Shown piece by piece: positions 1-64,000 of a stretch of 64,000 nt of DNA. The stretch comes from Treponemataceae bacterium (GTDB lineage Bacteria > Spirochaetota > Spirochaetia > Treponematales > Rectinemataceae), in the NCBI GenBank assembly GCA_963678065.2, contig CAXXVZ010000005.1:960001-1024000 (forward strand), written 5' to 3'. Numbering within the stretch: position 1 is the first letter of the stretch; each line of letters opens with the position of its first letter. The notes beneath the pieces were generated by a model. It was not told where the DNA came from. It did not search any database and saw only the letters and a program-made list of their open reading frames with translations. A program made the translations under genes and the position numbers.

Positions 1-461
1 ACCCCGGACTCGTGCGGCTGTTGCGCAGGGACGAGGCAAAAGATTCCGGCAGCGATCTTTCATCCGCGCGCTTCGTCGTTGCGGGGGGGCGCGGAGTCGG
101 ATCCAAAGAGGGATTCAGAACGCTCGAGCGTCTGGCAAAAGCGCTGGGAGGCGCGGTCGGGGCATCCCGCTCGGCGGTCGAAGCGGGATATGCCCCGTAC
201 TCGAAGCAGGTCGGACAGACCGGACTGACCATCCGTCCGGAACTATACCTGGCCTGCGGGATATCGGGATCGGTCCAGCACCTCGCGGGCATGTCGGGGG
301 CCGGCTGCGTCATCGCCATCAACGCGGACAGAAATGCGCCGATTTTCGACCACGCGGACTACGGCATTGTGGGAGATCTCCGCGTTGTCGTCGAAGCGAT
401 GATCAAGATTCTGGAGTCTCACTCCGGAAGCACCCTCGATTCCGCTCTCACATGTCCATGA
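1..461 (+). CDS. etfA: Electron transfer flavoprotein alpha subunit, C-terminal part (5' truncated by window edge)
   Basis: Motifs VVAGGRG, GASRSAV, QVGQTG, GISGSVQHLAGM and AINADRNAPIF of the ETF-alpha FAD domain. Confidence 0.93.
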   Translation, partial: PGLVRLLRRDEAKDSGSDLSSARFVVAGGRGVGSKEGFRTLERLAKALGGAVGASRSAVEAGYAPYSKQVGQTGLTIRPELYLACGISGSVQHLAGMSGAGCVIAINADRNAPIFDHADYGIVGDLRVVVEAMIKILESHSGSTLDSALTCP

Positions 462-1419
462 TGGCGCTGTAGACTGACATCGCATCCCGCCTCGCGAGGG
501 ATTCGTCGACGCCGCGCAGCTTCAGATTCCCGGCGATGGTCCGCGCCTTCTCGGTGGCTTTGATGCACAGGGCGCAGGCAGCGGCCGGGTCCACCCGGTG
601 GGGAAAGATGTCGAGCGAGAGCCAACCCCGGTACGAGCTTCGGTCGAGCCAGAGGCAGAACTCCACGAGCTCCCACCAGTGCGAAACTCCGGCGGCCATG
701 TCCCAGTCCCAGTCTCCCAGGTTGTCGTTCAGGTGAATGTGTCCGAGTTTGCCGTACGAAGCGAGGAGCGCGGCGGATTGGCTCGGGTTTTCGCCGCCAA
801 GGATCGCGTGTCCGAAGTCGAGGGTGACGCGGAGATTCGGGGCGCCGGCGGCCATGACAGCGAGCAGGGTTTGTGACGCGGAGTTCGGGACATTCCGCAC
901 ACGGGGTTCCTTTGCCTTGTACTCCACCGAAAGGCAGACCTCGGGAACGGCCGCCGCGCTCTCCTTCAGCCCCGAGACCAGGTCTTCCCAGAGTCGGGCA
1001 TAGTCAGCCTCGAAGGGATAATCGAAGCCGTCCTGCCCCATCCAGAGGTTCACGAGGCCGACGTTCATCGCTTTGGCGCAGGCCAGGCAGTCGGCGATCC
1101 TCGCGATCGCCTCGTCGCGGAGCTCTTTGCGCGGATTCGTGATGGAGCCCTGGGCCCAGCGCCTGTCGCCTGTGACGTTCACTGCCAGGGCGCTCACGGC
1201 GAGTCCCCGGTCGGCGGTGAACCGCGCGATGTCGCCTGAGGTTTCCGGGGTCACCGCTCCGGGCGCGAATGGCAGCTCGACGCCCGAGCATCCGGGCACT
1301 TTCGACGCCGACTCGATCTGGCTTTCGAGCGAAGGCCGGTCTCTGTAACCATGTGCCATATAGCGGTCAGGGACAGCGCCGAAGGCCCAGGTTCCGATGG
1401 AATAGCGGAAGGTTTCCAT
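448..1419 (-). CDS. Xylose-isomerase-like TIM-barrel sugar isomerase
   Basis: WMGQDGFDYPF, VEYKAKEPR, LDFGH, HIHLND..WDWD metal-binding motifs. Confidence 0.8.
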   Translation of the reverse strand: METFRYSIGTWAFGAVPDRYMAHGYRDRPSLESQIESASKVPGCSGVELPFAPGAVTPETSGDIARFTADRGLAVSALAVNVTGDRRWAQGSITNPRKELRDEAIARIADCLACAKAMNVGLVNLWMGQDGFDYPFEADYARLWEDLVSGLKESAAAVPEVCLSVEYKAKEPRVRNVPNSASQTLLAVMAAGAPNLRVTLDFGHAILGGENPSQSAALLASYGKLGHIHLNDNLGDWDWDMAAGVSHWWELVEFCLWLDRSSYRGWLSLDIFPHRVDPAAACALCIKATEKARTIAGNLKLRGVDESLARRDAMSVYSAIMDM

Positions 1420-1420
1420 G

Positions 1421-2302
1421 TCAGACCGCCTTTCCGGATCTGGCGGCGCGAGCGTCGGCGGAACCGCTGGCGGAACTACCTGCGCCGGCGCGCAAAAGCT
1501 TCAGCGCGAGGAATTCGGCGCAATCCCTCGCGCATTCGGTTGGAGTTCCCACCGGTTTTGCCTCCATGGAGAGATAGCCCTCGTAGCCCACTTCGGAGAG
1601 CGCGGCGATGAGGGCGTCGAAGTCGCAATGGCCTTTCCCCGCGCCCCGGCGATTCGAATCCGCCGCGTGGAAATGTCCGATCCGTCCCCGTGCGGCGCGC
1701 AGGGCAACCAGGGGATCGGGGTCTTCGATATTCATGTGGAACTGGTCGAGAAGAAGCATGGTTCCGTCGAGCTTGTAGTCGTGCAGGAACTCGAGGCACT
1801 CGAGGGTCGTATTCAGGGTGTTCACCTCGAAACGGTTGATGGGCTCGAGGCAGAGCGTTATTCCGCGTCCGGCACCGTATTCCGAAAGCCGCGCCACGCT
1901 GTCCGCCAACACCGAAAAGTAGTGTTTCCACGAGCGGTCAGCGGCTTTCATGCCCCTGCTGAAGCCGATGGGCATATAGGGGGCGCCGAAAATCGCCCCG
2001 TTGTCCATCTCCTTCTCGTATTCGGCGATGTAGCTCAATCGTCTTGCATCGACGACATCGGTGAAACTCGAACCTGTCGCCGACAGCGCGATCGGCAGAT
2101 AGTTCACGACTTCGATTCCGTGGCCGCGGAAAAGATCCGCCATGGCCCGGACCTCGTCCCCGGCGATGAAGCCGGAAAACAGGTCGACGCCCTCGTAGCC
2201 GAATGCCGCGCACTCGTCGAGAGCCCGGCCCATATCGCAGCCGTTGTAAACGATGTAGGGAAAAGATGCCGCGTGCGGGCACACCGCGATTCCAAGCTTC
2301 AT
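1421..2302 (-). CDS. Sugar phosphate isomerase/epimerase (tagatose 3-epimerase/IolO-like TIM barrel)
   Basis: LEPINRFE, LDQFHMNIE, HFHAADSNR, GKGH, LSME. Start moved to ATG 2302, after a GGAGG RBS. Confidence 0.85.
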   Translation of the reverse strand: MKLGIAVCPHAASFPYIVYNGCDMGRALDECAAFGYEGVDLFSGFIAGDEVRAMADLFRGHGIEVVNYLPIALSATGSSFTDVVDARRLSYIAEYEKEMDNGAIFGAPYMPIGFSRGMKAADRSWKHYFSVLADSVARLSEYGAGRGITLCLEPINRFEVNTLNTTLECLEFLHDYKLDGTMLLLDQFHMNIEDPDPLVALRAARGRIGHFHAADSNRRGAGKGHCDFDALIAALSEVGYEGYLSMEAKPVGTPTECARDCAEFLALKLLRAGAGSSASGSADARAARSGKAV

Positions 2303-2481
2303 ATGACAGCCTCCATGCACTCACGTTCCGGGTTTTCATGTTCCGTGTATTCACGTTCCGGCGGATCGGCGTATTCCATGTCGACGGACCTGCCCGAGCG
2401 CGAGGATTCGGCGATCGCCTCGATGACGGCGCTGACAATGCCGACGCCTATCCTCTTCCCTTTTTTCCATTGCTCCGACAT
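2299..2481 (-). pseudogene. Internally deleted Gfo/Idh/MocA-family oxidoreductase remnant (60 aa)
   Basis: AGGGAGG RBS. N-terminal KRIGVGIV is joined directly to C-terminal-type AVIEAIAESSRSGRSV. Its stop overlaps the next ATG (ATGA). Confidence 0.6.
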
Positions 2482-2533
2482 ATCGAGTCCTCCCTTGGCA
2501 GCGCCGGTTTCTTCAGAGAAACAGATCCAGCCT

Positions 2534-3208
2534 TTAAAGAAACAGTTCGAGCCTTTCGCCATCCAGCCCGGGGAACGCGCCCCGGACCATGAGCCGGGCG
2601 CAGTCAGGTCGGGCGATCAGCCACTTGTTTCTGGCGAACAAGAGACGGGACTCACCGGAATCGCCCAGTGGATGGTCTGGGTCGAGGGGCAGGTTCGTCC
2701 CCGCAGGCAGGACGACCAGGGAGCGATAGCCCCGCCCGGAAGTCCTGCACGGGGCAAAATGCAGGGTCCCCGCGTACAGCTCGACGGGAACGCCGGCGGG
2801 CAGGAAGAATGATTCGATGGCATCATCATGCAGGTGCCCGTCTTCGAGCCAGGAAGCCCTGGCCAGAAACAGGACAATGTCCGAGTCCGCGACAGTGACC
2901 TCGGGACTCTTGTGGTATTCGAGCGCGTCGAGGCCGGCGGTCATGCCGTTGCAGTACCCGAGCTGCAGGTCCATCGCCCCGAACACTCCGTCCGAGACAG
3001 CGCGACGCAGGGGCAGGGCCTCAAGTTCCGGGAGGGACGGCACATAGACAGCCCCTTCCGGAATGCCGGTCGAGGATTCCAGACAGCGCAGCGCATCGGC
3101 GAAGTCGATGCCCTCCACGACATGGCCGTATTCCCTGAAGCGCCTGTCGTTCGCCGAGAATATCTGATACCTGTTGCGCCCGTTCAAGATTTCCGAGAGC
3201 ATGGACAC
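2534..3208 (-). CDS. DUF4867-family (cupin-like) protein
   Basis: QLGYCNG..LDALEYHKSPEV, VELYAGTLHFAPC, VVLPAGTN, LFARNKWLIA. Confidence 0.75.
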   Translation of the reverse strand: MSMLSEILNGRNRYQIFSANDRRFREYGHVVEGIDFADALRCLESSTGIPEGAVYVPSLPELEALPLRRAVSDGVFGAMDLQLGYCNGMTAGLDALEYHKSPEVTVADSDIVLFLARASWLEDGHLHDDAIESFFLPAGVPVELYAGTLHFAPCRTSGRGYRSLVVLPAGTNLPLDPDHPLGDSGESRLLFARNKWLIARPDCARLMVRGAFPGLDGERLELFL

Positions 3209-3217
3209 CTCCTTTCC

Positions 3218-4213
3218 TCAGGAAGGCTGTTTCAAGTGCGAATCGAAGGCTCTTTCGGGAGCGGAGCGCTGAAGCCGGCGGACGAAAGCGAGGGATTCCT
3301 CCGCGCCTTCGCGCCTGTCCATCCCGTTGTCCTCCCATTCGACCGAGAGGGGGCCCGCGTAGCCGATGTCGTCGAGGGCGCGGATCATCTCTTCGAAATC
3401 CACGTCGCCGCGGCTCACCGACCTGAAGTTCCAGGTGCGGCGGCTGTCGCCGAAGGGCAGGTGAGATCCCAAAAGCCCCCGCCTGCCGTTCTCGCGGATC
3501 GCCACATCCTTCATGTGGGCGTGCCGCACGAAGGGCGCGAATTCCCGGATGAACCCGGCCGGATCTATCCCCTGCCACAGAAGATGGCTGGGATCCACGT
3601 TGAGGCCGAAAGCCTCGTGACGCTCGAGTTCCGCGATCAGGCGCTCAGTCGAGTAAAAGTCGAAGGCGATCTCGGAGGGGTGCGGTTCGAGGGCGAGACT
3701 CACTCCCGCGGAGCGGAATTCGTCCAGGATGGGCCGCCACAGCCCGGCTACACGAGCGTATCCTTCGTCTATCATCGAATCGGGAGTGGGCGGAAACGAG
3801 TAGAGGTATGGCCAGATGGGCGAGCCCATGAAGGTAGTGACCACGGCGCATCCCAGGTTCCTGGCGGCTGCCGGAACGGCCATCATCGAGTCGATGGCCC
3901 ACTGCCTGATGTCTTCGGGTTTTCCCCGCAGCGATTCGGGAACCAGGGCGTCGAGGCGGGGATCGGGCCAATCGGCGACGCACTTGCCGATCGCGTGGGA
4001 GGAGAGCGCCCAGCAGCGCAGCTTTCCCGTCCCGAGCGTGGCGAGAAGCTCGTCGCAATACGCGCGGCTCGCGGCCGCTTTCTCGAGGGAGAGGAATGCG
4101 GGCCTGATGGCGAGTTCGAGCCCGTCGTAGCCCATCGAGGCGGCCGCGTCGCAGAGACCCGCAAGTCCGAGGTCCGACCACTGGCCGCTCGTGAGCGTGA
4201 CGGGGCGCTTCAC
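3218..4213 (-). CDS. IolE/MocC-like TIM-barrel isomerase/dehydratase
   Basis: RPVTLTSGQWSDL N-terminus, LEPHPSE, DPSHLLWQ, HAHMKD, LSVEWED. GTG start at 4213 overlaps the upstream TGA. Confidence 0.85.
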   Translation of the reverse strand: MKRPVTLTSGQWSDLGLAGLCDAAASMGYDGLELAIRPAFLSLEKAAASRAYCDELLATLGTGKLRCWALSSHAIGKCVADWPDPRLDALVPESLRGKPEDIRQWAIDSMMAVPAAARNLGCAVVTTFMGSPIWPYLYSFPPTPDSMIDEGYARVAGLWRPILDEFRSAGVSLALEPHPSEIAFDFYSTERLIAELERHEAFGLNVDPSHLLWQGIDPAGFIREFAPFVRHAHMKDVAIRENGRRGLLGSHLPFGDSRRTWNFRSVSRGDVDFEEMIRALDDIGYAGPLSVEWEDNGMDRREGAEESLAFVRRLQRSAPERAFDSHLKQPS

Positions 4214-5184
4214 CTCGCGTCCCCCGCACGGCGCACAAGCGCCGCGCCGCCGAGGAATCGCTCGACTTCGACTTCCGACGGGATGCCCTTCCGTCCGCCT
4301 GGCCTCGAACACTTGATGGCCGAACTCGCGCTCGCGAAGCGGACGCAATCCTCTAGCGGCATCCCTCGCAGATAACGGTGCGCGAAGGCCCCGTGAAACA
4401 CATCGCCCGCGGCGTTCGTGCTGACGACAGGTCCCGGCGCCTCGAAACAAGGGTAGCGCCGCACCGCGCCGCCTTCGAGGTAAAACCCGCCCTTCTCTCC
4501 CTGGGTGACGACGAATATTCCGGGACGGTATTTCTCCATGATGCGGAACGCCGCGGTTTCCGGATTCGCGGAGTGACCGAACTCGGTCACGAAAGCTTCG
4601 GATGCGATGAGGATCTCCGTGAAGGCCAGGACTCTCTCGATGCCGGGGTAGGGACTGCCCGCGTCCAGAAGCACTTTCGTCCCCGCCGCCCGGGCGATGG
4701 CCGAGGCGCGCGCGGCCGCATCGATGTGGTTTCCGTCGAGGTAGAGCATGCGGGCTCCCGCCACCGCGGCCTCCGGGAGTTCGCCGGGTTCGAGCGACGG
4801 AACCGTGCCTTTCGTCCAGAGGATTGTCCTGGATGATGTCTTCTTCGAATTGATGACGACGGCCGAACCAGCGACGAGTCCCGGCTTCATGACGACGAGG
4901 GAGGTATCGACGCCATAGCGCGAGAAGTCTTCGAGCATGGCCGCCGAATAGGCGTCATCGGAGAAAACGCCGAGGAAGGCCGCCCTGGCTCCCATCCGCG
5001 CCGCGGCGACGAGGCCGGTCGCCGCGGGCCCTCCGCAGTGGAAGGACTGGGCGTCGATCCTGAGCTTCGTGTCCTCATCCGGGTATTCGGACGCGTCGAG
5101 CACGATGTCGTAGAGAGAGGCCCCGATGGCGACGATATCGTAGCCCCGATGGCGATCCAGATCCCCGCCGGATGCCGGAATCAT
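4210..5184 (-). CDS. PfkB-family carbohydrate kinase
   Basis: GGPAATG, VVTQGEKG, STNAAGDVFHGAF. ATGA coupling with the aldolase. Confidence 0.88.
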   Translation of the reverse strand: MIPASGGDLDRHRGYDIVAIGASLYDIVLDASEYPDEDTKLRIDAQSFHCGGPAATGLVAAARMGARAAFLGVFSDDAYSAAMLEDFSRYGVDTSLVVMKPGLVAGSAVVINSKKTSSRTILWTKGTVPSLEPGELPEAAVAGARMLYLDGNHIDAAARASAIARAAGTKVLLDAGSPYPGIERVLAFTEILIASEAFVTEFGHSANPETAAFRIMEKYRPGIFVVTQGEKGGFYLEGGAVRRYPCFEAPGPVVSTNAAGDVFHGAFAHRYLRGMPLEDCVRFASASSAIKCSRPGGRKGIPSEVEVERFLGGAALVRRAGDAR

Positions 5185-6026
5185 GCCTTCCCCCCCGATC
5201 CGAAGACGCTTATCCTGTCGGCGACGAATTCGTCGATGCAGGACTTCGCGGCCAGAAGGAAGATATCCAGAGGCTTCGAATAGACGGGATCGTCGGAGGC
5301 GAGACTCCTGAATCCGCGATAGAAGGCCTGGCAAATGTCGGTCGCGACGTTGACCTTGCGTATTCCCGCGGCTATCGCCTTGCGGATTTCGGCGTCGGGG
5401 ATTCCCGAGCCGCCGTGGAGCACGAGAGGCAGACCCGCGCGTTTTTTGATGGCCGCGATGCGCTCTATGTCGAGCTTGGGCTCGATTTTGTAGGCGCCGT
5501 GAGCCGAGCCGACCATCACGGCCAGCGCGTCCACTTTCGTCCTCTCCACGAATTCCGCGGCGGCTTCCGGATCGGTGAAGGTCGAGCTGTCGATCTCCTG
5601 GTCAGCCCTGCCGACATGGCCCAACTCAGCCTCGACGCTGACGTCCACATGCCGGGCCAGGCGGACGATGCCGGCGGTCAGTTCGACATTGCGCTCGAAG
5701 TCGAGCTCGGATCCGTCTATCATCACGCTCGTGTAACCGTTGCGTATCGCCCTCATGACTTCGCGTTCCCCGGCCCCGTGGTCGAGGTGAAGGGCGACGG
5801 GAAGCCTGGAACGCGAGACCATGGCCCCGACGCAGACGGAGACATTCATCGCGTCGCGCGACGAAAAGAGTCGGTTGTAGACCTGTACGATCACGGGCGA
5901 ACGAAGTCTCTCGGCTGTCCGTATGATGGATTCGGCCGTTTCGACGTTGTAGGCGTTGAACGCGGGTACGGCATAGCCGCCGCGTTCGGCTTCGGTCATG
6001 AGTTCGACGAGTGAAACCAGTGCCAT
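5181..6026 (-). CDS. Class II (Zn) ketose-bisphosphate aldolase (Fba/GatY/IolJ family)
   Basis: AVPAFN, LHLDHG, SVMIDGS, EAELGHVG, GSAHG, LVLHGGSG, KVNVAT. Confidence 0.93.
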   Translation of the reverse strand: MALVSLVELMTEAERGGYAVPAFNAYNVETAESIIRTAERLRSPVIVQVYNRLFSSRDAMNVSVCVGAMVSRSRLPVALHLDHGAGEREVMRAIRNGYTSVMIDGSELDFERNVELTAGIVRLARHVDVSVEAELGHVGRADQEIDSSTFTDPEAAAEFVERTKVDALAVMVGSAHGAYKIEPKLDIERIAAIKKRAGLPLVLHGGSGIPDAEIRKAIAAGIRKVNVATDICQAFYRGFRSLASDDPVYSKPLDIFLLAAKSCIDEFVADRISVFGSGGKA

Positions 6027-6047
6027 TGCAGTGCGCTCCTTTGTCGT

Positions 6048-7442
6048 TTACATCGCATCCAGGGCCAGGCCCGGGACGAACTTGCAGAACTCCGCGAGCG
6101 CTTCGGTGTAGTCGCCCTCGATCTCCGCCATGTGGTGGATGTACGGCCCCTCGATGAGCTTCTTCTCCAGCGCGGGGAGGTTGGGAAACTTCGCCCAGAG
6201 GTAGTTGCCGAAAGTGTAGGGGCCCGCGGTCGTCCCGAAACTTCCCTCGAGAAGCGAATAGTTCCCCTTCAGCGCGTCCATCCGGGCTATCGTATAATGC
6301 CCGTCCTTGAGCTGGAAATTGCACTTGAAGTTGAAGACCGAGGCATTCACCTCCGGTTTCTTGAGCGAATAGGCCACGGGACCGCAGTGCCACAGAAGTT
6401 CCGCGTTCGGATCCTCCGGATGGCGCACGGTGAATTCGATGAAGAAGGGTTTTTTTACGCCCCGGCTCGCGGCGGAGAGGAGGGCCATCGTGATCGCGCC
6501 GTGGATGTCGGATTCGCAGGTCACGATGATCCCTTCATCCGCGATTTCGCTCATGGCGCAGCAGGGCATCGCGTCCACCGCGATCTGCATCGCCGTCCAG
6601 CACTCGGTGGAGATGACATCGCAGCCGGTCTCTTCGCGGATTTCGCGGTACAGGCGCTTGAAGGCCATCATCCTGGCGAGCTGTTCGTCGGGGATCGCGC
6701 CGACATCGTAGCGCGACTTGAACGAGGCCACGGCCGCGGCGAGTTCCTCGCGGGACGACTCCATGATCGCTGCGTGTTTCTTGATCACAAGGGCGAGATT
6801 CACGGGAATGACCTGGATCCGGAATTTTTCCATGAGCTCGGCCTCGTTCACCATGACGCTGGCGAAGGGTTTCGGCCGGCAGCCCACCTGGGCGACCTTG
6901 AGTCCCTTGAAATTTTTCACCATGCAGGCGACGGACAGGAATTTCTGAAAATCCTTCCCGAACACGGGATCGGTGACACGGCAGTTCTCGATGTGGCTGA
7001 AGGGCACATCGCAGCGGTGCAGGTATTTCGCCATGGCGAAGAGCCCGCATTGGGCGTCCGTGTACCTCGTCCCATCCGGCTCGAAATGGATGTCCTTGGG
7101 CGCCCAGATCAGAACAGGAACGCCGCAGGCCGCCGCAAGCTGGCCCGCGGCCTCCTCGTTGCCGAAATTGCAGTTGATAAGGAAGAGAGCGTCGATCTTC
7201 TCCCTCGCGAAACGCTCGGCCACAGCGGGAACATCCCGCTCGTCGTACAAAAGGCCTTCCTCATTGAGATACTCCAGGTCGACAAACGATATCGAGTCGT
7301 CGCTCCCGAACGTGTTTCGAAGCCAGGCGAGCACTTCCGTCTTGCTTGCCCGCGCATAGTCCTGGTTGAAAATACCTGTTCTCTTGCCCGGCAAATTCCT
7401 GCGTATGGGCGCAAGGCCTATTCTCACGGTGTAATCAAGCAT
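6048..7442 (-). CDS. L-fucose/L-arabinose isomerase family protein
   Basis: NFGNEE, DAQCG, ECW, CESDIHGAIT, WHCG, PYIHH. ATG 7442 follows a GAGGAGG RBS. Confidence 0.85.
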   Translation of the reverse strand: MLDYTVRIGLAPIRRNLPGKRTGIFNQDYARASKTEVLAWLRNTFGSDDSISFVDLEYLNEEGLLYDERDVPAVAERFAREKIDALFLINCNFGNEEAAGQLAAACGVPVLIWAPKDIHFEPDGTRYTDAQCGLFAMAKYLHRCDVPFSHIENCRVTDPVFGKDFQKFLSVACMVKNFKGLKVAQVGCRPKPFASVMVNEAELMEKFRIQVIPVNLALVIKKHAAIMESSREELAAAVASFKSRYDVGAIPDEQLARMMAFKRLYREIREETGCDVISTECWTAMQIAVDAMPCCAMSEIADEGIIVTCESDIHGAITMALLSAASRGVKKPFFIEFTVRHPEDPNAELLWHCGPVAYSLKKPEVNASVFNFKCNFQLKDGHYTIARMDALKGNYSLLEGSFGTTAGPYTFGNYLWAKFPNLPALEKKLIEGPYIHHMAEIEGDYTEALAEFCKFVPGLALDAM

Positions 7443-7472
7443 CGGGAACCTCCTCAAAGTGTCTTCCGGGCT

Positions 7473-7509
7473 AGGATACATCTACTGTAGCAAAATTACA
7501 ACTTATTTT
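7473..7509 (-). promoter_or_regulatory. Putative sigma70 promoter of the leftward operon (TTGTAA-17-TATCCT)
   Basis: AT-rich divergent region. AAAATAAGTTGTAA overlaps the -35. Confidence 0.45.
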
Positions 7510-7546
7510 GTAAAATTCTGATTGATAATGATAATATTCTAAAAAT

Positions 7547-7755
7547 ATCACTCCCGCGGCAATCCCATTTTTTACTGACGGGTTATGACAAAGAAGCCGA
7601 CGCCACGCAGCATCCCATCGGAAAAATCGCCATTTCTGCATGTTTTCTATAATATTCAACAAAATACTCCGACAAAGGAGGAAGAATACACAGGATTTCA
7701 TGCAAAACCCCCGCTTGGCTGCTCAAAATCTCTGACCGGAATCACTCCCGCGGCA
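7547..7755. repeat. 15-bp direct repeat ATCACTCCCGCGGCA (7547-7561, 7741-7755)
   Basis: Two exact copies in the AT-rich intergenic region. Confidence 0.85.
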
Positions 7756-7797
7756 CAGCTGAAAAGGTCATTTGGAATATCGGTTACATTAATCAAA

Positions 7798-7834
7798 AAA
7801 ATAACTTGTAAAAAAGTTTTATGCATGGTACACT
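7798..7834 (+). promoter_or_regulatory. Putative promoter of the iolB-like operon (TTGTAA-17-TACACT, extended -10 TG)
   Basis: Canonical spacing. AAAATAACTTGTAA overlaps the -35. Confidence 0.55.
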
Positions 7835-7895
7835 ATTTCTGGATGTGAGCTACAAGAGTTTTCACAGTCGCGCTCACAACCGGGGGTGCCAGCCA

Positions 7896-8714
7896 ATGAG
7901 TTACAAAAAAACATATGTCCGTCACGAGGGATACACTTCGCTCTGCGGGCCGGAAAACTCCTCGCTCGGAATGCTTCGCTTCGGGATGATCGACCTTTCG
8001 GCCGCCACTGTACTCACATTCGATACCGAGGAAACCGAGACAGCCTTCATTGTGCTTTCCGGAACCTGCGACATCGAATCGGACTCGATCTCCTGGAAAG
8101 ATGTGGGCCGCCGCAGAACGGTGTTCGAGGGCAAAGCCTTCTCAGCCTATCTGCCGAGAAGGACAAAAGTCGCGATACGGGCCACAACCAAGGTTAAAAT
8201 AGCCGTCGTCCAGTCCCCCATCGCCGAGGATACGCCCCCGACGCTCGTGAAGCCCGAGGATGTGAAGACCGCGGTGCTCGGAAAGCCGACCTGGATGCGC
8301 GACACCCACTTCATCGTCGACGATCGCGTCCCCTCCAAACGCCTCTATGTCGGCGAAGCCTTCATCAATCCCGGCAACTGGGCCGGATTCCCGCCGCACA
8401 AGCACGATGTCGACGACATGCCGGACGAGGCCATCCTCGAGGAAGTCTACTATTACCTGTTCGAACCCTCGCAGGGCTTTGCGATGCAGCGGCTGTACAC
8501 CGCGGACGGATCGATCGACGAAGCCTATGTGGTAAAGAGCGACGATCTCGTCGAATTCCCCAGAGGCTACCACCCTGTCGTGAATGCTCCCGGGTACACC
8601 TGCTACTTCCTGTGGGCGATGGCCGGAGAACACCGGGGCTTCTTCCGCCGCAGCGACCCGGAGCACGAATGGGTCTCGGCCCTGGAAACCTATCTCAAAA
8701 AGAACGGCATGTAG
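7896..8714 (+). CDS. iolB: 5-deoxy-glucuronate isomerase (IolB/KduI family)
   Basis: GRRRTVFEG, GNWAGFPPHKHD, LEEVYYY, QGFAMQRLY, PRGYHP, YFLWAMAG. Confidence 0.88.
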   Translation: MSYKKTYVRHEGYTSLCGPENSSLGMLRFGMIDLSAATVLTFDTEETETAFIVLSGTCDIESDSISWKDVGRRRTVFEGKAFSAYLPRRTKVAIRATTKVKIAVVQSPIAEDTPPTLVKPEDVKTAVLGKPTWMRDTHFIVDDRVPSKRLYVGEAFINPGNWAGFPPHKHDVDDMPDEAILEEVYYYLFEPSQGFAMQRLYTADGSIDEAYVVKSDDLVEFPRGYHPVVNAPGYTCYFLWAMAGEHRGFFRRSDPEHEWVSALETYLKKNGM

Positions 8715-8822
8715 ACTCCGGACCGCCGCGACCTCCGGAAAGATTTTGGGCGGGTTTTGCGCGTGGCTGTATGACGGCCTTCATGGCCGCGTTTATACGG
8801 ATATTTCACAAGGAGGAGAGAG

Positions 8823-10094
8823 ATGAAAGGCAAACTGTTACTGGCAGCGCTGATCCTTTCGCTGTTCGGACTGCCCCAGGTTTTCGCTCAAGGCAAGCTT
8901 TCGGGCAAAGTCGTCATCTATCACTACATGTCGCAGAAAGTGAAGAACGAAGGCTTGGCCGCCCTCGAGAACGAATTCAAAAAGACCTATCCCGATGTCA
9001 CCTTCGAGAACAACCTCGTCGTGCAGACGAACTACTTCAGCACGATCCGCCAGCTGGTCGCCGCGGGTGAGACCCCCGACATCATCATGGGACAGCCCTC
9101 CCAGTATCCGGACATCATAGCGACCGGGGCCATCAAGGATCAGACAAACGAATCCTTCGTCAAATCCGCGAGCCTTTCGAAGGGCGATATCAACGATTCT
9201 TCCTATCAGGGCAAGATGTACGCCTTCCCCTTCGATTTCAAGTCATACGGAATTTTCTACAACAAAGAGATCTTCAAGAGACTCGGCCTCTCCGTTCCCA
9301 AAAACCACGCCGAACTCATCGCCGTCGCCGAGAAACTCAAGGCGGCGGGCATCGACCCCTTCATCCGCTGCTACGCCGACCAGGTTTTCCCGGACATCGA
9401 AGTCAGGGCCTACTTCTGGGCCACCCTCATCAAGAGCGGGCAGACCGACGCGTGGAAGCAACTCATGGCCGGCAAGAAGAAATTCGCCGACTATCCTGAG
9501 TGGACGAAAGCCCTCGAACTCTGGACCCAGCGGATGAAGTTCTCCAGGATCGACGACATGGTCAACGACCAGAGCAAGTCCTACGACCTCTTCGTGGGAG
9601 CCAAGGGCGCGATGCTCTACCAGGGCACCTGGAGCGCGGGCGACATCATGGCGCGCAATCCCAAGTTCGACATCGGATTCTTCGCAATCCCGACGGACAG
9701 GGGCGCAGGGAACTTCTGTCTCCAGGTAGACGACCTGTACATGGTGAACGGCCAGTCGGCCGGCGGCAAGATCGCCCAGAAGTTCATGGAGTTCTGCATG
9801 ACCCCGGCCGCGGCCACCATCTGGTCCAAAATCACCCTGCAGCCGAGCCTCGTGGCCGGCGTTGACACCAAGCCGCTTCCCGCATTCCTCCAGGACGTAA
9901 TCGCGGCCAAGGAAGCCAACCTCGTGGCCCATGCCGGCGAGTGGGACGCGCAGATCTACGGCGAGTTCGTCACCACATACCGCATGCTCCTCCAGGAGTA
10001 CGCCGCGGACCAGCTGTCCACGAAAAAGCTGACTCCTGCAACTTTCACTGATAAAATGCAGAAGGCATGGGACGCCATCGTAGCGACGAAGTGA
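8823..10094 (+). CDS. Sugar ABC transporter substrate-binding protein
   Basis: Signal peptide ending VFA, GETPDI, GIFYNKEIF, AMLYQGTW. AGGAGG RBS. Confidence 0.9.
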   Translation: MKGKLLLAALILSLFGLPQVFAQGKLSGKVVIYHYMSQKVKNEGLAALENEFKKTYPDVTFENNLVVQTNYFSTIRQLVAAGETPDIIMGQPSQYPDIIATGAIKDQTNESFVKSASLSKGDINDSSYQGKMYAFPFDFKSYGIFYNKEIFKRLGLSVPKNHAELIAVAEKLKAAGIDPFIRCYADQVFPDIEVRAYFWATLIKSGQTDAWKQLMAGKKKFADYPEWTKALELWTQRMKFSRIDDMVNDQSKSYDLFVGAKGAMLYQGTWSAGDIMARNPKFDIGFFAIPTDRGAGNFCLQVDDLYMVNGQSAGGKIAQKFMEFCMTPAAATIWSKITLQPSLVAGVDTKPLPAFLQDVIAAKEANLVAHAGEWDAQIYGEFVTTYRMLLQEYAADQLSTKKLTPATFTDKMQKAWDAIVATK

Positions 10095-10276
10095 CCGTTT
10101 CTCTCCCGGCGGCTGCCTCGGCCCCTCGGCCTTCCGGCCGACATCGCTGCCGGGAATTCGACATTCGACCCTAGAAGACACAAGCGCTCCGCGGCCGCAG
10201 GGATCCTACGATTCATGCGGCCGCCGCCGCAGTACGGCAAACAGGGACCATTCTGACGGGAAGGGGAATCTGCCAG

Positions 10277-11134
10277 ATGAGAAAGAAAGATTTTAGGAAG
10301 AATTTAACCTACATCATGTTCGTCCTGCCCGCGTTCGCGTTTTTCCTGATCATCTACGTGATCCCGTTCATCCAGGGAATCCCGTACTCGTTCACGAACT
10401 GGAATGGCGTCAGCAAGGTCTACCGCTTCGTCGGTCTGAACAATTACAAGGCTCTGTTGTTGAATTCCGATTTCAGGGATGTTTTGGGCAACACACTGTA
10501 CTTCACGGCTTTCTACCTCGTGCTCTGCAACGCGCTCGGCCTCATATTCGCGCTGCAGCTCAGCGGAAACACGCGTTTCAACGCCTTCCTGCGAAGCGTC
10601 TTCTTCATACCCTTCGTCGTCGCGCTCGTGACGACAGCCTTCATCTGGCGATACCTCTACATGGACGTGTACTCCGTCATCCTCAAGCTTCCGAGCCCCT
10701 TGGGCATCGTGAGCCAGGCGATGATGGGCATCGTCTTCAACGCGGTCTGGCGCGACACGGGCTACTGCATGATCATCTACATCGCCGCCCTCCAGACCGT
10801 TCCCATGGAATACTACGAAGCCGCCGACATCGACGGCGCGGGAAGGATGCGGAAATTCATGTCGATAACCGTGCCCTGCATAATGCCCGCATTCACCGCC
10901 AACATAACCCTCATCCTTGCATGGGGACTCAAGCTCTTCGACTACCCGATGGCCGCGACGAGCGGAGGCCCCGGACGGGCCACGATGAGCGTGGCGATGT
11001 ACGTGTACAACAATCAGTTCAGCTACATGAAGGCCGGCTACGGACAGGCCGCCGCGATCATGATGACGATCGTGATGGTCATCATGAGCAGCGCCGTCAA
11101 TGTCCTTCTCAGGCGAAAAGAGGTAGAAGCATGA
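10277..11134 (+). CDS. Carbohydrate ABC permease (MalF type)
   Basis: Multiple TM segments, EAA loop YEAADIDGAG, TSGGPG. Confidence 0.93.
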   Translation: MRKKDFRKNLTYIMFVLPAFAFFLIIYVIPFIQGIPYSFTNWNGVSKVYRFVGLNNYKALLLNSDFRDVLGNTLYFTAFYLVLCNALGLIFALQLSGNTRFNAFLRSVFFIPFVVALVTTAFIWRYLYMDVYSVILKLPSPLGIVSQAMMGIVFNAVWRDTGYCMIIYIAALQTVPMEYYEAADIDGAGRMRKFMSITVPCIMPAFTANITLILAWGLKLFDYPMAATSGGPGRATMSVAMYVYNNQFSYMKAGYGQAAAIMMTIVMVIMSSAVNVLLRRKEVEA

Positions 11135-11982
11135 CGGCCGCACAGAGAAAGACACGGAAAACCATACTCTCCGCGTTCGCGAAAATCCCGATCGCCATCG
11201 TGGCGCTTTTCTGGATAGCGCCCTTCTACATCGCCGTCGTCTACTCGCTCAAGAGCAAAGAAGAGATCACCAACACCCTGTTCGCGTTTCCGACGCGGCT
11301 CTTTCTGGGAAATTTCCTTTCTGTCATAACCGAAAATCCGGCGTTCCTGAGCGGACTGAAAAACTCCATCATATCGACGATCATGACGGTCGCCATGCTC
11401 ACCATAATAACGCCGATGTGCTCGTACGTTCTCGCGAGGCGCAGCCACAGCAAGTTCTACGGATTCATCTACATGCTCATGGTCGGCGCCATCCTGATCC
11501 CCTGGCAGGGCATCATGTTCCCGGTGTACGTCAATTTCAAATCCTTCGGGCTCACCAACACGGTCTGGGGCTATGTCATCGCGCGAATCGGCTTCCAGGT
11601 TCCGATCTGCATCCTGACGATGACAGGCTTCGTGAAGGGCATCTCCGTCGACCTCGAGGAAGCGGCCACGATCGAGGGCGCGGGGGTCTTCACCGTGTTC
11701 TGGCGAATCGTCTATCCCCTCATGCTGCCGGTCAACATCACGATTTTCATGCTCAACATCGTCTTCGCCTGGAACGATTTCAACGTTGCCCTCACGATGC
11801 TGCCGAAGAGCTACAGCCGGACCCTGCCGCTCGCCCAGTTCTACTATTTCGGCGATACGAACCTGGAGATCAATCTCGCCTTCGCCTTCTTCATCCTCTC
11901 GATGCTGCCGATAATCATCATCTACCTGTTCTGCCAGAAGTATATCGTGCGCGGCATAACGAGCGGCGCGATCAAGGGCTAG
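11131..11982 (+). CDS. Carbohydrate ABC permease (MalG type)
   Basis: LEEAATIEGAG, WNDF, GAIKG end. ATGA overlap at 11131. Confidence 0.93.
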   Translation: MTAAQRKTRKTILSAFAKIPIAIVALFWIAPFYIAVVYSLKSKEEITNTLFAFPTRLFLGNFLSVITENPAFLSGLKNSIISTIMTVAMLTIITPMCSYVLARRSHSKFYGFIYMLMVGAILIPWQGIMFPVYVNFKSFGLTNTVWGYVIARIGFQVPICILTMTGFVKGISVDLEEAATIEGAGVFTVFWRIVYPLMLPVNITIFMLNIVFAWNDFNVALTMLPKSYSRTLPLAQFYYFGDTNLEINLAFAFFILSMLPIIIIYLFCQKYIVRGITSGAIKG

Positions 11983-12071
11983 GAATCATATCGACGCATC
12001 CGGCACACTATGTCGACGCCCGGGACCGAAAACGCCGAACCGGGAGCGGAATACCGAGGACGGAGACTGTC

Positions 12072-13544
12072 ATGAAAATAGAAATACCCTTTGAATCCGG
12101 CCCCGTGGAGGCCGAACTCCCCGAGGGCACCAACATCCTGCGGATGGGCAGACATGCCCCGCCCACCGATCCCGGGGCCGCCGTGCGAGCCGCGCTGGCC
12201 GCACCGATCGGGAGCGATCCGCTGATCGCCATCGCGCGGCGCAAGCTGCGGCCTGGAGCCAGAGCCTGCATCGTCGTCTCCGACAAGACCCGCCCCGTGC
12301 CCTACAGGGGCCCGGGCGGCCTTCTGCTCCCTATTGTCGAGACACTCCATTCGGCGGGATACGCGTCGCGCGACATCACGATCCTCGTCGCCTGCGGCAT
12401 GCACACGGGGATGAGCCGCGAGGAACTCGTACGGATGCTAGGACCCGAGCCCTTCGATATGGGCATCGAGATTGTCAACCACGACTGCAAGGACGAAGAC
12501 TGCCTCGTTCACATCGGCCGGACTCTTCGGGGCACGGAGGCGCTGGTAAACCGCCGCTACATCGAGGCCGACCTGAAAATCCTCACTGGCCTCGTCGAGA
12601 GCCACTTCATGGCGGGAGCCTCCGGGGGCCGGAAATCCATATGCCCCGGACTTCTGGGCGAGGAAGGAACCCGGGTCTTCCACGGCGCCGAACTCATGTC
12701 ACACCAGAACACGGCGGACCTCGTCCTTCAAGGGAACCCGGTGCACGAGGAAGCGCTCGCGGTCGCGAAGTTGGCCGGCGCCGACTTCATCGCGAACGTG
12801 ATCGTCAATTCCGATTTCAGGATGACGGACATCTTCTGCGGCGAGCTCGAGGCGGCCCACGGCGCGGCCGTCGCCCGCCTGCGCGATCTTGTCGGCATCC
12901 CTGTCGACGAACCCTACGATCTCGTCGTCACGCACGGCGGATTCGTGGCGCAGAACCACTACCAGGCCGCCAAAGCCGCTGTCGCGTCGCTCGGTGCTCT
13001 TGCGACCTTGCGCGCGGACAGTGTCGGCAGCGCAGGCGGTGCGCAGGGGGCGGGCGGCGCACGCAGAGCGGATGGCGCTGACGGCGGCATCATCCTCGTG
13101 GCCGACAACAGAGACTCGGAGCCTGTGGGATCGGACCGATACCGCTGTGTACTCTCGCTCCTCAAGACTATCGGCCCGTACGCCCTGGATCGTGTCCTGG
13201 CCTCCCCCGACTGGAACTTCATACCCGACCAATGGGAAGTGCAGATGTGGGCGAAGGTGTTCAAGAGGGTGAAGATGGACGACTTCGTCTACTTCGCGCC
13301 CCAACTCGGCCCCGCCGACCGCCGCATCATCCCCGGCGTCGATGGCCGCGGACTTCTGGCCCCGGGCGCGCGCGGTGACCCGTGCGCCGAAGTGGCGGAG
13401 GTGGTCAGAAAGGCGGTATCGCGTTTCCTTGCCCGTCGGGGCATGACCGAGTCCGATGTGGCGTCCGGAAGAGTGAGAGTAGCGTGGCTGGCCGACGGAC
13501 CGTACGGGATACCGATAGGCCAGCTTCCGGGCGCGCGGGCGTGA
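12072..13544 (+). CDS. LarA-family (nickel-pincer) alpha-hydroxy acid racemase/epimerase
   Basis: VSDKTRP, ACGMH, NHD, ESHFMAGASGGRKSICPG, FHG, GNPVHEE, YQAAKA. Start at ATG 12072; the ORF-track extension from 11418 is spurious. Confidence 0.87.
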   Translation: MKIEIPFESGPVEAELPEGTNILRMGRHAPPTDPGAAVRAALAAPIGSDPLIAIARRKLRPGARACIVVSDKTRPVPYRGPGGLLLPIVETLHSAGYASRDITILVACGMHTGMSREELVRMLGPEPFDMGIEIVNHDCKDEDCLVHIGRTLRGTEALVNRRYIEADLKILTGLVESHFMAGASGGRKSICPGLLGEEGTRVFHGAELMSHQNTADLVLQGNPVHEEALAVAKLAGADFIANVIVNSDFRMTDIFCGELEAAHGAAVARLRDLVGIPVDEPYDLVVTHGGFVAQNHYQAAKAAVASLGALATLRADSVGSAGGAQGAGGARRADGADGGIILVADNRDSEPVGSDRYRCVLSLLKTIGPYALDRVLASPDWNFIPDQWEVQMWAKVFKRVKMDDFVYFAPQLGPADRRIIPGVDGRGLLAPGARGDPCAEVAEVVRKAVSRFLARRGMTESDVASGRVRVAWLADGPYGIPIGQLPGARA

Positions 13545-13564
13545 TATGGAGTGGCTAGCCGGCT

Positions 13565-15331
13565 TCAGCTCTCCGACAGGATTGTCTGGAGGCCGAACTG
13601 GGCCTCGTAGAGCGCCGCATAGCGTCCTTTTTTTGCCAGCAGCTCTTCGTGCGTGCCTTTTTCCCGGATGCCTTCATCGTCGATAAAGATGATCTCGTCC
13701 GCATTTTTTATGGTCGAGAGGCGGTGGGCGATCACGAGGCTCGTGCGGCCGCGCGCGAGTTCTTCCAGGGATCTCTGGATGTGAAGTTCGGTGGCCGTGT
13801 CGAGGGCCGAAGTGGCCTCGTCGAGGATGAGAATGGGCGGGTTCTTGAGGAATATGCGGGCGATGCTGATGCGCTGTTTCTGCCCGCCCGAGAGGAGAAC
13901 GCCCCGCTCGCCGACATTGGTGTCGTAGCCGGCTGGCAAGGATGTTATGAATGTGTGGATGTTGGCGCGCTGCGCCGCGGCGACGATCTGGGCGTCGCTC
14001 GCGTCGAGCTTGCCGTAGCGGATGTTCTCGCGGATCGTGTCGGCGAAGAGGAAGACGTCCTGCTGCACGATTCCGATATGCTCGCGCAGGGAGGCGAGGC
14101 GGATGTCCCTGATATCCCTGCCGTCGATCAGAATTGCGCCTTCTTCTATTTCGTAGAAGCGCGGGATGAGCCTGCAGAGCGTGGTTTTCCCTCCGCCCGA
14201 GGGGCCGACGAGGGCCACCGTGCGCCCGGCGCCGATCTTCAGGTCGACATGGCCGAGGACGCTCACGCCATTTTCGTAGGAGAATGAGACATCGCGCAGG
14301 ATGATCTCGCCTGCGACTTTGTCGAGCTCCACCGCGTCCACTCTGTCCCTGATCTCGGGCTCCACCCGCATGAGTTCCACGAAGCGCTCGAAGCCGGCCA
14401 TGCCCGTCGTGTACTGCTCGAAGAACGAGACCAGCTTCTTGATGGGCTGCAGGAAGGTGTTGACGTAGAGAGTGAAGGCGATGAGGTCGCCGTAGTCCAT
14501 GGAGCCCAGCATGACGAAGCAGCCGCCCGCGCCGATGACGAGGACATTGAGAATGCTCGTCGCGAATTCCATGCCGCCGTGGAAGACGCCCATGGCCTTG
14601 TAGAAAAGCCCCCTGGCCTCGCGGTAGAGCTTGTTCCCGTCCAGGAATTTCTGGATCTCGTAGTCTTCGTTCGCGAAGGCTCTCGTCACCCTGATGCCCG
14701 AAATGCTGCTCTCGAGATTGGCGTTTATTCCCGCCGTCTTTTTCTTGACCTCGATCGAGGCATCCGAGAGGATCAGGCGGCGCCGGGCGGTAAAGACGAT
14801 AATTATGGGGATGACGAGGACGAGTATCAGGGCGAGCTGCCAGCATATGAAGGTCATGGCGATGAAAGAGCCCGTCAGCGTGATAAAGGAGATGAAGAGA
14901 TCCTCGGGGCCATGGTGGGCGAGTTCGACGATTTCGAAGAGATCGCTCACGACGCGGGACATGAGATGGCCCGTCCTCGTCCGGTCGTAGAAGCGGAAAG
15001 AGAGCTTCTGCAGGTGGGCGAAGAGGTCGCGGCGAATGTCCGTCTCCATCCGGACACCGAGAAGATGTCCCCAATAGGTTACGACATACTGGAGAATGGC
15101 CCGGATGGCGAAGGCCAGCAGGGACAGGACGATCACCGTGATGAATGCGGCCCAGGCTTTGTTCGGTATCAGTTGCTGGAGGGAGTAGCGCGAGACCATG
15201 GGGAAGGAGAGATCGATGAGGGCGATTCCCAGGGCGCAGGAGAGATCGAGGAAAAAGAGTTTGCGGTGAGGTTTATAATATCCGATGAAGATCGAAAGCT
15301 TACTTTTGTCCGGGAATGCGCTTGAGTCCAT
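13565..15331 (-). CDS. ABC exporter, fused permease/ATPase (MsbA-like)
   Basis: TMD plus Walker A GPSGGGKT, LSGGQKQR, ILDEATS, AHRLST. Confidence 0.92.
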   Translation of the reverse strand: MDSSAFPDKSKLSIFIGYYKPHRKLFFLDLSCALGIALIDLSFPMVSRYSLQQLIPNKAWAAFITVIVLSLLAFAIRAILQYVVTYWGHLLGVRMETDIRRDLFAHLQKLSFRFYDRTRTGHLMSRVVSDLFEIVELAHHGPEDLFISFITLTGSFIAMTFICWQLALILVLVIPIIIVFTARRRLILSDASIEVKKKTAGINANLESSISGIRVTRAFANEDYEIQKFLDGNKLYREARGLFYKAMGVFHGGMEFATSILNVLVIGAGGCFVMLGSMDYGDLIAFTLYVNTFLQPIKKLVSFFEQYTTGMAGFERFVELMRVEPEIRDRVDAVELDKVAGEIILRDVSFSYENGVSVLGHVDLKIGAGRTVALVGPSGGGKTTLCRLIPRFYEIEEGAILIDGRDIRDIRLASLREHIGIVQQDVFLFADTIRENIRYGKLDASDAQIVAAAQRANIHTFITSLPAGYDTNVGERGVLLSGGQKQRISIARIFLKNPPILILDEATSALDTATELHIQRSLEELARGRTSLVIAHRLSTIKNADEIIFIDDEGIREKGTHEELLAKKGRYAALYEAQFGLQTILSES

Positions 15332-15522
15332 GCTGGATACCTTGGCCTTTCCTGTCAGCCGGGATTCCCCACATGGCTCGCCATTCCTGTAAATCCCGCG
15401 AATCTCTTTAAATCTTGCTCTGATTTTACTTCGTACGGGAATCATGTCAAGGCACACGCAGGCGAAGCGATCGGATCCGTTATTTGGGGCCATAATTCCG
15501 TCAAAGACGCTGATTCCACGAA

Positions 15523-15538
15523 TTGATTATGTCGATCA
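15523..15538. promoter_or_regulatory. Candidate DeoR operator copy 1 (TTGATT-N5-GATCA)
   Basis: Part of the palindrome ATTGAT-N7-ATCAAT upstream of deoR. Matches the copies at 16622 and 19921. Confidence 0.55.
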
Positions 15539-15618
15539 ATATGAATGGTAAATTTGCTTCACTTTTGACTACTACGCTCATTGCAGTTGACGTATGGAAC
15601 GGAATGATGTATGAATAG

Positions 15619-16401
15619 ATGGTGAAACTTACCAAAGAGACCAGGCAGATCGTTCTGAATTCGCTGGAAGAACACACCAAACTCAATGTTATCGAAGTAT
15701 CGAAGCTGATCGATGTCTCGGAAGCCACGACTCGACGGCTTTTTGTGCAGCTGGAAAAAGAAGGGCTCGTAATCAGGACTTTCGGCGGAATCCAGCTTCG
15801 TCGATCGAGCGGCGCGAGCTATTCCTTCAACCTGTCTTCTTCCCTGCATACACGCGAGAAAATAGCTATCGGCAATCGCGCCATCCTGGAGGTTTCGGCC
15901 GGAGATCAGATTTTTCTCGATTCCGGGACGACGGTTCTGGCGATGGCGCAGTGTCTTGCGCGACGGATGGAATCGGAACGAATTGAAGATGTGCGAATAT
16001 TGACAAATTCGCTCATTCTGACCGACCTGCTGACGCCGTACTGCAAAGTGGTTCTGATCGGTGGGGAAATCCGTCCGGAGCGACGCGACACCTGCGGCTT
16101 CGTGGCCGAAGAGATGCTCAAGCGACTCCATGTAAAAAAAGCCTTTCTGGGTTGCGATGCCCTGCACTTTACCAGCGGCTTCATGACGACGGACGAACGC
16201 ACGGCGCGGATGAACGAGATCATCATCGCCAACGCATCCAAAGTCTATATACTCGCCGATTCTTCCAAAATCGGCGAAACCTCCTTTGTGAGCTACAGCA
16301 CTTTCGACCGTATTGACGCCTGTATCGTCGATTCGGCGCTGAATGCCGAACAGAGGGAGAAGCTGTCGGCCAGGGTCGGCCAGCTGATCATCGCGGACTG
16401 A
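15619..16401 (+). CDS. DeoR/GlpR-family transcriptional regulator
   Basis: VSEATTRR HTH, RTFGG, IFLDSGTT, TNS, ADSSKIG. Confidence 0.93.
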   Translation: MVKLTKETRQIVLNSLEEHTKLNVIEVSKLIDVSEATTRRLFVQLEKEGLVIRTFGGIQLRRSSGASYSFNLSSSLHTREKIAIGNRAILEVSAGDQIFLDSGTTVLAMAQCLARRMESERIEDVRILTNSLILTDLLTPYCKVVLIGGEIRPERRDTCGFVAEEMLKRLHVKKAFLGCDALHFTSGFMTTDERTARMNEIIIANASKVYILADSSKIGETSFVSYSTFDRIDACIVDSALNAEQREKLSARVGQLIIAD

Positions 16402-16621
16402 AAAACCCGATTGGGCCCTGCGCTTTTCGATACTCCTTGCGCTGGAATGGCGAATCCCGACCACAGCGAAAATCTCCGGGTCCAACAGAAGGGTCGCCCG
16501 CAAACTGCGGGTCCGAAATTCGTCGATCCATAATCCAGCCCCGATGGTACAAGCACACGTTTTTATCATGCAATATTTAATTACCTCGCTGTGCTGCTGC
16601 TTGGTGTTTATGATAGAGAAA

Positions 16622-16693
16622 TTGATTGGAAAGATCACAATTTTGATTAAAAATAAAATAAAGTTGACAGATTGTATCTTTCGGGTTTAGCAT
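16622..16693 (+). promoter_or_regulatory. Operator copy 2 (TTGATT-GGAAA-GATCA, 16622-16637) and promoter TTGACA-18-TAGCAT
   Basis: AT-rich stretch upstream of the SBP gene. Confidence 0.55.
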
Positions 16694-16726
16694 TGTTCCA
16701 TCTCATTTGACGATGGAGGAGATCGC

Positions 16727-17989
16727 ATGAAAAAAACCTGTTTCACACTTATGCTGATTCTCATGGTCGGCGTTTCATTGTGGGCGGCTCCGAAAGTGAC
16801 ATTGCGCATCATGTCGCCTGCCAGTGATTTTACCGATGAGTGGATCAAGTCCTGGAATACGGCCAATCCGGATATCCAGCTGATACGGGAAGAAGTGGAC
16901 CAGACCAAATGGATAGCCGATTATCTGGCGGGATCTCCGGCGGATATCATCAATCTCGGCAGCGGCGCCGATATCCCCTATTTCGCGAAGCGCGGACTGC
17001 TTCTCGATCTGACCAAGTACTTTTCGGGCAGCAAGAAAATCTCCAACGACATCGATAAAGAGGGCTCTGGTTCCTATTTCTTCGAGAAGAAATGGTATGG
17101 ACTTCCCAAAGACTACAACAATGTGACAGCCATCACCTACAACAAGGAAATATTCGACAAAGCCGGCGTTCCGTATCCGAGCGCGACCGTACCGATGACG
17201 TATACCGAATTTTTCGCCCTGGCGAAAAAACTCGCGCAGCCGGCGAAGGGCATTTTCGGGACTGAAGTCCATGGAGGCTGGCAGACCTTTATCGCGAGCG
17301 ACATGGCATACATGATCGGCAAGACCCTCCACACCAATAATCAGACCAAGATGAACGAGGATCCCGCGGTCCGCGACATCTGGAAATACTTCCTCAGACT
17401 GAGAAAGGAAGGAATCTCCAGCAATCTGACGAATACGCTGAGCGGCTGGGCGGGCAGCGCCTTCCAGGCAGGCAACATCGCCATGGTTCAGCTGGGCTAT
17501 TGGTACGGCGCATCGTGCGCCGGCGTTCCCGGCTATGTCGACAAATACGGCTGGGCTCCCGCCCCCATTATGGCCAAGGGCGGCACGAGAGTCACGGACA
17601 GTCTCGGAGCGACAGGTTTCGTAATCAGTTCCAAGACCAAGTATCCGGCAGAGGCCTTCAAGGTCTTCGAATGGTACATGGCCGACAAGCCCGGAATAGA
17701 GCGCGCATCGACGGGCTGGGGAATTCCTCCCCTCAAATCCCTTCAGGGCCTGCTCCCGGCCGCCAACAAGTTCGACAAGGGCAGAAAAGACATAGCCCTC
17801 GAGGAAGTGAAGTACATGCGGCCCCCGCAGACTTCCTGGTACACCAGGACCACCGTATATGCGAATTTCTGGGCGGAAGCCGAACGGGAATATCTGTCCG
17901 GAAAATTGACTGAAGACCAGGCGATCGACATGTACTACAAAGACATGAATGCGGCTCTGGTGCTGGGCAAGGAAGAGATCGGCGACTGA
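16727..17989 (+). CDS. Sugar ABC transporter substrate-binding protein
   Basis: Signal peptide SLWA, YGLPKD, YNKEIFDKAGVPYP, FQAGNIAM. GGAGG RBS. Confidence 0.9.
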   Translation: MKKTCFTLMLILMVGVSLWAAPKVTLRIMSPASDFTDEWIKSWNTANPDIQLIREEVDQTKWIADYLAGSPADIINLGSGADIPYFAKRGLLLDLTKYFSGSKKISNDIDKEGSGSYFFEKKWYGLPKDYNNVTAITYNKEIFDKAGVPYPSATVPMTYTEFFALAKKLAQPAKGIFGTEVHGGWQTFIASDMAYMIGKTLHTNNQTKMNEDPAVRDIWKYFLRLRKEGISSNLTNTLSGWAGSAFQAGNIAMVQLGYWYGASCAGVPGYVDKYGWAPAPIMAKGGTRVTDSLGATGFVISSKTKYPAEAFKVFEWYMADKPGIERASTGWGIPPLKSLQGLLPAANKFDKGRKDIALEEVKYMRPPQTSWYTRTTVYANFWAEAEREYLSGKLTEDQAIDMYYKDMNAALVLGKEEIGD

Positions 17990-18016
17990 GCTTTCTCATG
18001 CCGGAGGAATGAACGA

Positions 18017-18042
18017 ACCCCGGAGCAGAGCAGCTCCGGGGT
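18017..18042 (+). other. GC-rich stem-loop after the SBP gene (mRNA stabiliser or attenuator)
   Basis: ACCCCGGAGC-agagca-GCTCCGGGGT. Confidence 0.6.
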
Positions 18043-18086
18043 ATGGACCCGCATGCGAATCAGGGAATTCTTTAATGAGGACGTGA

Positions 18087-19025
18087 ATGATGCCAAACAA
18101 GAAAGCCGGCATGCTGGTGGAAAGGGAAAAACGAAAATCCTTCTATCTATTCATGGCATTGTGGATCGTGGGATTTTCGGTTTTCCAGGTGATACCCATA
18201 CTCTGGGGATTCAAAACAAGCCTGACCAACCAGATGGCATTTTCGGTGAAGGTAAAATATGTCGGTTTCCTGAATTATATAAAAATACTGTCCGACTCCT
18301 CCGTTTTCTACTCGATCTACACGACCTTTCTCTTTTCGTTCCTGAACACGGTCATCCAGGTTTCGCTCGGGTTCTTCCTGGCGCTGCTCGTGAACAAGAG
18401 ATCGAAAGGGCAGAGTTTCTTCAGGGTCATGTACTATCTGCCCTATGTAATACCGGTCGTCGCGACCGGATGGATCCTGCGGGTATTCTTCGACAAGAAT
18501 ATCGGAACATTCAACATTCTGCTCTCGAGCCTGCACCTGATCGATCACAATATCAGCTGGTTGGGCGATCACCCGCTGTTCACCGTCCTCACGGCAGGAT
18601 TCTGGCGCGTCGGATGGAGCCTTCTGATTTTCCTCGGGGGGCTGTCCACCATTCCGCAGGACCTATACGACGCGGCCGATGTGGATGGAGCCGGCTATTT
18701 CCGGAAAATGGGAATCATCACCCTTCCCATGCTGAGCCCCTTCATCGCGTTCCAGAGCATCGTGAGCTTCATCTATGGGATGCAGGAATTCATCCTGCCC
18801 TACATTCTGAATCCGACCGCCATACGGGGGGCCCAGGTTACGATGCAGGTTCCTCCCAAGGAAACATTTTTCATCCTCGCGAAGGGATACGACCTCATTT
18901 TCAACAAAGGAAGACTCGCCTACGGTTTCGCGGTTCTGTGGGTCACCTTCCTGATCATTTTCATAATGAGCCTGATATACGCGTACATCGAGAAAAAGAC
19001 GACGTACTCGGAGATGGACAATTAA
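18087..19025 (+). CDS. Carbohydrate ABC permease
   Basis: TM segments, LYDAADVDGAG, ITLPMLSP. Confidence 0.92.
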   Translation: MMPNKKAGMLVEREKRKSFYLFMALWIVGFSVFQVIPILWGFKTSLTNQMAFSVKVKYVGFLNYIKILSDSSVFYSIYTTFLFSFLNTVIQVSLGFFLALLVNKRSKGQSFFRVMYYLPYVIPVVATGWILRVFFDKNIGTFNILLSSLHLIDHNISWLGDHPLFTVLTAGFWRVGWSLLIFLGGLSTIPQDLYDAADVDGAGYFRKMGIITLPMLSPFIAFQSIVSFIYGMQEFILPYILNPTAIRGAQVTMQVPPKETFFILAKGYDLIFNKGRLAYGFAVLWVTFLIIFIMSLIYAYIEKKTTYSEMDN

Positions 19026-19865
19026 ATGCGCAACAACCCGACTTCCGCCATCCGGCGCACGCTCACATATGTCGTACTCATTTCGATCCTGATTTTGTTT
19101 TTCCTTCCGCTCCTGAGCATGCTCAGCGTATCATTCAAATCGGAAGACGAGATCTACAAGTCATCGACAGCCCTGTTTCCGAAACACCTGTCATTCGCGA
19201 ATTACGCGGACGCCCTGACAAAAATCGATCTGCTCAAATACCTGTACAATACGATCGCCGTTTCCGTCCTCTACACGGTTTCCTGCACATTCTCCAGCGC
19301 GATGGCAGGTTATGCGCTTGCGCGGTTCAACATCCGCGAAAACAAGATATTCTTCACGATCGTGCTCTCCTCCATGATGATCCCCTACATAATTACGCTC
19401 ATTCCCTTTTACCTCCTTGTCAAAAACCTGGGGCTGAACGACATGCACCTGCTCTGGTTGGTATACGGACTGGGGGGCGCTCCGTTTCTGATTTATCTGT
19501 ACCGGCAATTTTTCGCCACAATCCCGAATTCTTTCGAGGAATCGGCGCGGATGGATGGAGCGGGGAGATTGTCGATATTTTTCAAAATCATGTTCCCGCT
19601 GGTCAAATCGGGGACAATAATCACGGCGATATTCGCTTTCCAGTGGTCCTGGCAGAATTACATCATGCCGGCGCTGTTTCTGAGTTCGCTGAAAACCACA
19701 CTCGCCGTCATGATCAACACCGCTTTCGTGGACGTCCAGCAGAATATCCTTCTCGGGGAATTGATGGCCGGCGTCATGTACTACATCGCTATTCCCCTGA
19801 TCCTGTTTTTCGTATTCCAGAAATACATCATGCAAGGAATGCTCGACGGCGGAGTGAAAGGATGA
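19026..19865 (+). CDS. Carbohydrate ABC permease
   Basis: FEESARMDGAG, GGVKG end. Confidence 0.92.
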   Translation: MRNNPTSAIRRTLTYVVLISILILFFLPLLSMLSVSFKSEDEIYKSSTALFPKHLSFANYADALTKIDLLKYLYNTIAVSVLYTVSCTFSSAMAGYALARFNIRENKIFFTIVLSSMMIPYIITLIPFYLLVKNLGLNDMHLLWLVYGLGGAPFLIYLYRQFFATIPNSFEESARMDGAGRLSIFFKIMFPLVKSGTIITAIFAFQWSWQNYIMPALFLSSLKTTLAVMINTAFVDVQQNILLGELMAGVMYYIAIPLILFFVFQKYIMQGMLDGGVKG

Positions 19866-19920
19866 TCTCCGGGAGCGGGCGCGGCGGATCGCTGCGAAGT
19901 TGAAGTGAATCGACACAGTT

Positions 19921-19974
19921 TTGATTTTTTCAATCATTATTTTGCTTGACATAATCTCTCAAGATGCTTATCGT
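19921..19974 (+). promoter_or_regulatory. Operator copy 3 (TTGATT-TTTTC-AATCA) and internal promoter TTGACA-17-TATCGT
   Basis: Located upstream of the catabolic genes. Confidence 0.6.
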
Positions 19975-20016
19975 AATCATGACCTTGACGTGAAACTGCG
20001 CGAGGAGAGGATCGAA

Positions 20017-21423
20017 ATGGATTTACGCATCGGTCTTTTGGGTCTCTATGTGAAGCTGTATGACGACAAATCGCCGGAAATACGCGCTGAAATCGAGAAT
20101 TTTTACGACACCATAGCGAACTCTTTCGAAAAGACGGGGATGAGTGTCACCAGGAACAGTCTCTGCCGGCTCAAGCCCGAATTCGATTCCGCGGTGAAAA
20201 GCTTTGAAAAAAACGAAGTCGACGCGATCGTGACCCTGCACCTCGCGTATTCGCCCTCGCTGGAATCCATCGACAGTCTCATGGAAACCGACATTCCCCT
20301 CATCGTGCTGGACACGACGCCGGATTATTCCTTCGGCCCGGACGGAAAACCATCGATGATTTCGTTCAACCACGGCATCCACGGCGTCCAGGATATGTGC
20401 AGCCTCCTCGTCCGGTATGGCAGGAAATTTTATATCGAGGCGGGGCACTGGCAGAAATCGGATGTGCTGAAACGGGTCTCAGGCAGGGTTCGGGCGATAG
20501 CCGCGGCCAAAAAATTCAGGGATTCCCGGATCGGCGTGATCGGAGAACGATTCCCCGGCATGGGCGATTTTCTCGTCGAACCCGGGAATCTGCGGACCCG
20601 ATTCGGAATCGAAACGGTCGCCTACCACTCAAGAGACGCCGTTCCCGAGGTTCCGGCAGTCCCCGGCGTCTTGGCTGCCGCTGAACCGGTCCGGAGAGAA
20701 GCGGAATATTATCGCACTTTCATGAAAACGGACCGCGTGCCCGCAGACATCATGGATGGAAATATCCGCGCCGCGCTGTCCCTGCGCGAGTGGGTGAAAC
20801 GGGAAAAACTCGACGGCTTCACCTTCAATTTTTTGTCGATATCGCGGGAATCGGCTATCGACAGGGTGCCGTTTCTTTTTGCCGCCGTCGGCATGTTCGA
20901 GGGGCTCGGCTATGCGGGCGAAGGCGATGTCCTGACGGCGGCCCTCGTCGCCGCTCTCCTGAAGCTCAACCCCGAAACCTCTTTCACCGAGATGTTCTGT
21001 CCCGACTGGGAAGGAGGAAGGATATTCCTCTCACACATGGGAGAAATCAATCCCAGGGTTTGCCCGGAAACAGCGGAGGCTGTGCATAAAGAGAACAAAT
21101 ATACGGATGCGTCTCCGACCGTGTATTCCACGGGCCAGTTCAGGAAAGGCGATGCGATCCTCGTGAATCTCGTTCCGATGAGCGAAAGCGAATTCCGGCT
21201 CATCGTATGTCCCGTCAGCGTGGAAGAGGAGCCGGATTGTGCGTTTGTCGATTCGGTTCACGGCTGGATCAGGCCGGCACTGCCAGTCGGCGATTTTCTC
21301 AGACAGTTCAGCCTTCTGGGGGGAACACATCATTCGGCCCTCGTCTACGGCGAACTCGTCGAGACGATCAGGACTTTCGGAGAAACGCTGGGCTTCGATG
21401 TCCGCGTGATCGACCGGTCATGA
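20017..21423 (+). CDS. L-arabinose/L-fucose isomerase-like protein
   Basis: HLAYSPS, NHGIHGVQD, GYAGEGD, SFTEMF, SHMGE, GGTHHSAL. ATG 20017 follows AGGAGAGG. Confidence 0.85.
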   Translation: MDLRIGLLGLYVKLYDDKSPEIRAEIENFYDTIANSFEKTGMSVTRNSLCRLKPEFDSAVKSFEKNEVDAIVTLHLAYSPSLESIDSLMETDIPLIVLDTTPDYSFGPDGKPSMISFNHGIHGVQDMCSLLVRYGRKFYIEAGHWQKSDVLKRVSGRVRAIAAAKKFRDSRIGVIGERFPGMGDFLVEPGNLRTRFGIETVAYHSRDAVPEVPAVPGVLAAAEPVRREAEYYRTFMKTDRVPADIMDGNIRAALSLREWVKREKLDGFTFNFLSISRESAIDRVPFLFAAVGMFEGLGYAGEGDVLTAALVAALLKLNPETSFTEMFCPDWEGGRIFLSHMGEINPRVCPETAEAVHKENKYTDASPTVYSTGQFRKGDAILVNLVPMSESEFRLIVCPVSVEEEPDCAFVDSVHGWIRPALPVGDFLRQFSLLGGTHHSALVYGELVETIRTFGETLGFDVRVIDRS

Positions 21424-21455
21424 CGGACCATTCCGGCGCGAAGGAGGCGGGAACC

Positions 21456-22526
21456 ATGAAAGAACTCTTTGTCGTCAACGAAAATGACAAGCGCATATAC
21501 CGGGAAGAACTCGAGAATTTCCTGCCCGGGGAAATCATAGACATCCATACACATGTCTGGCTGGAAAAATACACGGCGCGGAACGCGGAAACAAAAAAAA
21601 GGGCTGTCACATGGCCCTCACTGGTGGCAAAAGAGAATCCGATAGAGGATCTTCAGGAAACATACCGCCTCATGTTTCCGGGCAAAAAGGTGACGCCTCT
21701 CATATTCAGCGCCATAAAACGGAACGACGACCAGGAAGCCCTGAACGGCTACATCGCGGATTGCGGCGCGAAATACGGAGTACCGACGCTTCTCTACGCT
21801 TTCCCGGAATGGAGTGCCGAGGATCTTTTTTCGAGGATCACGCGGGGGCATCACCTGGGCGTGAAGGTGTATCTGAACCTCGCGCCCGAGTACATACCGG
21901 AAAAAGAAATACGGATATTCGATTTCATTCCGCACCACCAGCTGGAATTGCTGAATTCGAAAAAGATGATCCTCATGCTTCATATCCCGCGGGACGGACG
22001 ACTGGGAGATCCTGTCAATCTGGCGCAGATGCTGGAAATCGAAGAGCGCTATCCCGACATCAATGTCATCTACGCCCATATAGGAAGGGCTTATTGTCCC
22101 GAGGACTTCGGGAAGGCGTTCGAGCTGGCAAAAAAAACGAAAAAACTCACCTTCGATTTTTCGGCCACGACGCAGGATGAAGCCATGTACCGGGCTCTCG
22201 ACTCGGTCGGAGCGGATCGTCTCATGTTCGGTTCCGACCTTCCGATCCTCAGGATGCGCATGCGGCGCATCTGCGAGAACGGCAGGTACGTGAACATAGT
22301 GCCGAAAGGAATGTATGGCGATGTTTCCGGAGATCCGAACATGCGTGAAGCGGATGAGGAGGAAGGCGGAAAGCTGACGTTCTTCATGTACGAGGAATTG
22401 CGGGCGTTCAAGAGGGCGGCGGCGAGAGCGGGCCTTACACGCGGCGAGATCGGGCGGATCTTCTGCGGCAACGCCAAAGACATGATTCATGCGGTCAAAA
22501 TGAATCTCTACGGAGAAGCTTTCTAG
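21456..22526 (+). CDS. Amidohydrolase superfamily metalloenzyme (Amidohydro_2-like)
   Basis: DIHTH, LHIPR, AHIGR, FGSDLP. AAGGAGG RBS; alternative start 21420. Confidence 0.85.
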   Translation: MKELFVVNENDKRIYREELENFLPGEIIDIHTHVWLEKYTARNAETKKRAVTWPSLVAKENPIEDLQETYRLMFPGKKVTPLIFSAIKRNDDQEALNGYIADCGAKYGVPTLLYAFPEWSAEDLFSRITRGHHLGVKVYLNLAPEYIPEKEIRIFDFIPHHQLELLNSKKMILMLHIPRDGRLGDPVNLAQMLEIEERYPDINVIYAHIGRAYCPEDFGKAFELAKKTKKLTFDFSATTQDEAMYRALDSVGADRLMFGSDLPILRMRMRRICENGRYVNIVPKGMYGDVSGDPNMREADEEEGGKLTFFMYEELRAFKRAAARAGLTRGEIGRIFCGNAKDMIHAVKMNLYGEAF

Positions 22527-22613
22527 TCGATGGGCCGCGATTTCCGGACGCCGGTGTCGGTATCGGAGCCGGTGTCGGGGCGCGGGTCACATCCTTCGCG
22601 CGGAGCGTACAAC

Positions 22614-24095
22614 ATGGAATACTTCATCGGGCTTGATCTCGGAAGCACGGCGATAAAGGGAGTTGTGGTTTCCGGCGAAGGGAAGGTGCTCGGGACAGCG
22701 GAAGCGAGGATACAAAAGATCGAGAGCGGCGACGAGACCGCATTCGAGATCGACCCTGAGCTCTTTATCGACGCGGTATTCGGGATCATCAGGCAACTCT
22801 CTTCAGGCAGGGAAAACATAAAGGCCATTTCCTGGGTCTCCGCGAGCGGAAACATCCTTCTGCTCGATGAGAAAAACCAACCCTGTGCGCCGATGATCAG
22901 CTGGCTGGATACGCGGCCTCTGGACGGCAGCGTCGAGGAGTCGCTGGCGGGCATTCCCGTCGAAGCGGTTTACGGGATTGTCGGATGGCCTTTTTCATGG
23001 CAGTTTCCGTTCGGACGCCTTCTGTGGCTGCGCGAGAATCGTCCGGAACTGATGCGCAGGACACTCAGAATCTGCACGAGCAACGACTATCTCGGATATC
23101 GCCTGACCGGAACCTGGGCGATAGACAATTCCACCGCGACGACACTGTACGTGTACGACCAGGTCGGAAAGCGCAAAAACGCCTCTTTCATCGGCCTCCT
23201 CGGATTGAAGCCGGAAATGTTTTCCGACCTTCGCGAGGTCGGGACTCTCCAGGGAAGGATACGTGCGGGAGCATGCAGCCGGACCGGGCTGAACGAAAAC
23301 ACACAAGTCTTTCTCGGATCCTTCGATCATCCGGGCGCAGCCAGGGCATTGAATATACACAGCCAGAGACAGCTGCTGGTGTCCTGCGGCACATCCTGGG
23401 TCGGACTGGTCACGCTTCCGGACAGAAACGCGGGCATCAGGCGGAACATGCTGCTGGATCCCTACGAATCGGGATCGGGCGGCGCATGGTGCGGAATATT
23501 CAGTCTGACAGCAATCGGAAAGACCTTCGATTCCTGGGTAGCCGAAACCTTCAGACGCTGCGGAAAATGGCCCGAGCTGTTTTCCGCAAACGGAAACGCC
23601 GACATGGCGGAACTTTTCCGGATCATGAACCACGAGGCGGGTATTGTCGATCCGCGCGACGCCATTCCGGTTCTGGATATGAGAGGAATGAAACCCGACG
23701 CGGGTAGCCTGGGAACCCTGTTGGGCCATCATTCTCCAGGCAAAATCTTCAGGGCATTGATGGAATGCACGGCATTCGAATTCAAAAAACTGCTTCATGA
23801 AAAAGAAGTGGATCTTGGCGCCATCGATGAAATATCGATGGTCGGAGGGCCGACGGAAAGCCCCGTCTGGCGTCAGATACTCGCCGACGTTCTGGCGAAG
23901 CCTGTCAGTATCCGTTTCGGCAAAACAGCGGGAGCCGTCGGAGCCGCGATCATCGCCGCGAATGGAGCGGGATTCCGTCTGGAAATGAAGGAAGCCGGCA
24001 TGAGGATCGACCCCGACAGGAACTCCGTGAGCATGCTCGAAGAACGATACGGCCGTTTCCGGGAACACAGACTGGAGGAATCATGTCAGACATAA
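22614..24095 (+). CDS. FGGY-family carbohydrate kinase (xylulokinase-like)
   Basis: IGLDLGST, ISWLD, SCGTSWV, VGGPTES..WRQILADV. Confidence 0.88.
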   Translation: MEYFIGLDLGSTAIKGVVVSGEGKVLGTAEARIQKIESGDETAFEIDPELFIDAVFGIIRQLSSGRENIKAISWVSASGNILLLDEKNQPCAPMISWLDTRPLDGSVEESLAGIPVEAVYGIVGWPFSWQFPFGRLLWLRENRPELMRRTLRICTSNDYLGYRLTGTWAIDNSTATTLYVYDQVGKRKNASFIGLLGLKPEMFSDLREVGTLQGRIRAGACSRTGLNENTQVFLGSFDHPGAARALNIHSQRQLLVSCGTSWVGLVTLPDRNAGIRRNMLLDPYESGSGGAWCGIFSLTAIGKTFDSWVAETFRRCGKWPELFSANGNADMAELFRIMNHEAGIVDPRDAIPVLDMRGMKPDAGSLGTLLGHHSPGKIFRALMECTAFEFKKLLHEKEVDLGAIDEISMVGGPTESPVWRQILADVLAKPVSIRFGKTAGAVGAAIIAANGAGFRLEMKEAGMRIDPDRNSVSMLEERYGRFREHRLEESCQT

Positions 24096-25651
24096 AGAAT
24101 TGTTTCGTACCGATAAAAGAGTCCCTGAGAACCTTGTTGGGAAACGAGTATGTCGACCGGGCGATAAAGGCCGCGGGGTTTTTCGAGCCGGAGCGGCTGG
24201 GCGAAATCAGAGACGCCGCCGACGAAGTGGTCGATTTCTACCCCGAAAGCATGAGAGCCAGGTGCGACGAACTGCTCGCATCGGTCGGATCGGTGGTCTG
24301 CCCCGAGTTGGCCGATCAGACGGCCGGAGCGCCGACGGATTCATTCAGGAAGGCCCAGAACAACAAGGCTTCGCCGATCGCCGGCTACGGCTTTCTGCGT
24401 ATCGCCCAGAACGGGAAGCTGTACCTGGTTTCGAAGAGCGAACACTACCACGCCTCGCTCGGGCACAGCTTCCCTGGTTACCGCCTGATCGAGAACGCGA
24501 AAAAGCTCGGAATCGCCAACATCACCCACAACAATACGCGCGGACACATACAGCGCCTCCTTGAACGGGAACTGGTGCGCGTCATCAACGACATCGAGGA
24601 AGGAGAGGCCGCCGAATCGCTCATCGACGCGGCCATCGCTTCGGCCGAGCCCCACACGCTCAATCGCGTCATCAATCTCGAGACGGGCAGCATAGCCTGC
24701 GAAGCGGCCCTGAAAATGATGCTGGCCCGATTCTACAGCCACGAAGCCACGGGAAAGAAACCGGAATACGCGGGAAAGACGCCCGTCATTCTCGTCATGG
24801 CCGACAACGACGGAGGATTGCAGGCCAATTACCATGGCACCAATATCTTCAACCAGATGCTGCGCGGGATGTGGCCCGGCATGTACGAAAAGCTCGAACG
24901 GTCGGGAACGATGATCGTCAGGCCGGTGCGGATCAACGACGCGGAGCATTTCAGGAAGACGGTCGAAGAGTGGGAGGGCGGCGCATTCAAGATCGCCGGA
25001 TTCTTCCACGAGATAATCCTCATGAATTACGGGGCGATCAAACTCGACAGGGAATACCTGCGCGAGGCGTACAGAATATGCGAGTCCCGCGATATTCCCG
25101 TATGCTGCGACGAGATACAGTCCTGCATCTGGTATCCCGACCTCTTCCTGTTCAAGGAATACGGCCTTGAGCCGGATTTCGTCACGCTCGGGAAAGGGTT
25201 CCCGGGAGGACAGTATCCCGCCTCGAAAGTGATCACGACGGCAGCCATGGACAATCTGAGCCAGTTCGGCGCCCTCGTGACGAACGGGCAGGAAGAGCTG
25301 GCCGCGATCTCGTACCTCGTGACCATGAAGTTCGCGCTCGCCAACCGGGATATCACGGTGAAGGTCGGCGATTATTTCGAGACCAGCCTGCGAGAGGTGG
25401 CCGCCCGGCATTCCGGTCTCGTCAACAAAGTGGAGGGATTCCGCCTCCTCGCCTCGCTCTATTTCCACTCCGCGGACAAGGCCATCGCCTTCGTGAAGCT
25501 CCTCAACGGACAGTGCATCGATATCAGCGCGCACACATACAAGGCGAACTGCGAACCTTCGGCGCTGATGAAGCTGCCGCTCACCGCGACCTTCGCGCTC
25601 GCGGATTTCATGACAACGCGGATCGACGCGGCCCTCGCCGCGCTCGAATGA
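24083..25651 (+). CDS. Atypical class III PLP-dependent aminotransferase
   Basis: ASLGH, TGSIACEAALK, NYHG, DEIQS, PDFVTLGKG (PLP Lys). Confidence 0.85.
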   Translation: MSDIKNCFVPIKESLRTLLGNEYVDRAIKAAGFFEPERLGEIRDAADEVVDFYPESMRARCDELLASVGSVVCPELADQTAGAPTDSFRKAQNNKASPIAGYGFLRIAQNGKLYLVSKSEHYHASLGHSFPGYRLIENAKKLGIANITHNNTRGHIQRLLERELVRVINDIEEGEAAESLIDAAIASAEPHTLNRVINLETGSIACEAALKMMLARFYSHEATGKKPEYAGKTPVILVMADNDGGLQANYHGTNIFNQMLRGMWPGMYEKLERSGTMIVRPVRINDAEHFRKTVEEWEGGAFKIAGFFHEIILMNYGAIKLDREYLREAYRICESRDIPVCCDEIQSCIWYPDLFLFKEYGLEPDFVTLGKGFPGGQYPASKVITTAAMDNLSQFGALVTNGQEELAAISYLVTMKFALANRDITVKVGDYFETSLREVAARHSGLVNKVEGFRLLASLYFHSADKAIAFVKLLNGQCIDISAHTYKANCEPSALMKLPLTATFALADFMTTRIDAALAALE

Positions 25652-25668
25652 GGCGAGGATAAGGAAGC

Positions 25669-25749
25669 ATGGACGCGGTGGCGCGCAACCCGCAGGTTCT
25701 CGTGCGCTCGTCCTCGGAATTTCCCTTCGTCCCTGCGGCAGTACTATGA
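25669..25749 (+). other. 26-aa mini-ORF with good RBS (peptide or gene remnant)
   Basis: AAGGAAGC-ATG, MDAVARNPQVLVRSSSEFPFVPAAVL*. Fills the gap between two operon genes. Confidence 0.3.
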
Positions 25750-25764
25750 AAGCGGAGGTCTCAG

Positions 25765-26847
25765 ATGGACATCGAGAGAATCGTCGCTCAGTATGAAGAG
25801 AGGCGGGAAAGCGTTTATGCCCTAATTTCCGGCCTGTATAATCCCGCGGGCGCGACGAAATTCATGGTCCGTCAGATCGTGCCCGCCAATCTCTGGCACG
25901 ACTGCAACGACATTCCGCGCATCGTCGAAAACAATCTCGATTTTTTTGCCCGGCAGCTGGCGACGCCGAGCGACGATCTGCCTTTTCTCGAACCCTGGAT
26001 CGGCACGGGCGTCTACGCGAACGCATTCGGCTGCGACTATATCTGGCGCGAGAAAGAGGCGCCCGCGACCCAGTACCGCTATCACTCGATCGATGAGCTC
26101 GGGGACCTGTCCTACCCCGACTGGAAGGAAAGTCCCGTCATGCGCATGGTGCTCTCCTGCATCGACGCCTTGCACGAGAGCACCGGAGGCAGACTCCCCA
26201 TATCGCTCACCGACACGCAGTCGGCCTTCGACACGGCGACCCTCATCCTCGATGCCGCCGAGCTTTTCACCGCCTGCTATACCGAAGAGGACGCGGTCCA
26301 CGGTTTCATGACGCAGATAAACAAGCTCATCATCGAGTTTTCACGGGTACAGACAGAGCGCATCGGCGCCGGCATGGTCGCGAGCCCGGGCCATCAGATG
26401 CCGGGGATGCCCGGAATCGGAGGACTCTCGCTCAGCGACGACAACCTCGCCGTCGCGTCGCCCCACATAAACGAACTCATATCGTTCCCGCAGAACCGCT
26501 CGCTGGCGGAGGCCTTCGGCGGTCTCGCCATCCACAGCTGCGGCCGCTGGGCCCACACGATGGCGCTTCTCGACAGACTGCCCGGCACGACGATGATCGA
26601 CTGCGCGCTTTCTCCTGACTGCGATCCGTCCTGGAACGAGCCGGAAGAAGTGCGCGATGCCCTGGCCGGCAAGAACATCGTGGCGAAGGTCCGCACCGGC
26701 TGCGATGTGGAAAAGACCATCGACATGCTCGCGAGACTGTACCATCCGAGCCTCAAGCTCTGCGTCGAGATAGGTTTCGACGAGGCTCGCGCGGAGGAGA
26801 ATCATGACCGCGTGCGAAGGGCGCTCGAGTCGCTCTATTTCGGATGA
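25765..26847 (+). CDS. Uroporphyrinogen decarboxylase/MtaA-CmuA family protein
   Basis: ANAFG, TDTQSAFD, LSDD, IHSCG Zn-binding motif. Confidence 0.78.
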   Translation: MDIERIVAQYEERRESVYALISGLYNPAGATKFMVRQIVPANLWHDCNDIPRIVENNLDFFARQLATPSDDLPFLEPWIGTGVYANAFGCDYIWREKEAPATQYRYHSIDELGDLSYPDWKESPVMRMVLSCIDALHESTGGRLPISLTDTQSAFDTATLILDAAELFTACYTEEDAVHGFMTQINKLIIEFSRVQTERIGAGMVASPGHQMPGMPGIGGLSLSDDNLAVASPHINELISFPQNRSLAEAFGGLAIHSCGRWAHTMALLDRLPGTTMIDCALSPDCDPSWNEPEEVRDALAGKNIVAKVRTGCDVEKTIDMLARLYHPSLKLCVEIGFDEARAEENHDRVRRALESLYFG

Positions 26848-26901
26848 CGAGGGAATCCGCTCGCTCGCGGCCCGACGGCCGTCTCATTCCGCACGGCCGG
26901 C

Positions 26902-27552
26902 TCATTCCGCGATGAGGGGCCCCACGTAGGAATGCGAGAAATCCATGTCGGCGAGAAGGGCTTCGTTGAAGGCACCGGGATCTTTTCGCGCGAAGGCTTC
27001 GATCAGCGAGCGGTGTATATGGAAGGATCGACCTGAGTCCTGGCTTTGGAAATTGATCGAGAGATAGGGGCCAATCCGCGCCCAGAGCCCATTCACGATC
27101 TCGAGCAGTATCGGGCAATCCGCGAACGAATAGATGAAAAAATGCATGTCGTGATTCAGGGCGATGAAGCGCTTCGCGTCGATCTTTGCCCCGCCCATCT
27201 CATCGAGAATGCGCGAGGCTTCATCGATGGCGCTCTCCGGCCTCAAGAGACAGGCCCGCTCCCCGAGGCGGGGCTCGAGAATCCTCCGTATCGAAAAAAT
27301 CTCCTCGAACTGAGCCCGGTTGAGCGTGTTGATGCGATAATCTCTGTTGTCCCGCCGGAGGACGACCTTATCGGACTCCAGCTGGACCAGAGCCTCTCTG
27401 ACCGGCGCGACGCTGACACCGAATTTGGCGGAGAGGTCCCGCAAGGTTATGGATTCTCCCGGTAAAAGTTCCCCGGCGATGATGAGATCCCGCAGGCTCG
27501 CGTAGACTTTGGCCCGGAGGGTCTCCTTGCTGATAGCGGCTATCTCGGCCAT
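26902..27552 (-). CDS. GntR/FadR-family regulator (FCD domain)
   Basis: VYASLRDLIIAGELLPG, FGVSVAPVREAL, NHDMH. Confidence 0.92.
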   Translation of the reverse strand: MAEIAAISKETLRAKVYASLRDLIIAGELLPGESITLRDLSAKFGVSVAPVREALVQLESDKVVLRRDNRDYRINTLNRAQFEEIFSIRRILEPRLGERACLLRPESAIDEASRILDEMGGAKIDAKRFIALNHDMHFFIYSFADCPILLEIVNGLWARIGPYLSINFQSQDSGRSFHIHRSLIEAFARKDPGAFNEALLADMDFSHSYVGPLIAE

Positions 27553-27673
27553 GTACCTTGTGCTCCCGGCATCCAGCCAAGCGGTTCCGACCGCGGGATG
27601 CGCTCGCCCGAATGGGTGGATAGAGTATAGAGACTGCACCTTCTCCGTACAAGATCGCCGAAAACCGTCTCCA

Positions 27674-29242
27674 CTACTTTTTGTCCGGGAATGAGATCAT
27701 CCCGTCCCAGCTGTTGAGAACCTTCCCCGCCCGCGCCTCCTCCTCAGAAAACCAGTGTGCGGTCACACTCTTCAGTTCCGTGAAGAACCGGATGCCGTCC
27801 GTCCCCATCGCGTGCAGATCCCCGAAAAACGAGTTCTTGTGCCCCGTGAACCCGAACACCCCCAGCGGCACGGGAATCCCGACGTTGACCCCCACCTGCC
27901 CGCCATGCGTCCGCTTCGCAAACTCCCGCGCATAGTACCCACTCTGCGTGTAGATCACCGAACCGTTCGCATACTCGTTCCCGTTCATGAGCGCAAGTCC
28001 CTCCTCGAAGTCCTTCACCCGCTTGATGCACAGAACGGGTCCGAAGACCTCTTTGTCCCCGATGCTCATCCCCGGTTTCACGTGATCGAAGAGCGTTGGT
28101 CCGACATAGAACCCTTTTTCGTAGCCCTTCACGACGACATCCCGTCCGTCCAGCACGAGTTCGGCCCCCTCCTTCACTCCCTTCCCGATCCAGTCGACGA
28201 CGAATGCGCGGTGTTCCGCGTTCACCACCGGCCCCATCTGGCTCGACGCTTCGTACGCCGGCCCCACGGTGAGCTCCGACATGAGCTTCGCGAGGATCGC
28301 CACGAGTTCATCCGCAATCTCTTCCTCTACAACGACCGCGGGCAGGGCCATGCAGCGCTCGCCCGCACAGCCGCAGGCCGAGTTGACGATACCCCGGGCT
28401 GTGCGCTCAAGGGCGGCATCCTTGAGCACGAGCGCATGGTTCTTCGCCTCCGTGAGGCACTGCACCCGCTTCCCCGCGGCCGCCGCCGTGGCGTAGATAT
28501 GTCTCCCCACCCCCGTCGAGCCCACGAAGGATATCCCCCTCACATCGGGATGCCCGAGGAGTATCTCCGCCTCATGCCTCGAACAGGTGACCAGATTGAG
28601 CACCCCGGGTGGCAATCCCGCCTCGGCCCAGAGCTCCATGATCCGCATCGAGGTCTGCGGCGTGAAGCTCGCCGCTTTGATGACCATCGTGTTCCCCGTG
28701 GCGATGCACAGGGGCGCCATCCAGCCCATCGGAATCATGGCCGGGAAGTTCCAGGGCGCTATCCCCGCGAAGACTCCCAGGCTCTCCATGTACTGCGTCG
28801 TGTCGTAGCCCGTCGTGCAGTTCATGAGGGCGGGACCCTTCATGAGCTGCGGGATACCGCAGGCGAACTCCACGACTTCCGTGACCTTGAGCACATCGCC
28901 CATCGCCTCGCCCAGCACCTTGCCGTTCTCGCGGGCGCAGAGCTGTGTGAGTTCGTCGAGATGTTTGTCCAGAAGGGCCTTCATCCGGAACAGCACCTGC
29001 ACGCGCTTGTTCGGCGGGGTATCCGACCAGGCGGGGTAGGCCGCCGCGGCCGAAGCGACCGCCGATTCGACCTCATCTGAGGTGCACTGGGGTGCGCGGG
29101 CGATGATTTCGCCCGTGGACGGATTGTAACAATCCATGTACTTGTCGGTCTTCGAAGTCTTCCACCCGCCATCGACCCAGTACTGAAGCTGCCGCACTCC
29201 GGCCGCAGCATCGGTTTTATCATTACCCATATCGTTATCCAT
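27674..29242 (-). CDS. mmsA: CoA-acylating (methyl)malonate-semialdehyde dehydrogenase
   Basis: PWNFPAMIP, SFVGST, AKNH, GCAGERCMA, EVFGPV, VGVNVGIPVP, SFFGDLH. Confidence 0.93.
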   Translation of the reverse strand: MDNDMGNDKTDAAAGVRQLQYWVDGGWKTSKTDKYMDCYNPSTGEIIARAPQCTSDEVESAVASAAAAYPAWSDTPPNKRVQVLFRMKALLDKHLDELTQLCARENGKVLGEAMGDVLKVTEVVEFACGIPQLMKGPALMNCTTGYDTTQYMESLGVFAGIAPWNFPAMIPMGWMAPLCIATGNTMVIKAASFTPQTSMRIMELWAEAGLPPGVLNLVTCSRHEAEILLGHPDVRGISFVGSTGVGRHIYATAAAAGKRVQCLTEAKNHALVLKDAALERTARGIVNSACGCAGERCMALPAVVVEEEIADELVAILAKLMSELTVGPAYEASSQMGPVVNAEHRAFVVDWIGKGVKEGAELVLDGRDVVVKGYEKGFYVGPTLFDHVKPGMSIGDKEVFGPVLCIKRVKDFEEGLALMNGNEYANGSVIYTQSGYYAREFAKRTHGGQVGVNVGIPVPLGVFGFTGHKNSFFGDLHAMGTDGIRFFTELKSVTAHWFSEEEARAGKVLNSWDGMISFPDKK

Positions 29243-29278
29243 ATCGTTCCTCCCGGAAATCCATCTACACAGTTTGGT

Positions 29279-30313
29279 TCATAGCGCGAAGGCTTCGATC
29301 GGCGCCCAGCCCGTCTCCACGAATTGGGCGAGCGTTTTCTGGACGACGCCGAAGGTTATAAACTCCGCCGGCTTCAGCCCATCAGGTTCGTATGCGCGGA
29401 TGAACTCAGGGATAGCGGACAGCCTTTTCAGAACAGCGGGTTCGACCGGGACGTCTATGCGTTCCTCGAACGGCCCGTCGAGCTTCGCGAGCATCGCCTG
29501 AATCTTCGGGTGAACGGAGAACGACATATCGGCGCCGGCCAGGCTCGTCGCGTGATACGCGCCGCGCATACCTGCGGGCATCAGCACGGCATCGTATCCC
29601 CGTTCGGCGAAAACAGCCCGCGCCCGTTTCATTATCGCCGTCCCGCATTGCACAATGTCCGATTCCAGAACCTCTGCCCTGCTGTCCGCCGCGACATCCC
29701 GGATGTAGTCGTCGATGCGGCCGACCATGACCACGGCGAAGCAGCGCCCAGGCGCGAGGCCGGAGGCCTTCGCCCTCATCGAGCCCCGCCGGTATCGCTC
29801 GGCCGCGGCCAGGGCCTGCGCCAGCGTAAAGCCCACCGTGGCGGTGACGGTGATGCCCAGGGCAGCGCACTCCTCGAGCGCCTCGAGGCCCGCCGCCGTG
29901 GCCGGCAGCTTTACGGCGATATTGGGCGCCCACGCGGCCAGCCTCTGCGCCATCCTGAACATGCCCTCGGCGTCGCCCGGCTTCCGTGGATTCACCTGCG
30001 CGCAGGCGTAGCCTTGAGACCCTCCGCTCGCGCGGTAGACAGGCTCCACCATGGTCGCGGCCGCGCGCGTGACGACCTCGAGTATCGCCTCCGCTTTTTG
30101 TGCGCTATCGGCAGCGGCGGGGATTTTTGCCAGAAGAGGGCGCCAGAAATCCGGTATCGCTGCCAGCGATGTCGCGACCAGCGGGGGATTCGTCGTGATA
30201 CCGGTCGCGCCATTCTCGATGCCCGCCCTTATTTCGCTGGGATCGGCAGAATCGTGCCACCATTTTGTGGGCGTGTTCGTCGACATCCACTGAAGAAATC
30301 TATTTTCCGCCAT
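29279..30313 (-). CDS. Transaldolase/F6P-aldolase family protein (paralog B)
   Basis: WHDS, TTNP, NIAVKLPAT (Schiff-base Lys), MVGRIDD. Confidence 0.88.
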   Translation of the reverse strand: MAENRFLQWMSTNTPTKWWHDSADPSEIRAGIENGATGITTNPPLVATSLAAIPDFWRPLLAKIPAAADSAQKAEAILEVVTRAAATMVEPVYRASGGSQGYACAQVNPRKPGDAEGMFRMAQRLAAWAPNIAVKLPATAAGLEALEECAALGITVTATVGFTLAQALAAAERYRRGSMRAKASGLAPGRCFAVVMVGRIDDYIRDVAADSRAEVLESDIVQCGTAIMKRARAVFAERGYDAVLMPAGMRGAYHATSLAGADMSFSVHPKIQAMLAKLDGPFEERIDVPVEPAVLKRLSAIPEFIRAYEPDGLKPAEFITFGVVQKTLAQFVETGWAPIEAFAL

Positions 30314-30367
30314 ATGCTTTTTTCTCCTTCGCCCCCACCACGGGCTGCGCGGACAGGGTTACCTCAG

Positions 30368-31426
30368 TCAGGTCCACCTCGGCGATGTTCCGTCGGTTCC
30401 GTAGATCTCGAGGGGCGCCCACCCTGCCTCGATGAACTGCGAGAGCGTCCGCTGGGCAAGGCCGAACGTAAAGAACTCGTGCGGGGCGAGGCCATCAGGC
30501 TCGTAGGCCCGCGCGAACTCAGGAATTCTTGAGAGTCTGTCGATCACGCTCTTCCCGATGGGGACGTCGAAGCGGGTCTCCTGCGGGGGATCGGCCTCCA
30601 GTATCATCCTCTGGATGCGCGGGTGGAGCGAGAATGTCATATTCGCCCCGGCGAGTTCCGTGAGGTGGTACACGCCGCGCAGGCCGGCGGGCATAATCAC
30701 GGTCTCGTAGCCCCGGGCCCCGGCGATCTCGTACGAGCGCTTGGCGACGGCCAACCCTGCCTGCGCGATTTCTTCGGCGGCGAAATCGAGGCCGAGGTCC
30801 CTCGCGACGTCGCGGATGTAATCGTCCAGCCTCCCGACCTGCTGCACCGCGAAGCAGGGCCGCGTCGCTATTCCATTCCTGCGCGCCCGACAAAGCCCCT
30901 TCCGGTAGCTCTCCGACACCGCGATGAACTGGGCCACCGAGAAGTTGATGGTCGCACAGACGGCGACGCCCTCCGCGGCGAGTTCCTCCAGCACCTCGAT
31001 CCCGGCAGCCGTGCTCGGAAGCTTTACGGCGACATTGGGTGCCCAGCGCGAGACCCTGCGGGCCATCTCGAGCATGCACAGGGCGTCCGTCGCCTTCGTC
31101 GGATCGAGCTGGCCAAAGGCGTATCCGTGGAGGCCGTGCGTCGCGCGGAATATCGGCTCGACCATACCGGCGGCGCGCGTGGCCACCGCCTCGAGGCAAG
31201 CCTCGGCGCGCCGCTCGTGCGCGACCGAGGCCGGAATGGCTTCGACTAGTTTCTTCCAGTATTCCGGGCGGGCCTGCAAGGTCTTGTAGGTCAACACCGG
31301 GTTCGTCGTGACGCCCAGAGCGCCATTTCTGACGGCGGATTCGATCTCATCGGGTATCGCGGAATCGTGCCACCATCTGGTCGGCGTATCCTCGGTCAAC
31401 CACTGCAGATAGTTCCTTTTGTCCAT
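30368..31426 (-). CDS. Transaldolase/F6P-aldolase family protein (paralog A)
   Basis: WHDS, TTNP, NVAVKLPST, QVGRLDD. Confidence 0.88.
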   Translation of the reverse strand: MDKRNYLQWLTEDTPTRWWHDSAIPDEIESAVRNGALGVTTNPVLTYKTLQARPEYWKKLVEAIPASVAHERRAEACLEAVATRAAGMVEPIFRATHGLHGYAFGQLDPTKATDALCMLEMARRVSRWAPNVAVKLPSTAAGIEVLEELAAEGVAVCATINFSVAQFIAVSESYRKGLCRARRNGIATRPCFAVQQVGRLDDYIRDVARDLGLDFAAEEIAQAGLAVAKRSYEIAGARGYETVIMPAGLRGVYHLTELAGANMTFSLHPRIQRMILEADPPQETRFDVPIGKSVIDRLSRIPEFARAYEPDGLAPHEFFTFGLAQRTLSQFIEAGWAPLEIYGTDGTSPRWT

Positions 31427-31453
31427 TTCTCGCCTGCCTTGAGGATCGGGGGA

Positions 31454-32500
31454 TCAATCGGCAGGGAAGAACATCCCCTTGATGCCCCTCTCGTCCTGAA
31501 TGTCCTTAAAAACACGCTCCCATTCCCCGATCCCCGTCCGGTGCGTGATGAGCCTGGACAGGTCATACGGTGTAGAGGCCATCAGCTTGAGCGCTTTGTC
31601 CCAGGAGCTGTAGCTCGAGCTGAAGTTGAAATGGAGATCCAGCGCCTTGAACATCGCGGAGTTCCACTTGATCCGGGCCATATCCCCGGCTCCGAGTCCT
31701 ATGGCGCATATCCTTCCGCAGGTCTTGGCCATATCGACGATCTGCACTATCGCGGGATTCGAGCCGCTCGTCTCGATGACGAGATCGGCGCCCTTCCCCT
31801 GTGTCATTTCGAGCACCTTTTTTACAGGGTCCTGCCGCTCCACGTTGATGACCTCGTCGACGCCGAGGGACAGGGCTACGGGGAAGCGGACGGCTTCGCT
31901 CTTCTCCATGCCCGTCATGACGACCCTGTGGGCACCGCAGGACTTGGCCACGAAGGCGGCCAGGATGCCGATGGGCCCCGCGCCTGTCACCACGACGAAA
32001 TCGGAGCACTCCACGCGCGCGCGCTCCGTAACTTCGTACACAGCCACCGCCAGAGGCTCGGCCAGCGCGGCGACGTCATAGGGGACCTCTTTGTATATCC
32101 TGTGCACGAGCACCTCCGGCATGACGATGTAATCCGTCATCGCCCCGTTGACGCCCCAGCCGGGAGCGCGCCTGTGCACGCAGAGATGGATTTTCCCCTC
32201 GCGGCAGGCGTCGCAGACGCCGCAGGCACCATTCTTGGGTTCGGCGACGACCCGGTCGCCAACGCTGAAGCGAGTGACGCCGCTACCGATCTCCTCGATC
32301 TCCCCCGAGAACTCGTGGCCGAGCACCACAGGGGGCCAGTAGCGCGCGAACTCGTCGCGAAGAATATGGATATCGGTCGCGCAGATCCCCGCCGCCTTGA
32401 TTTTTATCAACACCCAGTCCGCTCCGGGCAGTCGGGGCTTCTCGATATCCCGGACTTCTACATGACCCGGCCCTTTGGCTACTTTCATCAATGCTTTCAC
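31454..32500 (-). CDS. Zn-dependent MDR dehydrogenase (polyol/sugar-acid type)
   Basis: GICATD, GHEFSG, CGVCDAC..C, EPLA, GAGPIG. GTG start. Confidence 0.92.
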   Translation of the reverse strand: MKALMKVAKGPGHVEVRDIEKPRLPGADWVLIKIKAAGICATDIHILRDEFARYWPPVVLGHEFSGEIEEIGSGVTRFSVGDRVVAEPKNGACGVCDACREGKIHLCVHRRAPGWGVNGAMTDYIVMPEVLVHRIYKEVPYDVAALAEPLAVAVYEVTERARVECSDFVVVTGAGPIGILAAFVAKSCGAHRVVMTGMEKSEAVRFPVALSLGVDEVINVERQDPVKKVLEMTQGKGADLVIETSGSNPAIVQIVDMAKTCGRICAIGLGAGDMARIKWNSAMFKALDLHFNFSSSYSSWDKALKLMASTPYDLSRLITHRTGIGEWERVFKDIQDERGIKGMFFPAD

Positions 32501-32531
32501 GAATCCCTCCCCGCAAAATGTTCACAGAAAA

Positions 32532-33236
32532 TCAAACGCCCAAATAGGCTTTCTTGACATCGTTGTTCGCCAATAGATCCTGTCCCCGGCCCTCCAGGGT
32601 TATCATCCCATCCTTCAGGATGTATGCGCGATCGGAAACCGAGAGAGCTTTCTTCGCGTTCTGCTCGACGAGGAGGATCGTGACATCAGAAGACCGCAGC
32701 GAGACGATCGTCCTGAAAATATCCGACACGACCATCGGCCCCAGCCCGAGAGAGGGCTCGTCCAACATCAGGAGGCGCGGCTCCGCCATGATTGCGCGAC
32801 CGATGGCGCACATCTGCTGCTCCCCGCCGCTTAGGGACCCCGCCAGCTGTCCCCTCCGCTCCAGGACACGAGGGAAAAGCTCATACACTTTTTCCAGGTT
32901 GTCCGCGCGCTTGGCCTTGGCCCTTTTGCAAATCGAGCCCATCACGAGATTCTCTTCGACCGTCATGCTCGGGAAGAGCCTGCGGCCCTCGGGAACCTGG
33001 ATCAGGCCCAGCTCGACCCGGGCTCCTGCCGAAAGGCCGGAGATGTCCTTCCCGTCAAACGTGATCCGCCCCCGCATGTTCCCCAGTATGCCGGAGATCG
33101 CCTTTATCAAGGTGCTCTTGCCCGAGGCGTTCGCGCCGATGAGCGTGACGATCTCGCCTGTATGTACACCCATGCTCACGTTCCTGATCACCTGGAGATC
33201 ACCGTAGCTAACGGATACACCGGTCAGACTAAGCAT
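32532..33236 (-). CDS. livF: HAAT (Liv-type) ABC ATPase
   Basis: GANASGKS, VPEGRRLF, LSGGEQQM, DEPSLGL, VEQN. Confidence 0.9.
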   Translation of the reverse strand: MLSLTGVSVSYGDLQVIRNVSMGVHTGEIVTLIGANASGKSTLIKAISGILGNMRGRITFDGKDISGLSAGARVELGLIQVPEGRRLFPSMTVEENLVMGSICKRAKAKRADNLEKVYELFPRVLERRGQLAGSLSGGEQQMCAIGRAIMAEPRLLMLDEPSLGLGPMVVSDIFRTIVSLRSSDVTILLVEQNAKKALSVSDRAYILKDGMITLEGRGQDLLANNDVKKAYLGV

Positions 33237-33957
33237 CGTAGTCGTCTCCCAAGTAGGCTTTGATCACAGTGTCGTTGTGGATTATTTCCTGCGGACTGCC
33301 CTCCGCGATTTTTTCCCCGTTGGCCAGGACGATCACAGTCTCCGTCAAGTTGATCACCGCGCGCATGATATGCTCTATCAGCAGTATGGATACTCCGGAG
33401 TCGCGGATCTTCCGGATATGGAGGCCCAGATCGTCGACCTCGGAAGGGGTCAGGCCAGCCATGACTTCGTCCAGGAGTAAAAGCCTGGGCCTCGTCGCGA
33501 GGGCCTTGGCCACTTCCAGTCTCTTTCTGTCCGGAATGCCGAGATTCTTGGCGATCACGTTCTTCCGCGAGTCGAGGCCGAGGAATGCGACCGTTTTCTC
33601 GGCCTCCTCCCTCGCGGCCTCCATGCTGTTTGTCCGCAGAAGCGCCCCGACGAGGACGTTCTCGAGTACGGACAGGTTCTGGAGAGGCTTCGGAATCTGG
33701 AATGTCCTTCCGATCCCGAGCCGACACACCTGGAAACTTTTGAGCCCGGAAATCGGCTTCCCCTGGAAGACCACCACGCCATCGTTGAGGGGAAGCGCGC
33801 CGGAGATCATATTGAAGAGGGTGGTCTTGCCGGCTCCATTCGGCCCGATGAGACCCATGATCTGCCCCTCGGCGAGGTCGAAATCGACCTTGTTGACAGC
33901 CGTCAGGCCGCCGAAGCGCTTCGTCACGCCGCGGCAGCCAAGGAGTGCGCCGCTCAT
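33229..33957 (-). CDS. livG: HAAT ABC ATPase
   Basis: FGGLTAV, GPNGAGKTT, GRTFQ, IEH, AYLG. Confidence 0.9.
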   Translation of the reverse strand: MSGALLGCRGVTKRFGGLTAVNKVDFDLAEGQIMGLIGPNGAGKTTLFNMISGALPLNDGVVVFQGKPISGLKSFQVCRLGIGRTFQIPKPLQNLSVLENVLVGALLRTNSMEAAREEAEKTVAFLGLDSRKNVIAKNLGIPDRKRLEVAKALATRPRLLLLDEVMAGLTPSEVDDLGLHIRKIRDSGVSILLIEHIMRAVINLTETVIVLANGEKIAEGSPQEIIHNDTVIKAYLGDDYDA

Positions 33958-34937
33958 CTCGTCGCTCCCTCTCGCCTGGGCGCCGCGAACAGAGTGTTGA
34001 AGGCTCCGGTCAATCCACCCGGAAGGAAGTAGATTGTAAGAACGATGGCGATTCCGTAGATGACCATGCTGGAACCCGCAAGCCTTCCTCCGATCAGACT
34101 CGTCGTGAGTTCGGAAATCGGCACGAGAATGACCGCGCCGAAGAGCGGCCCGAACGTGGAACGTTGTCCGCCGACCAAGGGCAGGATCAGCATGAGAATG
34201 GAGAGATCCATGCCCAGGATTGTGAACGGATCGACCATGAGGACGTATTGCGCGAAGAAGGTCCCGCCCAAAGCAGTCATGAAGGCGCTGATCGCCGCGG
34301 CAATTATTTTATACAATGCCGGATCGATGCCCAGGGCCTCCGCGGCGTTCTGGTCCTCGCGGATCGCGGCCAGGTAGTGGCCCAATTTGGAGCGCGCGAT
34401 GAAGGCAGTGACCAGGAGAACTATCGCGAGAAGCGCGACGATGATGTAATAGAATGGAACCTTCGAGACGAATTCGTATTTCCAGAATCCCATTTTCAGG
34501 GGGACGAGGAGCCCCTGTGCGGCTTTGATTTTAAAAGGCCCTATTCTCTCGGTGGCGACAATGAAAAGGCGGAATGTTTCTGCGAACGCGATTGTCGCCA
34601 GGGTATAGTACGTTCCCTTGAGACGCAGGCAGGGGATGGCGATCGCCAGCGCGACCAGCACGGCCAGGATGCCTCCTGCGAGCATGCCCAGCCATGGGCT
34701 GATCCCGAATTGTGCGAACAGTATCGTCGAGGTATAGGCGCCGATTCCCGCGTAGACGGCGTGTCCCATCGAGACCTGCCCGGCGAGTCCTCCCACGATG
34801 GACCACGAGCTCGACTGGTAGGCATAATAGAAAACGATGATCAGCAGATGGATGATATAGGAGCTGCGCACGAAAAGTGGCACCGCCAGAAGCGCTGCGC
34901 CGACCATCAATATCGGGATTGCGTTGAATTTCTTCAT
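33954..34937 (-). CDS. livM: HAAT ABC permease
   Basis: GQVSMGHA, YYTLAT, AIREDQNAAEALGI. Start 34937 or 34955. Confidence 0.88.
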   Translation of the reverse strand: MKKFNAIPILMVGAALLAVPLFVRSSYIIHLLIIVFYYAYQSSSWSIVGGLAGQVSMGHAVYAGIGAYTSTILFAQFGISPWLGMLAGGILAVLVALAIAIPCLRLKGTYYTLATIAFAETFRLFIVATERIGPFKIKAAQGLLVPLKMGFWKYEFVSKVPFYYIIVALLAIVLLVTAFIARSKLGHYLAAIREDQNAAEALGIDPALYKIIAAAISAFMTALGGTFFAQYVLMVDPFTILGMDLSILMLILPLVGGQRSTFGPLFGAVILVPISELTTSLIGGRLAGSSMVIYGIAIVLTIYFLPGGLTGAFNTLFAAPRREGATR

Positions 34938-34986
34938 GTCCGGGTATTCTCCCATCGATGTGGTTTCGGGAAGGTACGATCCGCTG

Positions 34987-35862
34987 TCACAGCTCTTTCC
35001 CCATGAGACCTCTCGGCCTTACGATTATCACGATCAGGAATACGATGAAGATGAACATCTGGGCGTAACTCGAGTTGAAGAATGTCGCTCCGAGCGCCTC
35101 GACTCCTCCCACGATCAATCCTCCGACGAGCGTTCCGAGGATCGAGCCGAGCCCGCCCAGGACGACGATGATGAAAGCTTTCAGCTGGAAGACATCGCCG
35201 ACGGTCGGGTTGATGGAATAGAACGGGAGAATGACCATTCCCGCCACGCCCACGGTGGCCGTGCAGATCGCGAAACCCAAACGGAATATCCGACGTTCGC
35301 TGATACCCATCAGCTTCGCGGAATCCATGTCCTGGCTGAGAGCACGGATCGACCTTCCGAGATCGGTATTCTTGAGGAAAAAGAATATCGCTCCGTACAC
35401 CACAAGGGTGATCAGGGCGGCGACGAGCTTCCCGATATTGATGATCAGACCGAAGGCATCGAAGGTCCTGCCTGAGATGAACGAAGTCACACTATGGAAT
35501 TCCGGTCCGAAAATTATCTGCGCTCCGTTCACCATGATCAGACTGAAGCCCATGGTCAGCAACAGAGCGACATCGGAGTTGGTCGTGCGTTCGCGGACGA
35601 TCACGGGCTCGCTTATGATTGCCAATATGTATCCGAAGGCGAAGGAGGCCGGGACAACGATAAACAGTCCCAGGAATGGATCGAGGTGCAGGTACTTGTA
35701 GAGAATTTCCATCAAGTACATCCCGAGCATCATGACTGCGCCGTGACCAAAGTTCACGAACTTCATGACTCCGTACAAAATGCTCAACCCGAGCGAAACG
35801 AGACCGTAAACGCATCCGACGAGGAGGCCGGAGACAATATTCTGCGCTAGTAGCAATCCCAT
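34987..35862 (-). CDS. livH: HAAT ABC permease
   Basis: GVMKFVNFGHG, GRSIRA, VVLGGLGS, RPRGLMG. Confidence 0.9.
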   Translation of the reverse strand: MGLLLAQNIVSGLLVGCVYGLVSLGLSILYGVMKFVNFGHGAVMMLGMYLMEILYKYLHLDPFLGLFIVVPASFAFGYILAIISEPVIVRERTTNSDVALLLTMGFSLIMVNGAQIIFGPEFHSVTSFISGRTFDAFGLIINIGKLVAALITLVVYGAIFFFLKNTDLGRSIRALSQDMDSAKLMGISERRIFRLGFAICTATVGVAGMVILPFYSINPTVGDVFQLKAFIIVVLGGLGSILGTLVGGLIVGGVEALGATFFNSSYAQMFIFIVFLIVIIVRPRGLMGKEL

Positions 35863-35885
35863 CGGTTTCTCCTGGCATGGAATCC

Positions 35886-35913
35886 GGGGAGGCTTCCCTT
35901 AGGGGGCCTCCCC
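35886..35913 (-). other. Stem-loop after livK
   Basis: GGGGAGGCTTCC-ctta-GGGGGCCTCCCC (stem contains G:T pairs as read on the + strand). Confidence 0.5.
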
Positions 35914-35922
35914 CGACGAAAA

Positions 35923-37137
35923 TCAGGGCAAGGGAGAAATAGCTTTTACCGTCGCGACATCTCTCGGCCAGATAGTCTTGAATCCTTTGATGCCATCGCC
36001 GTCCTGGTACTGGCCCATAAGATACATTCCGGTCGTGCACTGGCCGGTCGCGTCAAAGTTGAGCACATTTCCCTTGTAGTACTGGGAGGCAAGCGCCTTG
36101 TTGGCGGGATCGCTGATGCGAAGATTCGCGAATGAATCCCTGACCTTGTCGGGCTTCGTCGATGCGGCTTTTTCGAATACTTCCTTGATCACGTACACGG
36201 CGCCGAATCCGAACGCAGCGTGGCTCGTAGCGGTGACGCCGCTGTACTTCGACTCAAAGCTCTTTATGAAGCTTTGCACGTTTGAATTGGCCATATCCGG
36301 GGCCCAGGCACCGGCGTAGCACCAGCCTTTCCGCAGTTCAAGGTTGTTGACGAAGGTCGGATCGGCGTATCCGCCCCATCCTATCGCCCATTTCGGCTTG
36401 AAGCGGAGCTCCCTCATCGTCTTCGCGATCAAGAGCGCATCCTGTACGTACGAATTGGCGAGAAACGCGTCGGGGTTGATGGCCTTCACCTTGTTGATCA
36501 TGGGATTCACGTCCGCCGCTCCATGCGGATACGCCTCTTCGAACACCAGCTTGATCGCGTTCAGGCCAAGCCATTTTCTGACGCCATTGGCGAAGGTTTG
36601 ACCGCCCTCCGTGTTTTCATATGCCATCGCCACTGTCTTGACGCCCGATTCCACGAGGAATTGCACCAAGTCGCGAGTGCCGTACTCAGCCTTGGGCTGC
36701 GTTCTGAACACGTACTTGAAGCCTTGCTCGGTGATACCGTCGGAAGTGGCGTTCGGTACGTAGTAGGGGATCTGGTATTTCTCCGCGATGGAAACTGTGG
36801 GCAAGGTCACGGCGCTCTGGAAGGCGCCGACGAGCAGATGCACCTTCTCCACCGTGACGAGTCTTTCCGCTTCGGACATGCCGACCTGCGGGTCGCCGCG
36901 ACTGTCCGCGTAGATCATTTTGATCTTGGCGCCGCCGAGCGACTTGATGCCGCCTGCAGAATTGATCTCCTCGACTGCCAGATCGAAGCCCCGCCTCTGC
37001 TGTTGGCCATCATTGGCCGTACCGCCGCTCAGCGGAAGAATGTTGCCGATGCGCACCTCCGCCACATTCTGGGCAAAAGCGCCGATCGCGATTGAGCATA
37101 ACCCAACGAGCATGAGAAGAAACGTTTTCCTTTTCAT
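35923..37137 (-). CDS. livK: HAAT ABC substrate-binding protein
   Basis: Signal peptide, IGNILPLSG, AVEEINSAGGI, GAFQSAVT, YVFR. AAGGAG RBS before ATG 37137. Confidence 0.88.
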   Translation of the reverse strand: MKRKTFLLMLVGLCSIAIGAFAQNVAEVRIGNILPLSGGTANDGQQQRRGFDLAVEEINSAGGIKSLGGAKIKMIYADSRGDPQVGMSEAERLVTVEKVHLLVGAFQSAVTLPTVSIAEKYQIPYYVPNATSDGITEQGFKYVFRTQPKAEYGTRDLVQFLVESGVKTVAMAYENTEGGQTFANGVRKWLGLNAIKLVFEEAYPHGAADVNPMINKVKAINPDAFLANSYVQDALLIAKTMRELRFKPKWAIGWGGYADPTFVNNLELRKGWCYAGAWAPDMANSNVQSFIKSFESKYSGVTATSHAAFGFGAVYVIKEVFEKAASTKPDKVRDSFANLRISDPANKALASQYYKGNVLNFDATGQCTTGMYLMGQYQDGDGIKGFKTIWPRDVATVKAISPLP

Positions 37138-37328
37138 ACACCCACTCCTTTGGAATCTGTAATCGACGCGATGCGTCTGGACTTCGACCACTCAAGAATG
37201 CAGGCATAGCCGGATCTCCTGGGCAGGTGATTTTCTCACCGCCCCGATCGAACTGCACACTTTCTGTGCGCGCGGCGAATCGTATCCCTCCGCGTAACGC
37301 ACTCTCTGTATCGTGTGTTCACATCCTG

Positions 37329-37378
37329 ATGCAATGTTCAATGTTCTATGTTATAACATTGAACATTGCATTTGTCAA
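37329..37378 (-). promoter_or_regulatory. Promoter TTGACA-17-TATAAC overlapped by a perfect 17-bp inverted repeat of 7-mers (likely GntR operator)
   Basis: ATGCAATGTTCAATGTT-N9-AACATTGAACATTGCAT (37329-37371). Confidence 0.75.
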
Positions 37379-37534
37379 AGAAAAACTTGAAGAAATAACT
37401 ATCCAAGAAAAGCATTGTCTGACGCGGAGATAATCGATATGCCTATTTCTTTCGACCGCGCCAGTCATGCAATTCTTCGATGTAGCCGGCTATTTTCCCG
37501 GACTGGTTTGCGGCGGGCTCCGAACCAGCAGGTT

Positions 37535-38299
37535 TCATATATTCCGCTTATTCTTTCCCGCTATCAAAAACCTGTGGCACAAAAAATCCATGTAACCCTC
37601 TTCTTCCATAACCCCGGCCATTCTCATGATTCCATCCCTGTACTTTTCCAGACTGAAACCCTCGACCTGCCAGGGTATGCACTTCAGGTAATAGATAATC
37701 GCCCCCACATCGTAAAACCTCGTTTTGGTGATGCACTCCTTCTTCACGATAATTTCGAAGCCCGCGGACTCCAGTCCGGCCACGGCGGAACTCAGGGACC
37801 ACGACACATACTCGCTCGCCTTCGCGCCCAGCCACATATTCAGATCGACGGCATTCAGGCCGCCAACCTGCTGTGTGATAAAATACCCGCCATCCCGCAA
37901 AACCCGCGCAAGCTCGGAAACATCATAGGATTCATGTCTGTTCAGAATCACATCGAAAAACCCGTCTTCGAACGGAATCTTGTCATTCTCGATTTTTCTG
38001 ACCTCGATACCCCGTTTCCCCAGGCGTTCCGCCGCGATCGGCAGATTCGGCTCGTATCCCTCAGTCGCGTAGCTGCGCGGTGGCAAGCCCCGAAGCGACG
38101 ATAAAAACTCACCGCCTCCGGTGCCCATATCGAGAAGACAGGACGCCGCGTCGATATATCCCTGAATCTCGATACGATAATTCCACGGCAGAGGAAAGGA
38201 TTCCATTCTCCCCGTATCGCTCAGATGCGAAAAATCCCATCCGGAGAACTCGCTGCCGTACTCGCGGGAGAGTTTCTCGAAAAGCTCGGATTCATTCAT
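37535..38299 (-). CDS. Class I SAM-dependent methyltransferase
   Basis: FSGWDFS, LLDMGTGGGE, FDVILNRHE, ITQQVG. Confidence 0.88.
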   Translation of the reverse strand: MNESELFEKLSREYGSEFSGWDFSHLSDTGRMESFPLPWNYRIEIQGYIDAASCLLDMGTGGGEFLSSLRGLPPRSYATEGYEPNLPIAAERLGKRGIEVRKIENDKIPFEDGFFDVILNRHESYDVSELARVLRDGGYFITQQVGGLNAVDLNMWLGAKASEYVSWSLSSAVAGLESAGFEIIVKKECITKTRFYDVGAIIYYLKCIPWQVEGFSLEKYRDGIMRMAGVMEEEGYMDFLCHRFLIAGKNKRNI

Positions 38300-38487
38300 A
38301 TATTCCCGCCCCTTTGCCCTGTACCGAAAATCCGTTGCGGAGTATCCCGATCGGCACCAGGGCCAGGCCCCGGAGCGCGACGATGGCGGACAGTATCGGC
38401 AGTATGAACACGAAGCGCAGGGACGCGCTCCATGTCCAGCTGCCTCCGGCGAGGTTCATCTGTCTGCGGCCGGCGGTTCCCCCTTCG

Positions 38488-39000
38488 TCAATCGATCCGT
38501 ATCATATTCGAGTAATCGTTTTCGATTTTCAGCTGATCGAGAATCTGACTTACCTGGCCGCGGTGGTGGGTCTGATGGTTGAACACATGGACGAGGGCCT
38601 TCCAGAACAGCTTTTCCTGCTTTTCTCCGAGCCTGGTCACCCGCGATACAGTTTTTGACAGATCGGCTTCCCCGATCTCTTCGGTCAGGCGCGCGAAAAC
38701 ATCGTCGAGGTGAATCCTGCCCTTTTTGTAGGAGGCCAGGTCGTTGAACATCCTCAGGTTCCGGTCGGGAGGGGCCGCGAAAACAGGATCGCGGAAAATG
38801 GCGAAGTCCCTTACGGTTTTGAAGCTCATGAGCCACATGAGGTCGGCCTTGTAGATGTGGTCGAGTATTTCCCCGATACCCTTGAAGTAGCCATCCACTT
38901 CGGCGTCGTAGGGATCCCCCTTCGCGTCTTCCAATACCCGGATCATTTCCGCGTTGATGCTCCGGTTGCATTTCGAATAGTGCTTAAAAACTTCGGTCAT
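38488..39000 (-). CDS. DinB family protein
   Basis: LDHIYKADLMWL, HVFNHQTHHRGQ. AAGGAG RBS before 39000. Confidence 0.9.
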   Translation of the reverse strand: MTEVFKHYSKCNRSINAEMIRVLEDAKGDPYDAEVDGYFKGIGEILDHIYKADLMWLMSFKTVRDFAIFRDPVFAAPPDRNLRMFNDLASYKKGRIHLDDVFARLTEEIGEADLSKTVSRVTRLGEKQEKLFWKALVHVFNHQTHHRGQVSQILDQLKIENDYSNMIRID

Positions 39001-39187
39001 GGCGGTCTCCTTACTCGTACCGTTTCCCTTCAATCATAGGGGCCATCGATATTATATCATGCCGACAGCGGCTTCCGCGATTGTCGGGCTGTGCGCAGGC
39101 CCTTCAAATCGGAACGACATAGTCGGGGATGCGAGAAAGCGCCTCGAGAAGCTAAGAGTGTTCAAAGAAACCAACAATTACCGAATT

Positions 39188-39233
39188 CAGCAAAAACGAA
39201 GGACTGCCCATGCATGCACATGGACAGTCCTTC
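39188..39233 (-). terminator. Rho-independent terminator after the PIG-L gene
   Basis: Near-perfect stem 39198-39233, followed by GTTTTTG on the minus strand. Confidence 0.75.
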
Positions 39234-39274
39234 ATGACACGGCAGTCAACTACTACCTTTCCGGAATTGCCCCG

Positions 39275-42166
39275 CTATTCCCATCCGAGGCTCAAAAGAT
39301 TCGCATAAAGCTTGTACGCTCCCGGCACTAATCCGGTGAGCTGGCGCTCCCATACCACAGAACTGTAGGTGTAGGTACCGGAACCGATCTTGGCATAAAG
39401 GACTGCAGGTCGGTCAAAAACATCGCCGGGATCCCTACCCTGGAAGAGAATCGAATAGCCCAAGTCTTTCAGGTATGCGATCGGGTCGAGCGATGCACCC
39501 GCCGGAACATCGGAAGTCCTCGGTCCGACTGTCCACTCGCAACGCTGCTGAATCCATCCATTCCAGATATCGGATGCCGCCGATTTTCTAGTCGCATCGA
39601 GATCAAGAGCTATCTTGTTAGAACCTGTATAGATTCTGTTATCCGCGCTGTCGCCGAACACGTAAACATCGGAATCTTCCTTGTTGATATTGACACCGCT
39701 CAGATAGAAGGGGACAGGCGCCAGGGTCATCTTTCCCTTCGCGGTATCCGCCGACGATCTCCAGTTCTGATAATGGACAACAAGGTTTCCGCCTTCGGCC
39801 GCAAAATCGAGAAGGTTCCGGTAGTTTGACGCCAGAGCGGGTTTCACCGACATCCCCATCTTGCCGACGACGATCGTGTCGAATTCCGCCTTCAGCGCCG
39901 CTCCGGACTTCGTGAGATCTACGTCACCGAGTATTTTGAGATTCGCTGCTGCCTTTGCCTGATCATTGTACATCAGCTTGATGTAGTTCATCACGAAATC
40001 GTCTTTGCCGGTCGTATAATAACCGATCCGGATATCGTCGCTAGGCAGGCCGAATCCGGCGACCGTCAGATTCTGGACTGCGGCACGGTAATAATTCTTC
40101 TTTTCGATGTGGGCATAATCGATTATCTGAAAGCCCTCGGTATAGGCGGTGCCGCCCAACGTAGCCGAAACCAACATCTTCGTACTCGATTTAAATGTTG
40201 CGGGGATAGCCAGGTTCAGGATGACCGCAACTTCCTGCCCTTCGGAAGCGATACTCACGGTCTTGCTCGACGCGGTTATTCCTGATGCCGGGTCGGCTGG
40301 TACCGCGCTCACCACGATAGCATTTGCCGGGGATTTCATGTTGTTCTTTACAATGATGTTTATCGTGCTTTCCGTCAGCTTCGAACCGGTAAACCTGTTC
40401 ATCGCGCTTTCGTTGGAGACAAGAACCGAAATTTTCGGAACAACCCGGAGATCCGGTTCAGCGGAAACGGAATAGTCCATTCCTTCGGCGGAGAACGTAG
40501 CCCTGGCCTGGATCGGAGAGTGGCTGTACGGATCGGTACTCCTGGTTGTGATTCCCTCGGTCATCTCATTCCATGTTATGACGCCGTCGCCATTGCTGTC
40601 TTTGGAAACTCCATAGGGGAATGCCGGATTGGAATAATATTCATCATACGGCGCATTGAAGGGGCCGGTATAATCCTTGAAATCTTCGGGGACCGTGACC
40701 GTGTACGAATAGGTTTTTCCGCGCAGTTTCGTCGACTGATCGATCTCATCGGCCGGAGTGGATGCGCTGTTTTTGGACGTGACCTTCCAGCCAGCAGGCA
40801 GGCTCATGACAGCAGGTTTGCCCGTGGTATCGAAAAGAGCGGAAGGAACTTCTACCATGCCGCCTCTGAACCAGAGTTTGACCGTGACATCGAAGCTCTG
40901 CCCTGGATGAACATCACCGTCACTGACCGTTACATCCAGTGCCACACCGTATATATCGAGGACAACTTTGGCGATATGCCGTTTCACTCTGTTGACCAAC
41001 TCGAGCGCATAACCCTTTTCAGGAATCGTATCCGGAATCGATTTCCTGAGTGTCGATTCGATTTTTCCCACGGTTTTCTGCGCTGCCGCCATCTCCGTCG
41101 CTATTGAGGTCGGGGAGAGGATTGTGAACTCCGAAACGGCGTTTGCGAGATACCCGTCGAGCCTGATCACATCATCCTTGACCAGCCCCTGCAGCGAAGT
41201 CGGAAGACACGCATAGATCGCGGAAAGCGAAGTGTCGATCGCCCCGAACACCGAGTTATTTTTTGTATCGAAACCAGGTGCGGCTGCTTTCTGCTTCCAC
41301 GCGCTTATCTGACTTCCCTTGACAGGGAAGGCGACCATGTTCTGGCACTTGTGCATGTTGCGTCCAAGGGTACCGGACTCCGCGTATGACATACCGAGCA
41401 CGCTATCGAATTCACCAAGGTCGATCTTGAGGTCAGCGGAATCGACCGGAGCGCCATCCAGCGCCGGCCTCCAAGATGTATAGAATTTCTTCACGGACCA
41501 GGCCGAAAGCTCTGCACGGCCATCGAAATCCTTGATCGTGTAGGAAGGATCAGCCGCCAGCCTGATCGCCTTCTCGATGAGGTATCCGTTCGCCTGATGT
41601 TGTCCGTGATCAAGATAGTCTTGCCTGTGATGTGAGAAAAGAATTTCCGGCCTTTCAGCCCGGAGAATCCGAGCCAGATTGTAAGCCAGGATATCCGGAT
41701 CCCATATGCCTTTCGCTCCGCTCGCTTTGTCGATGAGAGATTCCGCGAGCGAAACAGAATAACCGAAATCATAGGCTCCCCAGTACATTTGGGTCGCACC
41801 GTCAAATTTGCGGGATGAATTGAGTTCCTGCGAGCGAAGCACTCCCAGTGAGCTGTAAAGTTCTTGACCGATCCAGTTGTCTCCGCCTTCGCCCCAGTTG
41901 GAAACAGCATAGCTCGTGTCCGCGTTCAGCGCGCGGTTGAGATACACAAGGAGAGCATTGTTCTCGTCATCCGGATGTGCCCCGACGAACAAGATTTTTG
42001 CTGTCGAACGAAGCATTTTTACATCGTTCAGCACATCGGCGGCACCCTTAATGGGAGCGTACTTCAACTCCGGCGACGGCGTCGCGACTGCGGGGGCTGC
42101 AAGTATCAGACCGAGAATCATCATGCCCGCAAGCATGCCGATCATTTTTTTCGCTCTTTTCTGCAT
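39275..42166 (-). CDS. Large secreted PIG-L/LmbE-family Zn deacetylase with Ig-like C-terminal domains
   Basis: Signal peptide, AHPDDE, GEGGDN, LRSQEL, DFGYS, HGQHQ, MHKCQ, W.GWIQQR. Confidence 0.85.
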   Translation of the reverse strand: MQKRAKKMIGMLAGMMILGLILAAPAVATPSPELKYAPIKGAADVLNDVKMLRSTAKILFVGAHPDDENNALLVYLNRALNADTSYAVSNWGEGGDNWIGQELYSSLGVLRSQELNSSRKFDGATQMYWGAYDFGYSVSLAESLIDKASGAKGIWDPDILAYNLARILRAERPEILFSHHRQDYLDHGQHQANGYLIEKAIRLAADPSYTIKDFDGRAELSAWSVKKFYTSWRPALDGAPVDSADLKIDLGEFDSVLGMSYAESGTLGRNMHKCQNMVAFPVKGSQISAWKQKAAAPGFDTKNNSVFGAIDTSLSAIYACLPTSLQGLVKDDVIRLDGYLANAVSEFTILSPTSIATEMAAAQKTVGKIESTLRKSIPDTIPEKGYALELVNRVKRHIAKVVLDIYGVALDVTVSDGDVHPGQSFDVTVKLWFRGGMVEVPSALFDTTGKPAVMSLPAGWKVTSKNSASTPADEIDQSTKLRGKTYSYTVTVPEDFKDYTGPFNAPYDEYYSNPAFPYGVSKDSNGDGVITWNEMTEGITTRSTDPYSHSPIQARATFSAEGMDYSVSAEPDLRVVPKISVLVSNESAMNRFTGSKLTESTINIIVKNNMKSPANAIVVSAVPADPASGITASSKTVSIASEGQEVAVILNLAIPATFKSSTKMLVSATLGGTAYTEGFQIIDYAHIEKKNYYRAAVQNLTVAGFGLPSDDIRIGYYTTGKDDFVMNYIKLMYNDQAKAAANLKILGDVDLTKSGAALKAEFDTIVVGKMGMSVKPALASNYRNLLDFAAEGGNLVVHYQNWRSSADTAKGKMTLAPVPFYLSGVNINKEDSDVYVFGDSADNRIYTGSNKIALDLDATRKSAASDIWNGWIQQRCEWTVGPRTSDVPAGASLDPIAYLKDLGYSILFQGRDPGDVFDRPAVLYAKIGSGTYTYSSVVWERQLTGLVPGAYKLYANLLSLGWE

Positions 42167-42250
42167 AAATGCCTCCTTTCTCACATACCTCAATACGCCG
42201 GGATGTGTTCCCGGTTCATGGGTCTCTTCGTAGCGGACAGTGTCCGTTCT

Positions 42251-42290
42251 TCCCTTTATCCCTTTATCCCTTTATCCCTTTATCCCTTTA
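42251..42290. repeat. Tandem octamer (TCCCTTTA)x5, i.e. (TAAAGGGA)x5 on the minus strand
   Basis: Five exact copies spanning the permease stop codon. Confidence 0.95.
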
Positions 42291-43110
42291 CCGCTCCTGC
42301 CGTCATACCCGAAATGAAATAGCGATGAAGCGCGAGGTAAACCATGATGACCGGCAAGGTCATCATGGTCGCGCCCATCGCGGTCAGGGGCGCGTTCGCG
42401 ATATATTTTCCCTGAAAAAAGGCCATACCGACTGGCAGTGTTCGCAAACTGTCGGAGCTGATGATGACGAGAGCGAGGAGAAATTCGTTCCATGTCCAGA
42501 TGAAGAACAGAAGCGCGAGAACGGTCAGCGATGGAGCCATCGTAGGAACCAGAACACGCCAGAGAATCTTCCAGGTTCCCGCTCCATCGATTTCCGCCGC
42601 TTCGACAAGCGGCCGCGGAACATCCCTGAACGATGCGTGCAGAAAGTAGATGCCGAACGGCATACTCATGCCGATCTGAACCATGATTAGTCCCGGAAGC
42701 TGGTTCAAAAGACCGATTTTCAGCAACAGATAGTAGACCTGGATCATGACTACTTCCATGGGCAAGGTCATGCCGACAATGAACAAACCGAGAATGCCAT
42801 TTCTGAAAGGAAGTCTGAAAACGCTCAGCGCGTAGGCGCCCATGATCGAGAACAGAATCGATACGACCACCACGGGAACTGCTACAACAATGCTGTTCAG
42901 GTAATAATTGCCGAATTTCCCCTGCTTCCACGCACCGGCAATATTGCCTGTCTCCCATTTTTTCGGAAAACCCAGCGTGTTGGTGATCAGCTCGGATTTG
43001 GATTTGAATGCGGTCGACCACGTCATGAAGAATGGCAAAAGGGCATATACGACAAACAGAAGGAGAACCGCAAACATGATGCCATCGACAAAGGATTTAC
43101 GCGATTTCAT
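42280..43110 (-). CDS. Carbohydrate ABC permease
   Basis: LVEAAEIDGAG, WNEF, GAVKG. Confidence 0.93.
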   Translation of the reverse strand: MKSRKSFVDGIMFAVLLLFVVYALLPFFMTWSTAFKSKSELITNTLGFPKKWETGNIAGAWKQGKFGNYYLNSIVVAVPVVVVSILFSIMGAYALSVFRLPFRNGILGLFIVGMTLPMEVVMIQVYYLLLKIGLLNQLPGLIMVQIGMSMPFGIYFLHASFRDVPRPLVEAAEIDGAGTWKILWRVLVPTMAPSLTVLALLFFIWTWNEFLLALVIISSDSLRTLPVGMAFFQGKYIANAPLTAMGATMMTLPVIMVYLALHRYFISGMTAGAVKG

Positions 43111-43996
43111 AGTCTTCCCCGGATCGTGAAAGCCGGCTGAGCAAGAAGGCGAGCAGGAATATGAGTAGGGCGAGGGTTACGGCCAAAGCCGATGCATACC
43201 CGATCCGGTTGAACTGAAAGGCATTCTTGAAAACATACAGGGAGAGCACTTCAGTGCTGTTGCCCGGTCCCCCTTTGGTCATGACATATACAAGATCGAA
43301 TGTCTTCAGTGTCGAGATGAAGAGGAAGCTCGTCACAACGCCGATTTCTTTTGTCAGCAGAGGCAGGCTGATGCGATGGAATTTCTGAAACCGGGTGACG
43401 CCATCCATGTCTCCGGCTTCATAGAGCGACAATGGAATGCGTTTGTAGCCCGAAAGGAAAACAACGAACGCGAAGCCAAAGTTGACCCACGAGCCCGTAA
43501 GGCCGATGGCGGTGAGGGCCGTGGCCGAATCGCCGAGCCAGCCGCGAGAAAGGGATTCAAGTCCTGCTGCCTTAAGGAGGGCTTCAAGCAGACCGGTTCC
43601 GGGATTGTAGATCCATTTCCAGATGACCGAGACCACAACCAGCGAGAGTATCTGCGGCATGAAAAAGACGAGTTCGAATATCTTGGCCCTCTTGTTTTTA
43701 CTGGCTTCGACGACAGTCGCCAGGAAAAGGCCGATGCATCCGGGAACGACAAGGAGGAAGATGACCAAGAAAAAATTGTTTTTCAGCGCACCGAAGAATC
43801 GGGGATCGCCCGCGAGTTCGAGATAGTTTCGTAAACCGACATAGACCCGTCCGCTCAGTCCATTCCAGTCAAAGAAGCTCGTCGAAATGGTCATGCACAC
43901 AGGCACAAGAACAAAACTTGCATACACCAACGTGGCCGGCAGCAGGTAGGCGAGAGCTTTAGGAACCGACGTGTAAGGACTTCTCGGCGTTTTCAT
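43097..43996 (-). CDS. Carbohydrate ABC permease
   Basis: LYEAGDMDG, MTKGGPG, GYASA. Confidence 0.93.
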   Translation of the reverse strand: MKTPRSPYTSVPKALAYLLPATLVYASFVLVPVCMTISTSFFDWNGLSGRVYVGLRNYLELAGDPRFFGALKNNFFLVIFLLVVPGCIGLFLATVVEASKNKRAKIFELVFFMPQILSLVVVSVIWKWIYNPGTGLLEALLKAAGLESLSRGWLGDSATALTAIGLTGSWVNFGFAFVVFLSGYKRIPLSLYEAGDMDGVTRFQKFHRISLPLLTKEIGVVTSFLFISTLKTFDLVYVMTKGGPGNSTEVLSLYVFKNAFQFNRIGYASALAVTLALLIFLLAFLLSRLSRSGEDYEIA

Positions 43997-44008
43997 GTCT
44001 TCTATTCC

Positions 44009-45361
44009 CTATCGCAGGATAATCCGATCGCCCTGCGCTTCCAGAATTCTGTTCAAAAGCTCGTCTGCTTTTGCAGGATGGGCGAGCAGAGGATTCATCG
44101 AGAGGGCCTTCCGCGCCATTCGCAGGTCGAATGTCACAGCGGCTTCCGACGTCATGCGTTCGTACGCCTTGGCCGAACGCACAAGGGACGCGAGATCCTC
44201 GGGGAGGCGGGGATCGAATGGAACGGGGCTGAGGCCATTCCTGTCTATCCTGCACGAAACCTCGATGACGTCTGCGGCTTCCAGCCACGAGCAGAAACCG
44301 CCATTGCGGACATTAACCGGCAGCTCCGTCGCGCCGTTTCCGGACAATGCGCGCATGATCATGATGGCCACATCATCGTAGCCGAAGGAAATGCCTTTTT
44401 CAAAAAGCGAGAAGTCTTTTTTTTCGCGGACGTTGCCCGATTCAGTGGCCATGTAACCGGCCTCACGCCCTGCCAGGTATGCTTCGTACGCGGCAACAGG
44501 GTCCAGGTCGGGGTCGGTCAGCCTGCGAAATAACTCTGCATTATCCCGAGCTATCCCCTCCCCTCTTGTCGTTCCGGATACCTTCAGCTTTTCAACAATA
44601 TCATCCCTGAATAGATAGAAAAGCAGGTATTCGTTGGGAATGATCCCATATCGACGCATGTGCGGAATCAGAGAGCTGTATAGCGGTTCGTACGAGGCAA
44701 ACGCTTCTGCCATGTCTCCGGTGAGATCAGCGATTTTTTCTTCGCCTCCGATCTTGACCGAAGTCACCCACCCCAGATGATTAAGTCCGAAATAGCGGAT
44801 GGCAACATCGACGGCCGGAACACCGTAGATAGTGGCGGCAATTCGTTGTATCGCGACAGGAGCATCGCAGATTCCGACAACGCGGGGATTTCGTGAATGA
44901 TCGAGAAGAGCCTGTGTGAGTATACCTGAGGGATTTGTGAAATTTATATACCATGCTTCAGGGCATACCCGGAATGCAAGGTCGGCATAGCGAAGACTCG
45001 GCGGAATGCTGCGCATTGCCATGGAAAACCCGCCTGGGCCGACAGTTTCCTGGCCGAGTTCCCCCATCGCCAATGGAACTTTTTCGTCCAGAACACGCGC
45101 AAAATCTCCCCCCTGCCTGAAACTCGAAAATATGTAGTCGGCGCTTTCCAGAGCCGACTCTATGCTGTCCGCTGTTCCGATTTCGGTACCGCCGCCGAAG
45201 TGTTCGGCAACCCTGTCGACGACGCGCATGATGTTCGTCGCGCGGCTTTGATCAGTGTCAAACAGTGTTATTTTTTGTAGTGGCAGATCCTGCTGAAGCA
45301 GAAGACCGCGGACAAGCAGCGGAGTCCGCACGGAGCCGCCTCCCAGGACGGTAATTTTCAT
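44009..45361 (-). CDS. GH4 NAD/Mn-dependent glycosidase (6-phospho-beta-glucosidase-like)
   Basis: GGGSVRTP, GQETVGPGG, INFTNPSG, GICD, GLNH, PNEYL. Confidence 0.9.
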   Translation of the reverse strand: MKITVLGGGSVRTPLLVRGLLLQQDLPLQKITLFDTDQSRATNIMRVVDRVAEHFGGGTEIGTADSIESALESADYIFSSFRQGGDFARVLDEKVPLAMGELGQETVGPGGFSMAMRSIPPSLRYADLAFRVCPEAWYINFTNPSGILTQALLDHSRNPRVVGICDAPVAIQRIAATIYGVPAVDVAIRYFGLNHLGWVTSVKIGGEEKIADLTGDMAEAFASYEPLYSSLIPHMRRYGIIPNEYLLFYLFRDDIVEKLKVSGTTRGEGIARDNAELFRRLTDPDLDPVAAYEAYLAGREAGYMATESGNVREKKDFSLFEKGISFGYDDVAIMIMRALSGNGATELPVNVRNGGFCSWLEAADVIEVSCRIDRNGLSPVPFDPRLPEDLASLVRSAKAYERMTSEAAVTFDLRMARKALSMNPLLAHPAKADELLNRILEAQGDRIILR

Positions 45362-46338
45362 GGCAAAACGCTCCTCATCGATGTGTCGGTCCCGAGTTCG
45401 TCCCTGAGCGCCAATAAAAGATCCTCGCGCGGTATGGAGCTGACTGACGCAACGGTAGCCGCGCCGACCCGGACAGAAAACGAAGCGGATTCCTCTGCAG
45501 TCAGACCGGCGGCCAATGAGGCGATAAAGGCCGCAGCAAAACTGTCGCCGGCTCCGCAGGTATTCAGAACAGGTACAGGGACGGAAGGAATATGCACCAT
45601 GCGTACCGGTACATCATGGTTCCTGCCCGCGTTGCCCGGGATTGCCAGCATGCAGCCTTCCTGTCCAAGGGTCATAACAGGCATCGGAACATACTGCCTC
45701 AAGAGCGACATGGCTTTTTCAGGATCGGCGGTCTTGCAAACCATCGCGGCTTCGTCGTTGTTCAGAAAAAAGACATCAAGTAGTCGCAGAATTTCCCAAC
45801 ATGAGGCATCCCATCCTTCTGCTTCGGCAAATCCGATGCCCGCCGAAATATGGACACCCTGCGCACGCGCCGCACATACAGCGGTTTTTATCTCTTCATC
45901 GCGCAAATATTCGAATGCGATGTGCATGCCAGACACAGGCGGGTCAATCCGAATCCGCTGCTCAATGCTCTGCGCAATGCTGTGCAGATCCGTGGATCTC
46001 GAATTGCCCGCGGTTACGAAAAACCTGTCACCTTTATACGGAAATACAATACTGGTCGGCGTCGCGCATGCACTGCGGGATATCGCCGCAGTACCGACGC
46101 CGTATCGATCGAGCCGCTCCCATACGAATTGCCCGGCAGGATCGCCCCCTACTGCCGACACCAACTCGACCGGTCGTCCAAGAAGGGCCAGCACAGCCGC
46201 TGTTATACCGACCCCTCCTGGCGAAAACTCTACGGAATCAATGAATACTTCCCTTCCATTTTCCGGTAATCCATCAAATCCCGCCAGAATGATATCGAGG
46301 AAAACGGGGCCGGCAACGAGTATCGTTGGTAGCCTCAT
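45358..46338 (-). CDS. PfkB-family carbohydrate kinase
   Basis: SPGGVG, FLNNDEA, TLGQEG, NTCGAGDSF. Confidence 0.88.
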   Translation of the reverse strand: MRLPTILVAGPVFLDIILAGFDGLPENGREVFIDSVEFSPGGVGITAAVLALLGRPVELVSAVGGDPAGQFVWERLDRYGVGTAAISRSACATPTSIVFPYKGDRFFVTAGNSRSTDLHSIAQSIEQRIRIDPPVSGMHIAFEYLRDEEIKTAVCAARAQGVHISAGIGFAEAEGWDASCWEILRLLDVFFLNNDEAAMVCKTADPEKAMSLLRQYVPMPVMTLGQEGCMLAIPGNAGRNHDVPVRMVHIPSVPVPVLNTCGAGDSFAAAFIASLAAGLTAEESASFSVRVGAATVASVSSIPREDLLLALRDELGTDTSMRSVLP

Positions 46339-46374
46339 TTGATCCTCTCCCGTTTTGCCCGAAGTTTCATTTTT

Positions 46375-47637
46375 TTACTTTGCTGATCCGATGAACTTGG
46401 CGTAATCGGCGTCGAGAGACTTGACGAAATCCTGGGGAGTCATTTCAAGCGCCATGAGCTTCTGGACTGCCGCTGAAGTCGTGTCGTAGAAGGTGGGAGT
46501 GACCCAATCGATGTAGTACCCGATCGCGTCGCCGTCAACAGCCTTCTTGTACGCTTTCACGATGTCCTTGAAAAGATCGTCTGAGCCCGTCACATCGGAT
46601 TCGTTTATGCCGACGGCCGGAAGCATAAGCTCGGAAGCCCAGAGTTTTGCGATATCCTTGCGGGAGAGGAAGTCCAGGAACTTGATCGCCGCGTCGACAT
46701 TTTTCGATTTGGACGAGACGCAGAAAGGAATGCCGGGAGCACCGATAGCCTTGAGATTCGCGGCTTTGTCGGTCGGCATGAGGAAGAATCCGACTTTGAA
46801 GTTTTCTATTTTGGAGAACTCGCCCTGGAGCCAGTTTCCGGTGAACATGAGGGCGCTGTCCCCCCTCATGAATGAAGCGGCCGAATCGTCGTAGCCGATC
46901 GCGGCAAAGTTCTTGCTGAAATAGCCGGCCTTTACCCATGCCTGCAATGTTTCGGCTGCCTTGATGTTCGCACTCGCCATCCAGAAGGTGCCTTTTGTTC
47001 CGCTCATCATGTCATCCAGTTCGTTGCGGGTCGTCAAGACATGCTGGATGCCGCTCCATTCGTGTATTCCCGTCCAGCCATCGAGATTCCCGAAGTTGAT
47101 CGGTGTATAACCCGCTTTCTTGACCTTGTCGAGCGTGGCTTGCAGCTCCGAGAACGTCTGCGGAATTTTGAGGCCCAGTTTTTCGAAAATTCCCTTGTTG
47201 TAGAAAAAACCGACGATTTCGGCGGTTGACGAAACACCGTAGGTCTTGCCTTTGTAACCCATGAGCTTGAGCGCCGAGTCGGAAAATATCGAATTCCATT
47301 TTTTGACTTTGGCGGTAGCAGTCAGATCGACAAGAAGTCCCGCTTTGACAAATACACCCATATCGGCCTCGCCCTGGTTGACCTGCATGATGTCAGGTCC
47401 GGTTCCGGACTCGACAGCCATTTTCAGAACCAACTTGAGGTCATCGAGGGTCTTGGTCGTGCGATCGATTACAATAGTCGGATTTTCATCATGGAACTTG
47501 GCTATCGTCTGTTCCATGATGGAAGATTCGACATCGCGATAGAACTGATCCCACAGAACGAGTTTAGTCGTTCCCTGTGCAAAACCAGTCGCCAGTGCGC
47601 ACATCACGAAAAGCAGGAAAATTCCCGTTTTTTTCAC
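46375..47637 (-). CDS. Sugar ABC substrate-binding protein
   Basis: Signal peptide GFA, GPDI, FFYNKGIF, GNW. GTG start after AAGGAG. Confidence 0.9.
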   Translation of the reverse strand: MKKTGIFLLFVMCALATGFAQGTTKLVLWDQFYRDVESSIMEQTIAKFHDENPTIVIDRTTKTLDDLKLVLKMAVESGTGPDIMQVNQGEADMGVFVKAGLLVDLTATAKVKKWNSIFSDSALKLMGYKGKTYGVSSTAEIVGFFYNKGIFEKLGLKIPQTFSELQATLDKVKKAGYTPINFGNLDGWTGIHEWSGIQHVLTTRNELDDMMSGTKGTFWMASANIKAAETLQAWVKAGYFSKNFAAIGYDDSAASFMRGDSALMFTGNWLQGEFSKIENFKVGFFLMPTDKAANLKAIGAPGIPFCVSSKSKNVDAAIKFLDFLSRKDIAKLWASELMLPAVGINESDVTGSDDLFKDIVKAYKKAVDGDAIGYYIDWVTPTFYDTTSAAVQKLMALEMTPQDFVKSLDADYAKFIGSAK

Positions 47638-47681
47638 GACTTCTCCTTCTGGCATTCTTTGTCATCAGCCAGTTTAGGGCA

Positions 47682-47710
47682 ATCATAACGGGAAAACGTT
47701 TTCCTGTCAA
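47682..47710 (-). promoter_or_regulatory. Promoter TTGACA-17-TATGAT with LacI-type operator GGAAAACGTTTTCC (47691-47704) in the spacer
   Basis: Perfect 14-bp palindrome with central CG, next to a LacI gene. Confidence 0.85.
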
Positions 47711-47854
47711 TGAAAAAGGTTCAAATATCAATTTCTCCTTCACTTCGCCCATGGCTCAGCGATACTCGTCAGAGCGACAAAACGAGAAACTAGTGAAAAG
47801 GAATGCTTGATACAGGCTATCTGGGCGCAGGTCGGAAGCGTGTGTCTGCCAGTC

Positions 47855-48904
47855 TCAAAAGGTCGCGGCGGCTGGAGAAGAGCAGGAACCGCGAATGACG
47901 ATCCTGTACGGGATGATAATTCTCCGCGCCTCGCCCGATATGCGATTCTTCATTATTTCGAATAAGGTTGAAACAGTAGTCTCGCCAATTCGCGCCGTAT
48001 CCTGCCGCACCGTCGTAAGCGGCGGACGGGTATAAGCGCTGACCGCAATATCGTCAAAGCCGAGAACAGATACCTGGTCAGGAATGGAAAGGCCGATATC
48101 CCATGCGGCTTTCATCACGCCGATCGCCATTTCGTCATTCGCCGCGAAAACTGCGGTCGGCAGCATCGTGCCGGAGAAAAATCGCAGGGCAGCGCTTCTT
48201 CCTGATTCCAGCGAATAATCGCCTGTCGTCACGAGCGGTTCCAGTGACTTGCTCTCCATGGCGGCCAGATAGCCGGCAAGTCTGTTCCGCTCTGTCGATC
48301 CTTCATCATTGCCATTGATGAATCCGATCGACCGGTGCCCGAGATCCAGAAGATACTGTGTCCCGTCGAATGCAGCTTGATATTCGTCGACGCCGATGCT
48401 CGGCACCATGAGTCCCCCGATTTCGATCGTCGAGAGTACAATGGGGATAGATGTCGATCGCAGTACTTTCATGATGGACTCATCGTTCGACTCGTGCATG
48501 AGAATGATGCCGTCTACATGCTTGCGCTTGAGCAGATCAAGGTAGGCTATTTCGTCAGCATTGTCATTTTGCCTGACTGTGCAGGTAATTATCTTGAATC
48601 CCGCGGCCGCAATGTGTGAATTCAGGGATAGAAAAAGCGCATTGAAGAAAGAGAGCGACACATCAGGCATGACCAGCCCGATAGTGTTTGTTTTGCCGAG
48701 TACCATCGTGCGGGCATTGGAATCGGGAGCGTAATCGCGTGCCTTGACAATATCACGTACCCGCTGGGCGATGACTTCGCTCACTGGCTTCGTTCCATTG
48801 AGGACCCGCGATATCGTGGAGATGGATACGCCCGCTTCCTGCGCAATATCCTTTATAGTAATGCTTTTACCATTTTCCATGCTTGTGATAATCTCTTCTT
48901 TCAC
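47855..48904 (-). CDS. LacI-family regulator
   Basis: TIKDIAQEAGVSISTISRVLN, ANDEMA, GFDD, LTTV. Confidence 0.95.
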   Translation of the reverse strand: MKEEIITSMENGKSITIKDIAQEAGVSISTISRVLNGTKPVSEVIAQRVRDIVKARDYAPDSNARTMVLGKTNTIGLVMPDVSLSFFNALFLSLNSHIAAAGFKIITCTVRQNDNADEIAYLDLLKRKHVDGIILMHESNDESIMKVLRSTSIPIVLSTIEIGGLMVPSIGVDEYQAAFDGTQYLLDLGHRSIGFINGNDEGSTERNRLAGYLAAMESKSLEPLVTTGDYSLESGRSAALRFFSGTMLPTAVFAANDEMAIGVMKAAWDIGLSIPDQVSVLGFDDIAVSAYTRPPLTTVRQDTARIGETTVSTLFEIMKNRISGEARRIIIPYRIVIRGSCSSPAAATF

Positions 48905-48985
48905 TATACACAGCTTGGCCGCATAGTGGCAACAATGTTTGGGGTGGAGATCGATAGCGATAATAAAGATGGACTTCGGGCGTGC

Positions 48986-50527
48986 TCATCCGCAGAGGGA
49001 AAACATCACATCCCGATCGTCGAGTTTCACCGGGAGGAGCGATTCGCCGACCACAGCAGGCATTGCAGCAGTGGTCGCAGCGTCAGCCTCGGTCGCGGCT
49101 TCAGCTGCCGTCGCGGCCCCGGACATGGTCATCGCGGTCATCGCGGTCATCGAAACCGCGGATGTCGGAGAGCCCGCCGAGGACGCAATGGCCTTTCTTT
49201 GCGCGCCGGCTCCAACCAGGCCTTTCTTCAACAGAGGAATGTCGGAGACCTCGACGGGGTCGAGGGATCTGACGGGGATCCGCATTCTTTTTCCAGAAAG
49301 GCAGGAAGCGATTGTCGTCGTCAAGGGCTGAAAGCTGCCCCGCTTCGATTCTTCGTAGTAGGCGGCCCCTCTCGGGCAGGTCGCTTCCCGGTCGGAGACG
49401 ATACAACCCCTCGGGCAGACGATGCAGACGCGCGCGTCACAGCCGCCGAGGCGCGCGAACCAGTTGGCATCGAATCGCGTGTCCGCCTGGATCGGTCGGT
49501 AGGGCAGGTTTTCCGTACCGTTGGCCGCGTAGTCGTCGCGGGAGCGAAGGTAGAGGGCGACGTGGGAGGCGACGAGTTCGCCTTCTTTGGATGCGTTGTC
49601 CGCGAGGTCGTGGATGTGAAGGGCGTTGCCGCACAGGAATATGCCCGTGGAGCCGCCTGAGTCGGTGCCGCCGGCCTCGAAGTGGCTGTTCACGCCGATG
49701 CTGCGCCCCAGTGGAGGCCTCATGCCGGCGGATTTCAGGATGTCGACTTCCGGAATGAGGCCGACGGAGAAGAGGACGGTGTCGCAGGGGTGGTATTCCC
49801 GGGTGCCGGCGACAGGCCGCTGCTGCGCGTCGACGCGCTCGACCCAGACTCCTTCCACGCGGCGCCTGCCGGCGATTTCGCAGATCTGCGCGCCGAAATG
49901 CAGGGGAATGCCAAAGTGGTCCAGGCACTGCACTTTGTTGCGGATGAGGCCCGACAGGTAGGGCAGGCGCTCGAAGACGCAGTCGACCCGGTAACCCTCG
50001 ATCGTGAGCCGGCGCGCCATGATCAGGCCGATGTCGCCCGAGCCCTGGATGACGACATGCTCGCCGAGTCTGTAGCCCCGGAGGTTGATGAGGTTTTGGG
50101 CCTGTCCCGCGGTGAAGACGCCCGCGGGCCGCGTTCCCGCGATTTCCAGGTTTTCCCTCGTGCGCTCCCTGCAGCCGGTCGCGACGATGATGGCCGTTGC
50201 GCGAATTTCGGCGTAACCGCCGTTTTTGGAAATTACCCGCAATACCCTCGATTCCGAAATTCCGAGTACCATCGCGCCGAGCGCGTATTCTGCACCCGAG
50301 CCGACAAATTCCCTCTCGAGGGCCCGAGCGTATTCGGGGCCCGTGAGGTCGCGCCCGAAACGCGCAAGGCCGAAGCCCGGGTGGATGCACTGGTTCAGTA
50401 TGCCGCCCAGGCGGGCATTCCTTTCCAGCACGAGGACATCGTCGATCCCGAGCTTTTTCAGGGCGATGGCGGCGGCCAATCCCGCCGGACCTCCCCCCAC
50501 GATCACGCAGTCGTACTCAGTCTTCAT
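48986..50527 (-). CDS. NAD(P)/FAD oxidoreductase fused to a C-terminal DUF1667-like Cys domain
   Basis: GGGPAG, LNQCIHPGFG, ATGCRER, GSGDIG, then CIVCPRGC..TCPRG..LTTTI. Confidence 0.82.
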   Translation of the reverse strand: MKTEYDCVIVGGGPAGLAAAIALKKLGIDDVLVLERNARLGGILNQCIHPGFGLARFGRDLTGPEYARALEREFVGSGAEYALGAMVLGISESRVLRVISKNGGYAEIRATAIIVATGCRERTRENLEIAGTRPAGVFTAGQAQNLINLRGYRLGEHVVIQGSGDIGLIMARRLTIEGYRVDCVFERLPYLSGLIRNKVQCLDHFGIPLHFGAQICEIAGRRRVEGVWVERVDAQQRPVAGTREYHPCDTVLFSVGLIPEVDILKSAGMRPPLGRSIGVNSHFEAGGTDSGGSTGIFLCGNALHIHDLADNASKEGELVASHVALYLRSRDDYAANGTENLPYRPIQADTRFDANWFARLGGCDARVCIVCPRGCIVSDREATCPRGAAYYEESKRGSFQPLTTTIASCLSGKRMRIPVRSLDPVEVSDIPLLKKGLVGAGAQRKAIASSAGSPTSAVSMTAMTAMTMSGAATAAEAATEADAATTAAMPAVVGESLLPVKLDDRDVMFSLCG

Positions 50528-51986
50528 AGTCGGTCACCATGTAGCTGCCGGGCGCGTTGGCCACGACTGAAGCAGGATCCATCCCGTATTCTTCCGTCAT
50601 GATTTCCAGAATCTTCGGAAGGCAGAAGCCAGCCTGACAGCGACCCATCATCGCGTGGCTCCGTTTCTTGATCGCGCTCAAGGTTCGCGCTCCAAGGGGA
50701 TTATCGAGGGCGGCCTTTATTTCCGCCCTGGAAATGTGATTGCACCTGCACACGATTTCTCCGAAATCGGGGTTCCGCTTACAGGCGCGAGCGAGCTCCC
50801 CGGCGTCGAGTTCGGACACCCGCACGGGAGCCGGCCTGCGCGTCGCGGCATCGGGGCGCGGCGCGAGCCGTTTTTTCGGCTCGACGAACTCGCGCGCGAT
50901 GTACTCGGCGATCGCGGGGGCCGAGGTCAGGCCGGGAGACTCGATGCCGATGAGGGATATGAAGCCGGGATTCTCGCGGGACTCTTCTATTATGAAGTCT
51001 TCGAAGGTGGAGACGCCGCCCGCGACAAATAGTTTCGGACGGATTCCCGCGTAGGCCCGGATGAAGGCCACGTCGCGGAGTTTGGGCAGCAGTTCCAGGG
51101 CCTCGCGCTTGAGCGTGTCCATGACCTCCGCCGTCGTGGCGAGATCGTCGCGCTCTTCGATGTATTCGGCGGAAGGCCCGATGATTATGTTGCCCTCGGT
51201 CGTCGGCGTGAGGTGGATGCCGAGGCCCCGGCCATCGGCGGGCGGGACGGGATAGACGGCCGTTTTCAGGAATCCCGGATCGACCCGATCGAGGACGAAG
51301 TACTCGCCCCTGCAGGGGTGGATGCTCCGGTCATGTACCTCGACCATGGAGAGGATTTTGTCGGAGTACAGACCGGCCGCGTTGACGACGAGGTCGGCTT
51401 CGTGCGCGGTGCCATCGGCGACGACGACTTCGTAGCGTGCACCGATCCTCCTGATGGCCGTCACCGGCGAGTTGAAGCGGAAGTCGACGCCGTTGCGGCA
51501 GGCGATTTCGGCGAGGGCGATGGTGAACTCGGCGGGGGAAATCACCGCGGTGAGTTCGGAGAATAGCGCGTACTCTCCCCTGAGGTCGGGCTCGATGGCG
51601 CGGATCGCGTCGCCCCCGATGATGGAAAGGCCTCGGCAGCCATTCTTTCTGCCTTGCTCCAGCAGTTTTTCCAGGTAGGGACGTTCGCTTTCGTCCTTCG
51701 CGACGACCATTTTTTTCGTGAGCCGGTAGGGCACGCCCAGTTCATCGCAGATCGCGGGAAAGTGTGAAAGACCTTCGATATTGAAACGGGCCTTCAGCGA
51801 GCCCGGCCTGACATTGAAGCCGGCGTGCACGACGCCCGAGTTGGCCTTGCTCGTGCCTTCGGCGACGTCTCCCTCCTTCTCAAGGAGAAGTACGTCGAGG
51901 GTGTACCGGGAGAGTTCCCGCGCGATGGCGCATCCGACAACGCCGCCGCCGATGATAAGGATGTCGTGCGACACGGTCGACCTCAC
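50517..51986 (-). CDS. FAD-dependent oxidoreductase (GlpA/LhgO-like) with BFD-like [2Fe-2S] domain
   Basis: IIGGGVVG, SKANSG, GIESPGLTSAPA, VCRC..GRCQAGFC. Confidence 0.88.
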   Translation of the reverse strand: MRSTVSHDILIIGGGVVGCAIARELSRYTLDVLLLEKEGDVAEGTSKANSGVVHAGFNVRPGSLKARFNIEGLSHFPAICDELGVPYRLTKKMVVAKDESERPYLEKLLEQGRKNGCRGLSIIGGDAIRAIEPDLRGEYALFSELTAVISPAEFTIALAEIACRNGVDFRFNSPVTAIRRIGARYEVVVADGTAHEADLVVNAAGLYSDKILSMVEVHDRSIHPCRGEYFVLDRVDPGFLKTAVYPVPPADGRGLGIHLTPTTEGNIIIGPSAEYIEERDDLATTAEVMDTLKREALELLPKLRDVAFIRAYAGIRPKLFVAGGVSTFEDFIIEESRENPGFISLIGIESPGLTSAPAIAEYIAREFVEPKKRLAPRPDAATRRPAPVRVSELDAGELARACKRNPDFGEIVCRCNHISRAEIKAALDNPLGARTLSAIKKRSHAMMGRCQAGFCLPKILEIMTEEYGMDPASVVANAPGSYMVTDYED

Positions 51987-52199
51987 GGGATAGAGTCACT
52001 TCCATCGATATACGCACAAATTTGCATGGCAAATGTACACTATCAAGAGTAAAACAAGCGACCACATCTGTCAACCGGAAATCGGACGGAAAGCCGGCGC
52101 CGGCAAGAGGCCAACCCGAGCCCGCAGCTCTTCAGGCGCGCCCATTTCTGTCGGAGCATCCCTGTCGCAGCGACTCCGGGTCCCGGCAACCCGCGGCTG

Positions 52200-54035
52200 T
52201 CAGATCGCGTTCCCCTTGAACTGGCTCAGGTACAGATGGTGATAGAAGCCGTGCCGCTCGAGCAGCTCCTGGTGGCTTCCCTGCTCGACGATCGCGCCTG
52301 AGTCGATGACCACTACTTTGTCGGCGTCCCGGATGGTGGAGAGGCGGTGGGCGATGACAAAGCTCGTGCGGCCGTGCATCAGGCGCAACAAAGCTTTCTG
52401 GATGCGCAGCTCTGTGCGCGTATCGACTGAGCTCGTGGCCTCGTCCAGGATCAGGATGGCCGGATCGGCCAGGATGGCGCGGGTGATCGAGAGGAGCTGG
52501 CGCTGGCCCTGGCTCAGGTTGCCCGCCCGCTCCGAGAGATTGGTGTGGTAGCCTTGGGGTAGCTGGCGGATGAAGTGGTCGGCCTCGGCCATGCGCGCGG
52601 CCTCCACACACTCGTCGTCGGTGGCGTCGAGCCGGCCGTAGCGGATGTTTTCCATGACAGTGTCCGCGAAGAGGAAGGTGTCCTGGAGGACCAGGCCCAG
52701 ATTCCGGCGAAGATCGGCCTTCTTCAGGTCGCGGATGTCCACGCCGTCGACGCTGATGCTGCCGCCCTGGATCTCGTAGAAACGGGTGAGGAGGTTGATG
52801 ATGGTCGTCTTCCCGGCGCCCGTCGGCCCCACGAGGGCGATGGTCTGGCCCGCGGCAACTTCAAGGCTGAAGTCCTTTATGATGGGTCTATCGGGCACAT
52901 ATGCGAACTGCACATCGCGAAAGCTCACGTCGCCCCGGAGGGCCGCAAGAGAAAGACTGTCGGGAGTGTCGGCGGTCTCGGGCGCTGTGTCGATGATCTC
53001 GAAGACGCGCTCCGCCCCTGCCAGGGCAGCCTGGATGGAGTTGTAGAGGTTGGCGAGCTGACGCAGAGGCGAGGTGAAGTTCTGGCCGTAGTTGATGAAG
53101 GTGGCGATCATGCCGACGGTCGCGAGCCCCTTGAGGGCGAGCCAGCCGCCGAGGCCTGCGAGGACGATCACGAAGAAGCTGCCCAGCACGCCCGTGAGCG
53201 GCATGAGGAGCATGGCGTAGGAGTTGGCGTAGACAGCGGATTCGAACACGGACCTGTTGCGCTCCCGGAATTTTTCGATGACGGAGTCGTTGCGCCTGAA
53301 AGCCACGATCACTTTCTGCCCGGAGATGGCTTCCTCGGCCACGGCGTTGAGCTCGCCCAGGTTCTTCTGAAGATCGCGGAAGCCCTTGCGCGTGTAGGAG
53401 GCCACGAAGCGGCTGAACCAGAACATGATGGGAATGACGACGAGGCTCGCCAGCGCGAGCCAGTGGTTCAGCACGAACATGGCGACGAGGATGCCCAGCA
53501 TCGTGAGCACGCTCGAGAGGAGCGAGATCACGTTCTGCGAGACCGCCTGGTTGATGGCGTCGATGTCGTTGGTGAGACGGCTCATGAGGCCGCCCGCCGC
53601 GTGGGTGTCGAAGAAACCCATCGAGAGGGTCTGGAGGTGGGCGAAGAGATCGTCGCGCAGTCCCTTGAGCGCAGCCTGCGAGATGCGGGCCATGAGCCAG
53701 TTGGCCACCACATTGAAGAGATTGCTGAGAATGTAGGCCGCGAGCATGAGGGCCGCGGTCTTCGCGAGGCCGGGCAGGTCCGCGCCGCCTATGCAGGTGT
53801 CGATGGCCACGCCCATGAGATAGGGACCCGCGAGGCCGAGGGCAGAAAAAAGGACTACAGTGACTCCGACGAGGACGAGGGTGAGTCGGTAGGGCGCAAG
53901 GTAGCCGAGGAGACGGACCATGGCACGTCTCGGGTCGGCGGCCTTCTCTATCTTGCCGGGACGACTCGGGCGACGCTGCATGCTGGAACGGATGTCGGGG
54001 CCCGAAGACGTGGGTTCATAGGCCATGGAAGCCAC
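52200..54035 (-). CDS. Heterodimeric ABC exporter subunit B
   Basis: GPTGAGKTT, LSQGQRQ, LDEATS, AHRLST. Confidence 0.92.
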   Translation of the reverse strand: MASMAYEPTSSGPDIRSSMQRRPSRPGKIEKAADPRRAMVRLLGYLAPYRLTLVLVGVTVVLFSALGLAGPYLMGVAIDTCIGGADLPGLAKTAALMLAAYILSNLFNVVANWLMARISQAALKGLRDDLFAHLQTLSMGFFDTHAAGGLMSRLTNDIDAINQAVSQNVISLLSSVLTMLGILVAMFVLNHWLALASLVVIPIMFWFSRFVASYTRKGFRDLQKNLGELNAVAEEAISGQKVIVAFRRNDSVIEKFRERNRSVFESAVYANSYAMLLMPLTGVLGSFFVIVLAGLGGWLALKGLATVGMIATFINYGQNFTSPLRQLANLYNSIQAALAGAERVFEIIDTAPETADTPDSLSLAALRGDVSFRDVQFAYVPDRPIIKDFSLEVAAGQTIALVGPTGAGKTTIINLLTRFYEIQGGSISVDGVDIRDLKKADLRRNLGLVLQDTFLFADTVMENIRYGRLDATDDECVEAARMAEADHFIRQLPQGYHTNLSERAGNLSQGQRQLLSITRAILADPAILILDEATSSVDTRTELRIQKALLRLMHGRTSFVIAHRLSTIRDADKVVVIDSGAIVEQGSHQELLERHGFYHHLYLSQFKGNAI

Positions 54036-55761
54036 CTCCGAGCTGGGAATCGTAGATCTCCCGGTAGATGGGACTCGCGCGCAGGAGCTGGGCGTGCGTG
54101 CCCTCAGCGACGATCCGCCCCTCGTCCAGGACGAGGATTTTGTCGGCGTTCAACACCGTGCTGATCCGCTGGGCCACGACGACGCAGGTGGAACCGCGCA
54201 TGTACTCTCCGAGCGCGAGCTGGATTTTTGTCTCGGTCTCTACGTCGACGGAACTCGTCGAGTCGTCGAGGATGAGGATGGAGGGGCGGCCCAGCAGGGC
54301 CCGCGCTATCGCGATTCGCTGCTTCTGCCCTCCTGAAAGGTTGCCGCCGCGCTCTTCGACGCGGGTACCGTAACCCTCGGGGAGGCGGAGGATGAAGTCG
54401 TGGGCCTGGGCCGCCCGCGCGGCCGCCACCACCTCGTCCTCGCTCGCTCCGGGGTGGCCGTAGCGGATGTTGTCGCGGACCGAGCCGGAGAAGAGGATGG
54501 TTTCCTGCGGCACGACGCCGATCCGCGACAGTACGGAGTCCCGGGAAAGTCTGCGCACATCGATCCCCGCTATCGATACCTCGCCCGAGGAAACGTCGTA
54601 GAAGCGCGGAATCAGGTTGACCAGACTCGATTTTCCCGAACCCGTGGCGCCAAGGATGGCCGTGGTTTTGCCCGGCTCGGCGTGGAGGCAGACATCGACG
54701 AGCACCGCCTGATCGGAGTCCCCGTTGTAATGGAAATCCACGTCCTTCAGGCGGATATCGCCGGCGGCGTCCTCCGGCAGGGCCAGCGAGTCCGCCGCCT
54801 CGGCCACCTCGGGCTCTGCGTCCAGAACCTCGTTGATCCGCTTCGCCGACGCGAGACCATTCGCCCAGGTGTTGGAGAGCTGGGTCATCATGATGAGAGG
54901 ATGCATGGTCGCGAGGAGGTAGTTCGTGAAGGCGACGATCTGCCCCAGGGAGAGTCGGCCGCCGATGGCCTGCACCCCTCCGAGCCACACGACCACGACC
55001 ATGCCGATGTTGATGAGGAGGGTGAGAACCGGGGTCATGGAAGACATGAACTGCATGACCACGACTGTGCCGTCGGTGAGGTCGCCGTTGGCCTCGCCGA
55101 AGCGGGCGGACTCGCGGTCGGCACGGACAAAGGCCTTGACGAGGCGCGCGCCCGCAATATTCTCCTGGAGAACCGTGTTGAGGCGGTCCAGCTTCTGCTG
55201 GACTTTGCGGAAAAGCGGCTCCATCCTCGCGCTGAAGAAGACAATGACGACCCCGCTCACGAGGAGTATGGGTATCATGGCCACGGCGAGTGCGGGGCTC
55301 GTGACGAACATGAGGACGATGCTGCCGATCATGGAGAGAGGGGCTCTCGTGCCGATGCGCAGGGATATCTGGAAAAGGCGCTGGACGGCGCCTGAGTCGC
55401 TCATGAGGCGCACCAAGAGCTTTCCCGTGGAGAACCTGTCGAGGTTCCCGTAGGAAAAGTTCTGTATCTTGACGAATATGGCTTCCCGGAGGTCGCGCGC
55501 GACGCTCTCGCCCACCCTGATGGACGAATTGCTGTTGAGGACGGCGACCAGCGCCGAGAGGGCCGACATGCCCAGCATGAGGGCGGAAGTCCCGAGAACT
55601 ACCGCCATGTCCTTGCGCTTTATGCCCTGATCGATGATGCGCGCGACAAGCCGCGGCACGGCCAGATCGAGGACGACCATGGCCACCAGCATGACGAGGG
55701 AGAAGAGGGCCGTTTTCCAGTACGGCGCGGCGAAGTGAAGCAGCTTCCTGAACTCTTTCAT
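54016..55761 (-). CDS. Heterodimeric ABC exporter subunit A (degenerate site)
   Basis: GATGSGKS, LSGGQKQR, LDDSTS, AQRIS. Confidence 0.92.
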   Translation of the reverse strand: MKEFRKLLHFAAPYWKTALFSLVMLVAMVVLDLAVPRLVARIIDQGIKRKDMAVVLGTSALMLGMSALSALVAVLNSNSSIRVGESVARDLREAIFVKIQNFSYGNLDRFSTGKLLVRLMSDSGAVQRLFQISLRIGTRAPLSMIGSIVLMFVTSPALAVAMIPILLVSGVVIVFFSARMEPLFRKVQQKLDRLNTVLQENIAGARLVKAFVRADRESARFGEANGDLTDGTVVVMQFMSSMTPVLTLLINIGMVVVVWLGGVQAIGGRLSLGQIVAFTNYLLATMHPLIMMTQLSNTWANGLASAKRINEVLDAEPEVAEAADSLALPEDAAGDIRLKDVDFHYNGDSDQAVLVDVCLHAEPGKTTAILGATGSGKSSLVNLIPRFYDVSSGEVSIAGIDVRRLSRDSVLSRIGVVPQETILFSGSVRDNIRYGHPGASEDEVVAAARAAQAHDFILRLPEGYGTRVEERGGNLSGGQKQRIAIARALLGRPSILILDDSTSSVDVETETKIQLALGEYMRGSTCVVVAQRISTVLNADKILVLDEGRIVAEGTHAQLLRASPIYREIYDSQLGGGFHGL

Positions 55762-56252
55762 GGTCCGATTCTACCCCCGCCTGCATGGGGAGCCGGACGC
55801 GCCTCGCCCGGGGCGAAGGTCGTTTTCAGGATCTCCATCGCCCTGTGCACGATCTCGAGATCGACAGGCTCGAGTGCGGCCATCGTGGACTTCATCCACG
55901 CGCGGTTTTCCGCAAAATTCGCGTCCATCACCTCGCTGGCGTAGGGGGTGAGATCGAGACGCACGAGGCGCCTGTCGCCGCTCTCTTTTTCCCGTGTGAC
56001 CAGACCCTTGGCCACGAGCGCGTCCACGGCCTGGCTGACGGCCGAGCGGCTGATCTGCCGCTTCTCGGCGAGGTCGCCCACGTAGCGGTAGCCCCAGCGG
56101 ATGTGGCGCAGCGCGTGGAACTGCTCGAGCGTGATGCCCAGTTTGACGGTCGCCGCCTGGCGCAGGTTGGAGCGGATGCGGTCCCATACCGGCGGGAGGG
56201 TCTCGAGGACGCCGTCGACAGTCTTCTGAAGGAGGGATTCCGTTTGATCCAT
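55758..56252 (-). CDS. MarR-family regulator
   Basis: ITLEQF, ISRSAVSQAVDALVAKGLV, DRR. Confidence 0.9.
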   Translation of the reverse strand: MDQTESLLQKTVDGVLETLPPVWDRIRSNLRQAATVKLGITLEQFHALRHIRWGYRYVGDLAEKRQISRSAVSQAVDALVAKGLVTREKESGDRRLVRLDLTPYASEVMDANFAENRAWMKSTMAALEPVDLEIVHRAMEILKTTFAPGEARPAPHAGGGRIGP

Positions 56253-56280
56253 GGCTTCCCTTTATAGTTAATGTACTTAC

Positions 56281-56299
56281 CTGTTAAGCGACTAAACAG
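56281..56299. promoter_or_regulatory. Possible MarR operator CTGTT-N9-AACAG
   Basis: Inverted repeat just upstream of marR. Confidence 0.4.
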
Positions 56300-56384
56300 T
56301 ACATCCGCGCGCCCCGAAGCGTCAAGAGAGTCCAAAGTTGCGGGAAGACGAGAAGCCTGCCAATCGGCCGCTCGCCCCGGACTG

Positions 56385-58106
56385 CTACAGTCGCGTATCC
56401 CACTTCCCGCAGAAGGGATCGACGGGATTCTTGCCCGTGAAGGGGCTGCGCCCCATCAGTTTCTCGATGAGGGCATCGATGACGGCGCCGTTGGAGCTGT
56501 AGGCGTTTATGAAGGTCTTCACCCTCGGCACGTCCATGAGGTGGTAAGGGTTTTCGAGCGAGATGAAGATCGTCGGTACGCTGGCGATGTACACCGGGCA
56601 GTTGGCTCCCATCGGCTGGGCCCACTCGATGCGCACGACGGTCTGGTTGCTCTTCGTTTCCATCTTCGCGAGGTAGATGATGAGATCGTAGACTTCGGTC
56701 ACCGCGCCGTACGGTTTCACCGTGCCCTCCATCCCCTGGGAAGACTCGAAACGATCGACGGCGAAACCTTCCGCGCACAGGCGCTCCGCAAACTGGTCGA
56801 AGACTTTGGTTTTGGAAGGATCGTAGTACGAAGGACCGGAGTCGATGTCGTAGAACAGTACCCGCGGGTACGTGGACGGCGATATCGGCAGGACGCCGGG
56901 CTCTTCCTTCACCAGGGTGATGGCCTTGTCCGCGCACTCGCGGGCCCACCGCCTGTGTTCGGCGCAGCCCACCACATCTCTGGCCTCGCCCGATGCGGGC
57001 AGGAGCTTCCCCTCGGCCTTCTTCGTGTGCAGAGCGAGGGCGGCCTTGAGGCCAAGGATTTTCGTCACCGCCTCTGTCAGACGCTCTTCGGTGACAATGC
57101 CCTCTTCTATACCCCGGCGCATGAAACCGAAGTCCTCTTCCGTGTTGCGGGTGAACAGGAACATGTCGCAGCCGGCGGCGATGGCTCCCGGAACAGCCTG
57201 AGCCCGAGGCATCGGAATCACCATGCCCGCCATGGTCGTGGCGTCCGAGACGACGAGGCCATTGAAGCCGAGCTTCCCGCGCAGGAGACCGCCTATGAGT
57301 TCGGGCGAGAGCGAGGCGGGGAGGATGCGATCGTCGCTCAAAGAAGGATCGAGAAGCCGCGAGTACTCGGGCAGCATGATGTGGCCGACCATGACGGTAT
57401 AGGCGCCCGCGTCGATCGACGCTTTGTACGCGGCCCCGTAGCTCCTGTCCCATTCCTCGACGGGCATCGTATTGACGCTGGTCACGAGGTGCTGATCCCG
57501 TTCGTCGACCCCGTCGCCGGGGAAGTGCTTGATCGAGGCGGCCACGCCGCTGCTCTGGCAGCCCCTGACGTATTCGACCCCCATCCGGCGCACGCGATCG
57601 GGATCGCTCCCGAAAATCCTCGTGCCGGTGATCGGGTTGCTGAAGTTGTACCCTATATCGATGAGCGGCGCAAAGGCCCAGTTGGCGCCGATGGCCGCGC
57701 CTTCGCGGCCGCAGACGAGTCCCAGTCTGTAGGCAAAACTGTCGTCGTCGGTGGCGGCTATCTCCATGGGAGAGCCCATCGTCGTCCCCTCGGTCACGGC
57801 GCCGCTTCCTCCTTTCTCGAAGTTGGCCGAAATGAGGAGGGGAATTTTCGCCTTGGTCTGGAGCACCCGCACCGATTCCAGCACCTCTTCCAGGGCCATG
57901 GCCCGGAGCATAATGCCGCCGACGTGGAGCTCTCCGGCCATGAAGGAAAGCGAGGCCTCGTCGCTGGAACGGACGACCTGGCAGAACAGCTGCCCCAGTT
58001 TCTCGTCGTCGCTCATAGCCCGGAAGGTCTCGTCGACCCAGGCGATTGCGGCGTCATCAAGGGTAAAAGGCATCGCTCGCAGCGATCTCTCCAGCTCGGT
58101 TTTCAT
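56385..58106 (-). CDS. GH3 glycosidase (Nag3-like N-acetylglucosaminidase/glucosidase or phosphorylase)
   Basis: FAPLID, KHFPGDGVDERDQH, MVGHI, VSDATTM, AGCD. Confidence 0.9.
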   Translation of the reverse strand: MKTELERSLRAMPFTLDDAAIAWVDETFRAMSDDEKLGQLFCQVVRSSDEASLSFMAGELHVGGIMLRAMALEEVLESVRVLQTKAKIPLLISANFEKGGSGAVTEGTTMGSPMEIAATDDDSFAYRLGLVCGREGAAIGANWAFAPLIDIGYNFSNPITGTRIFGSDPDRVRRMGVEYVRGCQSSGVAASIKHFPGDGVDERDQHLVTSVNTMPVEEWDRSYGAAYKASIDAGAYTVMVGHIMLPEYSRLLDPSLSDDRILPASLSPELIGGLLRGKLGFNGLVVSDATTMAGMVIPMPRAQAVPGAIAAGCDMFLFTRNTEEDFGFMRRGIEEGIVTEERLTEAVTKILGLKAALALHTKKAEGKLLPASGEARDVVGCAEHRRWARECADKAITLVKEEPGVLPISPSTYPRVLFYDIDSGPSYYDPSKTKVFDQFAERLCAEGFAVDRFESSQGMEGTVKPYGAVTEVYDLIIYLAKMETKSNQTVVRIEWAQPMGANCPVYIASVPTIFISLENPYHLMDVPRVKTFINAYSSNGAVIDALIEKLMGRSPFTGKNPVDPFCGKWDTRL

Positions 58107-58287
58107 CGATCTCTCCTCCTATGCTATAGTCCAGGAAGCCGCCGGGCGGCTATGTGCGAAAGATCGGGGATTCCCAGAACTGCCGAGGAATTCGCCGCCG
58201 CGGGGCCTTTTCGGCTTCGGTGTACACGCGCGGTAATGACACTCGTCGGTGGATACGAGGACCCCATAGCGATCGCAAAAGCCGCTC

Positions 58288-59781
58288 TCATGGGGCTCTC
58301 TCTCCGACCTTGTGCGCGCGCAGGGCCATGTATTGTTTCCCCGGCAGGGCGACGCGGAATGAACCGGAGAAGCGTCCGTCGAGTTTCGTTATCGTCATCT
58401 CCCATGTATCGAGTATCTCGCACTCGTACTCGCCGCCCGGGGGCAGGGAGAAGTCCCGGAAAAGCGGCCGGTTGAAGCCAAAATAAAAAAGGTAGTATTC
58501 CTTTTCCACGCCGCCCGAGGGCAGGTCCCAGCCCGACCAGCCGAAGGATATGGACGCCATTCCTTCCGCTGGCCCTTCCTCGGCGATCCGCCTCAGAAAG
58601 GCGATCCGCCGGGAACTCTCGCCGCGGAGCCTTCCGCCCTTGGACCACCACAGAATATCGTTCGGGTCCACGAAGGTTTCGCCGTGGCCGACATAGCCGC
58701 CGCGCACGTAGCCTTCCCAGCATCGCCGGACCAGTTCCTGGCCGGTGATGTTGCCCCAGCCCCAGTTTATGTTGCCCTCGTAGGCGCACTCGTCGATCAC
58801 GATGGGCTTTCCGTACTTCGCGCGCCACTCGTCCGTGTATTCGGCCGTCTTGTAGACGTCCTGCCTCTGTATGCTGCAATGCGTCACCCAGGGCTTCGAA
58901 TGGTCGTAAAAGGGCATGCAGTTGTGTATCGAGCGGAGGTGATCGTAGGGATCGATCTCGACGAGAATCCCGGCGAGGCGCTCCCAATCCTCGATCGTCT
59001 TGCCCTTTATCAGGTCGTACTCGTTCGCGAGGGACCACCAGAGATTGGGATAGGCGCAGAGGCGCGCGACGATATAGCGCAGGTATCGCTCGTCGGCCTC
59101 CTGGCCCATCGTCGAGAAGCCCCAATGATCGTAGGGATGAAACAGGATGAGATCCGCTTCGATACCGAGATCGAGGAGATCGCCTATCCTCTTCTCGAGC
59201 TTTCCGAAGAAGGCCGGCTTGAACGCAGTGAAGTCCCAGCCTTTTTCGGGCGAGCCCTCGAAAGGGAAGAGTTCGGGCTCGTCGCGGTTGTAGTCGTAGT
59301 GCTTCGGGAACACACAGAAGCGCAGCTTGTTGAAGGGCGAAGTCGCGAGCGTCGTGAGCGTGAGCTCCTGGAGAGCATCCGGCTGGTGCGTCCACGCGTA
59401 ACAGGTTGTTCCGAAGGGCAGATAGCGGGTGCCGTCCTCGTGGGCGAAGTGATAGCCGCGCGCGACTCTGACCGGTCCGTGCGCACCCGGGGCTGCCCTT
59501 TCGCAGACGAACGAACCGCGGTGGCCGTCCAGCTCGACACGGTTACTCGACGTCACAAAATCCCAGCGCCCTTCGTGGCCCGGCATGAATCGAATTTTGT
59601 ACACACCGCCACCGTCGTAGAAACCGCTCGCCACAACCGAAATCGAGGTCCCACAGGCGGAAAAATCCGCGCGCAGTTCGACATCGGTGAAGGGATTGCC
59701 GTCCGAAGGGCCATCGATCGACAGTTCGAAGACCTTCCACTTCTCCACCCGGCTGGCGTACTCCACTCTTTGCGTATTCAC
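58288..59781 (-). CDS. DUF5060/DUF4038/DUF5605 putative glycoside hydrolase (apiosidase-like catalytic domain)
   Basis: GNPF, GFYDG, GTTCYAW, WSLANEYD, SIHN, DECAYEG, HGET, DTWEM. GTG start. Confidence 0.78.
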   Translation of the reverse strand: MNTQRVEYASRVEKWKVFELSIDGPSDGNPFTDVELRADFSACGTSISVVASGFYDGGGVYKIRFMPGHEGRWDFVTSSNRVELDGHRGSFVCERAAPGAHGPVRVARGYHFAHEDGTRYLPFGTTCYAWTHQPDALQELTLTTLATSPFNKLRFCVFPKHYDYNRDEPELFPFEGSPEKGWDFTAFKPAFFGKLEKRIGDLLDLGIEADLILFHPYDHWGFSTMGQEADERYLRYIVARLCAYPNLWWSLANEYDLIKGKTIEDWERLAGILVEIDPYDHLRSIHNCMPFYDHSKPWVTHCSIQRQDVYKTAEYTDEWRAKYGKPIVIDECAYEGNINWGWGNITGQELVRRCWEGYVRGGYVGHGETFVDPNDILWWSKGGRLRGESSRRIAFLRRIAEEGPAEGMASISFGWSGWDLPSGGVEKEYYLFYFGFNRPLFRDFSLPPGGEYECEILDTWEMTITKLDGRFSGSFRVALPGKQYMALRAHKVGERAP

Positions 59782-59785
59782 GTGT

Positions 59786-60670
59786 CTACCCTTTCACGGC
59801 GCCGATGGCTATGCCTTTGACGAAGTACTTCTGGAAGAAGGGATAGATCGCGAGAATCGGTATGACCCCTATGACCGCGATCGCCATGCGCACGGTCGCG
59901 CTCGGGATCTTGGCGTAGGCGGCGCCGGCGTTGGCGCCGAGGTTGGAACTTGCGAGGAATTGAATATCGGTGATTATCCTGTTCAGGATATTCTGGATGT
60001 TGAAAAGCCTGTCGTCAGTGAGGTAGATGAGTCCGTTGTACCAATTGTTCCAGTAGTTGAGGGCCTGGAAGAGGCCGACCGTCGCAAGGATAGGCAGCGA
60101 AAGGGGAAGAACGATCGACACGAAGGTTTTGAACTCTCCCGCCCCGTCTATACGCGCGGACTCGATGACAGCCGCCGGTATCGAATTCGCGAAGAAGGTC
60201 CTCATGAGGAGGACGTTGAATCCGTTCATGAGGAGGCCGGGGATTATGAGGGCAAGAATAGTATTCTTGATGTGAAAAATTTGCGTGTACATGAGATAGG
60301 TCGGCACGAGTCCGCCTGAGAAAAGCATCGTGAAAAAAACAAAGAATGATCCGACCGTGCGAAAAGGAAAATCCTTGCGGGACAGAGGATAGGCGAAACA
60401 CGCCATGAGGCAGAGGCCGAGGACCGTTCCCACGGCAGTCACTCCGATCGTTATGCAGTACGCCCTGCCGATCTCCGCTATGTGCAACAGAAGGTATTTA
60501 TAAGCCTCGAGGCTCACATGCCTGGGTGCGAACGAATACCCATAGCGCAGGATATCCTGCTCGCCGGAAAAGGAAGAGATGACGAGAAGGACGAAGGGAA
60601 CGATGCAGGCGATGGAGACAAGTATGAGGACGGAGTGAGTCACTATCCTCCAGGGTAGCGGGCTTTTCAC
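59786..60670 (-). CDS. Carbohydrate ABC permease (LplC-like)
   Basis: FSGGLVP, IESARIDGAG, YPFFQKYFVKG. Confidence 0.93.
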   Translation of the reverse strand: MKSPLPWRIVTHSVLILVSIACIVPFVLLVISSFSGEQDILRYGYSFAPRHVSLEAYKYLLLHIAEIGRAYCITIGVTAVGTVLGLCLMACFAYPLSRKDFPFRTVGSFFVFFTMLFSGGLVPTYLMYTQIFHIKNTILALIIPGLLMNGFNVLLMRTFFANSIPAAVIESARIDGAGEFKTFVSIVLPLSLPILATVGLFQALNYWNNWYNGLIYLTDDRLFNIQNILNRIITDIQFLASSNLGANAGAAYAKIPSATVRMAIAVIGVIPILAIYPFFQKYFVKGIAIGAVKG

Positions 60671-60679
60671 GGCATCCTC

Positions 60680-61594
60680 CTAAAAAAGCGCGTTCTCGGG
60701 ATTGGTTCTCTTGACCAGGTAATTGGACAGAAGGACGATGATGAAACCCACGATCGACTGGTAGAATCCCGCGGCCGAGGACATACCGATGTCGCCCAAC
60801 TGCAAGAGACCGTGGTACACGTAGGTATCTATCACACTCGTAGTGTCGCTGAGCATGCCCGAGTCGAGGGGTACCTGATAGAAGAGACCGAAATCGGAGT
60901 AGAAGATGCGTCCGATCGCCATGAGTGTCATCATCGAGATGACCGGCACGATGAGGGGAATCGTGATCTTGCGGATCTGCTGGCCTTTGCCTGCCCCGTC
61001 TATCGTCGCCGCCTCGTAGAGTTCCTGATCTATGCCGATGATCCCGGCGTAATATACGACGCAGAGGAATCCGACATTCTTCCAGAGTTGCACGATCGTC
61101 AGGATCACCGGCCACTGGCGCGGCTCGTTGTACCACGCGACCTCGTTCAGACCGAGGAATGGCAGAACGCTCTTGTTCATGAAGCCCGTCTCGACGCTGA
61201 GGCAGGCGTACACGAGATAGCTCACGATGACCATGGAAATCAACATGGGGAGAAGAATGACGCTCTGGTAGAATTTCTTGGCCGCCTTGCTCCTCACCTC
61301 GTTGAGCAAAAGGGCGAGCCCGACCGCCACCACGAGATTCACGACGATGAAGACCGCGTTGTAGAGGATCGTGTTCCGGGTGATGACCCAGGCATCGGAG
61401 GTCGCGAAGAGGTATTTGAAGTTCTTGAATCCGACCCAGTCGCTCGCGAAGAAACCTTTCTCGTAATTGATATCCTTGAAAGCTATCACGAGGCCGATCA
61501 TCGGCAAATAATTGTTGATCAGGAAATACAGGAACCCCGGAACCATCATGATCGCGAGCGGGAGATACCTCGCTTTGAACCGGCGCTTTGCCAT
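60680..61594 (-). CDS. Carbohydrate ABC permease (LplB-like)
   Basis: WVGFKNF, LYEAATIDGA, SAAGFYQS. Confidence 0.93.
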   Translation of the reverse strand: MAKRRFKARYLPLAIMMVPGFLYFLINNYLPMIGLVIAFKDINYEKGFFASDWVGFKNFKYLFATSDAWVITRNTILYNAVFIVVNLVVAVGLALLLNEVRSKAAKKFYQSVILLPMLISMVIVSYLVYACLSVETGFMNKSVLPFLGLNEVAWYNEPRQWPVILTIVQLWKNVGFLCVVYYAGIIGIDQELYEAATIDGAGKGQQIRKITIPLIVPVISMMTLMAIGRIFYSDFGLFYQVPLDSGMLSDTTSVIDTYVYHGLLQLGDIGMSSAAGFYQSIVGFIIVLLSNYLVKRTNPENALF

Positions 61595-61625
61595 AGTCGA
61601 TCCGCTCCATACTCAAAAGACTGCA

Positions 61626-61659
61626 GGCCGCGTCCACTGCGCGTACAGTGGACGCGGCC
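61626..61659 (-). other. Perfect 14-bp stem-loop after the SBP gene
   Basis: GGCCGCGTCCACTG-cgcgta-CAGTGGACGCGGCC. Confidence 0.7.
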
Positions 61660-61678
61660 GGGCGTTGTGCCGACTCGG

Positions 61679-63136
61679 CTACTTCGAAGCCGCCGCCCAC
61701 GCGTCGATCTGCTTCTGCTTCTCGGCGGTAATCTTGTCGATACCCGCCGCCTTCAGGTCTTTTATGAGGGAGGGAAGGGTCTTGTCAGGATCGACCGCTC
61801 CGCACTCGACTGCGAGCTTGTAGCGGTTGAGGGCGTTGGTGACAGCCGCGATCTCGGTCTTCACCGAAGAGTTGTCGAACATGAATCCCAGAGCCTTCGA
61901 CTTGACCGCGCTCCTGTTGAACGAATCCAGCTCCTTGTAGAGGGTGGGAGAGTCGCCCTTCCAAACGTAGGAGAGGAGTTGGTTGCCGAACATCCAGCCC
62001 ATGTTGAGACCATAGCCTGTGTTGGTCGCGTCGACTCCCGCGGGGTAGTCGATCAGGCCGCCATCGATCTTGACATAGTGCTTGCCCTCGATGCCCCAGT
62101 CGAGGAGATTGATTATCGAGGGGTCGGAGTACATGAGGTTGAGGAACTGCACAGCCTTGTCGGGGTTCTTGGAGTTGCGGGGAACCGCCCACATGACGTT
62201 CGCCACGGAAGTCGTCGTAGCGAGAGCGGGCTGTATTCCCACCGTGACCATCTCGGTTCCGCACTCCTTGGTTTCCTGGGCGGTGATTCCCGGCTTCATC
62301 GTCGTCACGAAGGCGAAGAGTTTGCCGGCGCGGACGAGGGTGGTACTGTGGTCCTTGTTGGTCGTCGCGTCTTTCTGGAGGAGGCCCTCCTGGTACCAGC
62401 CGCGGATCTTCTTGACGAGGGCGGCGTACTCCGCGGTTTCGTAGAGGTTGACGACCTTCAAGGAGGAACCGCGGTCCATGAGGACGCCGAGACTGTCGCC
62501 CAGGACATCCCACGCGTACATGAAATCGACGAAAGACCGGCCTTCGATGCCGGGCGCGAGGGGAACGAGGTCGGGCTCGGCCGCGGCGATCTTGCGGAGT
62601 ACCACGGCGAGATCGTCGTAGGTCCTGATGGACTTGGGGTCGATCTTGTACTTATCCAGGATATCCTTGCGCATCGCGACGCCGAGGTTCGAGGCGAAAT
62701 CGCGGATCGAGGGGAAGGCGTAGCGCTTGCCGTTCATCTTCCCCGCGGCGAGGTATTCCGTGTCCATCGACTTGATTATGCCCGCGCCGTACTTGGCGAC
62801 GGACTCGTCGATCGCCGTCAGCTGACCTTTGGCGACTTGCGAGCCGAATCCCGTGCTGCTGGTGGATCCGGTCTCCATGAGGTCGAGCTTCTCGCCGCTC
62901 GCGAGCATAAGATTGGTCTGCTGGCTCCATGCGCCGAACGATATGGGAAGAAACTTGACGGTCGCCCCGATCTTCGCCGAAGCGATCTTGTTTACTTCGT
63001 CCTGGACGAGCTGAAGATCCTTGGGCGTGCCGCCGAAGGTAAAGAAAGCCATTGTGAGCTCAGTGTCAGCCGCCATGGCGACAAAAGGCACAATCAGGCT
63101 CAACAAGGCTACGAAAACCAACATCCTGCTTTTCAT
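61679..63136 (-). CDS. ABC substrate-binding protein (LplA/DUF3502 type)
   Basis: Signal peptide, LASGEKLD, WGIEGKHY, KAAGIDKITAEKQKQIDAW. Confidence 0.9.
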   Translation of the reverse strand: MKSRMLVFVALLSLIVPFVAMAADTELTMAFFTFGGTPKDLQLVQDEVNKIASAKIGATVKFLPISFGAWSQQTNLMLASGEKLDLMETGSTSSTGFGSQVAKGQLTAIDESVAKYGAGIIKSMDTEYLAAGKMNGKRYAFPSIRDFASNLGVAMRKDILDKYKIDPKSIRTYDDLAVVLRKIAAAEPDLVPLAPGIEGRSFVDFMYAWDVLGDSLGVLMDRGSSLKVVNLYETAEYAALVKKIRGWYQEGLLQKDATTNKDHSTTLVRAGKLFAFVTTMKPGITAQETKECGTEMVTVGIQPALATTTSVANVMWAVPRNSKNPDKAVQFLNLMYSDPSIINLLDWGIEGKHYVKIDGGLIDYPAGVDATNTGYGLNMGWMFGNQLLSYVWKGDSPTLYKELDSFNRSAVKSKALGFMFDNSSVKTEIAAVTNALNRYKLAVECGAVDPDKTLPSLIKDLKAAGIDKITAEKQKQIDAWAAASK

Positions 63137-63227
63137 TCACAACCTCCTCGTAGTAAAGGAACGATGATGCGGCATCCTAACCGACCCGGAAAAATCGCTC
63201 CACCCGAAGGCCGACGTAGGCCTACGC

Positions 63228-64000
63228 CTATTCCGACATTGCGCGCGACAGCGATACCGGCCCCAGAAGCCCGACAGGCTCCATCGCCATGTACAGCGAA
63301 ATCGGATCGGGCGTTTCCCGTACGAGGGTCGTCGTGATCTCTATACATATGTGGTTCATTCCCGCCCGCAGGAGGCCCGCCGCCCCGAAACGATACGGCG
63401 GACATATCCTCAGGCCGAGACGCTCTCCATTGACGAAAACTTCTGCCGTTTCACCGACCGAACCGAGATCGACGAGCGCGGACTCCGTGGCCGAATCGAG
63501 GACGAAGTCGGCCTCGTAGCGGATGCTTCCCGCGAAGCTCGGGCGGAGAGTCGAGACATCGACGAGTTCGTCCATCCCGATCTCTCCCGCGAAGACGGGG
63601 TAGTCGGCGGCCGACGCGAAAGAGATGCGCCACGGGCCCGCGATGGGTGCGGCCGCGCCGAACCGGATCGCGGAAGCGTGAGGACGCTCAGGCACCATCC
63701 CCATACTCGCCGGCAAGGAGCCGAGTATGAAAACTGCGGATTCATACGGCGAGAGCTCGAGGTCGAGCGAGGCAGAGCCGGGCGCGGAATCCCGCGGTGG
63801 GCGTACCGGAACGAGGGCTGGACCGAATCGAGCGAGATGTCGCCAAGCCCTTCGGAACGAAGGTAGGCGGCGAGTTCCCCGAGTGGCGCGACAGGAATGA
63901 CGGCCAGACGTTCGCCGTAGCCCGTGCCGGCGGCCCGACCGGCAACAGCGGCCTGACTTGCGCCAGCGGCCAGACCCGGGCCAAAGGCCTCATCGACGTT
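63228..64000 (-). pseudogene. 3' end of a large glycoside hydrolase (GH106/GH2-like sugar-binding C-terminus), frameshifted near 63790
   Basis: The C-terminal frame (LSPYESAVF, FAGSIRYE, LGSVGETAEVFVNG, GLLGPV) is closed upstream by TGA at 63990-63992. Upstream coding-like sequence lies in a different frame. Confidence 0.62.

Follow-up and report, generated by a model that had tools for sequence, protein, structure and literature searches.

A kinase-free operon joining two transaldolase-fold enzymes to an MmsA-type dehydrogenase: a candidate ATP-free route for sugar acids in a Treponemataceae bacterium

The operon described here, found in a window of 64,000 nucleotides from a Treponemataceae bacterium, is on balance likely to serve the ATP-free import, oxidation and transaldolase cleavage of a sugar acid, with the C3 acid fragment converted to an acyl-CoA by MmsA. 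All of the reactions are predicted, from genes, residues and neighbours. In the proposed scheme, the ABC system would bring in a sugar acid of six carbons, either an aldonate or a pair of epimeric or deoxy forms. Oxidation of C5 by the Zn-dependent dehydrogenase (MDR) would turn it into an unphosphorylated 5-keto acid, that is, a ketose with a carboxylate at the phosphate position of fructose-6-phosphate. TAL-A and TAL-B would then form a Schiff base through Lys135, hold the carboxylate with R199 and R250, and cut the C3-C4 bond. One product would be a ketol C3 unit, either set free as dihydroxyacetone or hydroxyacetone or transferred to G3P; the other would be a malonate-type semialdehyde, which MmsA would oxidise and decarboxylate to an acyl-CoA. 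A literature search, covering few subscription journals, found no paper describing this kinase-free route. The features are as follows.

26902..27639, minus strand: GntR-FCD regulator (PF00392+PF07729; alternative start ATG 27552)
27674..29242, minus strand: MmsA/IolA-type CoA-acylating (methyl)malonate-semialdehyde dehydrogenase, 522 aa (Aldedh; TIGR01722)
29279..30313, minus strand: TAL-B, 344 aa (PF00923, TAL_FSA)
30368..31426, minus strand: TAL-A, 352 aa, transaldolase fold (PF00923, TAL_FSA)
31454..32500, minus strand: Zn-dependent MDR, 348 aa (PF08240+PF00107; Zn ligands present)
32532..33236, minus strand: LivF-type ATPase (PF00005)
33229..33957, minus strand: LivG-type ATPase (PF00005+PF12399)
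33954..34955, minus strand: LivM-type permease (PF02653, BPD_transp_2)
34987..35862, minus strand: LivH-type permease (PF02653, BPD_transp_2)
35923..37137, minus strand: LivK-type binding protein, 404 aa (PF13458)
37329..37378, minus strand: sigma-70-type promoter (-35 at 37378-37373, -10 at 37355-37350) and inverted repeat

An earlier note on this DNA had described a single co-directional unit with its own promoter and operator and no kinase, and all of this is borne out. The window ORF map and the profile search place ten ORFs on the minus strand in the order livKHMGF, Zn-MDR, TAL-A, TAL-B, mmsA, gntR, with no kinase among them in the profile search. The intergenic gaps in operon order are 60, 31, -4, -8, 31, 27, 54, 36 and 34 nt, the last becoming 121 nt if gntR starts at ATG 27552. 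The near-consensus promoter can be read directly as TTGACA, a 17 nt spacer and TATAAC; the promoter scanner required T at position 6, and for this reason it is missing from the scanner list. It is overlapped by an inverted repeat with 20-nt arms (37329-37348 and 37352-37371, 95% complementary), the core of which has a single match in the genome, at this promoter; the repeat is probably the operator, which GntR would bind. That the gene order does not result from misassembly follows from another run, X7, in which 29189-40000 lie on one contig, with 121 differing letters, and 22000-27722 on a second. The Rfam search gave no match, and RNA run X19 yielded scattered contig pieces only, with no evidence of expression. 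The complete ten-gene operon was found at no locus beyond close strains of the source organism. It is worth adding that the operon is compact, making reconstitution with four purified enzymes feasible.

TAL-A and TAL-B are 53% identical and belong to the TAL/FSA superfamily by their PF00923 matches (E 1e-29 and 3.5e-33), their barrel fold, and K135, which aligns with K132 of TalB and K85 of FSA. The structure model of TAL-A (pLDDT 96.2) has a Neisseria transaldolase as its best fold match (TM 0.77, 20% identity). By alignment, the site residues of TAL-A are D21, N42, Q106, K135, C157, T159, V194, Q196, R199, G248 and R250, with TAL-B having T157 and M196 in place of C157 and Q196. In common with the classical transaldolases (E. 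coli TalB, and the type-2 enzymes of Neisseria, 3CLM, and Corynebacterium, 3R5E; TM 0.77-0.80, about 20% identity), both retain the Schiff-base lysine and the equivalents of TalB D17, N35, T156, R181 and R228, including both anion-binding arginines (R199 and R250). They differ from these enzymes in that E96 becomes Q (Q106), N154 C/T, S176 V, F178 Q/M (Q196/M196) and S226 G. We take E96 to be the catalytic Glu and F178 the characteristic Phe, roles which agree with the titles of PDB variants. The E96 site is Gln in 237/237 close homologues and in 91 of 93 distant full-length representatives, and the S226 site, a phosphate ligand in TalB, is Gly or Ala in 237/237 close homologues. The TalB active site is described in the accessible text of PMC3962226. 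Candidates for the acid/base residue of TAL-A and TAL-B are H254, Q195/Q196 and C157.

Of the two residues that mark FSA, Gln59 and Tyr131, the Gln is present and the Tyr absent. Because the catalytic Glu of TalB and the Tyr of FSA are both missing, TAL-A and TAL-B are, as judged by their residues, neither classical transaldolases nor FSA. Both also score below all curated transaldolase cut-offs (best 93.7 and 88, against 367). The family, with 1832 matches at E 0.001 among 8000 scored candidates, is without a characterised or solved member, its best PDB identity being about 23%. By alignment, the donor pocket is FSA-like and hydrophobic, a feature that speaks for a 6-deoxy (hydroxyacetone) donor rather than for dihydroxyacetone. 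Among 51 groups, in which many loci are truncated, 15 have only A and 21 only B; an obligate A/B heterodimer is thus unlikely. Each TAL is probably an enzyme in its own right, the two differing in the stereoisomer or deoxy form that they cleave.

None of the TAL, MDR and Liv proteins of the operon lies above a specific NCBIfam cut-off among the models listed. The binding protein scores 89.6 against 477 on the curated LivJ/LivK amino-acid-binding model. In the alignment it keeps LivJ S79, T102 and Y202 (as S108, T131 and Y230), presumably the carboxylate-side residues, and has G255 in place of E226, which we take to be the amino-binding Glu. Its ligand is therefore probably a non-amino carboxylate. 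The best PDB match is 8WCH (E 1e-36), a pyroglutamate binder according to the accessible text of PMC11485210; transfer of this ligand was rejected, 8WCH being too distant. Homologues occur in 3 of 68 family genomes, none above 35% identity. Matches in plasmids reach 38%, and no ligand was named by the homologue searches; a split transketolase, glycerol dehydrogenase, SDR and CoA ligase lie beside the plasmid homologue in two of three contexts and are absent from the third. Database relatives at 49-82% identity exist.

The MDR is below the cut-off for Tdh (250.4 against 380), IolM (207 against 450) and IdnD (110.8 against 469), its best-scoring models being threonine dehydrogenases. We infer that it is an aldonate dehydrogenase producing the keto acid. 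Its three nearest relatives (L035, L074 and L036; support 0.977) all flank TAL-A, and wider orthologues have lactonase, genes resembling the LarA hexonate epimerase and further sets for keto-acid cleavage beside them. The co-occurrence of TAL and MDR that the earlier note suggested as a check is seen for these nearest relatives only: starting from eight independently found MDR orthologues (49-60% identity; two loci incomplete), a TAL-A/B gene is nearby in 0/8 and a distant family member in 1/8. FGGY and PfkB genes are absent beside all eight.

MmsA passes the MMSDH model TIGR01722 (546.5, cut-off 448.5) and keeps the Arg-Cys catalytic motif (R296-C297). By alignment it has K119 for an Arg and S192 for a Glu of solved members, these presumably being the second carboxylate-binding Arg and the NAD-selecting Glu. 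The K119 site is Arg in pyrimidine-linked members of the MmsA clade and Lys in others; the motif changes were set aside as a sign of a substrate switch, most being common to pyrimidine-linked clade members. The contig carries a second mmsA, at a distance of about 41 kb and with 98.8% DNA identity. The operon copy is a recent duplicate of a sister-operon gene, and its presence in the operon could thus be recent. The MmsAs beside the TAL-B subclade (L068, L094 and L090) are only 67% identical to that of the window.

In this subclade (the window operon and the three loci just named, whose TALs are the closest to TAL-B on the tree; support 0.89), mmsA is the next gene after TAL-B in 4/4. The TAL-mmsA linkage expected by the earlier note stands for these loci and is uncommon across the family, where MmsA lies within 6 kb in only 5/51 groups; TAL is paired with MmsA also at L091 and L108. 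At L125 a B-type TAL is followed by an acylating ALDH (SauS-like, 528 against 600) and an MmdA-like carboxyltransferase, resembling a methylmalonyl-CoA decarboxylase subunit (742 against 999), in place of the MmsA of the sister clusters L123 and L167, which suggests that a malonate-type semialdehyde is handled there by non-homologous enzymes. GarR is above cut-off in 7/7 TAL-adjacent copies tested, UxaE lies beside TAL relatives at L085 and L124, and an IolO-like epimerase (303 against 300) at L085. L073 and L074 each have one SDR, a lactonase and one MDR, with a mutarotase in L073 only, and gluconate-5-dehydrogenase-like SDRs are also among the wider neighbours. Taken together, the TAL-B/mmsA linkage, the L125 route and the GarR, UxaE, IolO-like and lactonase neighbours speak for a reaction in which a 5-keto sugar acid without phosphate is split to yield a malonate-type semialdehyde.

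An aldehyde-handling enzyme lies within 6 kb in 14 of 39 dereplicated groups with at least three flanking genes, against 143/4455 in a control from this genome. Against a sugar-gene control, which includes the source genome's own operons, the enrichment is small: 14/39 (12/39 without AOR-only groups) against 11/48. AOR as handler of the cleavage product was not adopted, since it may act upstream, and counts are given both ways. The tally leaves out L165 and L167, merges a large gut group by single linkage and rests on rough typing of fragments, L054/L055 being typed B from a poorly called fused ORF. Close TALs are rare in sampled genomes (3/401, 2/301 and 7/69, own or centre genome counted); a scan of genome contigs with one protein gave 2 loci only, and a scan of viral contigs gave none.

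Three further known systems bear comparison. The working principle would be like that of the sulfoglycolytic transaldolase pathway (SftT/SqvA with SLA dehydrogenase or reductase), with a carboxylate replacing the sulfonate. In the accessible text of PMC7491151 and PMC12890257, a transaldolase-fold enzyme cleaves an anionic ketose that carries no phosphate, no kinase taking part, and a neighbouring enzyme oxidises or reduces the aldehyde half. SftT is however a short (about 220 aa), distantly related enzyme of classical type, whereas the window operon has a pair of long paralogues in which Gln occupies the Glu position; entry would be by oxidation rather than isomerisation, and the aldehyde would go to a CoA-acylating, decarboxylating enzyme. 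The operon contains no SqvA/SftT-type short TAL, SQ isomerase, sulfoquinovosidase or SLA enzyme. The lower myo-inositol pathway (IolC-IolJ-IolA) likewise uses an MmsA/IolA-type enzyme to oxidise a semialdehyde cut from a 5-keto acid, but the operon has an importer and MDR instead of the IolC kinase and class II IolJ aldolase. E. coli FsaA, which with YbiW converts 1-deoxyfructose-6-phosphate to hydroxyacetone and G3P (PMC13450708, accessible text), shares the Gln at the E96 site and the hydrophobic donor pocket, and its pairing with a glycyl-radical enzyme is paralleled at L047, where such an enzyme, a TRAP transporter and GarR lie beside a TAL relative. It differs in its Tyr131 (Q196/M196 in TAL-A/B) and length (220 against 350 aa), and TAL-A/B are accompanied by acid-type transporters and GarR/MmsA rather than a phosphosugar route.

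The keto acid itself might be imported, with the MDR acting downstream to reduce part of the semialdehyde, or the released dihydroxyacetone/hydroxyacetone, and so balance the NAD(P)H of MmsA. MDR orthologues and GarR never occur at one TAL locus in the set, and AOR or ALDH often adjoins the orthologues (L036, L076, L233-L235, L237), a common alcohol/aldehyde/acid arrangement. We regard this as unlikely in view of the SDR, lactonase and MDR of L073/L074, two oxidations being needed from aldose to keto acid, and of the LarA-like genes directly adjoining the MDR in L231 (partial), L232 and L234. That the TALs act on phosphorylated ketoses from kinases elsewhere (the neighbouring FGGY, IolC-like PfkBs), with mmsA serving 5-dehydro-2-deoxygluconate-6-phosphate-type products or being a recent passenger, seems quite unlikely. 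The genome does contain 43 FGGY/PfkB genes and no short TAL above cut-off, and both phosphate-binding arginines are kept. An FGGY kinase at 22614-24095 (plus strand), in a separate convergent operon, lies 2.8 kb beyond gntR and only 5.2 kb from TAL-B; a PEP-synthase-like phosphotransferase in L123 and L125 implies that some B-type TALs may see phosphorylated substrates. A 33% TAL relative in Clavibacter follows an iolC-bearing iol cluster, and was rejected as an IolJ replacement, the cluster having iolC and its own aldolase. In a screen covering PfkB, FGGY, Dak and GckA types, however, PfkB lies within 6 kb of a TAL in only 3/39 groups (454/4455 in this-genome control) and FGGY in none. IolC above cut-off is absent from the genome (best 139.7 against 300), and the S226 phosphate ligand is lost. 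The arginine pair presumably binds the anion of the aldehyde half, which for MmsA would have to be a carboxylate.

A sulfosugar or amino-sugar acid, from which a sulfonated or amino aldehyde would arise, is a very unlikely substrate. SauS-like ALDHs follow TALs in L125 and L128, class III aminotransferases lie beside some distant TALs (L005, L130-L132), threonine dehydrogenases are the best models for the MDR, and sulfo-TAL is a precedent (PMC7491151, accessible text). Against this, the neighbours scanned include no sulfoquinovosidase or SQ isomerase, the adjacent reductases match GarR better than sulfolactaldehyde reductase (e.g. 441 against 188), BmSF-TAL is short and only distantly related (E 9e-9), and the binding protein is without the amino-side Glu. 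It is highly improbable that the operon is a mosaic serving no single pathway, with Liv and mmsA acting on branched-chain or beta-amino acids and joined by chance to sugar genes: the same MmsA clade does occur in pyrimidine clusters (70-74% identity) and an aminotransferase cluster (82%), and mmsA was duplicated recently, but the gene spacing is tight with one promoter, MDR-TAL-A-TAL-B recurs in L035 and TAL-A-TAL-B-mmsA in L068, and the operon has no aminotransferase.

Kinase-free cleavage of a keto sugar acid into MmsA, as the earlier note proposed, is thus supported by mmsA after TAL-B, the uronate/aldonate neighbours and the loss of E226. Its 2-deoxy substrate (5-dehydro-2-deoxygluconate) fares less well, most GarR-linked relatives pointing to tartronate semialdehyde. 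Within the sugar-acid reading, malonate semialdehyde (from a 2-deoxy acid, giving acetyl-CoA) has roughly an even chance; tartronate semialdehyde (from an ordinary or 6-deoxy hexonate, giving glycolyl-CoA) has somewhat less, the ordinary hexonate fitting nearly as well as the 2-deoxy route, and another product retains a small share. GarR is weakened as proof of tartronate semialdehyde, since malonate semialdehyde, too, has been suggested as a substrate of GarR-type enzymes (PMC7618129). As a bolder and rather improbable reading, TAL-A and TAL-B could make up a third catalytic class within the transaldolase fold, splitting two epimeric unphosphorylated 5-keto-hexonates from one dehydrogenase, with MmsA converting tartronate semialdehyde to glycolyl-CoA.

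If the proposed pathway is correct, a family with more than 1,800 database matches, labelled only 'transaldolase', would open sugar acids without ATP rather than serve the pentose phosphate pathway. A carboxylate counterpart would be added to sulfoglycolysis, and many orphan GarR/MmsA genes of uncultured and gut bacteria would be explained. The family would also be a source of aldolases natively taking unphosphorylated acceptors, a goal of aldolase engineering stated in the accessible text of PMC3962226. Should the glycolyl-CoA reading hold, common sugar acids would have a natural route to glycolyl-CoA that costs no ATP, and the MmsA family would gain a new substrate.

The ten genes of the operon all lie on the minus strand of the window (37137 to 26902), with intergenic gaps of -8 to 60 nt. 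By Pfam and NCBIfam they comprise livKHMGF, a Zn-dependent dehydrogenase (MDR), two TAL_FSA proteins (the long transaldolase-fold paralogues TAL-A and TAL-B), a (methyl)malonate-semialdehyde dehydrogenase (MmsA; MMSDH model score 546.5, above the cut-off of 448.5) and a GntR-FCD regulator, and this annotation finds no kinase within the unit. Its promoter was read directly from the sequence:

37378-37350, minus strand: promoter of the operon, TTGACA-17-TATAAC

An inverted repeat with 20-nt arms overlaps the promoter, and the repeat core is unique to it in the genome. Contigs from another run cover 29189-40000 and 22000-27722, the sole break falling inside the duplicated mmsA. The earlier note's description of a single co-directional, kinase-free livKHMGF-MDR-TAL-A-TAL-B-mmsA-gntR unit with its own promoter is thus confirmed by gene calls, families, promoter and repeat. 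An FGGY kinase is present in a separate convergent operon (15619-26847, plus strand), with a regulator, an ABC transporter, an arabinose-isomerase-like protein and an amidohydrolase; the same region holds a class III aminotransferase of 522 aa, encoded divergently, and a URO-D-like gene. URO-D-like genes recur near the TAL-A/B family (compared loci L005, L006, L051, L064, L126 and L165). Between the convergent operons, at the gntR stop, are two tandem 18-nt copies that are 94% alike (26875-26910). Elsewhere, a cluster at 448-8714 comprises genes for isomerase/epimerase barrels, PfkB and a class II aldolase, plus one of fucose-isomerase/SftI-like type, and runs divergently from an iolB above cut-off (7896-8714).

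TAL-A and TAL-B are 53% identical; A-type and B-type proteins form separate clades, and either is also found without its partner. No solved structure was found within the family. The predicted model of TAL-A (pLDDT 96.2) resembles type-2 transaldolases (TM 0.77-0.80, about 20% identity). When TAL-A and TAL-B are aligned with TalB and FsaA from the E. coli K-12 record, D21, N42, K135, T159, R199 and R250 are conserved, while TalB E96 becomes Q106, N154 C157 or T157, S176 V194, F178 Q196 or M196, and S226 G248. Q106, V194 and R250 are invariant (237/237 close homologues), and among distant representatives of full length Q106 recurs in 91/93. E96 is the catalytic Glu of transaldolases, and the F178 position carries Tyr in FSA; TAL-A/B thus have neither residue and are neither classical TALs nor FSAs. 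PMC3962226 describes the F178Y switch and an Arg/Arg/Ser anion site, and ties a hydrophobic residue at S176/A129 to hydroxyacetone preference, so that a 6-deoxy donor is possible for TAL-A/B. The genome encodes six long members of the TAL-A/B family and a single short, non-canonical TAL, the latter adjoining a UxaE-like gene; it also holds four MmsA-type and six GarR-like genes (tartronate-semialdehyde-reductase type) and 13 transketolase-N hits.

Genes were called in 80 metagenome and 5 genome loci, many of them truncated; merging at a threshold of 85% identity between TALs gave 51 groups, of which 39 have at least three other genes. The arrangement is preserved among the closest TAL-A/B relatives: MDR-TAL-A-TAL-B in L035 (73%), TAL-A-TAL-B-mmsA in L068 (76/73%), TAL-B-mmsA in L094 and L090, and TAL-A-mmsA-TAL-B-MDR in L108. 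TAL-B clusters on the tree with L068, L094 and L090, with mmsA next in all. In L125 the TAL is followed by an acylating ALDH and an MmdA-like carboxyltransferase (both scoring below cut-off) where sister clusters carry MmsA, and this replacement points to a semialdehyde product with a malonate skeleton. Near more distant A/B pairs, GarR scored above cut-off in 7/7 TAL-adjacent copies tested; further neighbours are IolO-like epimerases, UxaE, SDRs and split transketolases, and a glycyl-radical enzyme and TRAP transporter in a gut cluster. This gut cluster (L039-L050, L113) contains glycyl-radical enzyme, activase, TRAP, LacI, TAL-B, TAL-A and GarR, and may be a carboxylate version of the YbiW-FsaA anhydrosugar pathway. 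In another recurrent cluster (L123, L125, L167, L212, L213), a B-type TAL is accompanied by a split PEP-synthase-like phosphotransferase, a cupin, a lactonase-like gene, an MDR, a transketolase, a metallo-hydrolase and an SDR, together with either MmsA or an acylating ALDH and an MmdA-like subunit.

MmsA, GarR, GAPDH-II/PGK, AOR or acylating ALDH lie within 6 kb of the TAL in 14/39 groups (12/39 without AOR-only groups), and PfkB in 3/39. The window-genome background is 143/4455 for aldehyde enzymes and 454/4455 for PfkB over all genes, and 11/48 and 13/48 over sugar-type genes. Kinase scarcity near TALs is clear; the aldehyde-enzyme excess over sugar-type genes is modest, and truncation affects many loci.

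The MDR passed none of the specific NCBIfam models, and its three nearest relatives all flank TAL-A. A search for MDR orthologues made independently of TAL gave 8 places in 7 genomes (49-60% identity), none of them near a TAL-A/B gene (a distant family member at one), which weakens MDR-TAL as a fixed pair. Neighbours there include LarA hexonate-epimerase-like proteins at three places (one partial), AOR at three, a lactonase at one, and, at three of the eight, a PDH-like complex accompanied by an acylating ALDH and an ADP-forming CoA ligase. An MDR acting as an aldonate dehydrogenase that supplies different cleavage enzymes would fit. The PDH-like sets (L235, L237, L238) are of E1/E2 type, that of L237 ending in a malate racemase, which scores above cut-off, and a malic enzyme; these sets may cleave a keto sugar acid in the manner of acetoin dehydrogenase, with a gain of ATP.

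MmsA retains R296-C297, with K119 and S192 replacing the Arg and Glu of solved members. Because MmsAs of the same clade (70-74%) occur in reductive pyrimidine clusters, malonate semialdehyde is its default predicted substrate. At the DNA level, mmsA is 98.8% identical to a copy in a sister operon, L001:6336-18257 (G000:C5:1030336-1042257), which also holds a third TAL, Liv ABC, IolO-like epimerase, SDR, MDR and split transketolase; L069 has a similar set of genes, but with GarR in MmsA's place. A third mmsA (88%) lies in L003:7295-15512 among genes for a phosphate-butyryltransferase-like protein, a butyrate kinase, an acetolactate-synthase-like TPP enzyme, a lactonase and an esterase, and a set of split transketolase, RpiB-like, IolD-like (119 vs 715) and mmsA genes (L007:4763-16460, L175, L176) is shared by three of the family's genomes. 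In the operon's binding protein, LivJ S79, T102 and Y202 are kept and E226 is Gly, as in the four close homologues aligned with it; in LivJ the first three residues lie on the carboxylate side of the ligand and E226 on its amino side. Among PDB entries the binding protein is closest to a pyroglutamate binder (PMC11485210), which is too distant for the ligand to be transferred.

Taken together, a sugar acid would be imported by the Liv-type ABC and oxidised at C5 to an unphosphorylated 5-keto-hexonate, which the TALs would cleave to a C3 ketol and tartronate semialdehyde (malonate semialdehyde where C2 is deoxy) for oxidation by MmsA; we regard this route as somewhat more probable than its absence. 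A 5-keto-hexonate is a ketose whose terminal group is a carboxylate; TAL/FSA enzymes cut the configuration found in fructuronate, 5-keto-D-gluconate and 5-dehydro-2-deoxygluconate. The C3 unit may be either set free or passed to an acceptor; the genome has two dihydroxyacetone-kinase loci and one glycerate 2-kinase-type gene. The earlier note had proposed such kinase-free cleavage to an MmsA substrate, and a check of TAL neighbourhoods for mmsA and MDR: the kinase-free operon, the TAL-B relatives followed by mmsA, the L125 replacement and the arrangement in close relatives speak for it, but the aldehyde-enzyme excess is modest and the MDR-TAL pairing held for the MDR's nearest relatives but not at the wider orthologue places (0/8). 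Overall, the note's interpretation is supported in part.

Whether the acid is 2-deoxy, giving malonate semialdehyde, or an ordinary hexonate, giving tartronate semialdehyde, divides the evidence. The known chemistry of MmsA and its exchange in L125 favour the 2-deoxy acid, and the malate ending in L237 would fit a deoxy acid. The GarR, UxaE and IolO neighbours of TALs and an A-site signature identical in GarR loci favour the ordinary hexonate, as does the rarity of 2-deoxyhexonates; LarA-like neighbours of the MDR fit it as well, because a 2-epimerase requires a 2-hydroxyl. The GarR neighbours are not decisive, since PMC7618129 proposes, on expression data, a GarR-annotated enzyme as a 3-hydroxypropionate producer.

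The inositol locus L185:8281-18300 (G000:C3:368281-378300) carries iolG, iolD and iolE above cut-off plus an iolB-like gene, and downstream type II GAPDH, PGK-like, malic-enzyme-like and LarA malate-racemase-like genes. No iolC above cut-off was found in the genome, nor iolJ or transketolase in this locus, which fits a kinase-free route through malate semialdehyde. The GAPDH encoded at L185 shares 73-75% identity with those adjoining TAL-A in L073/L074.

No description of the operon's route was found among the papers covered by the literature search. The route would work like the sulfo-TAL pathway, as described in PMC7491151 and PMC12890257, yet is not a member of it, and the operon is distinct from the IolC-IolJ-IolA route. 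The locus contributes the A/B TAL pair, the association of this pair with MmsA, and the non-homologous replacement of MmsA.
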